64,000 nucleotides of DNA, from positions 864,001 through 928,000 of the forward strand of contig CAWIIP010000004.1 in assembly GCA_963836235.1 (NCBI GenBank). The letters run 5' to 3'. A model generated the notes under the pieces. It made no database searches, was not told the DNA's origin, and was given only the letters and a program-made list of their open reading frames with translations. Shown here one piece after another: positions 1-64,000 of the stretch (its first letter is position 1; each line of letters starts with the position of its first letter). Position numbers and translations under genes: made by a program. Origin of the DNA: an uncultured Pseudomonadota bacterium. GTDB lineage: Bacteria; Oederibacteriota; Muellerivitia; Muellerivitales; Muellerivitaceae.

Positions 1-1
1 G

Positions 2-289
2 GCGGACACCGACTACCACAACCGTTATTATTTTTACGGAACCAAAGGCACGCTTTCCATCAACCTGGCCAAGGGGGACCCGATTACGATTGAGTACCGG
101 AACCAGGAAGGAAAGGTTTTTCCGTCTTTGGATAAGGGAAGCTTCTCTCCCAGTATTTATGAGCATTTCATTGATTGCATCCAGAAGGGTAAAACACCTT
201 GGGTTTCGGGGGAAGAAGGATTAAGAACCGTCGAGTTGATTGAAGCCGGCTATCGATTGATCCGCCATCCCGCCGTACCTGTCATTTGA
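2..289 (+). CDS. Gfo/Idh/MocA-family oxidoreductase, C-terminal fragment (5' truncated by window edge)
   Basis: Frame 2 open from window start to TGA 287-289; translation ...FYGTKGTLSI...IYEHFIDCIQKGKTPWVSGEEGLRTVELIEAGY matches the typical Gfo/Idh/MocA C-terminus. Confidence 0.7.
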   Translation, partial: ADTDYHNRYYFYGTKGTLSINLAKGDPITIEYRNQEGKVFPSLDKGSFSPSIYEHFIDCIQKGKTPWVSGEEGLRTVELIEAGYRLIRHPAVPVI

Positions 290-1662
290 TGCGGGAGAGG
301 CAAAGATTTCTCCCTCCAATTTCATTGAAAATACTGATTTGCATGGTTTGCAGCTTCCTTTGGACAGGCCCCGGCCTGTTATGGGGACAGGCTACAAACC
401 TTTCTCCCGATGTTCTGGCGAACCAAAAAGACCAAGCGGATATCCTGCGGGAAGCCGACGACATATTCGCCGAGGTTTCCCGATTGTCCGGATTACCCAT
501 TAAGTACCCCGTCCAGAAAAAGTTTGGGGACCAAGCCTTTTTCCGCAATTACTACCTTCAATCGCTCCAGGAACAATACCCGCCCGAGAAGCAAAAGGCT
601 TTTGAGAAAGCCTTCACTTTTTTTGGGTTTTTACCGCCTGGCGCCGACCTGATCCAGACCTACCTGGATTCCTTCATGAAGGTCGTGGAGGGCCTTTACG
701 ATCCTAAGACACAAACGCTCTATATCGCCGATTGGATCAAGTCCGGGGACCAGGAAGGGACCCTGGCCCATGAGCTGACCCATGCCCTCCAAGACCAGTC
801 TTTTGGCCTGGAACCCTATTTGGAAGAGGGCGAGAAACTTTCGATGGACGCCCAATTCGCCAGGTCCGCGGTGATGGAGGGGCAAGCCGTGGCCATCGCC
901 TTGAACTATTCTTTGGAAGACCGAAACACGGATTTCACGAAGGTCGCGAATATCGCGAATTGGGTTGAGCTCAATAATTTGCTGTCGGCCAGCGGGAAAA
1001 AAGCTTTTGGAGTGAAAGTCGGGTTGAACCAGGTCATCAGCTTTCCCTATGTTTACGGCGCGACCTTTTTGCAAAGCTACATCAAGGCCTATGGATGGCC
1101 TGGAATGGCTTATTTGTTCCAGCATCCGCCCACCTCGACCCACCAGATACTTCATCCGGGGGAGTTTTTTCCACGCCGTCGAAACCCGGTGGGCGTCCGG
1201 ATTGAGGACATGTCCTCCAATGTACTGGCGGAGTTTCATATGGTTTGGGAAAACACTTTTGGAGAGTATGGTTTGGCGACCCTGCTTCAGGAATATATGC
1301 CTGAAAAAGAAGCGCTATACGCAGTTCGCGGCTGGCGGGGGGATTCGGTGCAAATCTATGAAAACAATAATACCCACGGCCTGCTGATGGCGGGTTATGT
1401 GATATTCGACGGCGAGGAATCGGCCGATGATTTTTTTAAGAGCTACCAGAGCTTGTTGAACCAAAAATATGATGTCGATGTTTTTCGACGGTCCGACGAC
1501 ACGATTTATTGGGTTTCGTTGAAAGGCGGCGATAGGGAAGTCTACGTGGAACGGTTTGGACGGCGGGTGGTGATGGTCGAGGGCGGGAACTCCTGGCTGA
1601 CTCCCCGCGTGCGGGGCGCGCTTTGGGATGTTAAAGCGATCAAGGCGGGGAAGGGGCGTTGA
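286..1662 (+). CDS. Exported HExxH (zincin-like) putative metalloprotease / surface protein
   Basis: 458 aa, N-terminal signal-like segment; GLYDP...LAHELTHALQDQSF, AVMEGQA, FPYVYGATF, PPTSTHQILHP and GWRGD motifs. Confidence 0.65.
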   Translation: MMRERQRFLPPISLKILICMVCSFLWTGPGLLWGQATNLSPDVLANQKDQADILREADDIFAEVSRLSGLPIKYPVQKKFGDQAFFRNYYLQSLQEQYPPEKQKAFEKAFTFFGFLPPGADLIQTYLDSFMKVVEGLYDPKTQTLYIADWIKSGDQEGTLAHELTHALQDQSFGLEPYLEEGEKLSMDAQFARSAVMEGQAVAIALNYSLEDRNTDFTKVANIANWVELNNLLSASGKKAFGVKVGLNQVISFPYVYGATFLQSYIKAYGWPGMAYLFQHPPTSTHQILHPGEFFPRRRNPVGVRIEDMSSNVLAEFHMVWENTFGEYGLATLLQEYMPEKEALYAVRGWRGDSVQIYENNNTHGLLMAGYVIFDGEESADDFFKSYQSLLNQKYDVDVFRRSDDTIYWVSLKGGDREVYVERFGRRVVMVEGGNSWLTPRVRGALWDVKAIKAGKGR

Positions 1663-1745
1663 AAAGGGGTTTGGCGCGGGAATTGGACGCGGCGGTAACC
1701 GAATTTTGTGTCAGCCTTTCATTCAAATCGCCCCAAGGTCGTCCC

Positions 1746-1774
1746 TTGACACTCGTTGGGGGGGTACCTAAACT
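1746..1774 (+). promoter_or_regulatory. sigma70-type promoter upstream of trxA
   Basis: TTGACA (1746-1751), 17 nt spacer, TAAACT (1769-1774). Confidence 0.6.
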
Positions 1775-1859
1775 TACCGAAGAGTTAAAGATTCCTGTGA
1801 ATGTAACCTTTTTCTTCTGAAACGATTACTTCTATACATAACATAATACGGAGGGTGCC

Positions 1860-2189
1860 ATGGGTACAGCGCTTCATACGACGGACGCGGACTTTAAAAA
1901 GGATGTTTTGGACTCCAAAGTCCCGGTTTTGGTGGATTTTTGGGCCGAGTGGTGCGGCCCCTGCCGGATGGTGGCCCCGGTTTTGGAAGAGTTGGCCAAG
2001 GAATACGATGGGAAGATCAAAATTACTAAAGTGAACGTGGACGAAAACCAACAGGTTTCCATGGATTTCCACATCCGCAGTATTCCCACCCTTCTTTTCT
2101 TCAAGGATGGGCAAATGGTGAAACAGCTGATCGGCGCCCATCCCAAAACCAAGCTGGTGACTGAAATTCAGGAAGTGATCGGAAGCTGA
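1860..2189 (+). CDS. trxA: Thioredoxin (cytoplasmic)
   Basis: [18 protein letters not shown], cis-Pro motif SIPTLL; GGAGG RBS. Confidence 0.95.
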
Positions 2190-2190
2190 G

Positions 2191-2628
2191 TTGAATTCAC
2201 GAAGGGTTCCCGCCTTTTATTTTACCGTTTGTTTCCTTCTTTTTTTATTTGCCACTGGCGGATGGGGGACCAAGCTTCAAGCCGATGAGACGACGAAATC
2301 CGGGGCCGCCGTTGTCACGGATTCGAATTTTGACCGGAACGTATTAAAGGCCCCCACACCCGTGTTGGTGGATTTTTGGGCCAGCTGGTGCTCTACTTGT
2401 TGCGCCCTTTCCCCGACGATTGAAAAAATCGCGACTGGCTATGGGGATAAATTAAAGTTCGCCAAGTTTGACGTGGCCGATAATCCGGTGTTCCCCCATA
2501 AGTTTGGAATCGATATGTTGCCCACGCTCCTGGTTTTTAACCACGGGAAAGTGGTCAAACGCTGGGTGGGGACGATATCCGAGGCCGGGTTAAAAAGCGG
2601 AATCGAGCGGGTATTAAAGTCGAATTGA
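2191..2628 (+). CDS. Exported thioredoxin-like protein with atypical WCSTCC site
   Basis: Hydrophobic N-terminal signal segment; VLVDFWASWCSTCCAL; MLPTLL. Confidence 0.85.
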   Translation: MNSRRVPAFYFTVCFLLFLFATGGWGTKLQADETTKSGAAVVTDSNFDRNVLKAPTPVLVDFWASWCSTCCALSPTIEKIATGYGDKLKFAKFDVADNPVFPHKFGIDMLPTLLVFNHGKVVKRWVGTISEAGLKSGIERVLKSN

Positions 2629-2635
2629 GGGCCCT

Positions 2636-3076
2636 TTGAAAAAGTTTTCCCGTGTTCTTTTATTTCCGGCGGCTTTGTCGTTATTTCTGGTTTCCGGCGC
2701 TTGCGCGAATAAGAGCCCCGAAACGGACGTGTTGGTTGTGACGGATTCCTCCTTTCAAAAAGAAGTTCTTGGTTCGGACGTTCCTGTTTTGGTCGACTTT
2801 TGGGCCACTTGGTGCGGACCTTGCCGTATGTTCGGCCCCATCGTTGATCAAGTAGCGGCGGATTACAAAGGCCGGTTGAAGGTCGTTCGGGTTGATGTGG
2901 ACCAAAACCCAGGGCTTTCCCGGGCGTTTAAAATTAACGCCATCCCCAATGCGATTCTTTTCCAAAAAGGCAACGCTGTCATGAACTGGGTCGGTTTAGT
3001 TTCCGAAGACGATTTGAGAGTCGGAATCGAAAAAGTAGTTCTGCCAGTCGGAAATTCCCCGGCTTTAAAGTCTTAG
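2636..3076 (+). CDS. Lipoprotein thioredoxin
   Basis: MKK...FLVSGAC lipobox-like signal; VLVDFWATWCGPCRMF. Confidence 0.85.
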   Translation: MKKFSRVLLFPAALSLFLVSGACANKSPETDVLVVTDSSFQKEVLGSDVPVLVDFWATWCGPCRMFGPIVDQVAADYKGRLKVVRVDVDQNPGLSRAFKINAIPNAILFQKGNAVMNWVGLVSEDDLRVGIEKVVLPVGNSPALKS

Positions 3077-3172
3077 TGGACCTGAACTAGAAAATTTTTC
3101 CCCGGTAAAGCGCTAAATCCTAAAACCAACAGGCTTTCCCATCTCCAGGCGGGGTTTTGGCCTAGTAATGCA

Positions 3173-3202
3173 TTGACAGTTTTTCGAACTTTTCCTTATA
3201 CT
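3173..3202 (+). promoter_or_regulatory. sigma70-type promoter upstream of secD
   Basis: TTGACA (3173-3178), 18 nt spacer, TATACT (3197-3202). Confidence 0.6.
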
Positions 3203-3284
3203 GCCACGGTTTTGACCCCTCTTTAGTTGGGAAACCAGCATGCCGTTGGTGTGGGTCCCATAACTGTTCATGGAAAGGCTTTAA

Positions 3285-4646
3285 GTGAGCTTTCGAACTT
3301 GGATGAGCATTGTTGTCATTGTCATGGCTGGCGCCTGCGTTTATGGAGTTTTCCTTAACATTTCCAAGGACGACCAAGACGCCTGGTTGAAGAACCATAA
3401 AGAGAAAAAAATTACCGCCCTCAAACTGGGCTTGGATATCCAGGGCGGCCTCCAGATGAACCTGGAAGTCGACCGGGATAAGATGCAGGGAAAGAGCGAA
3501 CAGGAAATCTCCGACGCGGCGGATAGGGCCATGGAAATCCTCCGTAATCGCATCGATGGTTTGGGCGTGACCGAGCCCGTGTTGGAAAGGGAAGGGACGG
3601 GCGGGATTGTTATCCAATTGCCGGGCCTTACCGACACCAAAAGGGCGCGAGACGTTATCTTATCCACCGCCCAGCTTCAATTTCGCTTGGTTTCTGAGAT
3701 CCCCATTTCTCAATATATTAATCAAAAAGACGGCACTGTTGACGTGAGCAAACTTCCAGAAGGCATCACCTATCTACCTGGCAAGGATGAGGAAAAGTAT
3801 CTCTGTGAAAAGGTCTTACTGACGGGTGAATCCTTAGTGGATGCCCACGTGGAAACGGACATGACCACGGGCAGCCCCCACATCGCCTTCAAACTCAACG
3901 ACGAAGGCGGAAAGCAGTTTGGAATTATCACCGGAGACAATGTTCAACGCCGGTTGGCGATTGTCCTGGACGACCGGGTTTATTCAGCGCCGACGATCCA
4001 AAGCCGTATACCAGGCGGGTCGGGTATTATCACAGGGCATTTTTCCGATGAAGAAGCCGCGGATTTGGCCCTGGTTTTGAAAGCGGGCGCGTTACCTGCC
4101 CCCTTAAAAGTGACCAGTCAGTTCATTGTGGGCCCGACTTTGGGCGCCGATTCCGTAAAAAAAGGAACGATGGCCGCCCTTTACGGCCTCTTGCTCGTCC
4201 TCTTATTTATGGGCATTTATTACCGTTGGTCGGGATGGATCGCCAACGCGGGTTTGATCATGAACATGATTTACCTGATGGGCCTACTGGCTTACCTTAA
4301 AGTGACGATCACCCTCCCAGGTATCGCGGGTATTATCCTCACCTTGGGATTATCGGTGGACTCAAACGTCCTAATTTTCGAGCGAATCCGTGAGGAATTG
4401 CGGGGCGGAAAAACGATCCAGGCCGCCATCGATGCCGGTTATAAACGAGCCTTGCAGGCCATTATCGACACGCATGTTACCACATTGATTTCGGCCATTT
4501 TCTTGTTCCAATTTGGAACAGGCCCTATCAAGGGTTTCGCCGTCAACCTGAGTTTGGGTGTGGCTTTGAGCCTCTTTACCGCCGTGGTCATCACCAAGAT
4601 GATATTTGACGTTCGAAAAGAAAACCGCCAAAGCCTGAGTATTTAA
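3285..4646 (+). CDS. secD: Protein translocase subunit SecD
   Basis: LKLGLDIQGG, RNRIDGLGVTEP, VGPTLG, VDSNVLIFERIREE, GTGPIKGFA. Confidence 0.97.
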   Translation: MSFRTWMSIVVIVMAGACVYGVFLNISKDDQDAWLKNHKEKKITALKLGLDIQGGLQMNLEVDRDKMQGKSEQEISDAADRAMEILRNRIDGLGVTEPVLEREGTGGIVIQLPGLTDTKRARDVILSTAQLQFRLVSEIPISQYINQKDGTVDVSKLPEGITYLPGKDEEKYLCEKVLLTGESLVDAHVETDMTTGSPHIAFKLNDEGGKQFGIITGDNVQRRLAIVLDDRVYSAPTIQSRIPGGSGIITGHFSDEEAADLALVLKAGALPAPLKVTSQFIVGPTLGADSVKKGTMAALYGLLLVLLFMGIYYRWSGWIANAGLIMNMIYLMGLLAYLKVTITLPGIAGIILTLGLSVDSNVLIFERIREELRGGKTIQAAIDAGYKRALQAIIDTHVTTLISAIFLFQFGTGPIKGFAVNLSLGVALSLFTAVVITKMIFDVRKENRQSLSI

Positions 4647-4659
4647 AGAAAGGTTTCCC

Positions 4660-5613
4660 ATGTTCCAATGGTTCAATGAGCCGAAAATCGACTTTATGGC
4701 TCCGCGCCGGTTTTTCCTGGGTCTCTCCACCTTGGGATGCCTTGCGGGTCTTTACGCCTGCGTGTTGTTGTGGCAGGGAAAGGCGAATTTAGGTACAGAT
4801 TTTGGCGCCGGAGTTTTATTGCGCATGTCTTCGCAAAACAATGTCGAAGTCGATCAAATCCGCCAGTCGCTTAAATCCGATGGATATCCCGAGGCCCAAA
4901 TTCAGCAGGTCAAGGACGATAGTTCCAAGGGATTCAAGTTGATCATCAAGATCAAATATGATCCGGGAAAGGTTGTGGGGAGTATTGGGGATGATGTTTT
5001 GGGTGTTTTTAATAAAAATTTCCCTGATGCCAAGTTTTCCCTGGATGGAAGCGACGAAGTGGGCCCGGCGGTATCCCAAAAGCTCCGGGATGACGCTTTT
5101 AAAGCTTTCTTTTTATCGATGATGGGCATCCTGGTCTACATCGTCTGGCGCTTCAAGAAATTTGAGTTCGGCGTGTCGGCGGTGATAACTACTGTTCATG
5201 ATATTTTGGTGATCCTAGGGATCATTGTGTTGACCAAAAGGGAGTTTAATCTTTTGCAGGTGACCGCCCTCCTGACCCTGGCGGGTTATTCCTTGAACGA
5301 CACGGTTGTTACCTTCGACCGTATTAGGGAGAACATGAAGTTTTTGGTCAAGGACCGGTCATTTATGGCCCTGGTGAATTTGAGCGTGAATGAAACCTTA
5401 AGCCGGACGATCAATACCAGCAGCACGGTTTTCCTGACCCTATTGCCCCTCTGCATTATGGGCGGGGATGTTTTGAAGGATTTCGCCCTGACCCTTCTTT
5501 TGGGCATCGTCGTGGGGACCTATTCCTCCATCTTTGTCGCCAGCCCCATTCTGGTGGAGTGGGACCTGCTTTCAAAGCCCAAGGCTCCCCAAGCCCAGGC
5601 TGTTTTGAAGTAA
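4660..5613 (+). CDS. secF: Protein translocase subunit SecF
   Basis: LGTDFGAG, VGPAVS, HDILV, GYSLNDTVVTFDRIREN, GTYSSIFVA. Confidence 0.97.
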   Translation: MFQWFNEPKIDFMAPRRFFLGLSTLGCLAGLYACVLLWQGKANLGTDFGAGVLLRMSSQNNVEVDQIRQSLKSDGYPEAQIQQVKDDSSKGFKLIIKIKYDPGKVVGSIGDDVLGVFNKNFPDAKFSLDGSDEVGPAVSQKLRDDAFKAFFLSMMGILVYIVWRFKKFEFGVSAVITTVHDILVILGIIVLTKREFNLLQVTALLTLAGYSLNDTVVTFDRIRENMKFLVKDRSFMALVNLSVNETLSRTINTSSTVFLTLLPLCIMGGDVLKDFALTLLLGIVVGTYSSIFVASPILVEWDLLSKPKAPQAQAVLK

Positions 5614-5663
5614 AGGCTTCTCAATCTTTTCATTGACCACTGGATTTTCAAAAGGACGGGCAG

Positions 5664-6350
5664 TTGTCGATGAGCCTTCGAGAAAGAATCCAGGAAATCC
5701 AAAAGCGAACCGCGGATGCCGCCGCCCGTTCCCGCCGACGGCCTGAGGAAATCACGCTATTAGCCGTGACCAAGACCTTTCCCGTCAAAACCATCCAGGA
5801 AGCTTATGATTTGGGCCTGCGTGATTTTGGGGAAAACCGGATTCAGGAAGCTCTCCCCAAGATCGCCGAACTTCCCGCCAACATCCGATGGCACCTGATC
5901 GGCCAGCTTCAAACGAATAAAATCAACAAAGCCATCGGGAAATTTGTATTAATTCATTCGATGGATTCCCTTCGGCTTTTCGAGGCTTTTTCGGCCCGAT
6001 TGGGTGGAGCTTCCCAAGATATTCTTCTGGAAGTCAATACTTCCGGAGAAGAAAGCAAAGCGGGAGTTGAACCTGATTCAACATGGGAGACAGTTGAAAA
6101 AATATTGAAGTTGCCCGGATTGAAATTGAAAGGGCTCATGACGGTAGGCCCCTTAACCGATAACCTTCAAAAACGCCGGGATGCCTTTAAAAAACTAAAA
6201 GAACTGTTTGGGTTCATAAAAGGAAAAGGGATTGTGGGGGCCGATTTTTCAATCCTTTCGATGGGTATGAGCGGTGATTTTGAAATTGCCATCGAAGAAG
6301 GGTCAACCCTGGTACGAGTGGGCTCCGCCCTGTTCGGATCAAGGCAATAA
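5664..6350 (+). CDS. yggS: PLP homeostasis protein, YggS family
   Basis: LLAVTKT, FGENRIQE, WHLIGQLQTNK, LSMGMSGD, VRVGSALFG; start may be ATG 5670. Confidence 0.95.
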   Translation: MSMSLRERIQEIQKRTADAAARSRRRPEEITLLAVTKTFPVKTIQEAYDLGLRDFGENRIQEALPKIAELPANIRWHLIGQLQTNKINKAIGKFVLIHSMDSLRLFEAFSARLGGASQDILLEVNTSGEESKAGVEPDSTWETVEKILKLPGLKLKGLMTVGPLTDNLQKRRDAFKKLKELFGFIKGKGIVGADFSILSMGMSGDFEIAIEEGSTLVRVGSALFGSRQ

Positions 6351-6410
6351 AAGGTTTTGAAAAACCTTTCCGGCAATTAGAATGAATAAAGCTATCGGGA
6401 AAGGATCGTT

Positions 6411-7232
6411 ATGAAGATTGGCCAAAAAACAGTAGTGTTTGGCATGGGGGCTATGGGAAGCGCATTGGTAAAGGGTTGGATTTCCTCGAAAATGTTGAAG
6501 CCCGCGCTCATTACGGCCGTGGATGTGGACCAGGCCAAATGCAAGAAAATGGCCGCCCAATTCAAAATTAAAGCGGGCCCAGACCCTGTCAAAGCATTAA
6601 AAGACGCGGGTCTTGTACTTTTGGCGGTAAAGCCCCAACAAATGAAGGAACTTTTGGCCCAAACTGGGAAAGAGTTTCCCAAAAGTGCTTTGGTGGTTTC
6701 CATCGCGGCGGGCGTCTCGACGGAGCAGATTGAGCAGGGCCTTCCCCAAGGCTGCCCGGTTGTCAGGGTTATGCCCAACACCCCCGCTCTTTTGGGCTCG
6801 GGTATGGCGGCGGTGGCGGGGGGTAAAAGAGCCAAACCAGCCCATGTTAAATTGGTTTTAAACCTTTTTTCAGCTGTTGGCCAAGCGGTCCAAGTCGACG
6901 AAAATCAAATGGATTTGGTGACCGCGGTTTCGGGTAGCGGACCAGCTTACATTTTTCACATGGTCGAGGCCATGACGGAAGCGGGAGTTAAGGGAGGATT
7001 GTCCAAAGAGGTCGCCCATCAATTGGTGGCTCAGACGGTTTATGGCGCGGCCCGGATGGTTTTGGAAACGGGAAAAACCCCGGAGGAACTGCGGATTCAG
7101 GTGACTTCGCCCGGCGGAACTACCCAGGCCGCCTTAACCAAAATGGCGGAAAAGGGATTTCGTGAAACGATTCATGCGGCGATTGAAGCGGCAACCCAGC
7201 GGGGCGCTGAATTAAGGCGGATTTCTAATTAA
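6411..7232 (+). CDS. proC: Pyrroline-5-carboxylate reductase
   Basis: GMGAMG, LAVKPQ, RVMPNTP, SGSGPAY, VTSPGGTT. Confidence 0.97.
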   Translation: MKIGQKTVVFGMGAMGSALVKGWISSKMLKPALITAVDVDQAKCKKMAAQFKIKAGPDPVKALKDAGLVLLAVKPQQMKELLAQTGKEFPKSALVVSIAAGVSTEQIEQGLPQGCPVVRVMPNTPALLGSGMAAVAGGKRAKPAHVKLVLNLFSAVGQAVQVDENQMDLVTAVSGSGPAYIFHMVEAMTEAGVKGGLSKEVAHQLVAQTVYGAARMVLETGKTPEELRIQVTSPGGTTQAALTKMAEKGFRETIHAAIEAATQRGAELRRISN

Positions 7233-7250
7233 ATATGAAGATGGGATAGA

Positions 7251-7544
7251 ATGGCATACCTTATCGCGGATTTGGCTTACTTTTTGGCGATCCTTTGCAA
7301 TCTCGGAACTTTTTTGCTGATGTTGGAGTGGCTGGTCCATTTACTCCCGGGTGCCGGGCTCAATCCGATCCGACGGGGATTATTTCGGGCTTCGTTTCCT
7401 TTCCTACAATGGTGTGACCGTTACTTTGCTGTTAAATGGGGCTCTTTTAATTCAAGGGGCCTTCTTTTGGCCTTTCTGTTTTTCGTCCTTGGCCGTTATG
7501 GGGTTCCTTGTTTGATACTCTTTAGCTTTTCCTTCCGTAATTAA
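7251..7544 (+). CDS. YggT-like membrane protein (divergent)
   Basis: 97 aa hydrophobic protein with W...NP motif, located in the yggS-proC-yggT-yggU cluster. Confidence 0.55.
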   Translation: MAYLIADLAYFLAILCNLGTFLLMLEWLVHLLPGAGLNPIRRGLFRASFPFLQWCDRYFAVKWGSFNSRGLLLAFLFFVLGRYGVPCLILFSFSFRN

Positions 7545-7549
7545 CAGCG

Positions 7550-7861
7550 TTGGATATTTTCAGATCGTTTATTCATGAGTCGAAGGAAGGTTGTACCCTT
7601 TCCCTTAAAGTGATTCCACGGTCTTCCAGGAATCAAGTTATCGGAATAGAGGAGGGAGCGTTAAAAATAAAATTGAAGGCTCCTCCAGTGGAGGGGGCCG
7701 CGAATGACGCGGTCGTGGAATTTTTGGCCGATTTATTTAAGAAGCCTAAAAAATCCGTAACTTTAATTTCGGGTCATCAATCCCGGAAGAAAATTGTCCG
7801 GATTTCGGGGTTGAGGGAATCGGAAATCCTTGAAGTTATAAAACAAGAAAAAAAGAGGTAG
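7550..7861 (+). CDS. yggU: DUF167 / YggU family protein
   Basis: VIPRSSR, APPVEGAAN, GHQSRKK. Confidence 0.9.
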   Translation: MDIFRSFIHESKEGCTLSLKVIPRSSRNQVIGIEEGALKIKLKAPPVEGAANDAVVEFLADLFKKPKKSVTLISGHQSRKKIVRISGLRESEILEVIKQEKKR

Positions 7862-7863
7862 CT

Positions 7864-8691
7864 ATGGCGGAATTGTTCGATCAAATCCAAGAGTCGGTTA
7901 AAGAGATAAGAAAAACAACGCAAGCGATCCCCAAAGTCGGAATTATTCTTGGGACGGGTTTGGGAGCTTTATCCCATGAAATTAAAGATCCGACAGTTAT
8001 TCCGTATGAAAAAATACCCCATTTCCCCTTATCGACCGTGGAATCCCATGCCGGACAACTTGTTTTCGGAAAACTTGGAAACACCCCGGTGGTGGCGATG
8101 AAGGGACGGTTCCATCGTTATGAGGGTTATACGCTTCAGCAGGTGACTTTTCCGGTAAGGGTGATGAAGGCTTTAGGCGTCCAATATTTGCTGGTTTCCA
8201 ACGCTTGCGGTGGAATGAACCGTGCCTATAACCCAGGGGATTTAATGATCATCGAAGATCACGTGAATCTGATGGGGGACAATCCCTTGATAGGTAAAAA
8301 TGATGACCGGCTGGGTCCCCGTTGGCCGGACATGATCGAGCCCTATTCAAAGGAATTGATCGCCTTGACCGAAAAAATCGCTTGGTATAAGAAGATTCCG
8401 GTTCGCAAAGGGGTTTATGTGGCGGTGTCGGGGCCCAATTTGGAAACCCGGGCGGAATACCGGTGGCTTTCCACTTTCGCGGACGTGGTAGGCATGTCCA
8501 CGGTTCCCGAAGTCATTGTGGCGGGGCACAGCGGTTTAAAGGTTTTGGGTATCTCGGTGGTGACGGATAAATGCGTGGCGGATATTCTTGAACCGGCGGA
8601 TATCCAAAAAATTATCCGACATGCCCAGGAAGCTGAGCCGAAATTGACCATTCTGATGAAGGAAGTCGCCGCTTCCTTGGAAACTAAATAA
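7864..8691 (+). CDS. punA: Purine-nucleoside phosphorylase (trimeric type)
   Basis: GIILGTGLG, STVESHAG, GRFHRYEGY, GPNLETRAE, VGMSTVPE. Confidence 0.93.
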   Translation: MAELFDQIQESVKEIRKTTQAIPKVGIILGTGLGALSHEIKDPTVIPYEKIPHFPLSTVESHAGQLVFGKLGNTPVVAMKGRFHRYEGYTLQQVTFPVRVMKALGVQYLLVSNACGGMNRAYNPGDLMIIEDHVNLMGDNPLIGKNDDRLGPRWPDMIEPYSKELIALTEKIAWYKKIPVRKGVYVAVSGPNLETRAEYRWLSTFADVVGMSTVPEVIVAGHSGLKVLGISVVTDKCVADILEPADIQKIIRHAQEAEPKLTILMKEVAASLETK

Positions 8692-8692
8692 T

Positions 8693-9757
8693 ATGCCCGA
8701 AAAATTAAGGCCCATTCGTTGGACGAAAGGCAGTCTTTACCTTTTGGAGCAAAGGGTTCTTCCTTTTAAAGAAAAGTGGGTGAAGTGCCAGACAGCTGAG
8801 CAGGTTGCCCGTGCTATCGAGGACATGACTGTTCGCGGGGCGCCCGCGATTGGAATAACCGCCGCATATGGAGTCGCGGTTGCGGGGATTCGTTCCAAAA
8901 CCACTAAACCGGTTCTCTTTAAACAAGAATTGGAAAAAGCCATAGCTCGGCTTCGCAAAACCAGGCCCACGGCCGTCAATCTTTTTTGGGCTTTAGATCG
9001 GATGAAAGGAAAGTTAGAACGGTTAAAAGGCCAGTCGGTTGAGATACAGAAAATAGAACTCGTGAAAGAAGCTCTCGCCGTCCACCGGGAAGATGAGGCC
9101 ATCTGCGACCGGTTGGGAAAGTATGGAGCTGTTCTACTGTCGGATTGTAAGAACGTTTTGACGCATTGCAACACCGGTGCCTTGGCGACTGGGGGGGATG
9201 GGACGGCCTTGGCGGCCATCACAACCGCGGCCCGAAAAAATCGGAAACTACATGTGTGGGTGGATGAAACCAGGCCTTATTTGCAAGGGGCCCGCTTGAC
9301 CGCCTTTGAGGTCGACCACGCGGGGATTCATTTTCACCTCATTACCGATAATATGTCGGCCTCTCTTATGAAAGATGGAAAGGTAGATGCCGTTATCGTG
9401 GGCGCGGATCGTATTGTCGCCAACGGTGATACCGCCAATAAGATTGGTACCTATGCTCTGGCGGTTCTCGCGAAGGCCCATCGGATTCCATTTTATGTTT
9501 CCGCGCCCACCACAACCCTGGATTTGACAAAAAAGACTGGCAAAGAAATCGTTATCGAGCAAAGGAATCCGAGGGAGGTGACTCATCCCCAAGGGCTTGC
9601 CATCTCCAAAGAAAGCTATCCTGTTTATAATCCCGCGTTCGATGTGACGCCGGGGAATCTCATTACCGCTATTGTCCTTGAGACAGGCATTTGCAGAGGT
9701 CCTTACAATCGATCCCTCAAGGCCGCTTTGGCCCAAAGTAAATCCACCCGTGAATAA
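8693..9757 (+). CDS. mtnA: S-methyl-5-thioribose-1-phosphate isomerase
   Basis: VRGAPAIG, RPTAVNL, LTHCNTGALA, ETRPYLQGARLT, GDTANKIGTY, NPAFDVTP. Confidence 0.96.
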   Translation: MPEKLRPIRWTKGSLYLLEQRVLPFKEKWVKCQTAEQVARAIEDMTVRGAPAIGITAAYGVAVAGIRSKTTKPVLFKQELEKAIARLRKTRPTAVNLFWALDRMKGKLERLKGQSVEIQKIELVKEALAVHREDEAICDRLGKYGAVLLSDCKNVLTHCNTGALATGGDGTALAAITTAARKNRKLHVWVDETRPYLQGARLTAFEVDHAGIHFHLITDNMSASLMKDGKVDAVIVGADRIVANGDTANKIGTYALAVLAKAHRIPFYVSAPTTTLDLTKKTGKEIVIEQRNPREVTHPQGLAISKESYPVYNPAFDVTPGNLITAIVLETGICRGPYNRSLKAALAQSKSTRE

Positions 9758-10166
9758 AAAAAGCGTTCTTGAAAATGCCTTCACGGACGACCGTTATTGC
9801 CTTTGTTGTGGGGAAAAGAATCCGTTGGGATTCAAAATGAAGTTCCGTTATGAAGTGGAGAAGCTTTTGTCGGAAACGGTTATCCCGAAGGAGTACCAGG
9901 GTTTTGCCAATGTGGTCCATGGCGGTGTGCTCGGAACACTTTTAGACGAGATGATGGTCAATCTTTATTGGCTCAAGGGCGAAAAGGCGGTCACGGCGGA
10001 GTATCAAGTGCGGCTAAAGGCTCCTTGCCCGGTAAATCAAAAAGTGTTGTTGTCGGCTTGGCATGTGGAAACCAAAAGAAATATTCTCTTAACGGAAGCG
10101 GAAGCCAAGCTGGAAGATGGAACGGTGGTGGCGGAAGCCACGGCAAAATGCATGAGAATACAGTAA
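9750..10166 (+). CDS. PaaI-family hotdog-fold thioesterase
   Basis: CLCCGEKNPLG, YQGFANVVHGGVLGTLLDE; probable GTG start at 9750 overlapping the mtnA stop. Confidence 0.85.
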   Translation: MNKKSVLENAFTDDRYCLCCGEKNPLGFKMKFRYEVEKLLSETVIPKEYQGFANVVHGGVLGTLLDEMMVNLYWLKGEKAVTAEYQVRLKAPCPVNQKVLLSAWHVETKRNILLTEAEAKLEDGTVVAEATAKCMRIQ

Positions 10167-10253
10167 TGCTGTTGCAGGATATTCGTTTCCTGTTACACTG
10201 TGGGCCGAAAGCAACCTGGTTGTTTTTGAATCATATTAATGGAGGGCACTGGA

Positions 10254-10358
10254 ATGCCTTGTGGTAAAAAGCGCCATCGTCAAAAAATTAAAACCCATAA
10301 ACGCAAAAAACACCGCAAAAAGATGCGGGCCTTGCTGCGTCGGCAAGGTAGACTTTAA
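10254..10358 (+). CDS. Small basic protein, bS22 / AURKAIP1-COX24-like 30S ribosomal protein (not in ORF track)
   Basis: GGAGG 10241-10245, ATG 10254, MPCGKKRHRQKIKTHKRKKHRKKMRALLRRQGRL*, TAA 10356-10358; resembles the MPxGKKRKRxKxxTHKRKK pattern. Confidence 0.8.
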   Translation: MPCGKKRHRQKIKTHKRKKHRKKMRALLRRQGRL

Positions 10359-10364
10359 TTTAAA

Positions 10365-12512
10365 TTGGCGTTGGTGAACCACTCTTCTACACCCTCAAGG
10401 CGCAACGTGGGAAAGTGGTTTGCCTATGTCGGGATCGCGGCGACTTTCTTTTTGGCTGGCAGCGGTGTTTGCATCCGACAACTGGCCGATGTTCCGCCCA
10501 GATGGCTTATTCTTTCCTGGGCCTTAACGTTTTTTTGGCTTTTCTTTCTTATCCGTATTCACGCATTTTCAAAATCGAATCGCGCTTTGTTTTTGTTGGG
10601 AACCGTTATTGGGTTCAATCTGTTGGCCCAAAGTACGGGGGGGGAACAATCGCCGCTCCTTTTTGGCGTTTTCCTTTTAATGGGCATAGCCGCTTGGGAA
10701 GGTGAAGCTCTCTTTGGCTACTGGGTGGCTTTGGTGTTTATCTTTTTGGAAGCCTTTTATCTTCGAAAAGAGGATGCTCCCCAAGGTTTATCCCTATACC
10801 TACGTTGGGCGGCTTATCTTGTTTCCGCTTTTTTCTTAACTCGAGTGGTTAAGACGCGCAAAGAAAAAGAACAGTTGAACCATCGTTTGGAATCCCTCAA
10901 AAACGATGCCATCCAATTGGCATCAGAAGCCGAACCCTCCTCCTTTAATGTCCCAAAAGATAAACTTTTGATGGAAGAAAATCGCCTTTCAGCCCGCGTA
11001 GGAACCGTGATGGAATTGGAGGATAATTTATCTCGGCAGTTGTCACTTTTTCAAAAATCGCTTTCCCTCCACACCGCCGCGTTTTTTCTTTTAACCCACG
11101 TTCAGGATAAGAAAGTCCTGCGGCTCAGGGCTTCTTCAAGCCTTTCAGATTCTATTGCGTCGGACGTGACGTTGTTGCCGGGAGAAAGCCTTGTGGGACT
11201 TTCAGCGAAGGAAGGACGGCGCGTTCTTTTGAACCAAATTGCACCCGAAAGCGCAAAGGCTTTGCCTTATTATTTAAAACCGAATTTAGTTTCGTCTTTT
11301 TTAGTCCAACCGATTTATCTAAAAAATAACCCTCCGGATGCTGGCCCGATTGATGAGATGGAAATGGTAGGGGTTTTGGTGTTAGACAGTGAAAAGACCG
11401 ACTTTTTTGGCGTGAAAGAATTGGCTCTGATAGAGCAGTTTTCGGCGATGCTGGCTGATACCGTTCAAAATGCCCGGATTATGCATTTTTCAAGGGCTAA
11501 AACAAGAAATCTTCACGCCCTCTACGATGTTTCCAATTCATTTTCGACTTTGCTTGATTTAAATCGAGTATTGGAAACGTCTTTGAAAACCGCCAGTGAA
11601 ATATCATCGTGCGATTCGGCATATGTGGCTTTGGCGGAGGGGGATGGAAAAAGATTTAATGTACGAGCTTGGTGGGGACCCGCTCGTGGAGGTGAAAAAC
11701 CCACACAACTTGAGGACGAACTGGCTGTTTGGGTTTTGGAGAATAAAAAACCTATTCGGTATACGCGCGGCCAAAAGGATAAGAGCCTTAGTTCGTTTTC
11801 CAAAAAGGAAGGAATGCTTGGCACCATTCAATCTTTTCTGATGGTTCCACTTATGGTTGGGGAAAACGTCCTTGGTGTTATCAGATTAAACAGTATTCGA
11901 CCGGATTCATATCAGGCTTATGACCAAGATGTTTTAACTACTTTGGCAAATCAGACAGCCATGGCCTTGGAAAATGCCTTAATGGTTCAGCAAATCCGTG
12001 ATATGGCCATAAGGGATGGATTGACGGGCGCTTACAATCATCGCTATTTTCAGGAGAAGCTGGCTGAAGAAATAACGAAAGCGGAACGTTATAACAAGGA
12101 TTTAAGCTTGGCACTTTTAGATGTTGACCACTTCAAGAAATTTAACGACAGTTATGGACATCAAGAAGGTGATAAAGTGCTTCGGATCGTTTCGGAAATT
12201 ATCCAGGCGACTGTCCGGAATAAAATTGATACGGTGGCACGCTATGGCGGGGAAGAGTTCACGGCTATTCTCCCGGAGTCAGATGGTAATGTGGGAAAAG
12301 ATCTAGTAGAAAGAATTCGGAAAAACATTGAAGGTTACTTATTTGAAAATAACGGGAAAAGTCTTTATCGAGTTACGGTGTCAATAGGGATTGCCTCATA
12401 TCCTTTCGATGCTCGTGATCAAAAGGTATTAATTCAATTGGCCGATCAGGCGCTCTACGAAGCAAAAAACGCTGGTCGAAATTGTGTTAGAAGATTTAAA
12501 ACTTCAAAATAG
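10365..12512 (+). CDS. Membrane-anchored sensor diguanylate cyclase (TM-GAF-GAF-GGDEF)
   Basis: Several N-terminal TM helices, two GAF-like blocks, RDGLTGAYNHRYF, DVDHFKKFNDSYGHQEGD, ARYGGEEF. Confidence 0.93.
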   Translation: MALVNHSSTPSRRNVGKWFAYVGIAATFFLAGSGVCIRQLADVPPRWLILSWALTFFWLFFLIRIHAFSKSNRALFLLGTVIGFNLLAQSTGGEQSPLLFGVFLLMGIAAWEGEALFGYWVALVFIFLEAFYLRKEDAPQGLSLYLRWAAYLVSAFFLTRVVKTRKEKEQLNHRLESLKNDAIQLASEAEPSSFNVPKDKLLMEENRLSARVGTVMELEDNLSRQLSLFQKSLSLHTAAFFLLTHVQDKKVLRLRASSSLSDSIASDVTLLPGESLVGLSAKEGRRVLLNQIAPESAKALPYYLKPNLVSSFLVQPIYLKNNPPDAGPIDEMEMVGVLVLDSEKTDFFGVKELALIEQFSAMLADTVQNARIMHFSRAKTRNLHALYDVSNSFSTLLDLNRVLETSLKTASEISSCDSAYVALAEGDGKRFNVRAWWGPARGGEKPTQLEDELAVWVLENKKPIRYTRGQKDKSLSSFSKKEGMLGTIQSFLMVPLMVGENVLGVIRLNSIRPDSYQAYDQDVLTTLANQTAMALENALMVQQIRDMAIRDGLTGAYNHRYFQEKLAEEITKAERYNKDLSLALLDVDHFKKFNDSYGHQEGDKVLRIVSEIIQATVRNKIDTVARYGGEEFTAILPESDGNVGKDLVERIRKNIEGYLFENNGKSLYRVTVSIGIASYPFDARDQKVLIQLADQALYEAKNAGRNCVRRFKTSK

Positions 12513-12719
12513 TTTTCCAAATAAGCGTTGAGGGTTTTTTAATATGAATCCCCCATATATTGTGTGGTTGAATTAAACCCTACTAAAAACAGTGTGCTTG
12601 GAGAAAAAAACTTCACTCATCACAACTTCTAAGTCTTCTTAGCTTCCTATTTTGTTGTCTTACAATGACATTATCACCATGCTTACTAAGGTGTTGTCAA
12701 CCGACCAAATGAGAGTGGC

Positions 12720-12980
12720 ATGATACTGACCATCAAAGAAATTGCGATAAAGATTGGTGTTCATGAACAGACACTTCGCAATTGGGAACGTCTTGGGTTG
12801 TTGAAGATATCCCGCATCGGTCGTAATCGAACTCGAATTTATAATGAGAAAGACATTCTGCTTTGCAAAAAAATTGCTGGTTTTTCTGACCAAGGAATAA
12901 ATCTGCGGGGTATAAAGGCTTTGCTTGCTCGTGAAAAAAATGAAAAAGGGAAACTCATTAACATTGGTCATCGGCAATGA
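12720..12980 (+). CDS. MerR-family (HspR-like) transcriptional regulator, DNA-binding domain only
   Basis: LTIKEIA..IGVHEQTLRNWERLGLL...RTRIYNEKD...GINLRGIK. Confidence 0.85.
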   Translation: MILTIKEIAIKIGVHEQTLRNWERLGLLKISRIGRNRTRIYNEKDILLCKKIAGFSDQGINLRGIKALLAREKNEKGKLINIGHRQ

Positions 12981-13068
12981 ATTTTGAAATTGAGAAAATC
13001 TTGTCAAGATTTAAGCTTGGGACAAGGTTGTATGCGTTGGAAATAAAGGGTTTCTAAGTTGTTATTTC

Positions 13069-13100
13069 TTGACAGAGATAAAAGCTTTGTCATAATGACA
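13069..13100 (+). promoter_or_regulatory. Candidate sigma70 promoter of the flgB operon, overlapped by palindrome TGTCA-TAA-TGACA
   Basis: TTGACA 13069-13074; TGnCATAAT 13088-13096; palindrome 13088-13100. Confidence 0.5.
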
Positions 13101-13221
13101 CTAATTTTTCGCCACTGACGGAAATTTGTGCCCTTGTTTCTTCTAGCTGCATCCAAGTCTTCTTTGAGAAAATGTTTAAGATTTTATTCGCTTGGATTGG
13201 ACTTTGTCCGGAGGAGCCAGC

Positions 13222-13644
13222 GTGGTTAACCCTGTCATACCTGTTGACCCTATGATGGTGTTGCAAAAAAGTCTTGATGCATTGGCGGTGCAACATGGTG
13301 CCATTGCAAATAATTTAGCAAATATTGATACACCTCAATTCAAACGTTCGATTGTTTCCTTTCAAGATAAATTAAAAAATGCTTTAGAGATTAATCCGCC
13401 CTCTGTTTTGTGGAGAACGAATCCGAGGCATTTTCCTATTCCGCAGACAGTTTCGCTGAGTAATTTTAAACCTGATGTTCAAACAATTACGGAAACGATA
13501 GGAAGAAATGATGGTAATAACGTAGATTTAGAAATGGAGTCGGGTCTTCTTGCCGAAAACAATCTTCTTTACAACAGTTTGGCGGATGTTACGGGCCGCT
13601 ATATCGCAGATCTGAAACATTCAATTACTGAAGGGAGGGCATAA
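13222..13644 (+). CDS. flgB: Flagellar basal-body rod protein FlgB
   Basis: IANNLANIDTPQFKR, RNDGNNVDLE; GGAGGAG RBS then GTG 13222. Confidence 0.95.
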   Translation: MVNPVIPVDPMMVLQKSLDALAVQHGAIANNLANIDTPQFKRSIVSFQDKLKNALEINPPSVLWRTNPRHFPIPQTVSLSNFKPDVQTITETIGRNDGNNVDLEMESGLLAENNLLYNSLADVTGRYIADLKHSITEGRA

Positions 13645-13647
13645 TTC

Positions 13648-14103
13648 ATGGGAGCTCTCTCGGGAGTTTTTGCGCCTTTTGCAATATCGGCTTCCGCATT
13701 AACGGCGGAACGATTGCGAATGGACGTTATTTCTAACAATATCGCCAATGCTAATACGACTAGAACACTAGATGGGGGTCCCTACATTCGCCAGCGAGTT
13801 GTTTTTGCTCCTCGTTTTGATGCGGCACCTACTTTTGCTCCATTATTGGCTACCATGACGCCAGAAGGGTTGCCAGTTGGAGTCCGAGTGACTTCGATTC
13901 AGAACGACCCGACGCCCCCCCACATGGTTTATGATCCGGGACACCCGGATGCGAATGCAGAGGGGTATGTAGCTTATCCGAATGTGAATGTTGTGAATGA
14001 AATGGTTGACATGATTTCTGCTACACGTGCTTATGAAGCGAATATAACGGCATTTAATGCAACTAAGTCTATGGCGTTGCAAGCTTTGACCATTGGAAAA
14101 TAA
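13648..14103 (+). CDS. flgC: Flagellar basal-body rod protein FlgC
   Basis: RMDVISNNIANANTTR, YDPGHPDANAEGYVAYPNVN. Confidence 0.97.
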   Translation: MGALSGVFAPFAISASALTAERLRMDVISNNIANANTTRTLDGGPYIRQRVVFAPRFDAAPTFAPLLATMTPEGLPVGVRVTSIQNDPTPPHMVYDPGHPDANAEGYVAYPNVNVVNEMVDMISATRAYEANITAFNATKSMALQALTIGK

Positions 14104-14140
14104 AATTTAAAAGAATTCTGAAATCGATTAAAGGTTTAAA

Positions 14141-14467
14141 ATGGAAATTCAGCCGATTCAAATGCCTATATCATTGACCCAAGGGATAATAACTCCGATT
14201 CGAGATATTTCAGTTGATGTATCGCAAAATACGGCCGAAGTATCACCCTCTAACTTTAAAGATTTACTGAAGAAGGCTTTAACTGATTTTAATGCGAGCC
14301 AAGTTGGGGCAAGTGATGCGATTAAGAGTCTAGCAATCGGTGGTGAGGACAATTTACATGATGTTATTATTGCCATGGAAAAGGCTAGCATGACGTTGCA
14401 ATATGGAATTCAAATACGCAACAAAATATTGGAAGCTTATCAGACCGTTAGTCAAATGCAGATTTAG
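14141..14467 (+). CDS. fliE: Flagellar hook-basal body protein FliE
   Basis: LHDVIIAMEKA...IRNKILEAYQ..SQMQI. Confidence 0.95.
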   Translation: MEIQPIQMPISLTQGIITPIRDISVDVSQNTAEVSPSNFKDLLKKALTDFNASQVGASDAIKSLAIGGEDNLHDVIIAMEKASMTLQYGIQIRNKILEAYQTVSQMQI

Positions 14468-14519
14468 TCGAACGTAATCAAAATTTGATTTTATTTGATC
14501 CTAAAACGGTGAGGAAAGA

Positions 14520-16169
14520 TTGAGCAATTTTCTCCAACAATTGATGCAGCAGTTCAGGGAAACTTGGGGGCGGTTTAATAGAACCCAGAAGGTACTTCTG
14601 GTGGCTATTCCGTTGGCTCTTTTTGTCGGCCTAATGGTTTTTATTCTGGTTTCTTCCCAATCGCGTTTTGAAGTCCTCTATTCCCATTTGGAACAAAAGG
14701 ATGCCGCCGAAGTGACGACGGAATTGAAAAAGGAAAATATTCCATATCATTTAGCGAGTAAAGATAATTTTGTGATGGTCTTAGTGCCGTCGGATAAGGT
14801 TTATGATACGCGGCTGGTACTTGCTGGCCAAGGACTTCCTCGGGGTACTGGAGTTGGTTACGAGATTTTTGACCAGCCGAAATGGGGTTCAACTGATTTT
14901 ACTCAAAAGGTGAATTATAAGAGGGCCTTAGAGGGAGAGCTGCAGCGAACAATCGGAAGTTTGCAACAAATTGAAAGTGCACGGGTTAGCATTGTCATGC
15001 CCGAGCCGGAACTTTTTACCGAAAAAGAGAAACCTACAACTGCCTCGGTCGTTTTGGAACTTAAGCCTGATGAGCAGGTTAAAAAAGAACAAGTTCGTGG
15101 GATTGTTCATCTGGTGTCCGCTAGTGTTGAGGGATTAAATCCGGAAAACGTTAGTGTCATAGATAGTAAGGGAAATATTCTTTCTGCGTTTATCCAAGAA
15201 GAACAACAAGAAAATAATCCTGATAGTCCGGACGGCAGTGTTCTCACGCAACAAGCAAAACTCACACTCCATGAAATGGAGGTTCAACAAAGTTTTGAAA
15301 AAGACTTGGAGCGAAAAGTAACGGTTATGTTGACCAAAGTTTTGGGTGGCAATAGTCGCTTTGCGGTTTCTGTGTCGGCTGAGTTAAATTTTGATAAAAC
15401 TGAGAATGATTCTGAAATTTTCGAACCGGTCGTGGATGGTCAAGGAATTGCCCGCTCTGTAGATGCCCAAAAGGAACAATATGTGGGCGATGGTGGTTTT
15501 CCAGCTAGTATTATTGGCGGGGTTCCGGGAACGGATTCGAATATTCCGGGTTACCAAGCGGTTCAGGGGTCCAATTCTCAATATTCCAAAGAACACACCA
15601 TTACAAATTACGAAGTCAATCGAACGGTTAAGCACAATGTTGTTGCTCCTGGTTCGCCAAAGAGAATTTCTGTGGGTGTTTTTGTCGATAACCTTCAACC
15701 CCAACAAGTTGATGCAATTAAAACGGCAGTCAGCGCAGCAGCGGGGTTGGATTTAAATCGGGGTGATCAGGTGGAAGTTGAGAATATGCCATTTGATAAC
15801 ACCCAAGCTTTGGCGAGCCTGAAGGAGACCCAGATGGAAGAACATCAAAATTTTATTATGACCCTCGGAAAGATTGGCCTGTTGGTTTTGATGGCCTTTG
15901 GGGTGTTGCTTTTCTTGAGATCTCTCCTAAAGCCTAAAAAAGAAAAGCAGTATGTTGAAACATTGGATGAGTTGCCTGAAGAGCCTGTCATGATGCCGCA
16001 GGTTGAAGACATTATCACCACAGATGTAACGGCTGAAGATTTAGCTCGCGCAGAGTCGGCTCGTGATGCTAAGAAGCGTGAAGCGGTCCGAAAAGAAGTT
16101 TTTGATATGGCGAACAAGAATCCGGAAAATATTGCCCAAATCATCAAGAAATGGCTCTCTGAGGAGTAG
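14520..16169 (+). CDS. fliF: Flagellar M-ring protein FliF
   Basis: GVGYEIFD, RALEGELQRTI, ASVEGL, GGVPGTDSN, TNYEVNR; two TM segments. Confidence 0.97.
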   Translation: MSNFLQQLMQQFRETWGRFNRTQKVLLVAIPLALFVGLMVFILVSSQSRFEVLYSHLEQKDAAEVTTELKKENIPYHLASKDNFVMVLVPSDKVYDTRLVLAGQGLPRGTGVGYEIFDQPKWGSTDFTQKVNYKRALEGELQRTIGSLQQIESARVSIVMPEPELFTEKEKPTTASVVLELKPDEQVKKEQVRGIVHLVSASVEGLNPENVSVIDSKGNILSAFIQEEQQENNPDSPDGSVLTQQAKLTLHEMEVQQSFEKDLERKVTVMLTKVLGGNSRFAVSVSAELNFDKTENDSEIFEPVVDGQGIARSVDAQKEQYVGDGGFPASIIGGVPGTDSNIPGYQAVQGSNSQYSKEHTITNYEVNRTVKHNVVAPGSPKRISVGVFVDNLQPQQVDAIKTAVSAAAGLDLNRGDQVEVENMPFDNTQALASLKETQMEEHQNFIMTLGKIGLLVLMAFGVLLFLRSLLKPKKEKQYVETLDELPEEPVMMPQVEDIITTDVTAEDLARAESARDAKKREAVRKEVFDMANKNPENIAQIIKKWLSEE

Positions 16170-16174
16170 TTTTT

Positions 16175-17194
16175 ATGGCGGAAACCAAAAAGAAAGCAGC
16201 GTTGACGGGTGAACAAAAAGCCGCCGCCCTATTGATTTCCTTGGGGCCGGAGCTTGCTGCTAAAATTTACCAACATCTGAAAGAGGAAACTGTTGAACAG
16301 GTGACTCTTCAGATTGCAAACTTAAGAAAAATTACACCTGACGAAAAAGACTCGGTAATGCAAGAGGTCCTGAACATTGCCGCGGCTCAAGAGTATATTT
16401 CACAGGGAGGGGTAGAATACGCCCATGAAATTCTTGAAAAAGCCTTAGGAGCTAATAAGGCGATGGAGATTATTAACCGTTTGCAGGGATCTCTGCAAAT
16501 GACTCCATTTGATTACATTAAAAGAACTGATCCCCAACAACTGCTTAATTTTATTCAATCGGAGCATCCTCAAACTATTGCGCTTATTTTGGCTCACTTG
16601 ACGCCAGACCATGCGGCGACCATTTTAGGCGCATTGCCAACAGATATTCAGGTGGATGTGGCAACCCGTATTGCTATCCTTGATAGGGCTGCGCCGGATG
16701 TTGTTATGGAAATTGAGAGGGTTTTGGAACGTCGAATTTCTTCGATCTTTACTCAGGAGTTTACTGCGGCGGGTGGTGTCCGTGCCTTGGCAGAAGTTCT
16801 TAATCGGGCGGATCGTTCGACAGAAAAAGCTATCATGGAGAAATTGGACGAAGTTAATCCTGAATTGGCCGAGGAAGTCAAACGACTCATGTTTGTATTT
16901 GATGATTTGGTTGCCTTGGATAATAGAACCATTCAGCAGATCTTACGCGAAGTTGACGCCAAGGATCTGGCTCTCGCTCTAAAGGGGGCGAAGGAAGAAG
17001 TGAAAGAACATCTTTTAAAGAACATGTCTAGCCGCGCCAAGGCTATGATTATTGAGGATATGGAAGTTATGGGCCCGGTGCGCTTAAAACACGCAGAGGA
17101 AGCCCAACAAAAGATTATTAACGTAGTTAGGCAGCTTGAAGAAATGGGTGAAATCGTTGTCGCTCGTGGCGGTGAAGAAGAGGTTATGATTTAA
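16175..17194 (+). CDS. fliG: Flagellar motor switch protein FliG
   Basis: QKAAALLISLG, EHPQTIALIL, MFVFDDL, NMSSRA, GPVRL. Confidence 0.98.
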   Translation: MAETKKKAALTGEQKAAALLISLGPELAAKIYQHLKEETVEQVTLQIANLRKITPDEKDSVMQEVLNIAAAQEYISQGGVEYAHEILEKALGANKAMEIINRLQGSLQMTPFDYIKRTDPQQLLNFIQSEHPQTIALILAHLTPDHAATILGALPTDIQVDVATRIAILDRAAPDVVMEIERVLERRISSIFTQEFTAAGGVRALAEVLNRADRSTEKAIMEKLDEVNPELAEEVKRLMFVFDDLVALDNRTIQQILREVDAKDLALALKGAKEEVKEHLLKNMSSRAKAMIIEDMEVMGPVRLKHAEEAQQKIINVVRQLEEMGEIVVARGGEEEVMI

Positions 17195-17260
17195 GACTTT
17201 CGTAAGTTCTAGTTTAGCTGCATGAACTGAAAGCAGTTCTTTGTTAGGAGTGTAATTGAA

Positions 17261-18172
17261 ATGAGTCGCGAGGTTCTTTCGACACCAAACTACCAGTATT
17301 TAGAACAGGGTTATCTCGTTGATAATACGACTTGGCAGGAAGTGATAAGACGACGTTTTGATGCGGAAGTGAATCCGAAAATTACCGAGCATCGGCCGAC
17401 TCTGAATCCGGAAGAATTTCAGCCTTTTTTGTTGCCAGAAAACCCAGAGGCGGTTGAAACGATAAGGCCTGTTGAGCCAAGTAAAGAAGAAGTGGCAGAA
17501 AAATTAAAGATAGAAGCTGAAGAAGAGGCGAAATTAATCGAGCAGACTGCCCGAAAGAATGCTTTCGAAATAGTGGAGACGGCTCGTTGGGAAGCAAGTG
17601 ATTTGATCGCAAAAGCAAAAGAAGATGCTGAAAAAGAGTTATCGCAGTTAAAAGAAAAGGCTTGCGAAGAGGGTCGGAAAGAAGGTCTGGAAAAAGGCCA
17701 ATCCGAAGGATTTGAGAATGGTCGAAAGGATGGTCAACAAACGTATTCAGAAGTAATTGAAAAATGGAATGGTTTGTTGACCGAAACACTTTTGGAAAGA
17801 AAAAGACTTTTGGGGGAGTTTCGGCCCCTATTGGTTGAGTTGGTTGGGGAGGCACTTTATCGGTGCTTAAAAAAAGAGGCAAAAAGGCATAGTCAGGTTG
17901 CTCTTGAAATGGTTCAAGAAGTCTTGAAGAAAGCTCAAGATCGGGTTTTACTAAAATTACACTTAAATCCGGAAGATGTTGAAGAGGTTGAAAGTCAAAA
18001 AGAAAAATTGCAATTGTCGGTGGGCGCAAGTGAAATTGAGATAGTGTCAGATGCTCGTATTGAACGCGGTGGTTGTGTTCTTGAAACAGAGGCGGGTACA
18101 GTTGACGGTCGATTGCCGACCGTAGTTGAACAAGTTAAAAATTCCCTTACTGAGGGAATTTCTTTGAAGTGA
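17261..18172 (+). CDS. fliH: Flagellar assembly protein FliH
   Basis: GxxxG repeats (EGRKEGLEKGQSEGFENG), LNPED, RGGCVLETEAGTVDG. Confidence 0.9.
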   Translation: MSREVLSTPNYQYLEQGYLVDNTTWQEVIRRRFDAEVNPKITEHRPTLNPEEFQPFLLPENPEAVETIRPVEPSKEEVAEKLKIEAEEEAKLIEQTARKNAFEIVETARWEASDLIAKAKEDAEKELSQLKEKACEEGRKEGLEKGQSEGFENGRKDGQQTYSEVIEKWNGLLTETLLERKRLLGEFRPLLVELVGEALYRCLKKEAKRHSQVALEMVQEVLKKAQDRVLLKLHLNPEDVEEVESQKEKLQLSVGASEIEIVSDARIERGGCVLETEAGTVDGRLPTVVEQVKNSLTEGISLK

Positions 18173-19536
18173 AAGAAAGGCCGGGAAAAGTTGAAATGAA
18201 TTCTACTTTAAATGACATTCTTCCCCCACTGGATGATTTTAAGAAGCGATTGGAAGAAGTGGATATTACCCCGGTCAATGGTCGAGTCGAGCAGGTAGTT
18301 GGTTTAGTGATTGAAGCTACTGGACCTTCGGCATCGGTTGGTGAGGCTTGTTGGATAACATCATCGGATGGTCAAGGGCGGCCGGTTTTGGCCGAAGTCG
18401 TGGGTTTTCGCCAGCATCGTGTTTTGTTGATGCCTTTAGGAGAAATGAGGGGTTTGGGACCTGGCAGCGAAGTTGTTAGAACCGGACAGCCTTTTAAGAT
18501 TATGGTTGGTAAAGGCTTATTGGGGCGGGTAATTGACGCTATGGGTAAACCTTTGGATGGAAAGGGGCCATTAGGCCCCACTGAAGAAAGTTATCCTATC
18601 CACCAGGAACCTCCTTCTGCAATGCAACGGCGTCGAATTGAAATGCCGGTGGCGACAGGAGTGAGGGCCATTGATTCACTTTTGACCCTTGGAGAAGGGC
18701 AACGGCTTGGTATTTTTGCTGGTTCCGGCGTTGGAAAAAGCACGCTGTTAGGAATGATTGCTCGCAATACCGAAGCGGATATTAACGTGATCGGATTAGT
18801 AGGAGAACGCGGAAGGGAAGTAAGAGACTTTCTAGAAAGAGATTTGGGGGATAAGGGATTGGCTCGAAGCGTAGTGGTGGTCGCTACTTCCGATCAGCCT
18901 TCTCTCATCCGAATTCAAGCAGCTTTGGTGGCGACAGCGGTTGCAGAATACTTCCGGGACCAAGGGAAACGAGTGATGTTAATGATGGACTCGATTACTC
19001 GTTTTGCCATGGCACAAAGGGAAGTGGGCTTGGCGATAGGGGAACCACCCACTACTAAGGGATATACACCGTCGGTATTTGCCTTGTTGCCGAAGCTCTT
19101 AGAGCGTGCTGGTACGACTTCTCACCAAGGAAGCATTACTGGCCTTTATTCGATTCTGGTGGAAGCGGATGATATGAATGAGCCTATAGCTGACGCTTGT
19201 CGGGCTATTTTGGATGGACATGTTGTCTTATCCCGTGAATTGGCGGCACAAAGTCATTATCCGGCGATTGATATATTGAATAGTGTTTCTCGCGTAATGC
19301 GGGATATTGTAGGGCCTGACCAGACTGTAGCGGCGAGCAAAATCCGTTCTGTTTTGGCGACTTACAAGAGTGTTGAGGATATGATTTCCATTGGCGCATA
19401 TGTGAAAGGTGCCAATCCTAAGGTGGACGAAGCGTTAAAGCGTCTTGATGCGGTTCAAACTTTTTTGCGACAATCTCGCGAAGAAAAGGCTCTCTGGAGT
19501 GACACGCTTCAAAAAATGAAAATTTTCTTGAGTTAA
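18169..19536 (+). CDS. fliI: Flagellar export ATPase FliI
   Basis: GIFAGSGVGKST, GERGREV, MDSITRFA, GEPPTTKGY. Confidence 0.97.
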   Translation: MKERPGKVEMNSTLNDILPPLDDFKKRLEEVDITPVNGRVEQVVGLVIEATGPSASVGEACWITSSDGQGRPVLAEVVGFRQHRVLLMPLGEMRGLGPGSEVVRTGQPFKIMVGKGLLGRVIDAMGKPLDGKGPLGPTEESYPIHQEPPSAMQRRRIEMPVATGVRAIDSLLTLGEGQRLGIFAGSGVGKSTLLGMIARNTEADINVIGLVGERGREVRDFLERDLGDKGLARSVVVVATSDQPSLIRIQAALVATAVAEYFRDQGKRVMLMMDSITRFAMAQREVGLAIGEPPTTKGYTPSVFALLPKLLERAGTTSHQGSITGLYSILVEADDMNEPIADACRAILDGHVVLSRELAAQSHYPAIDILNSVSRVMRDIVGPDQTVAASKIRSVLATYKSVEDMISIGAYVKGANPKVDEALKRLDAVQTFLRQSREEKALWSDTLQKMKIFLS

Positions 19537-19543
19537 GATAGAA

Positions 19544-20041
19544 ATGGCTAAGAAATTTCAGTTTCGGTTAGAACAAGTTTTGAACCTGCGCAAACAAATT
19601 GAAGAGGTTCGAGTCCGTGAGTTGGCTCAAGCTCAAGGGCAACTTTTAAGAATAGAGGAGTCCATTAAAGCTCATGCGGTTGAGGAATTGAATTTTTTGA
19701 AGAATTACGGTGATTTTGAAAAAAACGGTGAATTCAATGTCGATGAGGTAATGACTTATTGTGATTTTAAAGAATGGCTTTTACGGCAAGAAAAAGAATA
19801 TCGGCGTCGTGAGAGGGAATGGATAATTGCGGTTGAGCAACGTCGCCAAGAGGTTGTTAGGGCTTCCCGGGCAAGGCGGTTATTGGAAAATTTGAAAGAA
19901 AAACAGTTGAAAATTTATTCCCAAGAAGTTTTGGGCGAAGAAAAAAGATTTTTAGATGAGATTTCTTCGATTGCATTTGTCCGGCATAACCGGGCTCAAA
20001 AAGCCGTCAATGCCAACACAGCTGAAAAATTGAGGAGGTGA
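19544..20041 (+). CDS. fliJ: Flagellar export protein FliJ
   Basis: FQFRLEQVLNLR, coiled coil, LDE near C-terminus; follows fliI. Confidence 0.88.
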   Translation: MAKKFQFRLEQVLNLRKQIEEVRVRELAQAQGQLLRIEESIKAHAVEELNFLKNYGDFEKNGEFNVDEVMTYCDFKEWLLRQEKEYRRREREWIIAVEQRRQEVVRASRARRLLENLKEKQLKIYSQEVLGEEKRFLDEISSIAFVRHNRAQKAVNANTAEKLRR

Positions 20042-20045
20042 TATT

Positions 20046-20858
20046 GTGGATACAGCAACAGTCATAGGGCTTTTCGTAGCCTGGTTCGGGATCGGGTTTG
20101 GGGCTTGGTGGGAAGAGGTGCCTGCCCATCTCATTTTTAACTTGTCCGCTTTTTTTATCGTTGCGGTTGGTGCAGCTGGCGCCACAATCATAAGTTTTCC
20201 TCTCGATAACATCAAAGAAACTTGGGCAATTACAAAGAAAGCCTTTAAAAAGCAAGAGCTGGATCCTGGAGCAATTGTAGCCCAATTGGTAGGTTTTGCC
20301 ACTAAAGCGCGTCGCGAAGGTTTGTTGGGTTTGGAAGAAGAGGCAGAAGCTATACAAGATCCATTTTTGAAAAAGGGCTTGCAGTTGGTTGTAGATGGTA
20401 CCGATATTGAAATGATTAGAAATATTATGGAAACGGACATCGCATTTTTGGAATCTAGGCATAAAATAGGAGAAAGTATTTTTGGGACATTTGGTGGGTT
20501 TTCCCCAACGTTAGGAATTATTGGAACCGTCATGGGTCTTGTTCACGCTCTGGGTTCCTTCGGTGCCGGTGGAACTGATCCGGCAACCTTGGTTGCTTCT
20601 ATTGCTACGGCTTTCGTTGCGACTTTTTATGGAATTTCATTCGCTAATCTCATCTTTCTGCCTATCTCCTTTAAGTTGAAACAAAATAGTCAACAAGAAG
20701 TGCTGCTGAGAGAAGTGATGTTAGAAGGAATCTTAGCAATCTCGGCTGGTGATAATCCACGTATTGTGGAAGAGAAGCTTAAGGCTTTCTTGCCCCCCCG
20801 AATAAAGCTTGATATGGAAGCTCAGCAAAAGGCGGGCGAGGGTAAAGAAGAGGAATAG
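20046..20858 (+). CDS. motA: Flagellar stator protein MotA
   Basis: ARREGLLGLE, GLQLVVDG, PTLGIIGTVMGL, AFVATFYG. Confidence 0.96.
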   Translation: MDTATVIGLFVAWFGIGFGAWWEEVPAHLIFNLSAFFIVAVGAAGATIISFPLDNIKETWAITKKAFKKQELDPGAIVAQLVGFATKARREGLLGLEEEAEAIQDPFLKKGLQLVVDGTDIEMIRNIMETDIAFLESRHKIGESIFGTFGGFSPTLGIIGTVMGLVHALGSFGAGGTDPATLVASIATAFVATFYGISFANLIFLPISFKLKQNSQQEVLLREVMLEGILAISAGDNPRIVEEKLKAFLPPRIKLDMEAQQKAGEGKEEE

Positions 20859-20894
20859 ACGTTTAATTTAAAAGGTAATTCATTTAGGAGATAG

Positions 20895-21674
20895 TTGATG
20901 CCGAAACGTAAAAAAGGCGGCCATGAAGCGGGGCTGGAAATGGAGTCGGGAGGCATGATGCGTTGGCTTCTGACCTATGCCGATTTGATTACGCTTCTTT
21001 TGGCGATGTTCGTTATTTTGTACGCGACGGCGTCTACCAAAAGCACGGTTGTTTTACAGGAAATGATGGCTCAATTTCGAGCAGTATTTGGTCCTATTCC
21101 GGGAAACACGACTATTTTACCATCCCAAAGTTCAAATCCGGGCGAGAATTACAAGATTATTCCTGGAGAACCAAGAGAGGGTGGGCCTGTCGGTGGTTCC
21201 GCGCGGCCTACTCCGGTTTCCTTGGGAGAAATCGTGGGATCCAAACATCCTGCATTTCAACGTTTATTGGGGGCAAATAAAGTATCTATTCGTAAAGAAG
21301 CCAGAGGTTTGGTGATAAGTCTTTTAACAGATAAAGTTTTATTTGATTTGGGTGATGCCCATATCAAACCTGAAATGCATGAGGTCTTAAACGACATTGC
21401 GGACATCCTGAAAAAACAGCAAAACAAGAAAATTGCCGTGGAGGGTCATACGGACGATTTAGCCATTACGACTTCCAGAATACCCAGTAATTGGGAACTT
21501 TCGGCTTTGCGTGCTACCGCCGTGGTAAAGTATTTTGTAATGGAAAAAGGCTTAGATCCCAGTAGGTTTTCTGCGGCGGGATATGCCGAGTTTCAGCCTT
21601 TGGTTCCTAACATCAGTGAAGCGAACCGTCGGATAAACCGTCGGGTCGACATAGTCATCATGAATTTGAATTAG
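20895..21674 (+). CDS. motB: Flagellar stator protein MotB
   Basis: WLLTYADLITLLLAMF, VEGHTD, NWELSALRA, NRRVDI. Confidence 0.96.
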   Translation: MMPKRKKGGHEAGLEMESGGMMRWLLTYADLITLLLAMFVILYATASTKSTVVLQEMMAQFRAVFGPIPGNTTILPSQSSNPGENYKIIPGEPREGGPVGGSARPTPVSLGEIVGSKHPAFQRLLGANKVSIRKEARGLVISLLTDKVLFDLGDAHIKPEMHEVLNDIADILKKQQNKKIAVEGHTDDLAITTSRIPSNWELSALRATAVVKYFVMEKGLDPSRFSAAGYAEFQPLVPNISEANRRINRRVDIVIMNLN

Positions 21675-21690
21675 TAAATCAAAAGGAGGG

Positions 21691-22173
21691 GTGAAAATGG
21701 CAGATCAAGGAGAAAGGGGAGTACGTGGATTATTGGGTGCTTTATTGGTCATCAGCGGAATTACTCTGTTAGGAATGGTAGGCCTGGGAATTCTCGTTTT
21801 TACGAAGCTTGGAACGGTGACGGATGCCAAAAAAGAAGCGAAAGTCATCGAACAGAAGCCCGAGCCAGGTAAAATTTACGATTTAGGAACTTTTATTGTA
21901 AATTTAGCTGATGAAGAGGCTTCTCGGTATGTTCGCGCTCAAGTTCAGTTGGAATATAGCCAAGTTAACCAGGAATTGGATAAGGAAATAAAGGAACGAG
22001 ACGCTCAATTTAAGGATCTGGTCAACACCCTTTTGAGTGACCGCAAAGCGATGGAATTATCAACATCTGAAGGCAAAGAAGAGTTCCGTCGGGAATTACA
22101 ATTGAAAATAAACGAGGCTCTGAAATTCGGGGCGGTAACTAATGTTTACTTAACCCAGTTTGCCATACAATAA
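21691..22173 (+). CDS. fliL: Flagellar basal body-associated protein FliL
   Basis: N-terminal TM, FIVNLAD, EGKEEFR, VYLTQFAIQ. Confidence 0.92.
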   Translation: MKMADQGERGVRGLLGALLVISGITLLGMVGLGILVFTKLGTVTDAKKEAKVIEQKPEPGKIYDLGTFIVNLADEEASRYVRAQVQLEYSQVNQELDKEIKERDAQFKDLVNTLLSDRKAMELSTSEGKEEFRRELQLKINEALKFGAVTNVYLTQFAIQ

Positions 22174-22211
22174 TGAAAAGGTTGTCTAATTAAGTAAAAG
22201 AGGAAAATGTT

Positions 22212-23243
22212 ATGGACGATTTATTATCGGATGGTGAGGTAAGCGCTCTTCTATCTGAATTGGATGTTGGGATGACGGGAGAATCAAGTTCTGAATCCTC
22301 TGCGGCAATTGCGTCGACCCCGGAGGCTGGGATCATTGTTGATGAGCAAGGCCGAAAAATTAAATCTTATGATTTTAATCGACCTAATCGCTTTTCCAAA
22401 GATCATATGCGCACGTTGGAAATGTTGCATGAGATATTTTCACGTGGGTTTACGGCTTCGGTGGCGGCCTATTTGCGAACGGTTGCCGAGATTAAAGTTG
22501 TATCGGTTTCCCAATTACCGTTTAGGGAATACACCATGTCGCTGCCACGGCCTGATTGTATTTTTGTTTTAAAAATGGAGCCGTTGGATGGATCGTTTCT
22601 CTTGGAAATGAACCCAGAATTGGTTTTAACATTAATTGATAGAATATTAGGAGGCCCGGGCAAAGCATCGATTGCTCCACGAGAATTGACATTAATTGAG
22701 CAATCAGTCATCGAGAAAATCCTTAACAGAGGGATGGAAGCCCTTCAAGAAGCTTGGTTAAAGGTTGGCCATTTTCAACCTAAATTGACTGGCTATGAAA
22801 CAACGGCTCAGTTCGTTCAAATTGTGGCCCCGAGTGAGATTACGGCGGTTATTGAATTTGAAGTCAAACTTAACGAAGTGACGGGCAAAATGTCGATGTG
22901 TATTCCTTATGTTGTTTTAGAACCTATCATCGGCGATCTTTCGGCCCAAAAGTGGTTTACCGTTGGGAAAAAAGAATCCACGGCTGAAACGGTGGAAAAT
23001 TTGACAAAGGTTATGAAAGAAACCACGATTCCCATCGTGGTTCGGGCTGGTGCAGCTCGAATTACGATTCAAGAAATGCTTCGTCTTAAGCCGGGGGATG
23101 TAATTCGCTTGAATACGAGCCCGAGAAATGAAATTGATGTATTAATTGAAAATTTGGTGAAACTTAAAGGTCGCCCCGGTGTCTCCTCTAAAAAGAAGGC
23201 TCTTCAAGTGACCAGAGTTTTTTCTCCGGATGATAAACTTTAA
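22212..23243 (+). CDS. fliM: Flagellar motor switch protein FliM
   Basis: YDFNRPNRFSKD, DRILGGPG, RELTLIE, CIPYVVLEPI, SpoA C-terminus. Confidence 0.95.
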   Translation: MDDLLSDGEVSALLSELDVGMTGESSSESSAAIASTPEAGIIVDEQGRKIKSYDFNRPNRFSKDHMRTLEMLHEIFSRGFTASVAAYLRTVAEIKVVSVSQLPFREYTMSLPRPDCIFVLKMEPLDGSFLLEMNPELVLTLIDRILGGPGKASIAPRELTLIEQSVIEKILNRGMEALQEAWLKVGHFQPKLTGYETTAQFVQIVAPSEITAVIEFEVKLNEVTGKMSMCIPYVVLEPIIGDLSAQKWFTVGKKESTAETVENLTKVMKETTIPIVVRAGAARITIQEMLRLKPGDVIRLNTSPRNEIDVLIENLVKLKGRPGVSSKKKALQVTRVFSPDDKL

Positions 23244-23256
23244 AAAAAGGTTTGCA

Positions 23257-24210
23257 ATGTCTGATATGGAAAAGCTTCAAAGTTTAGGTGAGGAAATCGC
23301 TGGAGAGCTTTCTCAAATCTTGAGCGGTCTTTTGGGTCGCGAGGTTTCGGTTGGTTTTTCTCAGGTTTCAGAAACAGATTCCATTGCTCTTGCTTCAACT
23401 TTGGATTCCTCTTATTTGTTTTCTGCATTGAAGGGCTCCGGCGGCGTGGATGGGACAGCTTTTTTGTTGACAAATGAGAAAGAGTCGTCAGTTATTGCTG
23501 ATTTGCTCATTGGTCAGGATGGGACGAGCGCGCCGGAAAAAATGACTGAACTTCATCTTTCGGCTTTCGGAGAAGTGATACATCAAATCGTCGAAGTTTT
23601 TACAAAAGGTGGAAAAAAGTTAGCTGGTTCAAAAGTTCTTTGGGAAGTAGTAAATACCGCAGCTGTTGATCCGGTGAGGGCTGTGCAGCGTTTGTCCCAA
23701 GTTAGCTCTGCTTGGACTGTTTTTTCTTTCGGTGTTTTTGTCCAAGATCTTTTTTCTAGTAATTTGTTGTTTTGTATTTCCGGGCCGGTTGCATCAAGAC
23801 TTGTTTCTGGAACGGAAAAACCGGCGGCTAGTATGCCTGTCGGCAAGGTTCAAACCGGTGTTTCTAATCTAAACACCCAATCGCCAGTAGGAGGTACTGT
23901 AATGCAACAGCTTGAAAATGATTTTTCTGGATCGGCACGGCCAACGGGAGGAAATATTGGTCTCTTGTTGGATGTTCCTTTAAAACTTACGGTTGAACTT
24001 GGAAGAACGACTAAATTAGTGAAAGAAATTTTGGCTCTCGCACCGGGATCAGTAGTGGAATTAGATAAGCTTGCTGGTGAAGCTGTGGACATCTTGGTCA
24101 ATGAAAAATTGATAGCCAAGGGAGAAGTGGTTGTGATCGATGAAAATTTTGGAGTTCGAATCACCGAAATCATCAATCCTGAGGAACGGTTGACCGCGGT
24201 CCAGGCTTGA
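23257..24210 (+). CDS. fliY: Flagellar switch protein FliY/FliN (CheC-like N-domain + SpoA domain)
   Basis: LLLDVPLKLTVELGRT, GEVVVIDENFGVRIT; N-terminal CheC-like region; ATG 23257 preferred. Confidence 0.85.
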   Translation: MSDMEKLQSLGEEIAGELSQILSGLLGREVSVGFSQVSETDSIALASTLDSSYLFSALKGSGGVDGTAFLLTNEKESSVIADLLIGQDGTSAPEKMTELHLSAFGEVIHQIVEVFTKGGKKLAGSKVLWEVVNTAAVDPVRAVQRLSQVSSAWTVFSFGVFVQDLFSSNLLFCISGPVASRLVSGTEKPAASMPVGKVQTGVSNLNTQSPVGGTVMQQLENDFSGSARPTGGNIGLLLDVPLKLTVELGRTTKLVKEILALAPGSVVELDKLAGEAVDILVNEKLIAKGEVVVIDENFGVRITEIINPEERLTAVQA

Positions 24211-24238
24211 AAAGAGTCGAAAGAACGGCTCAAACCCC

Positions 24239-24931
24239 ATGCCAAAAAAAAATTATTCTTATACAACCCATTTAAATTATTTGTTTATATTGGGGTTGAT
24301 ACTGAGCGCCATTTTTTTTCAAACTGTTTTTTTTTCTAAAGCTTACGCCCTCGATTCAGACAGCCGAATTTTTGGTCTAAATAAAAATGCTGATCCCTCC
24401 TCGGCAAATGAAAGCCAATCTTTGGCTTTACCCGACGAAACTCCTAATCCTACTCCGAGCCTTTTTGCCACTTTGTCACGTCTTTTAGTAGCTCTTGTAG
24501 TCATTATTGGCTTAATTGTATTTACGGTTTGGAGTTTGAAAGTTGTTTGGGAAAAAAGAGGCTGGAATCAATTCTCGGAAGAAGGTAAATCGCTTAAGGT
24601 TTTAACGTCCATTTATATTGCGCCCCGAAAGGCCATTTATCTTATCGAAGTGGGAAACCGCATCTTAGTAGTTGGAGCTGGAAACGAGGAGATGAATTGT
24701 TTGGACGTTATTCGGAATATCGAAGAGGTAAATGCTTTGCGGCAGTCCACTGCACAGGGGTTTCCAAAAATTTTTAATCAAATTGCAAAACGACACGAAA
24801 CGATAGATCAAGAAATAGAAACTCAAAAAATAATTAAAGAAAGTAATCAAGTTGTTGGTGAGTATGTGAATAAGTTAAAAAACATGAAAAAAAAGAAAGC
24901 TGCGCCTGATAGAACGGATGGTGAGTCTTGA
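24239..24931 (+). CDS. fliO: Flagellar biosynthesis protein FliO/FliZ
   Basis: TM segment then LKVLTSIYIAPRKAIYLIEVGNRILVVG; lies between fliY and fliP. Confidence 0.85.
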   Translation: MPKKNYSYTTHLNYLFILGLILSAIFFQTVFFSKAYALDSDSRIFGLNKNADPSSANESQSLALPDETPNPTPSLFATLSRLLVALVVIIGLIVFTVWSLKVVWEKRGWNQFSEEGKSLKVLTSIYIAPRKAIYLIEVGNRILVVGAGNEEMNCLDVIRNIEEVNALRQSTAQGFPKIFNQIAKRHETIDQEIETQKIIKESNQVVGEYVNKLKNMKKKKAAPDRTDGES

Positions 24932-25683
24932 AATTTAGAATGATTATTTTTTTTGTTTTAATTCTTTTTTTGTTTTGCATTCCGATTTCTTCTTTGAGTG
25001 CTGCGGATATTCCATTTCCAACAATCCGGTTAGGTTTTGATCAAGCGAAGAATCCGCAGGATGTCGCAATGAGCATCCAGATATTGTTGGTTCTAACTGT
25101 TTTGTCTTTGGCACCAGCAATCTTGATCATGACGACCTCCTTTACCCGAATTATTATTATTTTATCATTTTTGCGACAAGGTCTGGCGACGCAACAAGTT
25201 CCACCGAATCAAGTTTTGATTGGGTTGGCTCTTTTTTTAACATTTTTTACCATGCAGCCTACCTTCGAGCGGATTGATCAAGACGCTGTAACTCCGTATT
25301 TGGCCGGTAAACTTGGGACTGCGGAGGCGTTTAAAAAGGCGGAAGATCCTTTGCGCCAATTTATGTTCAAACAAGTTCGTGAAAAAGATTTGGCTCTTTT
25401 TGTTGCTTTGTCCAAATCGAGTCGGCCACGGACACCCGCCGATATATCGACTTGGGTTCTTATACCGGCATTCGTTATTGGGGAATTGAAAAAATCATTT
25501 GAGATGGGCTTTATTATCTTTGTTCCGTTTCTGATCATTGATATGGTGGTCGCTTCTGTTTTGATGTCGATGGGTATGTTGATGCTTCCGCCAGTTTTGA
25601 TTTCATTACCCTTTAAAATATTGCTTTTCATTATGGTAGATGGTTGGAACTTAATAGTTCGCTCTATCGCATTGAGTTTTTGA
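24928..25683 (+). CDS. fliP: Flagellar export gate protein FliP
   Basis: LTVLSLAPAILIMTTSFTR, PPNQVL, PFLIIDMVVASVLMSMGM, VDGW. Confidence 0.98.
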   Translation: MKFRMIIFFVLILFLFCIPISSLSAADIPFPTIRLGFDQAKNPQDVAMSIQILLVLTVLSLAPAILIMTTSFTRIIIILSFLRQGLATQQVPPNQVLIGLALFLTFFTMQPTFERIDQDAVTPYLAGKLGTAEAFKKAEDPLRQFMFKQVREKDLALFVALSKSSRPRTPADISTWVLIPAFVIGELKKSFEMGFIIFVPFLIIDMVVASVLMSMGMLMLPPVLISLPFKILLFIMVDGWNLIVRSIALSF

Positions 25684-25698
25684 TCACCCGAGGTTCAA

Positions 25699-25968
25699 AT
25701 GACAGTTGAATTTATTGCCGATCTTGCTAATCGCGCTCTTTGGATAACGCTTCTTGTTTCTGCCCCTATTTTGGGTCTAGGTTTAGCCGTGGGCGTTGCG
25801 GTATCCATTTTTCAGGCGGTTACACAGATTCAAGAAATGACGTTGACATTTATTCCCAAAATAGTGGCCATTTTTATGGCGATTCTTATTTTTGGTAAAT
25901 GGATGATGCTAATTCTTTTGAACTTTACTTCGAATTTGTGGATTAATCTTCCCAACTACGTGAAGTGA
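25699..25968 (+). CDS. fliQ: Flagellar export gate protein FliQ
   Basis: SIFQAVTQIQEMTLTFIPKI. Confidence 0.97.
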   Translation: MTVEFIADLANRALWITLLVSAPILGLGLAVGVAVSIFQAVTQIQEMTLTFIPKIVAIFMAILIFGKWMMLILLNFTSNLWINLPNYVK

Positions 25969-25975
25969 GGACTGC

Positions 25976-26761
25976 GTGCCTATAAACCCATTTGATTTCA
26001 ACCCGAAAGATGTATTGGCTTTTGTTTTGATTTTTATGAGGGTTGCTGGTTTATTTTTATCCGCACCAGTTTTTAGTAGTCGTAATATTCCTGTTATGGT
26101 TAAGGCTTCTTGGATTTTGGTTGTTACCTTTCTCATTTTTCCAGTGGTGGATTTTAAAATTGAAACTTTACCTATCCCAGGACTTCCGCTAGGTTTTGCG
26201 GTCGTAAGAGAACTACTGGTTGGTTTTTCCATTGGGATGGGAGCAACTCTTGTTTTTACGGGGATCCAGTTTGCCGGGCAGATTGTCGATATTCAAATGG
26301 GACTAGGTATGGTCAATATTATTGATCCGCTTACTAGTACGCAAATATCTATTATGGGCCAGTACTATTATATGATTGCCACCATGGTGTTTATGGCTTC
26401 GGACGGTGACCATCTTCTTTTAAAGGGAATAGTGGATAGTTTTGGAATAATCCCACTGGGTCAAGCTCATCTTTCAGTTGCACTGGGAACGAAAATGATG
26501 AGCCTTTTTTCCCAAGTTTTTTTTATCGCTTTTCGGATCGGGGCACCAGTAATAGGCGCGCTTTTTATAACGAATATGGCTTTAGGAATAGTTGCCCGTA
26601 CGGTTCCACAAATGAACGTTTTCATTGTTGGAATGCCTTTGAACTTGGCTGTCGGATTGCTTATTACGGCTGTATCGATGAGTTTTTTTACGTTTATGAT
26701 GCAAGGGTTGTTTAAGGGGATGTATCGGGACTTGGCAGTTTTAGTCCAAACCATGCGGTAA
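25976..26761 (+). CDS. fliR: Flagellar export gate protein FliR
   Basis: AGQIVDIQMGLG, ARTVPQMNVFIVGMP. Confidence 0.97.
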   Translation: MPINPFDFNPKDVLAFVLIFMRVAGLFLSAPVFSSRNIPVMVKASWILVVTFLIFPVVDFKIETLPIPGLPLGFAVVRELLVGFSIGMGATLVFTGIQFAGQIVDIQMGLGMVNIIDPLTSTQISIMGQYYYMIATMVFMASDGDHLLLKGIVDSFGIIPLGQAHLSVALGTKMMSLFSQVFFIAFRIGAPVIGALFITNMALGIVARTVPQMNVFIVGMPLNLAVGLLITAVSMSFFTFMMQGLFKGMYRDLAVLVQTMR

Positions 26762-26786
26762 CATTTAACTTTAAGCGAAAGAACTA

Positions 26787-27860
26787 ATGGCAGACCCATC
26801 GCGTAGTGAAAAAGCGACTCCGAAACGTAAGCAAGAGGCCAGAGAAAAGGGTCAAATTGCTCGTTCCGTTGAGGTTAACTCCGCTCTTGTTCTTTTAGCG
26901 GCTTTATCCGCTTTTCGATATGGTGGGCCTTATATGATTGACTCGATAAATAACCTTGCTGTTTTTACTTATCAAAATATGAACACTTCTTTTGGCATGG
27001 AAAATATATATTCCATGGCGCTCTTTTATATGTGGCAAGTTTTCAAAATTATTGCGCCTGTTTTAGGTACTGTTTTAGCGGTTGGATTGTTGATCAATTA
27101 CCTACAAGTCGGTGTTTTATTCAGCTTGAAACCTTTAACGCCAAAATTGAGCAACATTAATCCAATTGGAGGATTTCAAAAATTATTTTCTCGAAGATCA
27201 GCGATTGAAATTTTGAAATCGCTTTTGAAGTTATCAATTATCGGCGGCATTGCCTATTGGGGGGTTAAAAACGCATTACCAGAATTAGTGCCGACGATGG
27301 ACATGCAGGGCGCTGCGGCTTTAGGTTTCGTTGGTGCTTTGACAATGAAAATTTTGAACTGGATTATTTTCACCTTAATGGCCCTTGCTCTTTTAGATTA
27401 TTTTTATCAAAGATGGGAATATGATCAAAGCCTAATGATGACAAAACAGGAAATTAGGGATGAATTTAAGCAATCCGAAGGCGACCCAATGATTAAAGCC
27501 AGAATCCGACAGATTCAAAGGGAAATGGCCCGCCGTCGAATGTTTGAAGCTATTCCTCGAGCCGATGTAGTCATCACGAATCCAACTCACGTGGCTGTTG
27601 CTTTGGAATATAAAGAGGGAATGCAGGCTCCGATGATTATAGCAAAGGGAGAGCGGGTAATAGCTGAGCGAATAAAAGAAATGGCAAGAAAACATAATGT
27701 TCCAATCATTGAGAATCCTCCATTGGCGCGGGCACTTTTAAAACAATGCCCTGTCGGTGCTCCAATTTCACCTGATCTGTTTGAGGCTGTCGCGGAGGTG
27801 CTTGCTTTCGTTTATCGTATGAATAAAAGAAAATCCGAGACTTCTGAAGTTTTTTCATGA
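26787..27860 (+). CDS. flhB: Flagellar export switch protein FlhB
   Basis: EKATPKR, EGDPMIK, autocleavage motif NPTH. Confidence 0.98.
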   Translation: MADPSRSEKATPKRKQEAREKGQIARSVEVNSALVLLAALSAFRYGGPYMIDSINNLAVFTYQNMNTSFGMENIYSMALFYMWQVFKIIAPVLGTVLAVGLLINYLQVGVLFSLKPLTPKLSNINPIGGFQKLFSRRSAIEILKSLLKLSIIGGIAYWGVKNALPELVPTMDMQGAAALGFVGALTMKILNWIIFTLMALALLDYFYQRWEYDQSLMMTKQEIRDEFKQSEGDPMIKARIRQIQREMARRRMFEAIPRADVVITNPTHVAVALEYKEGMQAPMIIAKGERVIAERIKEMARKHNVPIIENPPLARALLKQCPVGAPISPDLFEAVAEVLAFVYRMNKRKSETSEVFS

Positions 27861-27983
27861 TAGAAATATGTTTAAAGCGTAGAAATGAATTAGTTAAAAG
27901 GATGAATGAACAAATTGAAAAATACAGTTACAATACTAGTTCATTTCAATATTAAGAAGACTCTTCATTATTAAGAGGAAGCC

Positions 27984-30071
27984 ATGGCAGAAGCAACAGC
28001 GATGAATACGATACAAAAAAACAGCGATCTTTTTGTTGCTTTCGTTGTAATTTTGTTTGTTTTAATGTTGATCATTCCGCTTCCGCCTATTTTTTTGGAT
28101 GTTTTAATTTCTTTCAATATAACGATGGCTTTGGTTGTGGCTTTAATCACAATGTATACTTTGGAACCATTACATTTTTCTATTTTTCCAACGCTGCTTT
28201 TAATTACCACCATTTTTCGTCTTGCTCTTAATATTTCAGCCACCCGTCTAATTCTTTTGCATGGAAGCGAAAGTTCTGCTGCGGCTGGTCGGGTGATCGA
28301 GACAGTGGGAAATTTTGTAGTTGGCGGTAGCTATTGGGTCGGTTTTGTCATTTTCTTGATTTTAATTATTGTTCAATTTGTTGTGATAACCAGTGGCTCG
28401 CAACGTGTTGCCGAGGTGGCGGCTCGATTCACATTAGATGCAATGCCAGGAAAGCAAATGGCTATAGATGCTGACCTCAATTCTGGATTGATTACGGACG
28501 ATCAGGCCAGAAAACGACGCAAAGAAGTTGAGCGAGAAGCGGATTTTTATGGTGCGATGGATGGTGCCAGTAAATTCGTACGGGGAGATTCCATTGCGGC
28601 AATCATAATCGTAATTGTCAATATTTTGGGTGGGTTAGCTGTTGGGTTCTTTAAAAGTGGAATGTCATTGGGGGAAATACTTCAACGGTATAGTCTTTTA
28701 ACTATCGGAGATGGACTTGCTACCCAGATACCTGCCTTGCTTTTATCGTTTGCGACCGGTGTTGTTGTTACGAGGGCAGCATCGGATAGTAATCTTGGAA
28801 CAGATTTGGTCCGTCAAATTATCTCCCAACCGAGAGCATTGTGGATTGCTTCTGCAGTTCTTTTTGGAGCTGGTCTTGTTCCTGGTTTGCCGCATTTTGC
28901 TTTTATTTTTATTTCTATTTTGACAGGATCTCTTGCTTATTTTGTTCAACAATCATTGAAAGAAGATCTAGAAGCTGTTGCCGAAAAAGAAAAAGCTCAG
29001 ATGGGTCCAGAAAAGAAGAAAGAGCCTGAAAACGTATCTTCTCTTCTTCAGGTAGATCATTTGGAAGTAGAGATTGGATACAGTCTCATTCCCTTGGTTG
29101 ATGAAGCCCAAGGTGGAGACCTTTTGGAAAGAATTACCGGTATTCGTCGGCAAATGGCCAGTGATTTGGGATTAGTTGTTCCGCCTATTCGAATTCGTGA
29201 CAACATGCAGTTACAACCATCCGAATATGTGATCAAAATTAAGGGTGTTGAAGTTTCAAAATGGAAAATAATGCCGGGGCATCTTTTGGCGATGTCAACT
29301 GGTTCGAATATGCCGAAAATTCAAGGGATCGAGACTAAAGAACCAACGTTCAATCTTATTTCTTATTGGATTACCGATGAGGAGAAAGGATTGGCAGAGC
29401 AAGCTGGTTATTCTGTAGTAGATGTATCTACGGTTATAGCCACTCATTTAACGGAAGTAATTAGAAATCAAGCCCATGAATTTTTGACTCGGCAAAGTGT
29501 TGCCAAATTAGTGGATACAGTTAAAAAAGAATCACCTGCGGTTGTGGATGAGCTGGTTCCGGCACAGCTGTCCATAGGAGATCTTCAGAAAATTCTTCAA
29601 AATCTTTTGAGAGAACATATTCCAATTAGGGATTTAGAAAGCATTCTTGAGGCAGTGGCCGATCACGTGCGTGAAACAAAGGATGTGCAGTTGTTGACGG
29701 AATATGCCCGTAAAGGTTTGGCAAGGTCAATTACTAAGTTGCACCAGGCAACGGATGGAAAAGTTTATGGGTTGACGTTGGATCCGCATCTTGAGAAAAG
29801 AATTATGGATTCGGTTCAAGCGGCCGAAAATGGAACTATTACAGCAATGGACCCCCGGTTTCTTCAACAAGTATTTAGAAGTCTTTCGTCAGGTATAGAG
29901 AAAATGGCTGGTTCTGGTCGTCAGCCTTTGGTCCTCTGCTCTCCAAATGTAAGACCGTATTTTAAAAAATTAATCGAACGGTTTATTCCGCATTTAACCG
30001 TTCTTTCTTTCAGCGAGCTTTTACCGAGAACTGAAATTCAGTCCTCGGGTGTGATTGAGGCTGGTGAATGA
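27984..30071 (+). CDS. flhA: Flagellar export protein FlhA
   Basis: RVAEVAARFTLDAMPGKQMAIDADL, FYGAMDGASKFV. Confidence 0.98.
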   Translation: MAEATAMNTIQKNSDLFVAFVVILFVLMLIIPLPPIFLDVLISFNITMALVVALITMYTLEPLHFSIFPTLLLITTIFRLALNISATRLILLHGSESSAAAGRVIETVGNFVVGGSYWVGFVIFLILIIVQFVVITSGSQRVAEVAARFTLDAMPGKQMAIDADLNSGLITDDQARKRRKEVEREADFYGAMDGASKFVRGDSIAAIIIVIVNILGGLAVGFFKSGMSLGEILQRYSLLTIGDGLATQIPALLLSFATGVVVTRAASDSNLGTDLVRQIISQPRALWIASAVLFGAGLVPGLPHFAFIFISILTGSLAYFVQQSLKEDLEAVAEKEKAQMGPEKKKEPENVSSLLQVDHLEVEIGYSLIPLVDEAQGGDLLERITGIRRQMASDLGLVVPPIRIRDNMQLQPSEYVIKIKGVEVSKWKIMPGHLLAMSTGSNMPKIQGIETKEPTFNLISYWITDEEKGLAEQAGYSVVDVSTVIATHLTEVIRNQAHEFLTRQSVAKLVDTVKKESPAVVDELVPAQLSIGDLQKILQNLLREHIPIRDLESILEAVADHVRETKDVQLLTEYARKGLARSITKLHQATDGKVYGLTLDPHLEKRIMDSVQAAENGTITAMDPRFLQQVFRSLSSGIEKMAGSGRQPLVLCSPNVRPYFKKLIERFIPHLTVLSFSELLPRTEIQSSGVIEAGE

Positions 30072-31276
30072 GGATAAGAAGATACGAAGCGCCCACTATT
30101 CAAGAAGCTCTGATGAAGGTGAAAAAAGATTTGGGACCAGAAGCTGTGATCTTATACACAAAAACATTTCGCAAAGGCGGAGTTTTGGGAATGTTTGGAA
30201 AATCTATGGCGGAAATTACCGCGGGGATTGACTTGAATCTTCTAGATGATGTAGTTAAGAAGAAAACGACGCTGAACTCAGTGATGCCAGTAATTGATAG
30301 AGGGGAAATATCTCCGGTTCGTTCATCTACTCCTTCTGGAGCTCAATCACCCATTCTTTCAACAATGGGTTCTTTAGATCCGGCCCGGGCGAAGGTCAAG
30401 GCTCTTCAAAGAGAATTAAATGAAATGAAAACATCCAGTGTGGCAATGGCTTTGCGGGATTTAAATCCAGCAGATACGCCTGGGTTTCTTTCCGAGGGAT
30501 TTAATCAAATCAAAAAAAAATTTTTAAAGCAAGAAGTGGAAGATTTTCTCATTCAAAAAATGATTAAAGGAATGATTGCCGATAGAATTGATCCTGAAAA
30601 TAGTGCCGAAGTTTTTGCTTGGACCATTCGTTTTGTTGCTGGTACCGTCAAGATTGCAGCATCTTCGCACGAGGTCAAGTTTCAGCGTGTGATAGCTTTT
30701 GTTGGCCCGACTGGCGTTGGTAAAACTACGACTTTGGCTAAATTGGCTGCCCGCTATAGTCTCATGGAACGGAAAAAAGTGGCAATGGTGACAGCCGACA
30801 CTTATCGCATCGCCGCAACAGAACAACTGAAAACTTATGGAAAAATTATGGGAATACCAGTTGATGTTGCGGATTCAGCAGATGATATTTCTGGGATTTT
30901 GACTAAATATAAGAATGTGGATTTGGTTTTGGTGGATACTGCTGGACGCAGTCCGTCGAGCGATGAACAACTCGACGAACTAAAAAAATTTATAGCTCAA
31001 AGCCAACCGGACGAAATTCACTTAGTTTTATCCGCGACCACAAAGTATTTTGACATGATTCGAATAATTGAAAGATTTGGTTCGGCCGTTCCAATAAACC
31101 GAATGATTTTCACTAAATTAGATGAGACCCGATATTATGGGGCTTTTTTAAACCTTATGAATAATTTTCAAATTCCTCTATCTTATTATGCAACCGGTCA
31201 AAATGTCCCGGACGATTTGGAAATGCCAGAAACTCAGTCATTGTCCGAACGAATAACTAGGATGCTTTTAACATAA
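30068..31276 (+). CDS. flhF: Flagellar biosynthesis GTPase FlhF
   Basis: GPTGVGKTTTLAKLA, DTYRIAA, DTAGRS, TKLDE, GQNVPDD. Confidence 0.96.
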   Translation: MRIRRYEAPTIQEALMKVKKDLGPEAVILYTKTFRKGGVLGMFGKSMAEITAGIDLNLLDDVVKKKTTLNSVMPVIDRGEISPVRSSTPSGAQSPILSTMGSLDPARAKVKALQRELNEMKTSSVAMALRDLNPADTPGFLSEGFNQIKKKFLKQEVEDFLIQKMIKGMIADRIDPENSAEVFAWTIRFVAGTVKIAASSHEVKFQRVIAFVGPTGVGKTTTLAKLAARYSLMERKKVAMVTADTYRIAATEQLKTYGKIMGIPVDVADSADDISGILTKYKNVDLVLVDTAGRSPSSDEQLDELKKFIAQSQPDEIHLVLSATTKYFDMIRIIERFGSAVPINRMIFTKLDETRYYGAFLNLMNNFQIPLSYYATGQNVPDDLEMPETQSLSERITRMLLT

Positions 31277-31285
31277 GGAGAATTT

Positions 31286-32188
31286 TTGCAAGATCAAGCG
31301 GAAAACCTTCGTCAATTGATGGGCCGAATGACTACTCCGGATATTTTGGGGGAAGAAGTGGTTCCTGTGTCCCGTTGCCGAATAATTGCGGTTACAAGCG
31401 GAAAAGGAGGTGTAGGTAAAACAAATATTTCGGTGAACTTGGCACTGGCTTTTGCGAATAAAGGAAAGAATGTTCTCTTATATGACGCAGATATGGGACT
31501 TGCAAATGTAGATGTACTGCTAGGGATTATTCCCCGATTTACGCTTCTTAATGTGTTAAACGGTCAAAAAAATCTTAAAGAAGTTATTGTTGAGGGCCCT
31601 GGAGGAATTCATTTAGTGGCTTCGGGTTCCGGTGGGGTTCAGGAACTTGCGGATTTAAATGAAGCCCAAAGGAGTAAGTTTTTAGAAGCTCTTTTAGAAT
31701 TGCAACATCAATCAGAAATAATCCTTATTGACACTGGTGCTGGTCTTCAGCGCAATGTATTGGCGTTCGCTTTGGCGGCTGAAGAGGTTATAGTTGTTAC
31801 TACCCCGGAGCCTACGGCTCTGATGGATGCTTATGGAATGATTAAAATTCTTCACCGAGAAAAAAAGAATCCAACGATTAATGTTGTAGTTAATATGGCT
31901 GCAAATCAGGCAGATGCTGATGAAGCCGGAAAAAAATTGGTTTTATTGTCAAAAAGATTTTTGAGTTTAAATATCGAATATGTTGGTTTTGTTCCGCGTG
32001 ATGCGGGGATGATTAGGGCGGTAAAAGAACAAAAACCAGTAATGCTATCTTCGCCCTTAAGCCCGGCTGCGGTTCATCTGAATCGGTTGGCAGAAATCTT
32101 TTTATCGGGGAAAACTCCGATTGGTGACGGAAATTTACTCCAGTTTTTTAAAAAAGTTACAAAAATTTTTAGCGGAAATGGTGATTAA
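31286..32188 (+). CDS. flhG: MinD/ParA-family ATPase FlhG (FleN)
   Basis: DQAENLR, SGKGGVGKT, DADMGLAN, TPEPTA. Confidence 0.95.
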   Translation: MQDQAENLRQLMGRMTTPDILGEEVVPVSRCRIIAVTSGKGGVGKTNISVNLALAFANKGKNVLLYDADMGLANVDVLLGIIPRFTLLNVLNGQKNLKEVIVEGPGGIHLVASGSGGVQELADLNEAQRSKFLEALLELQHQSEIILIDTGAGLQRNVLAFALAAEEVIVVTTPEPTALMDAYGMIKILHREKKNPTINVVVNMAANQADADEAGKKLVLLSKRFLSLNIEYVGFVPRDAGMIRAVKEQKPVMLSSPLSPAAVHLNRLAEIFLSGKTPIGDGNLLQFFKKVTKIFSGNGD

Positions 32189-32288
32189 AATGCTATCGAA
32201 ATAGATGGTGGTTGGAGTTGGATCTGGGCAAAAGGACTATGTTGTTTTTTGATTGCCAAGAATTAAGTGGGTGTAATCAAAATATATA

Positions 32289-32723
32289 GTGGGGGAAAAA
32301 ATGGCACAGCGTGAAAAAGATCGTCTTTACTATGAAATTACAAAGGAAAAACCTTTTGGCTCTTTTCAAATGTTGCTGGTGGGTGGTTCCGCTGGTTCTG
32401 TCACTGGTTTTTTGATTGCTTCATTGGTGGGAGCGTATGAAGGAATAGAAATGGATATTTTAGTTTTTGTTTTTTTAGTGGCTTCTTTTTTAGGATTTTT
32501 CTTTGGGGCAATTCTCATGTGGTTTTGTCTTCGTTATTTTGGAAAATTAATCGCAGATATTCCCTTGGTGGGTGAGATTCCTTCGATTAACTCATTTGAA
32601 GAAACCGAGGATTCTTCGAAGCCCTTAATTTCACCTGAAGAAAGTCCGATTCTTGGGAACGAAGAGGAAAAAGGGAAATCGGTGGATTTTGTATTTCCCG
32701 AGCTTTCCCCTGACAAGCAATAG
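32289..32723 (+). CDS. Hypothetical two-TM membrane protein with acidic tail
   Basis: 144 aa, two hydrophobic helices, acidic C-terminus; between flhG and fliA. Confidence 0.6.
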   Translation: MGEKMAQREKDRLYYEITKEKPFGSFQMLLVGGSAGSVTGFLIASLVGAYEGIEMDILVFVFLVASFLGFFFGAILMWFCLRYFGKLIADIPLVGEIPSINSFEETEDSSKPLISPEESPILGNEEEKGKSVDFVFPELSPDKQ

Positions 32724-33569
32724 TTGAAGAAGATGTCGGAAGAAAATTTAAAATCATTTTGGGAACGACACTTAAAAAAGAAAGTGGATCTACAGGCACG
32801 TGAAGAGTTAGCCAAGGCCTATTTTTTTTTGGTAGAAGCTGAAACCAGGAGAATGCTGGCTCGGTTGCCTATTAGAGTTTATTGGGAAAAGAAAGAAGAT
32901 CTTGGTTCAGCAGGAGTTATTGGTCTTTTGCAAGCTTTAGATCATTTTGTTCCGCCCAAGGGAAAACATTTTGATCCGGGTCGGGCATTTGAAGCTTATG
33001 CCAGATATAGGATTCGCGGTCAAATGGTTGATGAACTACGAAATTTGGATTTTGCAAGGCGAAACTTAAGAAAACAAGCTAGAGCTATTCAGGATGCGGA
33101 GAGAAAACTGGAAGGTCGTTTAGGAAGACCTCCGCGAGAGGAAGAAACAGCTAAAATCCTTGGTATCCCCTTAAACGAATTGTACGATTGGGTAGCTGAA
33201 ATTAATATGCTCAATCTCCTGTCCTTAGATGCAGAAACGGCCGAAGGGGGTGGCGGTTCTTGGGCGGATCTCATAGCAGATTCTGCTGCCGAGAATCCAC
33301 TTGATAAAGTTGAGAAACAAGAGAAAATTGAGCGGGTTGAGATAGCACTTAAAAAATTAGGAGTTTCAGAACAGAAAGTGCTTCAACTTTATTATGTTGA
33401 AATGCTTACCTTTAAAGAAATTGGAAAGGTTATAGAAGTAAGTGAATCACGAATTTGTCAGATTCATCATATGGCGGTCTTTCGGTTGCAAGAATTAGTG
33501 GACGAGAGGAGGAAGCATGGCAATACTCAAGGACGCGAACGGATACACAACAATCACTACCGAAAGTGA
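32724..33569 (+). CDS. fliA: RNA polymerase sigma factor FliA/WhiG (sigma28)
   Basis: EDLGSAGVIGLLQA, RIRGQMVDELR, LYYVEMLTFKEIG...SESRICQIH; start could be ATG 32733. Confidence 0.92.
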   Translation: MKKMSEENLKSFWERHLKKKVDLQAREELAKAYFFLVEAETRRMLARLPIRVYWEKKEDLGSAGVIGLLQALDHFVPPKGKHFDPGRAFEAYARYRIRGQMVDELRNLDFARRNLRKQARAIQDAERKLEGRLGRPPREEETAKILGIPLNELYDWVAEINMLNLLSLDAETAEGGGGSWADLIADSAAENPLDKVEKQEKIERVEIALKKLGVSEQKVLQLYYVEMLTFKEIGKVIEVSESRICQIHHMAVFRLQELVDERRKHGNTQGRERIHNNHYRK

Positions 33570-35199
33570 TGGGGTTTATTTAACAATTTTTCCTCCTTCC
33601 GGCAAAGGAACTCGGGTTACCTTAGAAGAGGTTAAAAATGAGCTCCAAAAGAAAAATGTAATTATTGATAATCCTTCAATCATCAATCAGGCTGTGACTC
33701 TGGCGTCAGGTAGGCCTCAAAAGATCATGAACCGAAAAATGGATGAATCGCAAGAACAAGTTTTTGTTGAAATAGCCGACGATGAAATGTCGGCCAAGTT
33801 AACTGTTGTCCCACCGCAAAAAGAGAGTGATCATTTCACTAATATCGATGATGTCCGAAATGCCCTCAAACGCAGAAACGTTATTTATGGCGTCGATGAA
33901 AGTCGGATGGCGGAGATTTCTGCCAAGTTAGGCCAATTAGAGGCATCGAAAGATATTAATGAACCAATTGAAATGGATATTGCCTTTGGAATTTCTACAA
34001 CCAATGGTGAAGATGCACGAATTGAATATCTTTATAAAAAAGCTGAAGAAGAATCTCAAGCTCCGGTTCCAGAAGAAACCGAAGATGGTCGTATAGATTA
34101 TAGAGCTGTACACAAAATTGACAATATTACTAAAGGGACAATTTTAGCTCGTAAAATTCCACCAACTAAAGGCCTATCTGGGATGACGGTCACTGGGAAG
34201 ACACTTGTAGCGGTGGACGGTAAGGACATTGATGTCACCATGGGAAAAGGTGTTGTAGCTTCACCTAATAATAATGAAGAGTGGATTGCGGATACCGATG
34301 GCCAGGTAATTATTAAGGAAAATAAAATTTCTGTCCTTGCGCTCTATGAGATTCCGGGGGATGTTAATCTTTCAACCGGAAATATTGATTTTATTGGAAC
34401 GGTTATTATTCGAGGGGACGTCAAGGATGGGTTTAAAGTTTATGCCGGAGAAGATCTTGTTGTTAATGGCGTTGTTGAAGGCGCGGAATTGAAATGTAGC
34501 GGCAAGCTTTCGATAGCGGGCGGAGTAAGTGGAAATGATAAAGCTAGAATCGTTTGTGCCGGCGACGCCAACATTAAATATATTCGAAATGCTATTGTGG
34601 AAATTGGGGGTAGCTTGACCTCCGGACAGGCTATTATGCATAGCAAAGTTACGGTTGGAAAAAAGGTTACCGTTGCTGGCAAAAAAGGCGTGATTGTGGG
34701 TGGGCAAGTTATTGCAGGTGAGGAAGTTAATGCGGCGTCTATGGGTTCGAATTTTGCTACGCCAACCGAAGTAATTGTTGGTGAGGCCGTAGGACTCAGA
34801 GATGAACTTCAAAAAATGGAAAATGAACTAAAGATTGGGATCGAGAATCTGGACAAAACAAAAAAGGGGATTCAGTTTTTGAAAGACCTACAAGTTAAAA
34901 TGGGAGGAAATCTTCCACCTGAAAAAAAAGAGCTATTAACAAAGTTAACGAGGGCTCAGTTTAAACTTATGGCTGATACGAAAATGATGGCGGAGAAAAA
35001 ACAAGACTTGGAAAAAAAAGAGCATGATGGAGCTGATGACCGCAGACGTCATGCCAAAGTTACCTGCATGGGTGTGATTCATACTGGGGTGAAGATTACT
35101 ATCAATAAGGCTAACCGCCAAATTTCGGAAGAGTTAAAGTACTGCACTTTAACGGAGTCCGATGGCGAAGTTAAAGTGGGACCTTTTCGAGGGAATTGA
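33517..35199 (+). CDS. DUF342 / FapA family flagellar assembly protein
   Basis: DGRIDYR, GDVNLSTGNIDF.G, IVGG...AG beta-helix repeats. Confidence 0.9.
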   Translation: MAILKDANGYTTITTESDGVYLTIFPPSGKGTRVTLEEVKNELQKKNVIIDNPSIINQAVTLASGRPQKIMNRKMDESQEQVFVEIADDEMSAKLTVVPPQKESDHFTNIDDVRNALKRRNVIYGVDESRMAEISAKLGQLEASKDINEPIEMDIAFGISTTNGEDARIEYLYKKAEEESQAPVPEETEDGRIDYRAVHKIDNITKGTILARKIPPTKGLSGMTVTGKTLVAVDGKDIDVTMGKGVVASPNNNEEWIADTDGQVIIKENKISVLALYEIPGDVNLSTGNIDFIGTVIIRGDVKDGFKVYAGEDLVVNGVVEGAELKCSGKLSIAGGVSGNDKARIVCAGDANIKYIRNAIVEIGGSLTSGQAIMHSKVTVGKKVTVAGKKGVIVGGQVIAGEEVNAASMGSNFATPTEVIVGEAVGLRDELQKMENELKIGIENLDKTKKGIQFLKDLQVKMGGNLPPEKKELLTKLTRAQFKLMADTKMMAEKKQDLEKKEHDGADDRRRHAKVTCMGVIHTGVKITINKANRQISEELKYCTLTESDGEVKVGPFRGN

Positions 35200-35260
35200 A
35201 AATTTAATTTCGAACAATTTTTAGAGTTTTATAACTCGATTAATACTAAGAGGAGTCAAA

Positions 35261-35941
35261 TTGGAGCTTTTTTATATACTACAAATTCTTTTTGACGGTG
35301 TTTTATTGTTTGGGATACTTTTTTTATTTCATTTTTCCGTTCATCAAACACAAAAAAAAGGTGAAGTGTCCGATGCTTTGAAAGACATTCAAGTACAGGA
35401 AATTAAGGAAAATCTTCAAGAACTCTTATTGACGCTTAAGCAACTGGGAAAGGAAGTGTCTGACAATATTCAAGAACACGTGAGTGATGCGGAGTTAAAA
35501 ATCGAAGATTTTAAAATAAATATCTCAAAATTTCAAAAAGATTTAAATAAAGTAAAGAAACTTTCCGATGAGTTAAACATGGAGAGGGTTAGATTGGAAG
35601 AAAAAACGAAAACAATTGAGGCTTCGAAAAATAAGGCTTTCGAAGTAATTCCGCAGGAGAATCAATCTTTGAGAATTGTCGATCAGAAAGTGAAGAAAAA
35701 TAATTCCACGTTCGAATTCAAGAAAAAAACATTGCCGAGAAGTATCGAATTAAATATCTTGGAAAATAACAAAGGAATATCTGCGGAGTTAATGGGTGTA
35801 GTTTATCATCTTGAGGATTTGCATGTGGAAATGAATGAAATTGTTCGACGGACAAAATTGAGTCGCGCCGAAATTCAATTGATTTTGAATTTACGCGAGA
35901 ATCGTTTTGTGACTTCTGAATTAAGCGCGGCAAAAAGTTGA
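35261..35941 (+). CDS. TM + coiled-coil + C-terminal HTH-like protein (DUF2802/SwrB-like)
   Basis: N-terminal TM, long coiled coil, EIVRRTKLSRAEIQLILNL; downstream of fliA. Confidence 0.55.
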   Translation: MELFYILQILFDGVLLFGILFLFHFSVHQTQKKGEVSDALKDIQVQEIKENLQELLLTLKQLGKEVSDNIQEHVSDAELKIEDFKINISKFQKDLNKVKKLSDELNMERVRLEEKTKTIEASKNKAFEVIPQENQSLRIVDQKVKKNNSTFEFKKKTLPRSIELNILENNKGISAELMGVVYHLEDLHVEMNEIVRRTKLSRAEIQLILNLRENRFVTSELSAAKS

Positions 35942-35974
35942 AAAAAATTTTGCGCGACTGATTATCAAGGACGT

Positions 35975-36622
35975 TTGATGGAAATGGTGTTTTCTTTAGA
36001 AGGTATGGGGGCGAGAACGGAATCTGTTGCGTCGGTCGGGCAGTTTTTAAACAAGGACTCAAAACCTGGTTTCGTAGAAAAAATCGTGGGGTCTGGAAGA
36101 TACGTTGTAACTTTGGCGGATGGAAATCAAGTAGTTGCTCAAGGTTCACGAGGGTTAAAACCGGGTAATAGAGTTCAGGTTTTGTCTCGGATTGAAACCT
36201 TGACCAAAAAGAAAGAAATTTCAGAAATCCAGAAGTCTTTGGATAAAGACCCGGGGTTACAAGTAGAAGCGTTTTTTCCCTTGGGGTTTGGCGGTAAAAA
36301 AGCCAAGGCATTTTTGAAGATTTATATTGAAGAAAAAAATGAGGAGCTTTTAGAAAAACGATCTCCTGCGGTTTACTTTATTTTTAATGTTGAGACGGAA
36401 AAACAAGGCAAGCTTCAATGGAGTGTTTATTTGAGAGAACGGCAGATAGCCATTCAGGTTTTTTCTGATTTGGGGGATGCGATGGCTGATGTGTTGAAAG
36501 CGTTGGTAACTAATGTTGAAAAGAATCTGAGAAGTCGTGGTTATTGGTTGTCGTCGCCCACTGTTTATTTAAAGAGCTTTTTTAGGGTTCCTGAAGGTTT
36601 TCGCTTGAATATAAAGGGGTGA
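35975..36622 (+). CDS. Hypothetical protein with FliK-C-like C-terminus
   Basis: VETEKQGKL...IAIQVFSD...NLRSRGY...LNIKG resembles the FliK C-domain; adjacent to an FlhB-like gene. Confidence 0.5.
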   Translation: MMEMVFSLEGMGARTESVASVGQFLNKDSKPGFVEKIVGSGRYVVTLADGNQVVAQGSRGLKPGNRVQVLSRIETLTKKKEISEIQKSLDKDPGLQVEAFFPLGFGGKKAKAFLKIYIEEKNEELLEKRSPAVYFIFNVETEKQGKLQWSVYLRERQIAIQVFSDLGDAMADVLKALVTNVEKNLRSRGYWLSSPTVYLKSFFRVPEGFRLNIKG

Positions 36623-36625
36623 AGG

Positions 36626-36928
36626 ATGAGTCCGATATCACGACACGGAAGGAAAACGACTAGAAAAACCGCTGTGGCGATTCAATATGACCGGGAAGTT
36701 ATGGCAGCTCCGAAGATTGTTGCAAAAGGTCGAGGCGGAGTTGCTGAACGATTGATAGAGCTGGCTCGAGAAAATAATGTTCCAATTGTGGAAGACAAAT
36801 TACTGGTGGAAATGTTGGACCAGTTGAATTTGAATCAAGAAATTCCTGGGGAGTTATATCAAGTGGTTGCCGAAATTTTAGTTGCGGTTTATAAAGCTGA
36901 GGCGGGATTGAAAAAAAGGGCTTCTTGA
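36626..36928 (+). CDS. FlhB C-terminal-like (EscU/YscU switch-like, YlqH-type) protein
   Basis: AVAIQYD...APKIVAKGRG..AERLIELARENNVPIVED...EIP.ELYQVVAEIL. Confidence 0.92.
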   Translation: MSPISRHGRKTTRKTAVAIQYDREVMAAPKIVAKGRGGVAERLIELARENNVPIVEDKLLVEMLDQLNLNQEIPGELYQVVAEILVAVYKAEAGLKKRAS

Positions 36929-36976
36929 TCAATTCAAACGCGTTGGTCATCTAGCGCGAGAAGGGTTATTCTCCAG

Positions 36977-39136
36977 GTGCAAAAAATCTATTTACTTTTA
37001 AACTCATTGGTCTTGAAACCCAAATTTAAAGGGCGTTGCCTGATTTTGTCTCTAGCGGTTTTTGGGCTGACTGCCCAGAGTATATTTGCCCAAACCACTC
37101 CGATATTTGGTCAGCCGTATACTTTTGGTATTGGCCCTAGAGCGATTGGCATGGGTGGCGCTTTTGTTGCGGTTGCGGATGACGCTTCGGCGGCTTATTG
37201 GAATGTTGCGGGATTAGCTCAAATATCGTCTTATGAACTTTCCTTATCTAGCGCGCCGAATTATTTTTATCATAACCAAGATTATATTTCGCCGACTCCT
37301 GGTTCACCCGGCAACAGTCGTGGTTTTGGTTTTCCATGGTACGCTTCTTTGCAGCTGATAATTCCTGTGGCGAAGGATAATACCTTCGGAATATCCTTAT
37401 TCCGTCCGTATCATACTCAGACGGATTTGTTTGCGGGTAATACACTTTATAGCTCCAACCAAACCTCAGAAGGCAGTTATCTTTTGAATCCTACTTTCCA
37501 AGAAAGTGTGATCGAACTCTCCTATGCTGCTCGTCTCCCGGCAGTTAGAAATTTTTCCGTAGGTATCAATATTAAAAGAGTTACCAATGATCCCTATTAC
37601 ATTGCTTACTTCGGATCAGATCCTAACCTAATACAACAGTTGACGAATCCCATTCGAGTGATCGGGTACGGAGTTGATTTAGGAATTCTTTATCGTATTC
37701 CAATTACAAAATATTCTGAAGAATTCCGGATTGGACTTGCCTTAAATAATTTGGTCAGCCGTGTCCAATTTTCTAACGGTTTGTTAATTAGTCCGGGGGA
37801 TGGTACTCCTGTTTACTTTAATCCGGGTTCGGGTTCTGAAATCCAAATGCCGCCGCAGATAACTTTGGGAATTGCTTATAAAAATGACTATTTTTTCAAG
37901 ATCCGCAATATTACGGCTTTTGATTTTGACCAGATCTCAGATCCAGATTTTGGTTATACAAACAACAAAATTATGCATTTTGGTACGGAATTTTGGTTTT
38001 TTAAAGATGTGGTGGGTATTCGCGCGGGTTATTCAACTCCCTTAAGCACGCCGGGTAACATTAGCATTGGAGGAAGCGTCCGCGCTTTAGGCGGTGATTT
38101 TGAACTGGATGCAGCTTATTTGCAAGCGGTGAGCCCAACAGCAAATATCGCTCAAGGTTCTCAAATTGGAAACATTGATACTGGCGGCATTAATTATGAA
38201 CCTTTTTATATCGGAGCGACTTATCAATTTGGGGGCGGAGAAGAAATCCCGCCGCCCAAGGTTCGGGCTTTTGTTCGACCGGCAGCCTTTACACCATCTC
38301 AAGGAGAAAAAGCGACATTTAGTTTGGATACGACAGAGGATATTGCTATCAATCGTTGGAGCATTCTTATTTATGATCAAACCAACCATTTGGTTCGAGG
38401 ATTAAGGGGAAGCGGGTCTCCTCCGACCAAGCTGCTTTGGGGTGGGGAGAATGAACAATATGAACCGCTTCCACCAGGAGTTTATACTTGGGCGTTTCAA
38501 GTTATGGATCAATTGGATCATGTGGGTTCGACGCCGGTTCAGACGGTTGAAATTTTGGCGCCGTCGGAGGCAGCGGCCGCTAAAGATCCAAGTAAGCTTT
38601 TTGCGATTCGGCAACAGCAGGCCACACTTTTAGCACAAGAAAGACAGCAATTAACCGCTTTGGCCCAACAAAGCCTTAAACAATTATTGGGAACAGATGA
38701 AGTGACACCAACCACTACTACAGCCAGTGAGAATCCAACGCCTGTCGAAGCTGGAGGAAATACAAACTATCCGGCCTTGGGTCTTGAAGGGGTCAGGAGT
38801 TTGACTCCAGGAGAAGGGTTAAATAGTCACAAAGAACCAGATACAAATGGGGACTCAATGCTTGTGGTCAGTTACAAATCAAAACTCAATGACGCTAATT
38901 ATGTTATTCAAGAAGCTGCGGATGTGATGAAAAATGACATAAAAACAGTGGGAACTAAGGATTTTAAATCGATGTTGATTAATGTATATTATGGCCTGCA
39001 GGGAAACGTGCTTTCATTGAAAGCCAATACGGAGGCAGTCGCAAATTATGAATCGGGAAAAATTGATTTGTTGAGACTTAAAAATTTATCAGAAATCTCT
39101 ATTAACGGTGTAAAGGTAGGACCGGATGCTCAATAG
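36977..39136 (+). CDS. PorV/FadL-like outer-membrane barrel fused to FlgD-Ig-like and unknown C-terminal domains
   Basis: Signal peptide; GIGPRAIGMGGAFVAVADDASAAYWNVAGL; barrel ends IGATYQFG; then FTP...IYDQTNHLVR...LLWGGENEQYEPLPPGVYT. Confidence 0.75.
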   Translation: MQKIYLLLNSLVLKPKFKGRCLILSLAVFGLTAQSIFAQTTPIFGQPYTFGIGPRAIGMGGAFVAVADDASAAYWNVAGLAQISSYELSLSSAPNYFYHNQDYISPTPGSPGNSRGFGFPWYASLQLIIPVAKDNTFGISLFRPYHTQTDLFAGNTLYSSNQTSEGSYLLNPTFQESVIELSYAARLPAVRNFSVGINIKRVTNDPYYIAYFGSDPNLIQQLTNPIRVIGYGVDLGILYRIPITKYSEEFRIGLALNNLVSRVQFSNGLLISPGDGTPVYFNPGSGSEIQMPPQITLGIAYKNDYFFKIRNITAFDFDQISDPDFGYTNNKIMHFGTEFWFFKDVVGIRAGYSTPLSTPGNISIGGSVRALGGDFELDAAYLQAVSPTANIAQGSQIGNIDTGGINYEPFYIGATYQFGGGEEIPPPKVRAFVRPAAFTPSQGEKATFSLDTTEDIAINRWSILIYDQTNHLVRGLRGSGSPPTKLLWGGENEQYEPLPPGVYTWAFQVMDQLDHVGSTPVQTVEILAPSEAAAAKDPSKLFAIRQQQATLLAQERQQLTALAQQSLKQLLGTDEVTPTTTTASENPTPVEAGGNTNYPALGLEGVRSLTPGEGLNSHKEPDTNGDSMLVVSYKSKLNDANYVIQEAADVMKNDIKTVGTKDFKSMLINVYYGLQGNVLSLKANTEAVANYESGKIDLLRLKNLSEISINGVKVGPDAQ

Positions 39137-40688
39137 AATTTTGGCGCTGACCCTTTTCCTTTTTTTTCTGGTTGCTTCTGGATATGGAGCTTTTGACAAA
39201 GGGGGGATTACGGGTGAAGGAGCTAGGCCTATTGGAATGGGAGGGGCTTTTACATCGATTGCTGATTCGGGCGATGCCGTATTTTACAATCCGGCTGGAT
39301 TGGTTCAAGTCTTAAGGCCTGAAATTTCTGGGATGGGTGCGGTTCTTCTTAATGGCAAGGAAGATTTATTTGATTTTTCCTATGTTCAGCCTTTTGGCGA
39401 TCAATTGGCTTGGGCTTTAGCTACTCAACAATTATTATTTTCTGACGGTTCCGAAAATGAAAGGATTTATTACGGAACCTTTGCTGCCCCATTATCTGTT
39501 GATAAATCGATATCTTTTGGGATAAACATTAAACTTTTTGGAGTTGATTCAGCAACCCAGCCGGGCCAACAAGCTAGCGGTACGGGGTTAGATATGGGAT
39601 TTCTTTATCATCTACCAATATTGGACCCCCGTTATGGTAAGCAAATCAACCTAGGATTGTGTGCTCAAGATCTGGACACGAAAATTCGATATCAGGCTGG
39701 AAATGAGGACCCTATTGCATTTAGTGTTAAGGGTGGAACCAGCTATGAATTTAATGACGATTTAGTTGCAGCATGTGAATTTGAAAGTATTGCTGACCCC
39801 AATTTGGGTGATCATACGATTCTTCATACCGGGCTTGAAGGTTGGTTCTTCGAGGATCAATTAGGTCTTCGTACGGGTTATAGCGGTTTTATGACCTTGC
39901 CCGGTGCATTTACGGCTGGGATTAGTTATCGCTCCAAGACTTGGGGAATCGAGTATGCTTATATTGGACATCCTGAGTATCTCGGCGATTCCCATCGAAT
40001 TTCAGCCAGTTGGAGGTTTGGCGATTCCTTTCTTGGAAAAGTTAAAAGTTTTATACCGGAAGGGGTTAACGCTTACGTTGAAGGAGACATTATTACGCTT
40101 CGGTGGAATAACTCGCCATCCCTATCTTTGTCCGGTTACAACGTTTATTTCAGCAAAACATCGGGCGGGGGGTATTTAAAAATTAACCAGAGAGCCATTA
40201 AAGCTAACTACTATTCCTTGAGAGGGTTAGAAAAAAATACCCATTATTATTTTGTGGTAAGTTCTGTTACGAATACAATTCCGCCCGTTGAAAGCCAATA
40301 TTCGCAGGAGGTCGTGGCTGGGACAACTTCCGCGCCGGGTGCACCAGTTGTCGTACAAAGTGAGGTTCAAAACGAAGGCGTGATTGATATTGCTAAACAA
40401 GAAGGAATGGCTGGATGGGGTGATCCTGTTAAAAGTGGTTTGAAGGGATACAATATTTATGTTTCCGAAGTTTCTGGCGGAAGATTTGATAAAGTTAATG
40501 CCCAGCCGGTTGCAAATGTTCCGACGTATATTGTTCGAAAATTAAAAGTAGGCCAGAGATATTATTTCAGCTTTACTTCGGTTTCCAATGATGGAACAGA
40601 GAGCGCACACTCTCGAGAAGTTTCTGCCGTCGCTCTTCCGTACAGTTCTGTAACTCAAACATCAATTCCGAATCAAACTAACCGTTAG
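39126..40688 (+). CDS. PorV/FadL-like outer-membrane barrel fused to two fibronectin-III domains
   Basis: GARPIGMGGAFTSIADSGDAVFYNPAGL; LGDSHRISASWRFG; FN3 motifs LRWN...GYNVY...GLEKNTHYYFVVSSV and GYNIY...LKVGQRYYFSFTSV. Confidence 0.8.
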   Translation: MLNRILALTLFLFFLVASGYGAFDKGGITGEGARPIGMGGAFTSIADSGDAVFYNPAGLVQVLRPEISGMGAVLLNGKEDLFDFSYVQPFGDQLAWALATQQLLFSDGSENERIYYGTFAAPLSVDKSISFGINIKLFGVDSATQPGQQASGTGLDMGFLYHLPILDPRYGKQINLGLCAQDLDTKIRYQAGNEDPIAFSVKGGTSYEFNDDLVAACEFESIADPNLGDHTILHTGLEGWFFEDQLGLRTGYSGFMTLPGAFTAGISYRSKTWGIEYAYIGHPEYLGDSHRISASWRFGDSFLGKVKSFIPEGVNAYVEGDIITLRWNNSPSLSLSGYNVYFSKTSGGGYLKINQRAIKANYYSLRGLEKNTHYYFVVSSVTNTIPPVESQYSQEVVAGTTSAPGAPVVVQSEVQNEGVIDIAKQEGMAGWGDPVKSGLKGYNIYVSEVSGGRFDKVNAQPVANVPTYIVRKLKVGQRYYFSFTSVSNDGTESAHSREVSAVALPYSSVTQTSIPNQTNR

Positions 40689-40702
40689 GTAAGGAGCGAA
40701 AA

Positions 40703-41488
40703 ATGCCTAGTGGACTTTATATCGCGGCTTCGGGTATGGATTCAGCCTTGATGAGGCAAAATGTTATTGCGAACAATTTAGCAAATGTTCAAACGGTTGG
40801 GTTTAAACAAAATCGAGAAGTCGATGTAGCTTTTCCGACTTATCTTATAGCTCGATTGCACGATCAGCGCATTAATGTACTGGATGGGACTGCTGAAATT
40901 AGGCCGAATATTGGTGTTATGGGTGGAGGAGTCATTCCTCAGGAAGTTGCAACGGACTATTCACAGGGTTCACACCTTGAAACCAAAAATCCTTTGGATT
41001 TTGCCTTGAATGGTCCTGGCTTTTTCTCGGTTTTAAATCCGGACGGGAAAACATTATTGACGAGGGATGGAAACTTTAGTTTGGACTCAAATGGTAGGCT
41101 TGTAACAAAAGATGGGTTGCCTGTTTTGGGTCATAATGGTGAGATTTACATCGATGGAAATGAGGTTACGGCGGACCAAGAGGGGAATATAACGGTTGAT
41201 GGTAAGGCCCTTGACCAGCTGTTGACGGTCAAGGTTCAAAACGTTGATCAACTTACAAAGGTCGGCCATTCTTTATTCAAGACAACTCCCAAAACTAAGG
41301 TAGACATGGCTCCTGATGGAATACAAGTTCAACAAGGTTTTTTGGAACAATCGAACGTGAATTCCATTACAGAGATGGTAAATATGATCGATACTTATCG
41401 GTCATATGAACTAAACTCCAGAATTATTTCGACTTTTGACCATCTTGGTGAAGAAGCTGCGACTGAAATTGGAACTTTGAGGGTTTAG
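40703..41488 (+). CDS. flgF: Flagellar basal-body rod protein FlgF
   Basis: IANNLANVQTVGFK, NPLDFAL.G.GFF, TRDGNF, LEQSNVN; precedes flgG. Confidence 0.9.
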   Translation: MPSGLYIAASGMDSALMRQNVIANNLANVQTVGFKQNREVDVAFPTYLIARLHDQRINVLDGTAEIRPNIGVMGGGVIPQEVATDYSQGSHLETKNPLDFALNGPGFFSVLNPDGKTLLTRDGNFSLDSNGRLVTKDGLPVLGHNGEIYIDGNEVTADQEGNITVDGKALDQLLTVKVQNVDQLTKVGHSLFKTTPKTKVDMAPDGIQVQQGFLEQSNVNSITEMVNMIDTYRSYELNSRIISTFDHLGEEAATEIGTLRV

Positions 41489-41525
41489 TTTAAAATAAGA
41501 TTTTGATCGTTGAATAAGTGAAGAA

Positions 41526-41584
41526 AACGGCCGGACTGCTATGCGGGGGCCGTTCCCGACGCCGAATGATTGAGGCGAAGGAAC
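41526..41584 (+). ncRNA. Candidate cis-regulatory two-hairpin RNA element, copy 1 (flgG leader)
   Basis: AACGGCC/GGCCGTT stem with inner CTGC/GCGG; second stem CGCC-GAATGATTGA-GGCG; aligns with the copy upstream of flgE. Confidence 0.6.
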
Positions 41585-41630
41585 AACCGAAAGCTGGATT
41601 TTTTCGGCTTTCAAACCTGAGGAGGCTTTT

Positions 41631-42428
41631 ATGATGCAGTCACTTTATACGGCGGCAACGGGCATGTCTGCCCAGCAGTTGAATCTTGACACAATTTCCA
41701 ATAACTTGGCAAACGTGAGCACCACGGGGTTTAAAGCCCAACGGGTGGATTTCCAAGACTTGGTGTATAAGAATTTGAAGCCAGCCGGGACGCCTACCTC
41801 CCCTGAGACAAACACTCCAGACGGACTTCAAATTGGTGAGGGTGTTATGCCAATTTCCACAGAGCGTATATTTACCGAGGGTGCAATTCAGAATACCAAT
41901 AATCCTTTGGACATATTAATTCAGGGAAACAATGGTTTTTTCCAAGTTACCCTTCCAAATGGGGAAACGGCTTATACTCGGGACGGTTCTTTTACCCAGG
42001 ATGGTAATGGAAATATTGTTACCGCTAATGGCTACTTTCTAAACCCCCCAATTCAACTTCCTGCAGAAACTAGCTCAATTCAAATTACTTCTACCGGGCA
42101 GGTCATGGTGCAAGCGGGAGGTTCAACGCAAGCTGTTCAAATCGGTCAATTGGAACTAACTAACTTTGTGAACCCCGGGGGACTTAGTGCGATTGGGAAT
42201 AATCTTTTTCTGCAAACGCCCGCTTCGGGAGATCCTATTCAAGGAACTCCAGGTTCAATAGGATTTTCCGCTGTTCAACAAGGTTCTTTGGAAACTTCTA
42301 ACGTGGATGTGGTGACCGAAATGGTAAACATGATTGTCGCTCAACGAGCGTATGAAATGAATTCTAAAGCGGTTTCAACGGCGGATACAATGTTGCTTGA
42401 TCTTGCCGGAATGAAACAATTTCCCTGA
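41631..42428 (+). CDS. flgG: Flagellar distal rod protein FlgG
   Basis: SLYTAATGMSAQQ, FQDLVY, GLQIGEGV, LETSNVDVVTEMVNMIVAQRAYEMNSK. Confidence 0.97.
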   Translation: MMQSLYTAATGMSAQQLNLDTISNNLANVSTTGFKAQRVDFQDLVYKNLKPAGTPTSPETNTPDGLQIGEGVMPISTERIFTEGAIQNTNNPLDILIQGNNGFFQVTLPNGETAYTRDGSFTQDGNGNIVTANGYFLNPPIQLPAETSSIQITSTGQVMVQAGGSTQAVQIGQLELTNFVNPGGLSAIGNNLFLQTPASGDPIQGTPGSIGFSAVQQGSLETSNVDVVTEMVNMIVAQRAYEMNSKAVSTADTMLLDLAGMKQFP

Positions 42429-42443
42429 TGATGAATTAGCGGC

Positions 42444-43421
42444 ATGAGACGATTTATATGGTTGACACTTTTGGCCTTCGTTACATTTCCGCTTTATGGG
42501 GAAGAAGGTCTTTTAACCATTCACGTTTCGGAAAATGCGGCGGTTGTCGGGCCGGGGGTGTCGCTGGGAGAAGTTGCGAAGATTACTGGAAAAAATGAAG
42601 CGATGATTGAACGGGTTCGACGCTTGATTGTGAGTAAGGCGGCTCCTGCGGGGGAACGAATTAAGCTCAGTCAGGGTTACATTAGGGTTGTTTTGCGCCG
42701 TGAGGGTTTTTCTCTTGATGACTTTACTTTTTCGGGTTCGAATTCTACGGAGGTGTTAACTCAAAGCCAAGATTTTTTTCCGGAAGACCTACTTCCCCAA
42801 GCGAAGCTATTTATTTTGAAAGAAATTAACGAAATCCCTGAAAATGTTGAAGTTCAGCTGGATGGAGTTAATAAAAAAATGCTTTTGCCGGCCGGGAAAA
42901 TTACGGCGAACTTTCGACCATCATTCTCCGGAAAGTATGAGGGAGAAGTTTTATTAACGACAGAATTGGACGTTGATGACCACTTGATAAAAGTATTACC
43001 TCTGCGTTTGACGGTGGAACTCAATCGTCCGGCGGTGGTAACGACGAAAAGGATTGAAAAAGGGGAAAAATTCAACTCTGAAAATATTGCTTTGGTTCGT
43101 GAACCAAGTTCTAAGATAATGCAGGGGTGTTTTCAACAATTGAGTTATGTTTTGGGGCGAACGGCTTTAATGCCGTTGATTCCAGATACGGTCATCCGGG
43201 TTGATGAGATTTTTGATCCACCCGTTGTCCTTCGAGGCAAAATTATTCAAGCCATAGTTCGACTTGGGAATGTAGAACTTAGCGTGGATGCAAGGGCAAT
43301 TGAAGATGGTAAAGCTGGGGACATAATTCGAATTGAAAATTTGGATTCTCATAAGGTCCTTCGCGCTAAAGTTTTAGATGAAAAAACGGGTTTGATTCAA
43401 AACAACGAACCGAAGTATTAG
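42444..43421 (+). CDS. flgA: Flagellar P-ring chaperone FlgA
   Basis: Signal peptide; SAF-like C-terminus ARAIEDGKAGDIIRIENLDSHK. Confidence 0.92.
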   Translation: MRRFIWLTLLAFVTFPLYGEEGLLTIHVSENAAVVGPGVSLGEVAKITGKNEAMIERVRRLIVSKAAPAGERIKLSQGYIRVVLRREGFSLDDFTFSGSNSTEVLTQSQDFFPEDLLPQAKLFILKEINEIPENVEVQLDGVNKKMLLPAGKITANFRPSFSGKYEGEVLLTTELDVDDHLIKVLPLRLTVELNRPAVVTTKRIEKGEKFNSENIALVREPSSKIMQGCFQQLSYVLGRTALMPLIPDTVIRVDEIFDPPVVLRGKIIQAIVRLGNVELSVDARAIEDGKAGDIIRIENLDSHKVLRAKVLDEKTGLIQNNEPKY

Positions 43422-43435
43422 CGGGGGTTAAATAA

Positions 43436-44050
43436 ATGAAAATTTGTTTTTTGATTTTTATCGGATTTCTTGTTTTAGCGGTAGATCAAGGTTTGCTCGC
43501 CGATTCGCTTTATCCGGTTGAGGGTACGAATTCCATTTATACCGAGAAGAGAGCTCGCCGGGTTGGTGATGTGATTACTGTGATGATTGAAGAAAATACA
43601 CAAGCTTCACAAGCAGCCGGCAGCCAATACAACAAAAATGCCAGTGTGGCATTGGGGGCGGGATCCGGTTTTTTGGGTGCGGGCTCGTATGCTGGGGGTG
43701 TACTTAATTCCCCCGCCCAGATAGGTGTTGGTGCCAGTTCCGCAGCTCAAGGACAAGGAACCTCAAGTCGGAGTACGACGGTTACGGGGGAAATGACGGC
43801 TAAAATTCTTTCAGTGCTCCCAAATGGGAATTACCTTATCGACGGAAGCCGTTATGTTGAAGTTAACGATGAAAAGCAAACAATCGAAGTCACTGGTGAA
43901 ATAAGGTCGGATGATATTTCAAAAGAAAACACAGTTTCTTCCCAACGAATAGCGAATGCAAAAATAAAATTTACCGGTACTGGCCCAGCGTCTGAGGTTG
44001 CAAAGCCCGGAATATTGACTCGTGTTTTAAGTTGGCTGGGGCTCTTTTAG
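43436..44050 (+). CDS. flgH: Flagellar L-ring protein FlgH
   Basis: RARRVGDVITVMIEE, VLPNGN..I.G, IRSDDI..NTVSS.RIANA. Confidence 0.93.
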   Translation: MKICFLIFIGFLVLAVDQGLLADSLYPVEGTNSIYTEKRARRVGDVITVMIEENTQASQAAGSQYNKNASVALGAGSGFLGAGSYAGGVLNSPAQIGVGASSAAQGQGTSSRSTTVTGEMTAKILSVLPNGNYLIDGSRYVEVNDEKQTIEVTGEIRSDDISKENTVSSQRIANAKIKFTGTGPASEVAKPGILTRVLSWLGLF

Positions 44051-44067
44051 ATAGTCTGGAGGAAATT

Positions 44068-45177
44068 ATGGCGGCGAAGAAATTTAAAATTTTAATTATC
44101 GTTTTTCTTCTTGGAATCGGAACCGCACAGTCGGCTCAAGTTCGATTAAAAACCATTGCGACGGTGAAGGGAGTTCGTGAAAATCAGTTAATAGGTTATG
44201 GTTTGGTGGTGGGTCTTCAAAGAACAGGTGATACACAGCGGGTTGTTTCTACTTTACAAAGCATCACCAACATGTTGATGAACTTTGGAATAAAAATTAG
44301 TTCTGACCAGATTAGGACTCAAAATGTTGGTGCGGTTATGGTAACGGCCCAATTGGCACCGCTTTTAAAATCAGGAGATAAAATTGATGTTACGGTTTCT
44401 TCCATAGGTGATGCCAGAAGTCTTCAGGGAGGAACGTTGTTAATGACCCCACTTCAAGGTCCCGACGGACAGGTCTATGCCGTAGCTCAAGGACCGCTTG
44501 CCGTCGGTGGTTTTTCCGATAATACGGGAGAGTTTCCGTTGATCCAGGTGAACCATACAACCGTTGGTCGGGTTCCCAATGGAGCCGCTGTGGAAAGAGA
44601 AGTCCCTTCTACATTCGTTGATAACGATACTATCTCAATACTTTTAGATCGTCCGGATTTTGGTCAAGCATCTCTGGTCACACAAGCGCTCAACCAGCAA
44701 TTTGGTGAACAGGTCGCGAAGGCGGTGGATGGAGGACAGGTGGATGTGAAAGTTCCCTTTAATTATCGTGATAATGTTGTTGACTTTATAGCCGCTGTCG
44801 AAGATGCGCCTGTTGCTACGGACTCTCCTGCCAATAGGGTTGTTGTCAATGAAAAAACTGGAACTGTAGTTCTTGGGCAGGATGTAAGAATTGACGCCGT
44901 GGCCATCGCCCATGGGAATCTCCGGCTAGTGATTAAAAAAACGACTGAAATTACCCATGATGCGGTTTTTGGCCACGATGAGCTTACCCATACAACGACT
45001 GTCAGTTCGGATGATACTGATAAAAAAGGTAATTTAGTGGTCTTGCCAGAAGGAGCAACTTTGATGGATGTGGTTGAAGCGGTCAACGCGGTAGGCGCCA
45101 CTCCGCGGGACTTGATTTCAATTCTTCAAGCAGTCAAAGAAGAGGGCGCATTACACGCCGAATTGGATATTCTTTAA
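44068..45177 (+). CDS. flgI: Flagellar P-ring protein FlgI
   Basis: GVRENQLIGYGLVVGL, SLQGGTLLMTPL, VVNEKTGTVV, GALHAEL; GGAGG RBS before ATG 44068. Confidence 0.97.
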   Translation: MAAKKFKILIIVFLLGIGTAQSAQVRLKTIATVKGVRENQLIGYGLVVGLQRTGDTQRVVSTLQSITNMLMNFGIKISSDQIRTQNVGAVMVTAQLAPLLKSGDKIDVTVSSIGDARSLQGGTLLMTPLQGPDGQVYAVAQGPLAVGGFSDNTGEFPLIQVNHTTVGRVPNGAAVEREVPSTFVDNDTISILLDRPDFGQASLVTQALNQQFGEQVAKAVDGGQVDVKVPFNYRDNVVDFIAAVEDAPVATDSPANRVVVNEKTGTVVLGQDVRIDAVAIAHGNLRLVIKKTTEITHDAVFGHDELTHTTTVSSDDTDKKGNLVVLPEGATLMDVVEAVNAVGATPRDLISILQAVKEEGALHAELDIL

Positions 45178-45195
45178 GATTAAGGGGCTCGAACA

Positions 45196-45666
45196 GTGAA
45201 TCTTCCAACCCAAGCCATTTCTTTTTTGCCATTTGGACTTTCTGATCCCTCAAAGACGCTTCCGATGGAGGCGATGCAAAAAGTCTTTTCCCTTCAACCG
45301 GATTTGGCTTCGAAAGCGGCCGATCAGGTAATATTGGGGCAATCGGGTTTGTCGCATTTAACGAAAAACAGTTCAGCAGCGTCATTAAATCCATTGCACG
45401 GAGCACCAACCCACACGGATGACGAGATTCGGCAAGTATCTAAAAATTTCGAATCTATTTTTTTACAAATGGTTTTTAAAGAAATGAGAAAGTCGGTCCA
45501 AAAATCGAATTTATTAGGGAATTCACAGGGAATGGAAATTTTCGAGAGTATGTACGATGAAGATTTAACCCAACAGCTTGCTTCCTCTAGAGGGGTTGGG
45601 TTGGGACAAATGATTTATCAAAGACTGAAGGCTGTTACTGTACCCCATCAAAAAACATTTTCATGA
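45196..45666 (+). CDS. flgJ: FlgJ-like rod-binding protein (no muramidase domain)
   Basis: FESIFLQMVFKEMRKSV...MYDE...GLGQMIYQRL. Confidence 0.85.
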   Translation: MNLPTQAISFLPFGLSDPSKTLPMEAMQKVFSLQPDLASKAADQVILGQSGLSHLTKNSSAASLNPLHGAPTHTDDEIRQVSKNFESIFLQMVFKEMRKSVQKSNLLGNSQGMEIFESMYDEDLTQQLASSRGVGLGQMIYQRLKAVTVPHQKTFS

Positions 45667-46094
45667 GTTTGGCGAATTGTTCGCGTTGTGGAAAGGTTTT
45701 TTCGTTTCTCCCAGGCAGTAGGGATGTTTGTCAGTCCTGTATCAAAGAAGAAGATGATAACTACTTAAAAATTTTTCACTTCCTTTCGACCCGCCCCAGC
45801 GCAACTGCTTCCGAAATTTCCCAAGCTACTGAAGTCGATATCAAAGAAATTTATCGCTATGTTCGCGAGAACCGCCTGCGATTAGTCAAAATCGATACTG
45901 GTTTATGTTGTGAAAGCTGTGGCATCCCTATTTCCCAAGGAAAAATTTGTGACGAATGTCGTCAAAAGCTTTCGAACGAAATGAAAGGAGAAATTGACAA
46001 AATTAAACAATATAAATCAAAACAAACTCTCTCAAACAAGTCACCTAGGGATCCAAAATACTTGAAGGATAGGCGTCGAAAGGATAAAGGCTGA
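45663..46094 (+). CDS. YvyF-like flagellar operon zinc-ribbon protein
   Basis: LANCSRCGKVF..CQSC and CESCG..ICDEC; upstream of flgM. Confidence 0.8.
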   Translation: MSLANCSRCGKVFSFLPGSRDVCQSCIKEEDDNYLKIFHFLSTRPSATASEISQATEVDIKEIYRYVRENRLRLVKIDTGLCCESCGIPISQGKICDECRQKLSNEMKGEIDKIKQYKSKQTLSNKSPRDPKYLKDRRRKDKG

Positions 46095-46178
46095 TAAAAT
46101 TGGGTTTTTTCTCGTTTTTGGCAAAAAAGGGCTTATACATAAGCTTTGGAGCTTTATTCCATTCCCATCAATTTGGCC

Positions 46179-46205
46179 TAAAGTTTTAACGGGTTAAACC
46201 GTTAG
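46179..46205 (+). promoter_or_regulatory. sigma28 promoter upstream of flgM
   Basis: TAAA 46179-46182 (TAAAGTTT), 15 nt spacer, ACCGTTAG 46198-46205. Confidence 0.7.
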
Positions 46206-46233
46206 GTTCTTTAGAAAAATAAAGGAGTTTGCC

Positions 46234-46524
46234 ATGCGTATCGATGGATTTCAGAATATTCCAGCTGTTCTTCAGTCTTTTAAGAATGACAAACAACTTA
46301 AATCAAATCTGGATAGTGAAACGAGCCCGTCTTCTTCTGTTTCTTTGAGTTCTTTCGCGGAAGTACTCCAGTCTTTGCAACGAGATTCGGCTCAAGCGGC
46401 CAAAACTAGAAGTGCGAGAGTGGATCAACTAGCCCAGCAAGAACAAACTGGAAAACTTTCTGTTGATTTACAGAAATTGGCATCTAGTTTGGTTAGTTCA
46501 CAAGTGATTGATACCAAAGGATGA
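46234..46524 (+). CDS. flgM: Anti-sigma28 factor FlgM
   Basis: MRID..., VSLSSFA, RSARVDQLAQQEQTGKLSVDLQKLA; gene position. Confidence 0.8.
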   Translation: MRIDGFQNIPAVLQSFKNDKQLKSNLDSETSPSSSVSLSSFAEVLQSLQRDSAQAAKTRSARVDQLAQQEQTGKLSVDLQKLASSLVSSQVIDTKG

Positions 46525-46527
46525 CAA

Positions 46528-47019
46528 ATGCTTGAGTTGATGCGTTCGTTAATCAGCTGTTTAAAAAAAGAGACAGAACATTATCGCAATCTTGCGATTT
46601 TAGCCGCCCAACAAAAAGATTTGTTAGTGGCCGGCAAGGCGGACTCTTGGAAAGAGAACTTTCGTCTCGAGGAAAAAGAAGTATTTGCTTTAAATCCCTT
46701 GGTTGGAGAACGAAATGAATTATTGTCCAAAATAGCTAAAGCCAACGGCTTGAAAACTATTGATTTGGAAGGTGTTCTGGAAAAATGTCCTATCGAAGCA
46801 GTTGAGGATTTTAAGACGGCCGTAATTGAGCTGATTCAAGCAGCGAAACACACGGAAGAAATAAACAAAGGAAATGGAAAGCTTTTGAAAAATGCGCTTT
46901 CCAACGTCAATTTTACTTTAAAGATTATAAAAAACGGCGGAAAGAAAAGATCCTTCTCTCCGGCTTTGAAATTGACATCGGAAGAAAACAGGCCGTCATT
47001 TGTTAATCGGGTGGTTTAA
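46528..47019 (+). CDS. flgN: Flagellar export chaperone FlgN
   Basis: Helical 163 aa, INKGNGKLLKNAL; between flgM and flgK. Confidence 0.8.
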   Translation: MLELMRSLISCLKKETEHYRNLAILAAQQKDLLVAGKADSWKENFRLEEKEVFALNPLVGERNELLSKIAKANGLKTIDLEGVLEKCPIEAVEDFKTAVIELIQAAKHTEEINKGNGKLLKNALSNVNFTLKIIKNGGKKRSFSPALKLTSEENRPSFVNRVV

Positions 47020-47028
47020 GGAGGAACT

Positions 47029-49386
47029 GTGATAAATTCTTTTTCGGGTTTTTATACCATAACTCAAGGCTTACAAGTCGAACAACTCCTTGAAAACATA
47101 ACCGCTTCCAATTTGGCTAATACTTCCGTTGATTCCAATGGGTACTTGGTTGGCAGCCTTCAACAGGTCAATATTGGCTCCGGACCTTCCGATATTCTGT
47201 CGACTGCTAATGGAAATGTTGCGATTTCGTCTGGGCCAAGCATCGAGTCTATTACCCAACTTCGCAGTTCCTTCTTGGATTCTCAGATTCTAAATGAAAG
47301 TTCTGTTTTGGGACAAACAGAAGTTTTGTCCAACACCCAAGGTTCCGGAATATTAAATCTCATCAACAATATCGTGAATGGCCCTTCTACTTTAAACGGT
47401 GCTTTGAATACTTTCGCGGCTTCTTGGGGGAATTTGGCGACAAATACTGGAACGAGAGCCGCAGTCGTTAACGCGGGCATCGCTTTCGCTCAGTTAGCCA
47501 ACACTCAGTACGAACAGTTGAATACCTTGCAGCAAAACAACAACGCGCAAATCAATAATTCTGTCTCTCAAATCAATCAAATCCTTCAGCAGCTGTCCGC
47601 TCTAAACCATGATCTTTTAAACTCACAAGGTGCCGCAAACGTTAATAGTTTGTTGGATGCCCGGGATTATGCATTGGATAAGCTTTCGCGCTTGATTAAC
47701 ATCCAAACGAACATTGGAGTCGGAGGAACCGTGAGCGTTTATTTGGGTGGGAGTAGCGTAACCTTAGTGGATCCATCCGGAGCCGCGATTTTACAAACGA
47801 ATGTTGAGAACCCAAATTATCCTGAATTGCTTGGCGTGACCATTCAAAATACGGAAGGCGGGTTTTACGATGCGGCGAGCGCTAATGGGACTGTAACTCC
47901 AGAGGATATGTCGCAATGGATTACTGGTGGTAATCTCGGGGGAGAACTTCAAGGTCAAAAGGCGATTTTATCCGCTCAAGACCAAGTCGAACAAATCGCG
48001 ACGTCGGTGATGAATATTACCAATACCTTACAGGAAGCCGGGTATGCGGGGGATGGCACAACGACCAATACGCCCTTTTTTAATGAAACGGGCCCGGCGG
48101 GTATTGGCATCAATGCCGCCACGCAAATGAGCGTCAACGCCGCATTGATTACAAATAATAATTTGGTGGCATCCTCCCTGGTCCCCAGCAGCGATCCAAA
48201 CTACAGCTTGGTCAATCCTAACTTATCAACACCTGGAATTTTGTATAGCGGGACCATAGCCGAGTATCTTTCGAACCTGCCCAATATTTTGGCTAATAAC
48301 TTTGCCCAAAGTTATGATGGAATTGCCGGGGCTTACGTGAATCCGGCGCTGGCCCTTTCGACTCAGACTTTTGCCATTACTCCAACGAACGGTTCCTTTA
48401 CCATTAATGGAAAAACAATTAATTATTTTGTCAATAATGCGGCAGCCGTCGCGGCGGGGATGCCGACCGCCCCTTACACTATTGACGGCATTATTGAAGC
48501 CATAAATGCGGCTGATCCAAACATATATGCGGTTTATAACGCCTCTACAGAGGAGTTTTCTCTGGTATCAAATCAACCTATTTCTATTCAAAACCTAACC
48601 GGTAATTTTGTGGGAGGTTTATCCAACTGGAGCAATATTCAAAATGTCTTGACGAGTACTATTCAAATGAACAGTTCGAATATCCCTATTTATTCCCAGA
48701 TTGACTATGGCTCTGTCGGGGGCGATCCTGGAAACCCAATGAACGCAACGGTTCCCAGCGCTTTTTTTCCGAACACCGGACCTAACTCCCAGTCTTTCCA
48801 GATAGTTCCGTCCGCCAGTGGCACTTTCACCCTTTATCCTCCCTATCCCAATGGAGTACAGGTTTCGTGGAATAATACAATGTCGTTATCACAAATTGCC
48901 ACGGCCATTACCGCGGCTTCGGGCGGTGCCATTACCGCGAGTTTTGATACCAACACAGAGACTTTGACCCTGTTTGACTCTACGCCATTACCGATGAATA
49001 TTGTCGATAACACGGGAAACTTCACTTCCTTCACCGGGTTGAACGGGAATATCACGCTGGGAACTATGACATCCGCTTTATCGGGCCCATACAGTTCCAT
49101 CGGTTCCGCTGTAGCGGGTCAGCAGGCATTAACCGACCAAGCCTCAAATTCTTTGACACAATTGCAAAACGCTCAGGACAATATCGCCGGAATCACCACC
49201 CCTGGGTCAGGTCTCGCGGGTGTTTCTACCGCCACTATTGAGCAGCAGGCAACCCAGGAAATGATTGCTTACAACGCATTGCTGATGGTGTTGCAGGTGA
49301 TGGACAATATGTATTCTGATTTGGTGGGAATCATTGGTAGCTCGACGCCGAGTGGAAGTTTTCAAAATCAATCTACGCCGGTTTAA
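47029..49386 (+). CDS. flgK: Hook-associated protein FlgK (HAP1), highly divergent
   Basis: SNLAN..., ITQLRSSFLDSQI, LLDARDYALDKLSRLINI, ITGGNLGG, terminal AGVS...AYNA..V.D.M helix; follows flgN. Confidence 0.8.
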   Translation: MINSFSGFYTITQGLQVEQLLENITASNLANTSVDSNGYLVGSLQQVNIGSGPSDILSTANGNVAISSGPSIESITQLRSSFLDSQILNESSVLGQTEVLSNTQGSGILNLINNIVNGPSTLNGALNTFAASWGNLATNTGTRAAVVNAGIAFAQLANTQYEQLNTLQQNNNAQINNSVSQINQILQQLSALNHDLLNSQGAANVNSLLDARDYALDKLSRLINIQTNIGVGGTVSVYLGGSSVTLVDPSGAAILQTNVENPNYPELLGVTIQNTEGGFYDAASANGTVTPEDMSQWITGGNLGGELQGQKAILSAQDQVEQIATSVMNITNTLQEAGYAGDGTTTNTPFFNETGPAGIGINAATQMSVNAALITNNNLVASSLVPSSDPNYSLVNPNLSTPGILYSGTIAEYLSNLPNILANNFAQSYDGIAGAYVNPALALSTQTFAITPTNGSFTINGKTINYFVNNAAAVAAGMPTAPYTIDGIIEAINAADPNIYAVYNASTEEFSLVSNQPISIQNLTGNFVGGLSNWSNIQNVLTSTIQMNSSNIPIYSQIDYGSVGGDPGNPMNATVPSAFFPNTGPNSQSFQIVPSASGTFTLYPPYPNGVQVSWNNTMSLSQIATAITAASGGAITASFDTNTETLTLFDSTPLPMNIVDNTGNFTSFTGLNGNITLGTMTSALSGPYSSIGSAVAGQQALTDQASNSLTQLQNAQDNIAGITTPGSGLAGVSTATIEQQATQEMIAYNALLMVLQVMDNMYSDLVGIIGSSTPSGSFQNQSTPV

Positions 49387-49401
49387 GAAAAGGCTGGTTT
49401 T

Positions 49402-52400
49402 GTGAAAACAATTAATGCGCTTTTAAATTCATCGCTTTCGACGCCGACCGACTCAATCGGTCAGTCACAGAGCCAAAATCCGGTTTCCCCCAAGGGTTCG
49501 GGATCAAAGGGGAATAACTTTGGAAATGTTTTGGCCCAATTAACCGCTCAAAATACCGTAACTAACCAGAATTCTCCCGAAAGCCAGCAGTCCTCCGGAG
49601 CCACCACTTCAACTGGAAATGCGACTAGCGCTACATTGGAGCCAACTGCGGTTTCCGCTTCGAATGCTCCTGGGGAAAATTCCCAAGTGTCCTTTAATTC
49701 TGTTTCTGAAACCACGGTGGCTATTACAGAGTCGGTTAAAGCCGAAAATGTTAGCCAATTGGCTCAAGCGGAACAAGCCTTGGTTTCTTTGGCGACGGGG
49801 TTGGCCCAAATTATTCAAATGATTTCACAACTTCAACAATCGGAACCGCAACAAGCCCAAGCGGCTTTGGCTTCTTTAAGTAGTTTGAATTTGAGTCCAT
49901 CCGATCTTCTGACAATTTTAAATACCTTGCAATCTTTGGTTCAAAAGTTGCCAGCTGAGCAAAATCCGCTGCTCTTAACTTCGGACCAACAAGCCAATCT
50001 TTTAAACCAAATGTTCCAACAAATGATGCAGGCCCAACAAATTTTACTTGGAGGGACCGCGGCCAATCTTGGGAACAATTCTAACCCGACAAACTCATCG
50101 GCCAATAATCCTGGTGTTGCTGGGGTGGGAACGATAGGTTCGAATTCTACCCAAAATATTTCGTTCCAAATGTTGTTTTCAAATACAAACTTGACTGAAC
50201 TGGCTCCAAACAATGGTCAAGCCTCCCGGGTTTTTATAAATTTAGAAACCTTTAAAATGTCGGCGACTTTTATCCAAACTGGAACCAATTCAACACCGGG
50301 ACAAAACCCTGGCCAAGGTCCCTTGAACGTCCAAGTTCAATCGGCCATTCCGGTTAATTCCCAAAGCGTGGTCAATGATTTAAATCAAGCATTGACGAAT
50401 TTAGGCAATGCGACCTCATCGGCGGGTATTCCCGCGGTGGCGCAATCAAACGCGTCCGGCATCGCTAATTTACAAAATAATTTAAGTCAAAACTTTAAAG
50501 CGCTCGTTCAGCTCTTGATGCAATCGGGTGTAACTCAGGCGGCACTGACCACGTTCCTGAATAACCAACAAAGAGGTACTGAGAATCAGAACTCTTTTAG
50601 CCCGTCTCAAACTGTTGGCCAAACCGTTTCAGCTAATAACCTAACCCAGGTTTTACCGGTTTCGTCGGAGATTCAACCGGCCATTCCCGCGGCTTTAACG
50701 GCAGCTTCAACTAATAATTCCAATGCGGCCCAAGGGACGCTTCCGGGCGAAAATAATTTGCTCGTGAATGAAATGGGTTCTCAACCGGTGATAACACCGG
50801 TTCAAACAACGGGTAAAGAAAACGCCAACAATCAACAAAGCTTGAGTGTTAGTAATACCACCCTGGCCTCAAATGAAGTGGTTCCTCAATTGGCGATACC
50901 ACCGGTTCAAACAACGGGTAAAGGAGAAGCCAACAATCAACAAGGTTTGAACGTTGGCAATAATAACCTGACCTCAAATGAAATGGTTCCTCAAACGGCG
51001 ATGCTACCGGTTCAAACGGCGGATAATGGAGATTCAAAAATTCCAAATATGACTGAAAAACTCCAAGCGTTATCAAATCTTGCCCAATTGTCGCCTGTTC
51101 AAACGGCGGGTTCTGAAACCAGTTTTGGTTTAAATGCCAAAGAAATTAATACTTTAAACGCGGTTGTCGCAAGTCTTAATGTCTCTGCCTTACATTCCAC
51201 GCAAGGAAGCGTGAGCATGGGAACGAATACCGTTCTTCCCAGTTCCGCCTTGACGATGGGCCAAATATTAGGGGCTTCGGAGGCCAATCAAATTTCTTCG
51301 GGTTCCATCGTGGTTGCGAATGGTAATCCATCGGTTCCTTTGGTCCCGCCGATTCCTTTGCAAGCGCCTTTGCCAACCTCTAACGCAAACAATGTCATTC
51401 TTTCGCAATTAACCCAAAGCCAATTGTCCCAACCGCAAACGACATCGCCGTCTACCACGGTTGGTGGCCAAACCGTTGCGGTTCTTTCCGGCGCTTCTCA
51501 AGAGCAGTTAAATCAAGTGGTTCCGCCTTTGGTTCCGACACCACAGGGCGCACTTTTAAATAATTTAACGTCGAATAATGGTGTTGTTACTTCCCCGATT
51601 GATTTTAATAACGGGACTTCGGCCGTTCCGGCTCCTATAAGCCCTTCTTTGGCCGTGGTAGGGAGCAATGTCCCTAATTCGTCAACCACAAATAATCCTG
51701 CTGGGATTAATCCTTTGCCTCGGCCAACCACTATTCCTAATTCGGGAACAATTCCATTGCCGGCTAATAACAGCCCTGCGCCCCCCCAACCTTTTGCTTT
51801 CACATCGCTTAACCAAACGGCTAATCTGGCACCGACATCTCAAGCCCCGGTTGTTCCCGCTTTGGCTTCGGCTGGGGAAGCTATTAAAACTGAGATTCCA
51901 AATCAAGCGGTGGGGAACAATAATAATGTCCAAACTGCTATTAACAATTCACAACCTGTTTCAACCATAAAATCGCTTTCGGCCGAGGCGGTTTCACCCG
52001 TTGTTTCAGTTACCCCAACCGACTCGACCTTGAAAACTTTAGATGTCTCTGGAAGTAACACGCCTAATAATTCGACCGTTTTGGTGGGGAATGCCTTATT
52101 GGGATCTGCCAACTTTGCCTCTGGTCAAACCCACGGTTCTTCCGCTTTTTCCCTTAGTTCTGGTATACCCTCAAACGTAGGGCCAACGGGGAGCATTGAT
52201 AGCGCTCAAATCTTGAATCAAATAGCGCAACAAGTTGCGGCACAAACGGCGGACGCTAAAACTATTTCCCGATTGAACTTTCAATTTGTTCCCGAGAGTT
52301 TAGGCAAAGTGACGGTTCAAATTGCTTTAATTGACCAATCCGTTTCGGCCCGAATTATCGTCACCAATCCGGATATAAAAGAAGTTCTCCAGAGCCATAT

Positions 52401-52641
52401 GGTGGATTTGAAAGCGGCACTGGGTCAGGCGGGCCTTCAAATAGACCAATTGCAGGTGCAGGTTCAAGGCGGCGGGGGCAATCTTTTAGCCCAATATTAC
52501 CAATATCAGCAAGAAGGTTCTGGCTATCGTCTTCCGGCCGCTTTAAACACCGCAAATGTATCCGGGGTGCAAACAGCTGAAAATATGGGAAATTTGGAGC
52601 CTTTTTCAGTTCGGACGTCCTTGGTGAATGTCTTGGCTTGA
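49402..52641 (+). CDS. fliK: Very long hook-length control protein FliK
   Basis: Low-complexity Q/N/S/T/P body; C-domain FQFVPESLGKVTVQI...LQSHMVDLKAALGQAGLQIDQLQV; upstream of flgD. Confidence 0.88.
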   Translation: MKTINALLNSSLSTPTDSIGQSQSQNPVSPKGSGSKGNNFGNVLAQLTAQNTVTNQNSPESQQSSGATTSTGNATSATLEPTAVSASNAPGENSQVSFNSVSETTVAITESVKAENVSQLAQAEQALVSLATGLAQIIQMISQLQQSEPQQAQAALASLSSLNLSPSDLLTILNTLQSLVQKLPAEQNPLLLTSDQQANLLNQMFQQMMQAQQILLGGTAANLGNNSNPTNSSANNPGVAGVGTIGSNSTQNISFQMLFSNTNLTELAPNNGQASRVFINLETFKMSATFIQTGTNSTPGQNPGQGPLNVQVQSAIPVNSQSVVNDLNQALTNLGNATSSAGIPAVAQSNASGIANLQNNLSQNFKALVQLLMQSGVTQAALTTFLNNQQRGTENQNSFSPSQTVGQTVSANNLTQVLPVSSEIQPAIPAALTAASTNNSNAAQGTLPGENNLLVNEMGSQPVITPVQTTGKENANNQQSLSVSNTTLASNEVVPQLAIPPVQTTGKGEANNQQGLNVGNNNLTSNEMVPQTAMLPVQTADNGDSKIPNMTEKLQALSNLAQLSPVQTAGSETSFGLNAKEINTLNAVVASLNVSALHSTQGSVSMGTNTVLPSSALTMGQILGASEANQISSGSIVVANGNPSVPLVPPIPLQAPLPTSNANNVILSQLTQSQLSQPQTTSPSTTVGGQTVAVLSGASQEQLNQVVPPLVPTPQGALLNNLTSNNGVVTSPIDFNNGTSAVPAPISPSLAVVGSNVPNSSTTNNPAGINPLPRPTTIPNSGTIPLPANNSPAPPQPFAFTSLNQTANLAPTSQAPVVPALASAGEAIKTEIPNQAVGNNNNVQTAINNSQPVSTIKSLSAEAVSPVVSVTPTDSTLKTLDVSGSNTPNNSTVLVGNALLGSANFASGQTHGSSAFSLSSGIPSNVGPTGSIDSAQILNQIAQQVAAQTADAKTISRLNFQFVPESLGKVTVQIALIDQSVSARIIVTNPDIKEVLQSHMVDLKAALGQAGLQIDQLQVQVQGGGGNLLAQYYQYQQEGSGYRLPAALNTANVSGVQTAENMGNLEPFSVRTSLVNVLA
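50767..51020 (+). repeat. 105-nt (35-aa) tandem repeat, about 2.4 copies, inside fliK
   Basis: ACCGGTTCAAAC recurs at 50796, 50901 and 51006; peptide NExxxQxxxxPVQTTGKxxANNQQxLxVxNxxLxS. Confidence 0.85.
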
Positions 52642-52665
52642 AGTATGATTTTATGAGGTTTGGGT

Positions 52666-52692
52666 TAAAGTTTTTGGCTTAAAAGCCGTTAG
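52666..52692 (+). promoter_or_regulatory. sigma28 promoter upstream of flgD
   Basis: TAAA 52666-52669 (TAAAGTTT), 15 nt spacer, GCCGTTAG 52685-52692. Confidence 0.7.
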
Positions 52693-52718
52693 AAATAACA
52701 GAAAGGGTGGTGATTTAA

Positions 52719-53162
52719 ATGGTTTCAGGAGTTGGAAGTAGCTCGAGTTCGAACGGTAGCAATGCTTTATCAAGTGCGTTGGCTACATCGACGGGTGGCA
52801 ACCAGTTTGTGTCTCAGAATACGTTTTTGACGCTTCTGATAACACAGCTGAAAAACCAAGATCCGATGAATCCGCAGGACAGCAGCCAGTTTGTCGCCCA
52901 GTTGGCGCAGTTTTCGTCACTGGAGCAAATGACGCAGTTAAACTCAACATTTAGCAGCGTTTTGGACAATTCAGCGGCGGGCATGATCGGACAAACGGTG
53001 ACGGTTGCGGATCCGACCACGAAAAGTGGGTTCACGACGGGCCAAGTGACGGGTGTTGTTTATTTCGCCAATGGTCCGGCAGTTCAGATAAATGGAGTGA
53101 ACTATCCCTTGTCGGCTATTCAAAACGTTGGGGCAGTTACGCCTAACGCACCGACGGGCTGA
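52719..53162 (+). CDS. flgD: Flagellar hook capping protein FlgD
   Basis: FLTLLITQLKNQDPMNPQD..QFVAQLAQFSSLEQ. Confidence 0.96.
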   Translation: MVSGVGSSSSSNGSNALSSALATSTGGNQFVSQNTFLTLLITQLKNQDPMNPQDSSQFVAQLAQFSSLEQMTQLNSTFSSVLDNSAAGMIGQTVTVADPTTKSGFTTGQVTGVVYFANGPAVQINGVNYPLSAIQNVGAVTPNAPTG

Positions 53163-53214
53163 GTTTAGTGATTTGGCCTGGATTTCAGGCTTTTGAAAGG
53201 CGGGTGAAGACAAA

Positions 53215-53622
53215 GTGGTTCAGCAGATCAACTTTAATGATCCTCATAGTACGGTAGAAAACGTCCAGAATCAGGCCCAGTTGCAGATGATGCAGCAACA
53301 GGCCAGCCGGGCGGCTGAAACCGCACAACCTTTTGACGCGTTTTTGCAATCAACGGTTGATAGGGGTCAGGGTTTAAAGTTTTCGGCTCACGCCAAAGAA
53401 CGATTAAGTTTGAGAAACATCAACCTTTCGGCTTCGGATTTGAGCCGCATGAATGACGCGGTCAATAAAGCGGCGGCTAAAGGGGCCAGGCAATCCCTGC
53501 TGGTGATGGAAAACCAGGCTTTTATCGTTAGCGTGCCGAATAAAACCGTCATTACTGCGCTGGACAACAACAGCATGAAGGAAAATGTCTTTACCAATAT
53601 CGATAGCGCGGTGATTGTTTAG
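53215..53622 (+). CDS. TIGR02530-family flagellar operon protein
   Basis: LKFSAHAKERLSLRNI...KGARQSLLV...VPNKTVITA...ENVFTNIDSAVI. Confidence 0.92.
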   Translation: MVQQINFNDPHSTVENVQNQAQLQMMQQQASRAAETAQPFDAFLQSTVDRGQGLKFSAHAKERLSLRNINLSASDLSRMNDAVNKAAAKGARQSLLVMENQAFIVSVPNKTVITALDNNSMKENVFTNIDSAVIV

Positions 53623-53646
53623 CAGTAGGTTTTGTAGTAAGCAGTA

Positions 53647-53702
53647 TCGGGCTGGTCCTCTTAGAGGGAGCCCGAAAATCAGGCGGGTTGATTACCCGAC
53701 CT
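53647..53702 (+). ncRNA. Candidate cis-regulatory two-hairpin RNA element, copy 2 (flgE leader)
   Basis: TCGGGCT/AGCCCGA stem with inner CCTC/GAGG; second stem CGGGT-TGATT-ACCCG; ends 10 nt before AAGGAGG. Confidence 0.6.
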
Positions 53703-53724
53703 AAAAACTCTAAGGAGGAAGACA

Positions 53725-55698
53725 ATGGGTCTTCGAGATATGTATAGCGCGATTTCCGGGCTTCAAGCCAACAGCACATGGCTTGATGTGATCGGAAATA
53801 ATATTTCCAACACCAATACGGTTGCTTACAAGGCCAGCCGTGTTGAGTTTTCAGATCAGTTCAGCCAGACGCTTTATGGCGGCACGGGGGACAACCCGAG
53901 TTCCAATTTGGGCGGTGTGAATCCTGAGCAAGTCGGTTTGGGAACCCGTGTGGCTTCCATCCAGACGCTTTTCACGGAAGGAACACTCCAGAATACCGGG
54001 ATTTCCACCGATATCGCCATCGTCGGAAACGGCTTTTTGGTTTCCAAGAGCGGTGACCAGTCTTTGCTGACTCGGGCTGGAAACCTGACATTCGATAGTA
54101 AAGGAAACCTTGTTGACCAGAATGGCGGGTTGATCCAAGGGTTTACCGCTACGACGGTTTACACGCAAAATACCATTGATACGGCGGCGGATTCGGGGAC
54201 CAACAACCTGATCATTACCACTGCCAAATTGACCTTAAACAATACTGATCCATCGGCCGCGACGGACATCAATATTCCGGCGACTTTGACCGAACCCCCT
54301 CTTGCCACCACGATGGTGAATTTTTCTGGCAATTTGGACGCGTTTCAACAGGCCAATACCACCGGAGGTGTTTTGGATATCGGTGGAAACGGCGAACCGG
54401 CTGTTTTGCCACTGGGTATTGCGGGCGTCGCTTTGGGCGGTGCCGAACCCGTTGCTGCGTTCCAGATTATCAACAACCCCAATGGGGCTACGGGACAGGT
54501 TGTTCAACAGCTTGCGGACCCTAATGAAGGCGCTGTTGGCCCTGGCGACCAAGCGGGCGTGCAAGGAAACACCAATTCTGCCAATTGGACAAATCCCATC
54601 GTCAGTGGGGCAGTCAGTTTGGCCACTGTCCAAGGGGACGCCATTGCCAACCCTGGCACCCTCGCTTGGGACCAGCAACCACCCGTCACTCCGGCGAAAC
54701 AGATATCGGAAACGGTTTATGACTCCAATGGGAACGCCCGGCAGATCACCATTAATTTTTATCAAGTGAATGATTTGGGAGTGACACCCAATATCAACAG
54801 CCCCACCGGCCCTAACCAGGTCGCTTACGCTTGGTACGCTTTCGACACAACGAATGGAGCGCCTGTTAATTCCACTACCCTTGTGGGTGGAACCGGAATC
54901 TTCGAGGGCGACACTTCTGGAGCTGGCCCCGTTGGAGCTCCCACTGGTTATGACCGGGGCGTCACCGGAGACGGATTTTGGGGCGACTTGGTTGTCTTCA
55001 ATACGGATGGGTCCTTGCTTACAACCGGCGGGGTTGAAAATACCGCGGCGGGGATTGGGTTTCAATCCATGCCTGATATTTACCTTGATCCTGAGAATAT
55101 TGCGGGTGCGGTTCCTGGGGCGAATGGTCTCGGAGCTCCTGCTTCGCCGCTTCCCATGCAAGGCGCCGAAATTACACAGGTACAATTGAATTTCGGTAAC
55201 GCGGGGATTTTGGGCAAAGGGGAGCGCAACGGCATGTACAGCGACGCTGACGGGACTTATCAGGTTGTCAATGGGGTGAACACTTATGTGCCTAACTCCA
55301 CAGCCTATGCCGCCAGCCAGAATGGATACGCTGAGGGTCAGTTACAAAGCGTCAACTTTGACGCTACGGGGACCATCAACGGAACCTTCTCAAACGGACA
55401 GGTTACGGCGCTCGGCCAAGTTATTTTGGCCGAACCGAACAATCCGGACGGCTTGGCGAACGTCGGTAATAATTATTACCAAACTTCTCCAAACTCAGGC
55501 CCCATGTTCGTGGGAAATGCCGGCCAATTGGATTTGGGAACCGTCCAAGGTGGTACCTTGGAACTTTCCAACGTCGATTTGACCGTGGAATTATCCAACA
55601 TGATTATCGCCCAACGCGGGTTTGACGTGAACTCGCGGGTGATCTCGGTTGAGAATTCCAACCTGCAGATCCTGAGCCAATTGGGTCAGGGCGGCTGA
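53725..55698 (+). CDS. flgE: Flagellar hook protein FlgE (long, with inserted domains)
   Basis: LDVIGNNISNTNTVAYKASR, NPEQVGLG, TRAGN, LELSNVDLTVELSNMIIAQRGF. Confidence 0.96.
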   Translation: MGLRDMYSAISGLQANSTWLDVIGNNISNTNTVAYKASRVEFSDQFSQTLYGGTGDNPSSNLGGVNPEQVGLGTRVASIQTLFTEGTLQNTGISTDIAIVGNGFLVSKSGDQSLLTRAGNLTFDSKGNLVDQNGGLIQGFTATTVYTQNTIDTAADSGTNNLIITTAKLTLNNTDPSAATDINIPATLTEPPLATTMVNFSGNLDAFQQANTTGGVLDIGGNGEPAVLPLGIAGVALGGAEPVAAFQIINNPNGATGQVVQQLADPNEGAVGPGDQAGVQGNTNSANWTNPIVSGAVSLATVQGDAIANPGTLAWDQQPPVTPAKQISETVYDSNGNARQITINFYQVNDLGVTPNINSPTGPNQVAYAWYAFDTTNGAPVNSTTLVGGTGIFEGDTSGAGPVGAPTGYDRGVTGDGFWGDLVVFNTDGSLLTTGGVENTAAGIGFQSMPDIYLDPENIAGAVPGANGLGAPASPLPMQGAEITQVQLNFGNAGILGKGERNGMYSDADGTYQVVNGVNTYVPNSTAYAASQNGYAEGQLQSVNFDATGTINGTFSNGQVTALGQVILAEPNNPDGLANVGNNYYQTSPNSGPMFVGNAGQLDLGTVQGGTLELSNVDLTVELSNMIIAQRGFDVNSRVISVENSNLQILSQLGQGG

Positions 55699-55756
55699 GG
55701 ATAACAGTAGATAAATAAGCTGGGTTCCCGGTGATTGGGAGCTTGGTGTTTAAAAG

Positions 55757-55794
55757 AAACGGCGCCTCTTTCAAGAGGTGCCGTTTTTTATTTT
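55757..55794 (+). terminator. Rho-independent terminator after flgE
   Basis: AAACGGCGCCTCTT-TC-AAGAGGTGCCGTTT followed by TTTATTTT. Confidence 0.85.
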
Positions 55795-55868
55795 GAGGGT
55801 TTTTAAAATTGGTTTAACACAGTTTAATCGAGTAAAATATAAACGATAAATTTTTTAAAAGGCGTTAC

Positions 55869-56912
55869 TTGGAAAGACTTGAATTGAAAACTTACTATTT
55901 TGCTTTTTGCTTTTTTGTCCTTCTGGGATTGTCGATGGGTTGTACTAAATCACCGTCTTCCCCAGGTTCGGGTCAATGGGGCGAAGCCACGGCCCACGCG
56001 CCTTTTTCAGGCCGTTATGGTCTTTCGGGAACTGTTTTTAACGGCCTCATGTGGGTCGTGGGAGGGGCGGCGGGCAACGCGGATAATTCCGTGACCTATT
56101 ACGATGCCGATATTTGGTCATCCAGTAATGGATCGGCCTGGACAGAAGCGACTAGCAGCGCGCCTTTCGGAGGCCGGTATGGCAGCCAAACACTTTCTTA
56201 TAACGGGAAAATGTGGCTTATTGGTGGAAACAACAGCGGAACTTTGAAAAATGATGTTTGGAGCTCGCTGGATGGGGTCAATTGGACGCAGGTTTTGGCT
56301 TCAACGGGCAAGGGAACGGCAACCCAATTTAGCCCAAGGGAAGATTTTGGGGCTGTTGTTTTCAACAACGCCATGTGGGTTATTGGAGGCTGGGCTGGGG
56401 TGAGTAAAAATGATGTTTGGAGTTCGACGGATGGAATCAATTGGACTGAAGTAAATGCCAATGCTGCTTTTGCGGCGCGATGGGGGATGTCTACTTTGGT
56501 TTACAATAATACCCTATGGCTGATTTCAGGGACTTCCGGTTCAAGTACCAATTTTCCCACTACGGCGGGTTATGGCGATGTTTGGTCCTCGCCCGATGGC
56601 AATGTTTGGACAAAAGTTAACAACTTGGCTCCTTTTGGACTATCGTATTATCATCAAGTTGTTTCAAACGGCGGCCTGATGTGGCTTTCGGCGGGCTTCC
56701 TCTGGCCCACTTGGGGTCCGCAAAGTACCGTTTGGACTACGGGTGACGGCGTAACATGGTCCAATGTTTCTTCCCCCTTTCCGGCGCGATTTTATCACTT
56801 AAGTCTTTCCTACAATAACCAGGTATGGGTTATCGCTGGTTGTAATAATCTATGCAATAGTACTTCCGGCTGCGCGATTACTTATTTAAACGATGTTTGG
56901 TACACCCGGTAA
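55869..56912 (+). CDS. Kelch-like beta-propeller lipoprotein
   Basis: LSMGC lipobox; about 6 repeats of F..R.G....(F/Y)N..MW.IGG....NDVWSS.DG.NWT. Confidence 0.8.
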   Translation: MERLELKTYYFAFCFFVLLGLSMGCTKSPSSPGSGQWGEATAHAPFSGRYGLSGTVFNGLMWVVGGAAGNADNSVTYYDADIWSSSNGSAWTEATSSAPFGGRYGSQTLSYNGKMWLIGGNNSGTLKNDVWSSLDGVNWTQVLASTGKGTATQFSPREDFGAVVFNNAMWVIGGWAGVSKNDVWSSTDGINWTEVNANAAFAARWGMSTLVYNNTLWLISGTSGSSTNFPTTAGYGDVWSSPDGNVWTKVNNLAPFGLSYYHQVVSNGGLMWLSAGFLWPTWGPQSTVWTTGDGVTWSNVSSPFPARFYHLSLSYNNQVWVIAGCNNLCNSTSGCAITYLNDVWYTR

Positions 56913-57004
56913 ATTTTAGAAGTAAATTGATTTATTCATGTTCGCGTGGCTAATGATCTTTTAAGAATTTTTGAGTTTGATGAATGTCAAAAGGTGGCCC
57001 TAAG

Positions 57005-57205
57005 ATGATTCCGGTTACTCGATTAGATGGACAGGCGGTTTACGTCAATTCGGACCTTATTCTTTTTCTGGAAAGCTCGCCCGAAACCATCATGACGCTT
57101 CAAAACGGAAAAAAGATCACAGTCAAGGAAACGATTCCACAAGTTATTGACCGGGTTGTCGAGTTTAAATCCAGATGCTATCCAGTAATACCAACGCCTT
57201 CGTAA
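57005..57205 (+). CDS. flbD: Flagellar FlbD (SwrD) family protein
   Basis: MIPVTRLDG...VNSDLI...PETIMTL.NGKKI.VKE. Confidence 0.92.
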   Translation: MIPVTRLDGQAVYVNSDLILFLESSPETIMTLQNGKKITVKETIPQVIDRVVEFKSRCYPVIPTPS

Positions 57206-57532
57206 TGGGTTTTGAGGTAACTTAGTTTAGGAAACCGTATTTTAGAAGCTTGTAGTAGATAAAGTCATTTATCGGAGTTCACCCCATTAACACTTCTTTC
57301 CCCTAGGGAAATTGATCGGAACGAATTAAAAGGCTTTATTTAAGCTAAATGTTCGCAGGGGGAACTGAAACAGTTGCACGAACCTCCGTTAGGGGAGATA
57401 ATATAAGCATCTAGCTCTTAACATTTTTTGATTTATTTTCAACCTAATATCGGTTTTTGATCAGGTTGTTATTTAAATAATTGCTTGAGTGATAGTTTGG
57501 GGAATATCGGCAGAATCCTTTGATGGAATGAA

Positions 57533-59131
57533 GTGGGGAACCGAATGAAGATTAAAACACTATATTATCTTGTTTTGTCTTTGTTTTTTATTTATGTTGT
57601 TTTTCCGGCTATCCCAGGAGCTTTTGCTGTTTTCGCTCTTTCAAATGACCCCAACCAGCATTTTGACCCTACTCCCACAACAGGTGGTTCGGCAACAACG
57701 AACTGGGCTGTGACCCATAGTGGAGGCACCGCTTACACTTTGACCGTTCCTGGCGTCAGTCCTGATCAGGATACCAGCGATATCACGCCGGCTACAACGG
57801 GGCAATTAATTTCAGCGGGTAATTGCGCTGCCTGCTCAGTTACCTTGACTTATACGGATCCTTCCTCTGGTACCGGTGGAACGCAACAATATATTTTGGT
57901 GGATGTTTACACTGAAAACGTTGGACGGCAATTACAGCTTGTGGTGACGGATACAAATAGCATAGCGGTCACATCGGCTAGCACCGATCTTCTCTATAAC
58001 TGTTCCACAGGAGGAACTTTAGCCGGTACGACCAAAGCCAACACTTGGACAACCATCTTCGTCGATACGTCATCACTCACAACCATTGCAAACGTCAATA
58101 TCATCATACCTGCCGGGCAAGCCGCAACAATGAACACTGATCCTGTTTTATTTGATAATCTTCAAGGTGCCAGCAATTTGCCATGCTTGATACCGCCCAC
58201 GGCCACCAATACTCCGACCGCGACCGTAACCGATACCCCAACGGCTACTTCCACGATGACCGATACAGGCACTCCCACAGACACCTTTACCTCAACCGGT
58301 ACCCCTACCCATACCGCGACCGCTACGCCGACCGGCAGTCCGACTTCCACTATTACCTCTACAGCTACTTTCACACCGACATTAAGCCTGACGCCGACCC
58401 CCTCCTTTACACCCACATTAAGCTCAACGCCGACCAATCCCTCCACTCCTACCTCAACCCCGACCGCGACTCTTTCCTCAACGCCAACCAATAGCCCCAC
58501 TAATTCCGCGACTGAAACTCAATCATTTACGGCTACCTCTACAGGCACGCCGCCGGCGACATTTACTTTTACGTCTACATCAACCGTGACTTTTACCGAA
58601 ACATCCACTGCCACTTTGATTCCTACCAACACTCCGCTACCCACTTCGACCAATACGTTTACTTTCACGCCTTCCAGTAGTCCGACTCCAACATTTACAT
58701 TTACTCAAACGTTCACTCCGACCATCACCTTTACCCCAACCAGTACAAATACGCCTGGTCCCACATCTACTTACACTCAAACGCCTTGTCCGGTTGTGGT
58801 TTATCCCAACCCTATGGATTTTCAACATATCCCGGCTTATTCGAATAATTGTCCTAGTGGGACTGCCTGCATAAAATTTGATTGTGTTCCCGTTGGTTCG
58901 ACTTTAAAAATTTACACCGTATCCTTAGGACTGGTTCGAAACTTTACCGCTACTGAACCTTCCCCCATATTCACACTGGATTCGGGCCTTAATGTAGGGA
59001 CCTTCCACTGGGATGGAAACAACGGGGATGGAAATCCCGTTTCTGCCGGTTTTTATATTTATGTCATCGACGGCCCCGGCGGCAGGACTTTTGGTAAGTT
59101 CGCTATTTCACGTTCCTGGAACGGATCTTAA
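57533..59131 (+). CDS. Secreted protein: N-terminal beta domain, Thr/Pro/Ser linker, T9SS-type-A/FlgD-Ig-like C-terminal sorting domain
   Basis: Signal peptide; ~200-aa (T/S)xT(P/F) linker; C-terminal VVYPNP...LKIYTVSLGLVR...WDGNNGDGNPVSAGFYIYVI...GKFAISR. Confidence 0.8.
   Translation: MGNRMKIKTLYYLVLSLFFIYVVFPAIPGAFAVFALSNDPNQHFDPTPTTGGSATTNWAVTHSGGTAYTLTVPGVSPDQDTSDITPATTGQLISAGNCAACSVTLTYTDPSSGTGGTQQYILVDVYTENVGRQLQLVVTDTNSIAVTSASTDLLYNCSTGGTLAGTTKANTWTTIFVDTSSLTTIANVNIIIPAGQAATMNTDPVLFDNLQGASNLPCLIPPTATNTPTATVTDTPTATSTMTDTGTPTDTFTSTGTPTHTATATPTGSPTSTITSTATFTPTLSLTPTPSFTPTLSSTPTNPSTPTSTPTATLSSTPTNSPTNSATETQSFTATSTGTPPATFTFTSTSTVTFTETSTATLIPTNTPLPTSTNTFTFTPSSSPTPTFTFTQTFTPTITFTPTSTNTPGPTSTYTQTPCPVVVYPNPMDFQHIPAYSNNCPSGTACIKFDCVPVGSTLKIYTVSLGLVRNFTATEPSPIFTLDSGLNVGTFHWDGNNGDGNPVSAGFYIYVIDGPGGRTFGKFAISRSWNGS
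58195..58785 (+). repeat. Low-complexity Thr/Pro/Ser repeat (TPT/TxT) linker
   Basis: PTATNTPTATVTDTPT...TFTPTITFTPTSTNTP; AC-rich DNA. Confidence 0.9.
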
Positions 59132-60102
59132 TGACCGGGGTTTTTTTCAAGCGTACGATCACGTCAACGCTCTTGCTATGGGGCATGATCAATTTTTCGG
59201 CCCATGCTCAAACAGATAACGGGGGCCGGGCAGCTTTTGATTTCTTGAAGATTTCCCCCATTTCCAGGGCCGTCGGAGTTGGAGGCGCCTATACGGCATT
59301 GGGCGATGATGTGGGTTCCATTTACTACAATCCAGCGGGACTTGCCAGTATTTTAACCAATGAATTAAATGTGACTTATCTTTCCCTTTATCAGAGTTTT
59401 AGCTATGAATTTCTTGCTTATGCTTACCCATTGGGTGAGTCCCTTCCTTCCGTTGGCGGTACGGTTGCTTTGAGTGCTAGTTTGTTTCAACCGGGCAATC
59501 AATCACGAACCAATGATTTTGGCGTTACTACAGGGACTTTTTCCAGCGGAGACCAGGTTTTTTCCCTAGCTTACGCGAGAGCTTTTGGTGATAGGTTTCA
59601 TGTTGGCCTTTCGGTCAATTTGATCCAGCAACAGATTGATACCATTTCCAGTTCTGTTTTTGACGTAAACGCCGGGATTGTTGTTTTGCCCCCTTTTGAC
59701 GGAATGCGTTTAGGTTTGTCGTTGAAAAATATGGGTTCCCAAGTGTCCAACTTTAATCTACCCTTTACCTTAAACGCAGGGCTTTCCTACCGACGATATG
59801 AGATTTTCAACGAACAAGACGATGGGGTTTTAACAGCGGAAGTGGCTTTTCCCCTGGAACCTATTGAAGACCCGGTGGGGGTAAAGGTGGGGGGAGAATA
59901 CGATTTTAAGTGGGTTGGAAGCCGGGCGACTCTTCGTGCAGGATATGAGTTTCTCGACACATCCCTAAACGGCGTTGGACTTGCCTTAGGAGCGGGATAT
60001 GGCTTGGATTTTGAGGGCACAGTCCTTTTCCTGGATTACGCTTATGCCCCAGCCGATATTTTTGGCGATGCCCAGCGTATTTCCATAACGACGAAATTTT
60101 AA
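59131..60102 (+). CDS. PorV/PorQ-family outer-membrane barrel
   Basis: FDFLKISPISRAVGVGGAYTALGDDVGSIYYNPAGL; DYAYAP..IFGDAQRISITTKF with terminal Phe. Confidence 0.85.
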   Translation: MTGVFFKRTITSTLLLWGMINFSAHAQTDNGGRAAFDFLKISPISRAVGVGGAYTALGDDVGSIYYNPAGLASILTNELNVTYLSLYQSFSYEFLAYAYPLGESLPSVGGTVALSASLFQPGNQSRTNDFGVTTGTFSSGDQVFSLAYARAFGDRFHVGLSVNLIQQQIDTISSSVFDVNAGIVVLPPFDGMRLGLSLKNMGSQVSNFNLPFTLNAGLSYRRYEIFNEQDDGVLTAEVAFPLEPIEDPVGVKVGGEYDFKWVGSRATLRAGYEFLDTSLNGVGLALGAGYGLDFEGTVLFLDYAYAPADIFGDAQRISITTKF

Positions 60103-60121
60103 ATTTATCTGGAAGAGTGCA

Positions 60122-61165
60122 ATGGGTTCTACTTGTTTTATTCAATTGGCCAGAATTTTCCTGTTGATTCTAGGCAGCCTCGTTTTATGCCATCGAGCGC
60201 ATTCCCAGACGGTAGGAACGACCACGGCGGATATTTTAAAAATCAACGAGGGCGCCAGGCCGGCAGCCATGGGGGGAGCTTATACCGCCATGGGCGACGA
60301 TATTTATTCCCTTGATTATAACCCAGCCGGATTGAGTTATTTGAAAGCTTCCCAGTTGGTAGTGATGCACTTAGACAGCTTAGCCGGTATTGAATATGAA
60401 TATTTATCTTTTGGGACGGCATGGGGATCCAGCAACGTTTTGGCGTTTAACGCTACTTACCGCCATGAACCGCCGATTGATAATAACAACGGTAATCCGG
60501 CGGTTTATACCGACGATCTTTTAGCAAGCCTTTCGTATGGCTTTAAACTTGGTAATAATTTTCGCGCGGGGCTGACTGGGAAGTACCTGAAAAGTGATCT
60601 CGCTGCTTACTCGGCGACAGCGGTTGCTTTTGACTTGGGAATCGTCCTTGACCATTTGCCTTACGGAATCCGGGCTGGGGCCGCCGTTCAAAATCTCGGG
60701 ACGGGTATGACTTTTACGCCCGGGGGAACCGGGTCTTCTAACGGTGCTCCCTCTGAATCGCTGCCGCTTTTCTTGCGTTTCGGTTTGGGGACACACCAAG
60801 TGATTGATGGAAATAAGGATTTGAATGTTGGCATCGAAGTGTTCAAACCATCAGATCAAGATATTAAAATAGGGCTCGGTGGAGAATATTGGGTTTTTCC
60901 ACAACTTTTCGTGATTCGAGGTGGATATAAGATCGAAAATCTCGGAACGCCTTATGGAGGCATAAACGCTTCCACCAATAAACCATTCCCGGGTGTATCG
61001 AACGCGTTTCAGGATTACACTTTGGGATGTACTCTCACCCGTCGGATTGATGGAGATGATTTTTCAATTGATATCGCTTACGATCCGGGAAATTTTTCAA
61101 CCACCACGCAGGATACTTTCTTTTTCGCCCTCAATCTTCGGTTCAACCAACTGCGCCTTTTCTAA
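60122..61165 (+). CDS. PorV/PorQ-family outer-membrane barrel (second paralogue)
   Basis: ILKINEGARPAAMGGAYTAMGDDIYSLDYNPAGL; AVAFDLG, AVQNLG, GGEYW, RGGY; terminal Phe. Confidence 0.85.
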   Translation: MGSTCFIQLARIFLLILGSLVLCHRAHSQTVGTTTADILKINEGARPAAMGGAYTAMGDDIYSLDYNPAGLSYLKASQLVVMHLDSLAGIEYEYLSFGTAWGSSNVLAFNATYRHEPPIDNNNGNPAVYTDDLLASLSYGFKLGNNFRAGLTGKYLKSDLAAYSATAVAFDLGIVLDHLPYGIRAGAAVQNLGTGMTFTPGGTGSSNGAPSESLPLFLRFGLGTHQVIDGNKDLNVGIEVFKPSDQDIKIGLGGEYWVFPQLFVIRGGYKIENLGTPYGGINASTNKPFPGVSNAFQDYTLGCTLTRRIDGDDFSIDIAYDPGNFSTTTQDTFFFALNLRFNQLRLF

Positions 61166-61202
61166 TCGGTTCCCGCCATTTGATGTGACGGCTTTTCTAT
61201 AA

Positions 61203-61231
61203 TTGACAAGCGTTCATAGCCCTGTTAATCT
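61203..61231 (+). promoter_or_regulatory. sigma70 promoter for tRNA-Phe
   Basis: TTGACA 61203-61208, 17 nt spacer, TGnTAATCT ending at 61231. Confidence 0.65.
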
Positions 61232-61287
61232 TCAAACCCTGCAAACGTTGTTGTTTGTTTCTAACCTAAACTTCACAATTCTTTGGA

Positions 61288-61363
<76 letters not shown>

Positions 61364-61488
61364 CTTATTCATAAAAAATTAATTACAAAATTCATGCGAA
61401 AGTCGTTAGTATTCCAGCTCGGAATGGTTTATTTGAAGAAGGTTTGAAATCTTGATTTTTTCCACTTTTTAATGATTTTAAGGATTTC

Positions 61489-62871
61489 ATGAGCCCGGTT
61501 TCCGCTGACATATTAAAACCCGGTAGTATTCACGGGATTTATCCCAAATCACTTGGGAATACACAGGCGGAACAGATTGGTTTGGCCTTCGGGACACTCG
61601 TCAAAGATGAATACCGAAGAAATATTAAGGTGGTAGTTGGCCACGATAACCGACATTCCAGTGGCGCCTTGAATCGATGGCTCATTCAAGGCCTGCGAAA
61701 CACCGGCCTAAAAATTGTGGATGCCGGATTTGTCTCATCCCCTCTTTTAGCCTATGCCGTCCGGTTTTCCGGAGCTTCGGTGGGCATCATGATCACCGGC
61801 TCACATACCCCCGCCCAATACAACGGATTTAAAGTCTTTACCCAAGAGGGGCCCGCGTTACTGGATTGGATGGATCGACTTTACCGGATTTTGAAAAGTC
61901 AAAACTTTAGAAAGGGAGCGGGCGTAGTCGAAAAAAAAACTTTTTACGCCGATTACCGCAATGCCTTGGTTAACACCGTGGCCCAAAATTTCAAAGGTCT
62001 TAAGATAACCGTAGATGTGGGCAATGGAACAGCGGCTCTCACGGTACCCATGGCGTTGGAAGCCCTTCATTGCGAGGTAGACGTATTGAACGGTGAATCC
62101 AATGGAGATTTTCCCGGAAGAGGGGCGGACAGTTCCCAGATAAAGGTTCTTAATGTTTTGGGGGAAAGGGTACGGAAAACCAAGTCCCAATTGGGAGTGG
62201 CTTTTGACGCCGATGGAGACCGGATCAGTTTCGTAGATGAAAAGGGGCACGAAGTACCCAATGACGTTGTTCTCTGCCTTTTTTCGACGGATTTACTGAA
62301 ACGGCAAAAAAATGGAAGCGTGGTTTTTGATGGAGGATGTTCGGATTTGGTGGAAAAAACTGTCCGTGATTTGGGTGGGGCTCCATTGTTGGAAAAAACC
62401 GGTCATTCCTTCATTTTTGATCGGATGAAAAAAAGCAAATCCCTGTTAGGGGGGGAGGCCTCCGGGCATTTTTTTCTACCCGGTTCTTTTCCGGGAGACG
62501 TCCTTTATGCCTGTTTGCGCCTTTTGGAATTATTGAAAGGGAGCCAAAAAAGCCTTTCCGAGGTTTGCGCGGCATTTCCCGTTAGAGTTTCCACCCATGA
62601 TGTAAACCTGGCTATTTCGCCGGAAAAAGTGCCGTCTTTTTACGAGTCTTTGAAAAACCGCGCCTTAGAAAAGGGGGCTAAGGTTTCGACTCTCGACGGA
62701 GTTCGGGCCGTTTTTGATGACGGCTGGGGCATTGTCCACAACTCCGGGATTGAACCCTTCCTTTCGTGCCGTTTTGAGGCGCCTACCCTAGGCAAATTAA
62801 CGCAACTGATTAAATTGTGGCTCTGTGACCACCCCGAGGTGCAGGAAAAAATCTTTAGAGATATTGAATGA
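61489..62871 (+). CDS. Phosphomannomutase/phosphoglucomutase-family enzyme (divergent)
   Basis: VGHDNR, MITGSHTP..YNGFK, AFDADGDR, GGEASGH, LDGVR. Confidence 0.88.
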   Translation: MSPVSADILKPGSIHGIYPKSLGNTQAEQIGLAFGTLVKDEYRRNIKVVVGHDNRHSSGALNRWLIQGLRNTGLKIVDAGFVSSPLLAYAVRFSGASVGIMITGSHTPAQYNGFKVFTQEGPALLDWMDRLYRILKSQNFRKGAGVVEKKTFYADYRNALVNTVAQNFKGLKITVDVGNGTAALTVPMALEALHCEVDVLNGESNGDFPGRGADSSQIKVLNVLGERVRKTKSQLGVAFDADGDRISFVDEKGHEVPNDVVLCLFSTDLLKRQKNGSVVFDGGCSDLVEKTVRDLGGAPLLEKTGHSFIFDRMKKSKSLLGGEASGHFFLPGSFPGDVLYACLRLLELLKGSQKSLSEVCAAFPVRVSTHDVNLAISPEKVPSFYESLKNRALEKGAKVSTLDGVRAVFDDGWGIVHNSGIEPFLSCRFEAPTLGKLTQLIKLWLCDHPEVQEKIFRDIE

Positions 62872-62899
62872 AATTATTAATTAAAATCGCTGGTTTCCA

Positions 62900-63319
62900 A
62901 TGATTTATTGTGTTTTTGTTGGCCTCTTCAAGGACAAGCGCCTTGAACAAATGAGCGAGGAGTTTCGCCAAAGACTTGATCGGCTTTGGCCGGTAAAGAT
63001 TTTGAAAATGGCGGAAAAAGAAAAGGAAATTCTCAAGTTCATCCAAGAAAAAAGCGGGAAAGCCCTATTGGTTTCGATTGATGCCCCTGGGGAGTCTATG
63101 GATTCACCTTCGTTTATACGATGGGTCACGAAATCCTCGCAGGATATTTACTTTTTTGCCTGGGGCGCAGATGGCCCACCAAAAGGGGTGTTGAAAACAA
63201 CCTTTAAAAGTGTGAGCTTATCGCCGATGACCTATTCCCACGAGATGGCTCGGATGCTTTTAATGGAACAGCTTTATCGGGCCGGCGCGACCTTAAGGGG
63301 ACATCCATATCCCCGTTGA
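62900..63319 (+). CDS. rlmH: 23S rRNA m3-pseudouridine1915 methyltransferase RlmH
   Basis: SLSPMTYSHEMARMLLMEQLYRA..LRGHPYPR SPOUT C-terminus. Confidence 0.85.
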   Translation: MIYCVFVGLFKDKRLEQMSEEFRQRLDRLWPVKILKMAEKEKEILKFIQEKSGKALLVSIDAPGESMDSPSFIRWVTKSSQDIYFFAWGADGPPKGVLKTTFKSVSLSPMTYSHEMARMLLMEQLYRAGATLRGHPYPR

Positions 63320-63347
63320 ATTCAATTAGGTTATCCGGTCTCAAAGC

Positions 63348-63427
63348 AGCGGACGGAGATAAATGAAAGTATTCGGAGAGCGCTAAAAGATATTTGAGAT
63401 TAAAATATATGCAACCAGCCGTCCGCT
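63348..63427 (+). ncRNA. Candidate c-di-GMP-II-like riboswitch aptamer (divergent)
   Basis: 9-bp P1 AGCGGACGG/CCGTCCGCT; GGA..ATGA and TTGAG k-turn-like strands; AAGTATT/GATATTT stem; 3' TGCAACCAGCC; loop deviates from GGGCAC. Confidence 0.45.
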
Positions 63428-63495
63428 TCAGTCGTCTTAGCTTTGTGGGGAAGAACAGATTTGATTATCCAGCCAGAGATAAATTAGGGGGAAAA

Positions 63496-64000
63496 ATGAC
63501 GAATCACAGATTGTTTTTGAGGGTTTCTTCCTTTGCCTTGACGGGATTCCTTTTGGCCTTGGCGGGGCCTTTTGCTAACCTTTCCCGTGCGGATGAACAA
63601 GCTACGGCGGCTGCGGACCCGGTGGAATATGTAGTGGAAGACATTAAGGGAACGGTTCAGGTTCTGGAAGACGGCGCTAAAGACTGGGAAACCGCGCAAG
63701 AAGGACAAGTTGTTGAATCGGGTGATGAAATCAAGGCGGGCGACAATAGCGAAGCTACCTTGACGATGCAGTCCGAAACTTCGGTTCATTTAAGTTCCGA
63801 TACCGACATGAAGGTCGAACGGATAGAAGCCAATCAAACCGGTGGTTTTTTAAGTCAGCTTCAGGTTTTGGCTGGGAGTCTGCTTGCCGACGTTAAAAAA
63901 CATCTTGTGGACAGCCATTCCTCGTTCGAGATTGAATCCAATGGTGTTGTATGCGGAGTGAGGGGGACGGCCTTTGAAGTAAGAGCCGAAGGTGATACCG
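63496..64000 (+). CDS. Exported FecR-domain protein (3' truncated by window edge; not in ORF track)
   Basis: AGGGGG RBS, ATG 63496, signal peptide, ...GDEIKAGDNSEATL...FEIESNGVVCGVRGTAFEV; open to window end. Confidence 0.85.
   Translation, partial: MTNHRLFLRVSSFALTGFLLALAGPFANLSRADEQATAAADPVEYVVEDIKGTVQVLEDGAKDWETAQEGQVVESGDEIKAGDNSEATLTMQSETSVHLSSDTDMKVERIEANQTGGFLSQLQVLAGSLLADVKKHLVDSHSSFEIESNGVVCGVRGTAFEVRAEGDT

Follow-up and report, generated by a model that had tools for sequence, protein, structure and literature searches.

A conserved two-hairpin RNA motif in the leaders of flagellar rod and hook genes from several phylum-level groups of bacteria

Two flagellar leaders in the window (the whole 64,000-nt stretch of DNA analysed here) carry copies of an RNA motif of about 59 nt, which consists of two hairpins and lies between the upstream stop codon and the ribosome-binding site (RBS) of a rod or hook gene. 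Both hairpins are supported by covariation, and their fixed unpaired purines are kept in at least four phylum-level groups. The motif matches no catalogued RNA family, and it is far more widespread than the two window copies could reveal. We are highly confident that a real, conserved, sense-strand structured RNA exists at these leaders. The reading of its role that we favour, at a probability of roughly 45%, is that of a post-transcriptional operator read by a trans-acting factor.

The flagellar genes recognised by Pfam in the window are flgF, flgG, flgD, a small gene of the PF12611/TIGR02530 type, and flgE. Copy 1 of the motif, with both hairpins (41524..41582, + strand), is found in the flgG leader, between flgF (40703..41488, +) and flgG (41631..42428, +), and scores 67.3 bits (E=8e-12) with covariance model R3 and 71.9 bits with model R2. 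Copy 2 (53645..53703, +) is found in the flgE leader, between the PF12611 gene (53215..53622, +) and flgE (53725..55698, +), and scores 33.2 bits (E=6e-5) with R3 and 37.7 bits with the hairpin-1 model R1. The flgG leader reaches 43.8 bits with R1, and the next-best R1 matches in the genome (24.3 and 22.3 bits) both fall within coding sequences. When the two-hairpin model was run unfiltered on the whole window, the third-best match scored 15.6 bits (E=0.23). BLAST detected no further copies in the 3.97-Mb genome, so that window and genome together hold two. The RNAfold z-scores of the two leaders are −2.1 and −2.8. The resemblance between the flgG and flgE leaders exceeds chance. It was first noticed as two aligned 23-mers, which we located exactly at 41529–41551 and 53650–53672; the reported pair changes (4:20, C-G vs T-A; 10:16, G-C vs T-A; 9:17, T-G vs C-G) are correct, and RNAfold extends the stems beyond the 23-mers to 41526–41554 and 53647–53675.

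Hairpin 1 of copy 1 (41526..41554, +; defined by sequence, RNAfold and pair counts) has a 7-bp lower stem, a GGA bulge at 41533–41535, a 4-bp upper stem and a UAU loop, with the G at 41547 unpaired. Hairpin 2 of this copy (41556..41581, +; sequence, RNAfold, covariation and RNAalifold) has its stem at 41560–41563/41574–41577 and the loop GAAUGAUUGA at 41564–41573. In copy 2, hairpin 1 (53647..53675, +; sequence and RNAfold) has the upper stem CCUC/GAGG and carries GGU at 53654–53656, as opposed to the GGA of nearly all other copies. Its hairpin 2 (53681..53702, +; sequence and RNAfold) is a short-loop form specific to the family, with the loop UGAUU; the long-loop form precedes flgE in distant relatives (loci L070 and L074). 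In both copies, then, hairpin 1 is succeeded by another hairpin, whose loop contains TGATT, and by the RBS, as the first-pass annotation had described. In its general form, hairpin 1 presents a GGA bulge opposite one purine, between two helices, and hairpin 2 presents a loop of about 10 nt with the pattern GA-NY-GA-NN-GA. The unpaired GG that had been called invariant from two sequences proved to be so, with G10 and G11 fixed in 93/93 copies; A12 is kept in 91/93, the pair C13-G39 in 93/93, and the G/A positions of loop 2 in 80–85 of 82–87 copies. Hairpin 1 has a variable apical loop, and loop lengths range from 3 to more than 10 nt; the 3′ strand of hairpin 1 is purine-rich and resembles a Shine-Dalgarno (SD) sequence. 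The flgG leader has a third hairpin (41589..41612, +), predicted by RNAfold and by comparison with family members, which have a hairpin at the same place without conservation of its sequence.

As two copies alone are insufficient for covariation, the proof rests on orthologous leaders, a comparison of the kind that the first-pass annotation had proposed. In a MAFFT alignment of 40 hairpin-1 sequences, 94.3% of positions expected to pair do so, and 7/11 pairs show compensatory changes, a result reached by 0/500 shuffles. For the two-hairpin form (MAFFT, 29 sequences), the corresponding values are 91.6% and 13/19 pairs, and RNAalifold, run independently, yields the same two-hairpin fold. In a set of 93 copies drawn from four groups, pairing is seen in 90.6% of 1685 cells and compensatory changes in 17/19 pairs, counts that take in many related sequences, with alignment A7 fitted to the model; slid controls for this set reach at most 50% paired. 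The ten column pairs with the highest mutual information are all predicted base pairs, and no additional covarying pair suggestive of a pseudoknot or loop-loop contact was found among the mutual-information pairs. G-U pairs outnumber A-C pairs (111 vs 47), which favours the sense strand as the one that folds. The claim that the same structured RNA precedes flgG and flgE is therefore borne out across phyla, with covariation in both hairpins.

The candidate phylum to which the window belongs has the motif, and so do lineages with records titled Clostridia, Armatimonadetes and Thermoleophilia. Matches were obtained in 38/99 genomes of the own phylum, where families first scored as negative were found to have variant copies in 12/14 loci. 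Among relatives from the same family, 14 genomes have exactly two matches, at flgG and at the syntenic flgE. The Clostridia-type phylum, which holds a Lachnospiraceae-titled record, carries the motif in 94/151 sampled genomes, and two further motif-bearing groups do so in 18/151 and 6/151 genomes. One of 151 Spirochaetota-type genomes has a match, and a control scan of Chloroflexota-type genomes gave 0/151 at E<=0.01. Across the groups, copy number ranges from one to five per genome.

All motif copies are in sense orientation and sit just 5′ of rod or hook genes. They precede flgG or flgF and flgE, sometimes flgD, fliK or the flgB operon, and in one target type a MerR-like gene followed by flgB. 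All of the top 30 loci in the Clostridia-type phylum lie before flgE or flgG (30/30), and 27/29 matches in the Armatimonadetes-type phylum fall in rod/hook gene neighbourhoods. The PF12611 gene is found directly 5′ of the flgE copy, an adjacency conserved in every phylum examined. The original proposal of a cis-regulatory site for the distal rod and the hook agrees with the sense-strand placement and the conservation, although the set of targets is wider than it supposed, and a protein-binding, processing or stabilising function, as suggested by position and conservation, would suit such a site. The distance from the end of hairpin 2 to the start codon varies from 14 to 337 nt. On its 5′ side, the motif begins at a median of 3.5 nt past the upstream stop codon in the Clostridia-type phylum, and within 40 nt of it in 62/92 copies overall. 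Most copies have no terminator or fixed expression platform; in one complete own-phylum genome, a strong terminator-like hairpin and U-run follow 2/4 copies. Such promoter-like sequences as were observed lie about 18–35 nt upstream of the motif, and Thermoleophilia-titled records and one Armatimonadetes-titled genome have sigma-28-like boxes 5′ of it.

No named family had been recognised for the element, and comparison with Rfam gave none. At gathering scores, the 4227 models of Rfam 15, including flg-Rhizobiales and the c-di-GMP-I and c-di-GMP-II riboswitches, yield only a single tRNA in the window. At E<=10, both leaders give only chance-level matches outside or across the motif, and at E<=1, 20 Clostridia-type loci give no match at the motif. 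Termite-flg (RF01729), whose gathering score is 40 bits, does not match anywhere in the own genome at E<=10. No published description of the motif was found in the literature searched. Termite-flg is listed from termite gut only and flg-Rhizobiales (RF01736) from Rhizobiales only (Weinberg, 2010; PMC2864571). Like the present motif, both are candidate cis-regulatory RNAs that were found before flagellar genes by comparative genomics; their models do not match it, and its distribution differs from theirs.

A closer functional parallel is offered by the CsrA-bound leaders of flagellin mRNAs with their FliW partner switch, as in hag of Bacillus subtilis and flaA of Campylobacter jejuni (see PMC4894983). 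The two systems would have in common that a flagellar structural gene is controlled post-transcriptionally through a structured 5′ leader with an exposed GGA, and they share a possible second contact at the RBS and a presumed coupling of synthesis to assembly or export. They differ in their targets, flagellin there and rod or hook genes here. CsrA recognises GGA in an apical loop, whereas the GGA of the present motif is a 3-nt internal bulge beneath a variable apical loop, and, unlike CsrA leaders, the motif needs a second hairpin with the GA-NY-GA-NN-GA loop. The second GGA expected of a CsrA-type site lies at the SD, where finding a GGA is uninformative. Neither CsrA (PF02599) nor FliW (PF02623) was found in the 99.4%-complete genome, while control genomes matched, and a CsrA/RsmA-bound leader was rejected on the lack of a match to either family and on the position of GGA. 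The motif also resembles ANTAR targets and the leader operators of ribosomal proteins, in which a protein reads either two hairpins in tandem or one hairpin that has an internal loop, and so controls the downstream gene. A site of the ANTAR type requires A at position 1 and G at position 4 in each of its two hexaloops. An ANTAR target was rejected, since hairpin 1 has a variable loop of 3 nt or more, hairpin 2 has a loop of about 10 nt, and the fixed bases lie in the bulge and loop 2.

Under the operator reading, the fixed purines (the GGA bulge, the opposing purine and the GA bases of loop 2) would be the surface contacted by a flagellum-specific factor, most probably a protein. The bound factor would set the rate at which translation of the downstream cistron begins, and possibly how long that cistron lasts, so that rod and hook subunit output could be matched to the state of assembly within long operons that lack separate promoters. 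The variable spacing to the start codon and the lack of a fixed platform in most copies are easier to reconcile with a bound factor than with a standard riboswitch, and the variable distance also counts against simple steric occlusion of the ribosome. The conserved bases could equally make a ligand pocket, which is a point against the operator.

A plausible switch would alternate between a state in which hairpin 1 is formed and the start site is free, and one in which a GACNNN:start-site helix blocks the start. The 5′ strand of hairpin 1 (GAC plus 3 nt) exactly complements the RBS or start region in flgE-type leaders and in the family's flgG-type leaders. In the flgG translation start region of the window (41619..41641, +; sequence and complementarity), which has the SD GAGGAGG at 41619–41625 and the ATG at 41631, GCAGUC at 41636–41641 complements GACUGC of hairpin 1. 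An exact 6-mer complement of the start site occurs in 21/86 leaders, compared with 6.9 on average and at most 15 across 1000 permutations; these 21 leaders fall in two related clusters and are thus not independent events, and the remaining 65/86 have no exact complement. An earlier complementarity test had given 4.5 vs 4.3 for shuffled sequence, with a faulty selection of segments.

The same observations enter into an unlikely but credible alternative, a riboswitch, whose small aptamer would arise when both hairpins pack together by way of the GGA/R internal loop and the GA-rich loop. The ligand would be a small molecule or ion related to motility, such as a nucleotide second messenger, and its binding would fix hairpin 1, thereby exposing or masking either the start site or a terminator. 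Invariant unpaired purines and covarying stems across phyla are an aptamer-like pattern, and the terminator-like hairpins with U-runs in one own-phylum genome would suit such a device. So would two possible start-site pairings: in 12/13 Clostridia-type flgE leaders with a CCUC upper stem, the SD GGAGGUC is the exact complement of GACCUC in hairpin 1, and in the flgG leader of the window the third hairpin can instead pair through its 3′ strand with the SD within the RBS (41606–41627). c-di-GMP riboswitches occur upstream of clostridial flagellar operons, and they likewise are leader RNAs with conserved unpaired bases and covarying stems; they are aptamers of about 85–90 nt at operon starts with terminator platforms, whereas the present motif is shorter, mostly intercistronic and matched by no Rfam riboswitch model. 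Against a riboswitch stand the lack of a common expression platform, with its wide spacing, mostly missing terminators and mostly missing start-site complements, together with the variable apical loop of hairpin 1, the lack of an extra tertiary-type covariation, and a regulon of few copies confined to rod and hook genes.

We give a similarly low probability to a processing or stability element without a dedicated regulator, whereby the operon mRNA would undergo cleavage between cistrons, with the flgE and flgG segments protected or insulated by the hairpins, so that high-copy subunits are made in excess over their neighbours. The products of flgE and flgG, the usual downstream genes, are indeed high-copy axial subunits; the position is intercistronic and often close to the upstream stop codon; the hairpins are stable and GC-rich, in keeping with the z-scores; and the SD-like 3′ strand of hairpin 1 recalls the SD-like 5′ stabilisers of Gram-positive bacteria. 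However, a plain protective hairpin needs no invariant unpaired bases across four phyla, the motif also precedes low-copy genes (fliK, flgD and the MerR-like gene), and it does not lie at the extreme 5′ end when promoter-like sequences are present.

A DNA-level element, either an inverted-repeat operator or part of an alternative-sigma promoter, is very improbable: sigma-54 and sigma-28 promoters do drive rod and hook genes in many bacteria, and both the position upstream of flagellar genes and the sigma-28-like boxes would fit, but what is kept is pairing through compensatory changes with an excess of G-U over A-C, not half-sites, the bulge is asymmetric, loops of such different lengths would break fixed promoter spacing, and the motif is always on the sense strand, 3′ of promoter-like boxes or abutting a stop codon. 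A sigma-54 promoter (GG-N10-GC) in particular was rejected, as longer or shorter loops shift the distance from GGAC to the 3′ strand, and the covarying pairs include G-U. Stable hairpins often follow stop codons, and covariation cannot be shown from two sequences alone, yet chance resemblance, a genome-wide repeat or ordinary terminators of upstream genes have a negligible probability given the lack of other genome copies, the strong orthologous and cross-phylum covariation and the empty Chloroflexota-type control. A REP-like repeat, which the first-pass annotation had named as a refutation, was rejected on the two copies per genome, both in flagellar leaders, and an intrinsic terminator on the absence of a sense-strand U-run after hairpin 1 or 2 in either copy, neither of which a terminator scan flags.

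More tentatively than the operator itself, we suggest that the motif may be the RNA half of an ancient, undescribed flagellar assembly checkpoint common to the own candidate phylum and the Clostridia-, Armatimonadetes- and Thermoleophilia-titled lineages, in which a flagellum-specific factor reading the operator would tie the translation of early type-III export substrates to the state of the export apparatus. The reader could be an axial protein of the rod or hook that has not been exported and acts autogenously, or else the PF12611/TIGR02530 protein. The latter is present in 5/5 motif-bearing genomes of two other phyla and in 60/99 own-phylum genomes, whatever the motif form, so that its distribution discriminates nothing. 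YvyF (TIGR03826) was rejected as an obligate partner, as it is missing from the same 5/5 genomes.

To our knowledge, both the setting of the widely differing rod, hook and accessory protein copy numbers within one long operon and the halting of synthesis of early export substrates are poorly understood outside the enteric transcriptional hierarchy, and the action of CsrA-FliW on flagellin is the only well-described RNA-level flagellar circuit that we know of. In four phylum-level groups, the unpaired bases before flgE and flgG have stayed the same, which points to a conserved step of post-transcriptional control for the hook-basal body. As the Clostridia-type phylum includes cultivable motile species, the hypothesis is directly testable. 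The motif would add a widespread family to RNA catalogues and improve the annotation of flagellar loci. If its reader is a small molecule, it would represent a new riboswitch class for motility; if the checkpoint reading is true, it would be the rod and hook counterpart of the CsrA-FliW-flagellin circuit.

The flgG and flgE leaders of the window each carry a copy of a two-hairpin RNA motif, at positions 41524–41582 and 53645–53703, respectively. The first-pass annotation had proposed that the same structured RNA element precedes both genes, and this proposal is supported, as both copies fit a two-hairpin model and covariation is observed in relatives. The two 23-mers that it had aligned lie exactly at 41529–41551 and 53650–53672, the three pair changes quoted between them are as described in the sequence, and a second hairpin with TGATT in its loop, followed by a ribosome-binding site, can be seen in both leaders (41556–41581 and 53681–53702). 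The 23-mers are parts of longer hairpins (41526–41554 and 53647–53675), each of which comprises a 7-bp lower stem, a 3-nt bulge on the 5′ side, a 4- or 5-bp upper stem, and a 3-nt loop. The bulge of hairpin 1 is GGA in the flgG leader and GGU in the flgE leader, and the flgG copy has a single unpaired purine on its 3′ side. A third hairpin is found further along the flgG leader (41589–41612), where family members also have a hairpin, of unrelated sequence. Its 3′ strand, GGCUUUC, could alternatively pair with the Shine-Dalgarno (SD) sequence GGAGGCU (41606–41627).

The window contains a large flagellar gene cluster that starts with a small MerR/HspR-like HTH gene (12720–12980) directly 5′ of flgB (13192). 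It continues with fliE-fliF, motAB, fliA, FapA, flgF, flgG, flgA, flgH, flgI, and a FlgJ-like gene, followed by a YvyF-like gene, flgM, flgN, flgK, fliK, flgD, the small flagellar gene PF12611/TIGR02530, flgE, a Kelch-repeat protein gene, and flbD. A GAF-GGDEF diguanylate cyclase gene (10365–12512) is found immediately upstream of the cluster. With 1079 aa, the FliK homologue (49402–52641) is of unusual length, and its only recognised domain is the C-terminal Flg_hook. The Kelch-repeat gene between flgE and flbD (55869–56912) encodes a beta-propeller protein. At the start of flgE (53725–53733), ATGGGTCTT is kept in 11 of 13 syntenic family loci (L045–L057, loci from other genomes), synonymous positions included, which may reflect an RNA-level constraint near the start codon.

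Orthologous leaders were collected from the flgG and flgE loci of 40 relatives. The consensus ACGGCC-GGA-CUGC-loop-GCRG-R-GGCCGU, then CGCC-GAAYGAYUGA-GGCG, is common to all flgG leaders of the family, and the narrower two-hairpin covariance model (R2) scores 61–79 bits in 17/17 family flgG loci supplied. Among the 13 syntenic family loci that were read, 12 have a flgE copy of the form CGGGCU-GGA-CCUC-loop-GAGG-R-AGCCCG, located after the PF12611 gene, and the remaining one (L051) has a divergent form. One relative has the same GGU as the window's flgE copy, a minority variant. Two families further removed within the window's phylum (L070 and L074) have the flgG-type second hairpin before flgE; the copies in the window are hence divergent forms of a single motif with two hairpins. 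Relatives also possess another flgE paralogue, which is non-syntenic (L058–L064, L068), has a sigma-28-like TAAAG...GCCGTTAG promoter, and lacks the motif. The genome of the window also encodes a second flgE paralogue (C2:491043–492938; 57% identity). The window family's own form of the motif is also seen in records titled ‘candidate division FCPU426’.

Covariation in homologous leaders was found, with compensatory pairs in both hairpins. In a MAFFT alignment of 40 copies from the window's own phylum, hairpin 1 is 94.3% paired, with changes on both sides in 7/11 pairs; this pairing was reached in 0/500 shuffles, and slid controls reached at most 53%. The two-hairpin form (29 copies) is 91.6% paired, with 13/19 pairs compensatory, including 7 of the 8 pairs in hairpin 2, and RNAalifold independently predicts the same fold. 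Across 93 copies from four groups, in an alignment fitted to the covariance model, 90.6% of 1685 cells are paired and 17/19 pairs are compensatory. Predicted pairs account for all ten of the column pairs with the highest mutual information in these 93 copies, and this measure gave no additional covarying pair that would point to a pseudoknot.

The pattern was also scanned for in a single genome of each species. Of the 118 stretches obtained, most are noise contributed by GC-rich genomes, and 23 have flagellar rod genes adjoining the match. Records with Thermoleophilia, Solirubrobacteraceae, Actinomycetes or Actinomycetota in their titles have hairpin 1 in the flgF–flgG interval, with a sigma-28-like CTCAAGAA...GCCGATAAC box upstream, and an ‘Armatimonadetes’ record has this hairpin as well. 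In six Actinomycetes-titled loci (L100, L110, L121, L161, L165, and L198), the sigma-28-like CTCAAGAA-N-GCCGATAAC promoter lies ~25 nt 5′ of hairpin 1, and their flgG leaders have in common a third hairpin, CCCGAG...CUCGGG, overlapping the SD sequence. A general two-hairpin model built from 61 copies (R3) was then used to search 151 sampled genomes of each group (E ≤ 0.01), the groups being named here by the titles of the records used as sample centres. Matches were found in 94/151 genomes of the Lachnospiraceae-titled record's phylum (Clostridia-type; top score 62.7 bits), in 18/151 of the Armatimonadetes-titled record's phylum (29 matches), and in 6/151 of the group centred on a Thermoleophilia-titled record, where five matches precede flgG and one is non-flagellar. 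The Spirochaetales-titled record's phylum gave 1/151, a copy between flgF and flgG, and the Anaerolinea-titled record's phylum gave 0/151 at this threshold. In the window's own phylum, R2 matches occur in 38/99 genomes. Families of this phylum that appear negative with R2 carry a variant, whose upper stem is longer and whose second loop is short, directly 3′ of the PF12611 gene, in 12/14 loci (E < 0.02, 16-kb search).

The genes downstream are predominantly flagellar. In all of the best 30 loci of the Clostridia-type phylum, the motif is directly followed by flgE or a short FlgE-like gene, or sits in the flgF–flgG interval, and the flgE and FlgE-like copies follow a PF12611 gene ending in ...NIDSAVI*. 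BLASTP placed 20 of the 29 Armatimonadetes-type matches before flgE, flgF, flgG or fliK; seven more precede flgF-flgG or flgD or follow PF12611, and the last two are a copy upstream of a FlgN-like gene and a copy without a recognised neighbour. Within the window's own phylum, one complete genome has further copies before flgF, fliK, and an unknown 161-aa gene, and another genome has a copy before flgD. In another family of this phylum, the motif precedes a MerR/HspR-like gene followed by flgB (L090, 2659–2910); no motif was found before the corresponding gene pair of the window.

We regard a post-transcriptional operator bound by a factor as the most likely reading of the motif, with a probability of about 0.45. 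The nearly or fully invariant positions among the 93 copies are G7, the bulge bases G10 (93/93), G11 (93/93), and A12 (91/93), and the pair C13-G39 (93/93), while the purine opposite the bulge is A in 63 copies and G in 30. The second loop follows the pattern G-A-N-Y-G-A-N-N-G-A, each fixed base being present in 80–85 of 82–87 copies. A K-turn reading of the GGA bulge was ruled out by inspection, the next base being in the invariant C-G Watson-Crick pair. An upstream ORF starting from an AUG in loop 2 was rejected, many orthologues having ACG at this site.

Several partners were considered for such an operator. Searches of the window's own genome detected neither CsrA nor FliW. A 143-aa YvyF-like Zn-ribbon ORF lies between the FlgJ-like gene and flgM (45663–46094) and scores 115.7 bits against TIGR03826, slightly below the curated cut-off of 124. 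YvyF is present in 61/99 genomes of the phylum and in 0/5 motif-bearing genomes of two other phyla, which rules it out as an obligate partner. PF12611 is present in 5/5 of the latter genomes, and in all phyla examined its gene directly precedes the flgE copy. Since it is also present in 60/99 genomes of the window's own phylum, its co-occurrence argues neither for nor against a partner role. A genome-wide search for a small RNA complementary to the hairpin-2 loop gave three strict matches, one of which is the motif; none was convincing.

A riboswitch is a real rival, albeit a less likely one. One complete genome from the window's phylum has near-identical terminator-like hairpins with U-runs after two of its four copies (L086, 1001–1130; L087, 1350–1470), and sigma-70-like TTGACA/TATAAA boxes precede these two; the combination suggests attenuation control in this lineage. 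No terminator-like U-run follows either hairpin in the two window leaders. Under the operator reading as well as under the riboswitch reading, hairpin 1 could switch with a helix between its 5′ strand and the start region. In family flgG leaders, its GACUGC is exactly complementary to GCAGUC at codons 2–3, and this long-range helix is often preferred by RNAfold. Clostridia-type flgE leaders with a CCUC upper stem have the SD sequence GGAGGUC, which complements GACCUC, in 12/13 cases. An exact 6-mer complement occurs in 21/86 leaders (1000 permutations: mean 6.9, maximum 15). The 21 leaders form two related clusters and the other 65 lack a complement, so a start-site switch is a lead rather than a general rule.

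An element for RNA processing or stability is likewise a real but less likely rival. From the distances to the flanking stop and start codons, the motif sits between cistrons in most cases and lacks a fixed platform: the median gap from the preceding stop codon to its start is 3.5 nt for the Clostridia-type phylum and 40 nt for the window's own, and hairpin 2 ends 14–337 nt before the start codon. A DNA-level element is effectively excluded; G-U pairs (111) outnumber A-C pairs (47) among the 93 copies, as expected for a sense-strand RNA. Chance resemblance is also effectively excluded, and a genome-wide repeat, which the first-pass annotation had named as a refuting outcome, was not seen: BLAST against the 3.97-Mb genome found no further copies of either leader and no match between the two, and the hairpin-1 covariance model (R1) scores 43.8 bits at the flgG leader and 37.7 at the flgE leader, above the next matches (24.3 and 22.3 bits, within the coding sequences of a NuoN-like and a cation-efflux gene). 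An unfiltered R3 search of the window gave 67.3 and 33.2 bits at the leaders, and 15.6 bits (E = 0.23) for the next best match.

The impression that no named family covers the motif was borne out by Rfam 15, which at gathering scores returned only a tRNA in the whole window, nothing relevant for the two leaders at E ≤ 10, and no match at the motif in 20 Clostridia-type loci at E ≤ 1. The Termite-flg model had no match in the whole genome at E ≤ 10. No description of the motif was found in the literature on flgE/flgG leaders and FCPU426, where supplementary files could hold one; related work comprised studies of sRNAs and CsrA in Campylobacter and other species, and surveys of FCPU426. The main text of PMC8040213 does not mention flagella, and table passages of PMC2864571 do not describe the motif. 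Overall, the motif is a genuine structured RNA in the leaders of flagellar rod and hook genes; it is widely conserved and lies outside Rfam. The common theme of its targets is rod and hook genes, the early export substrates, and extends beyond the two high-copy subunits.
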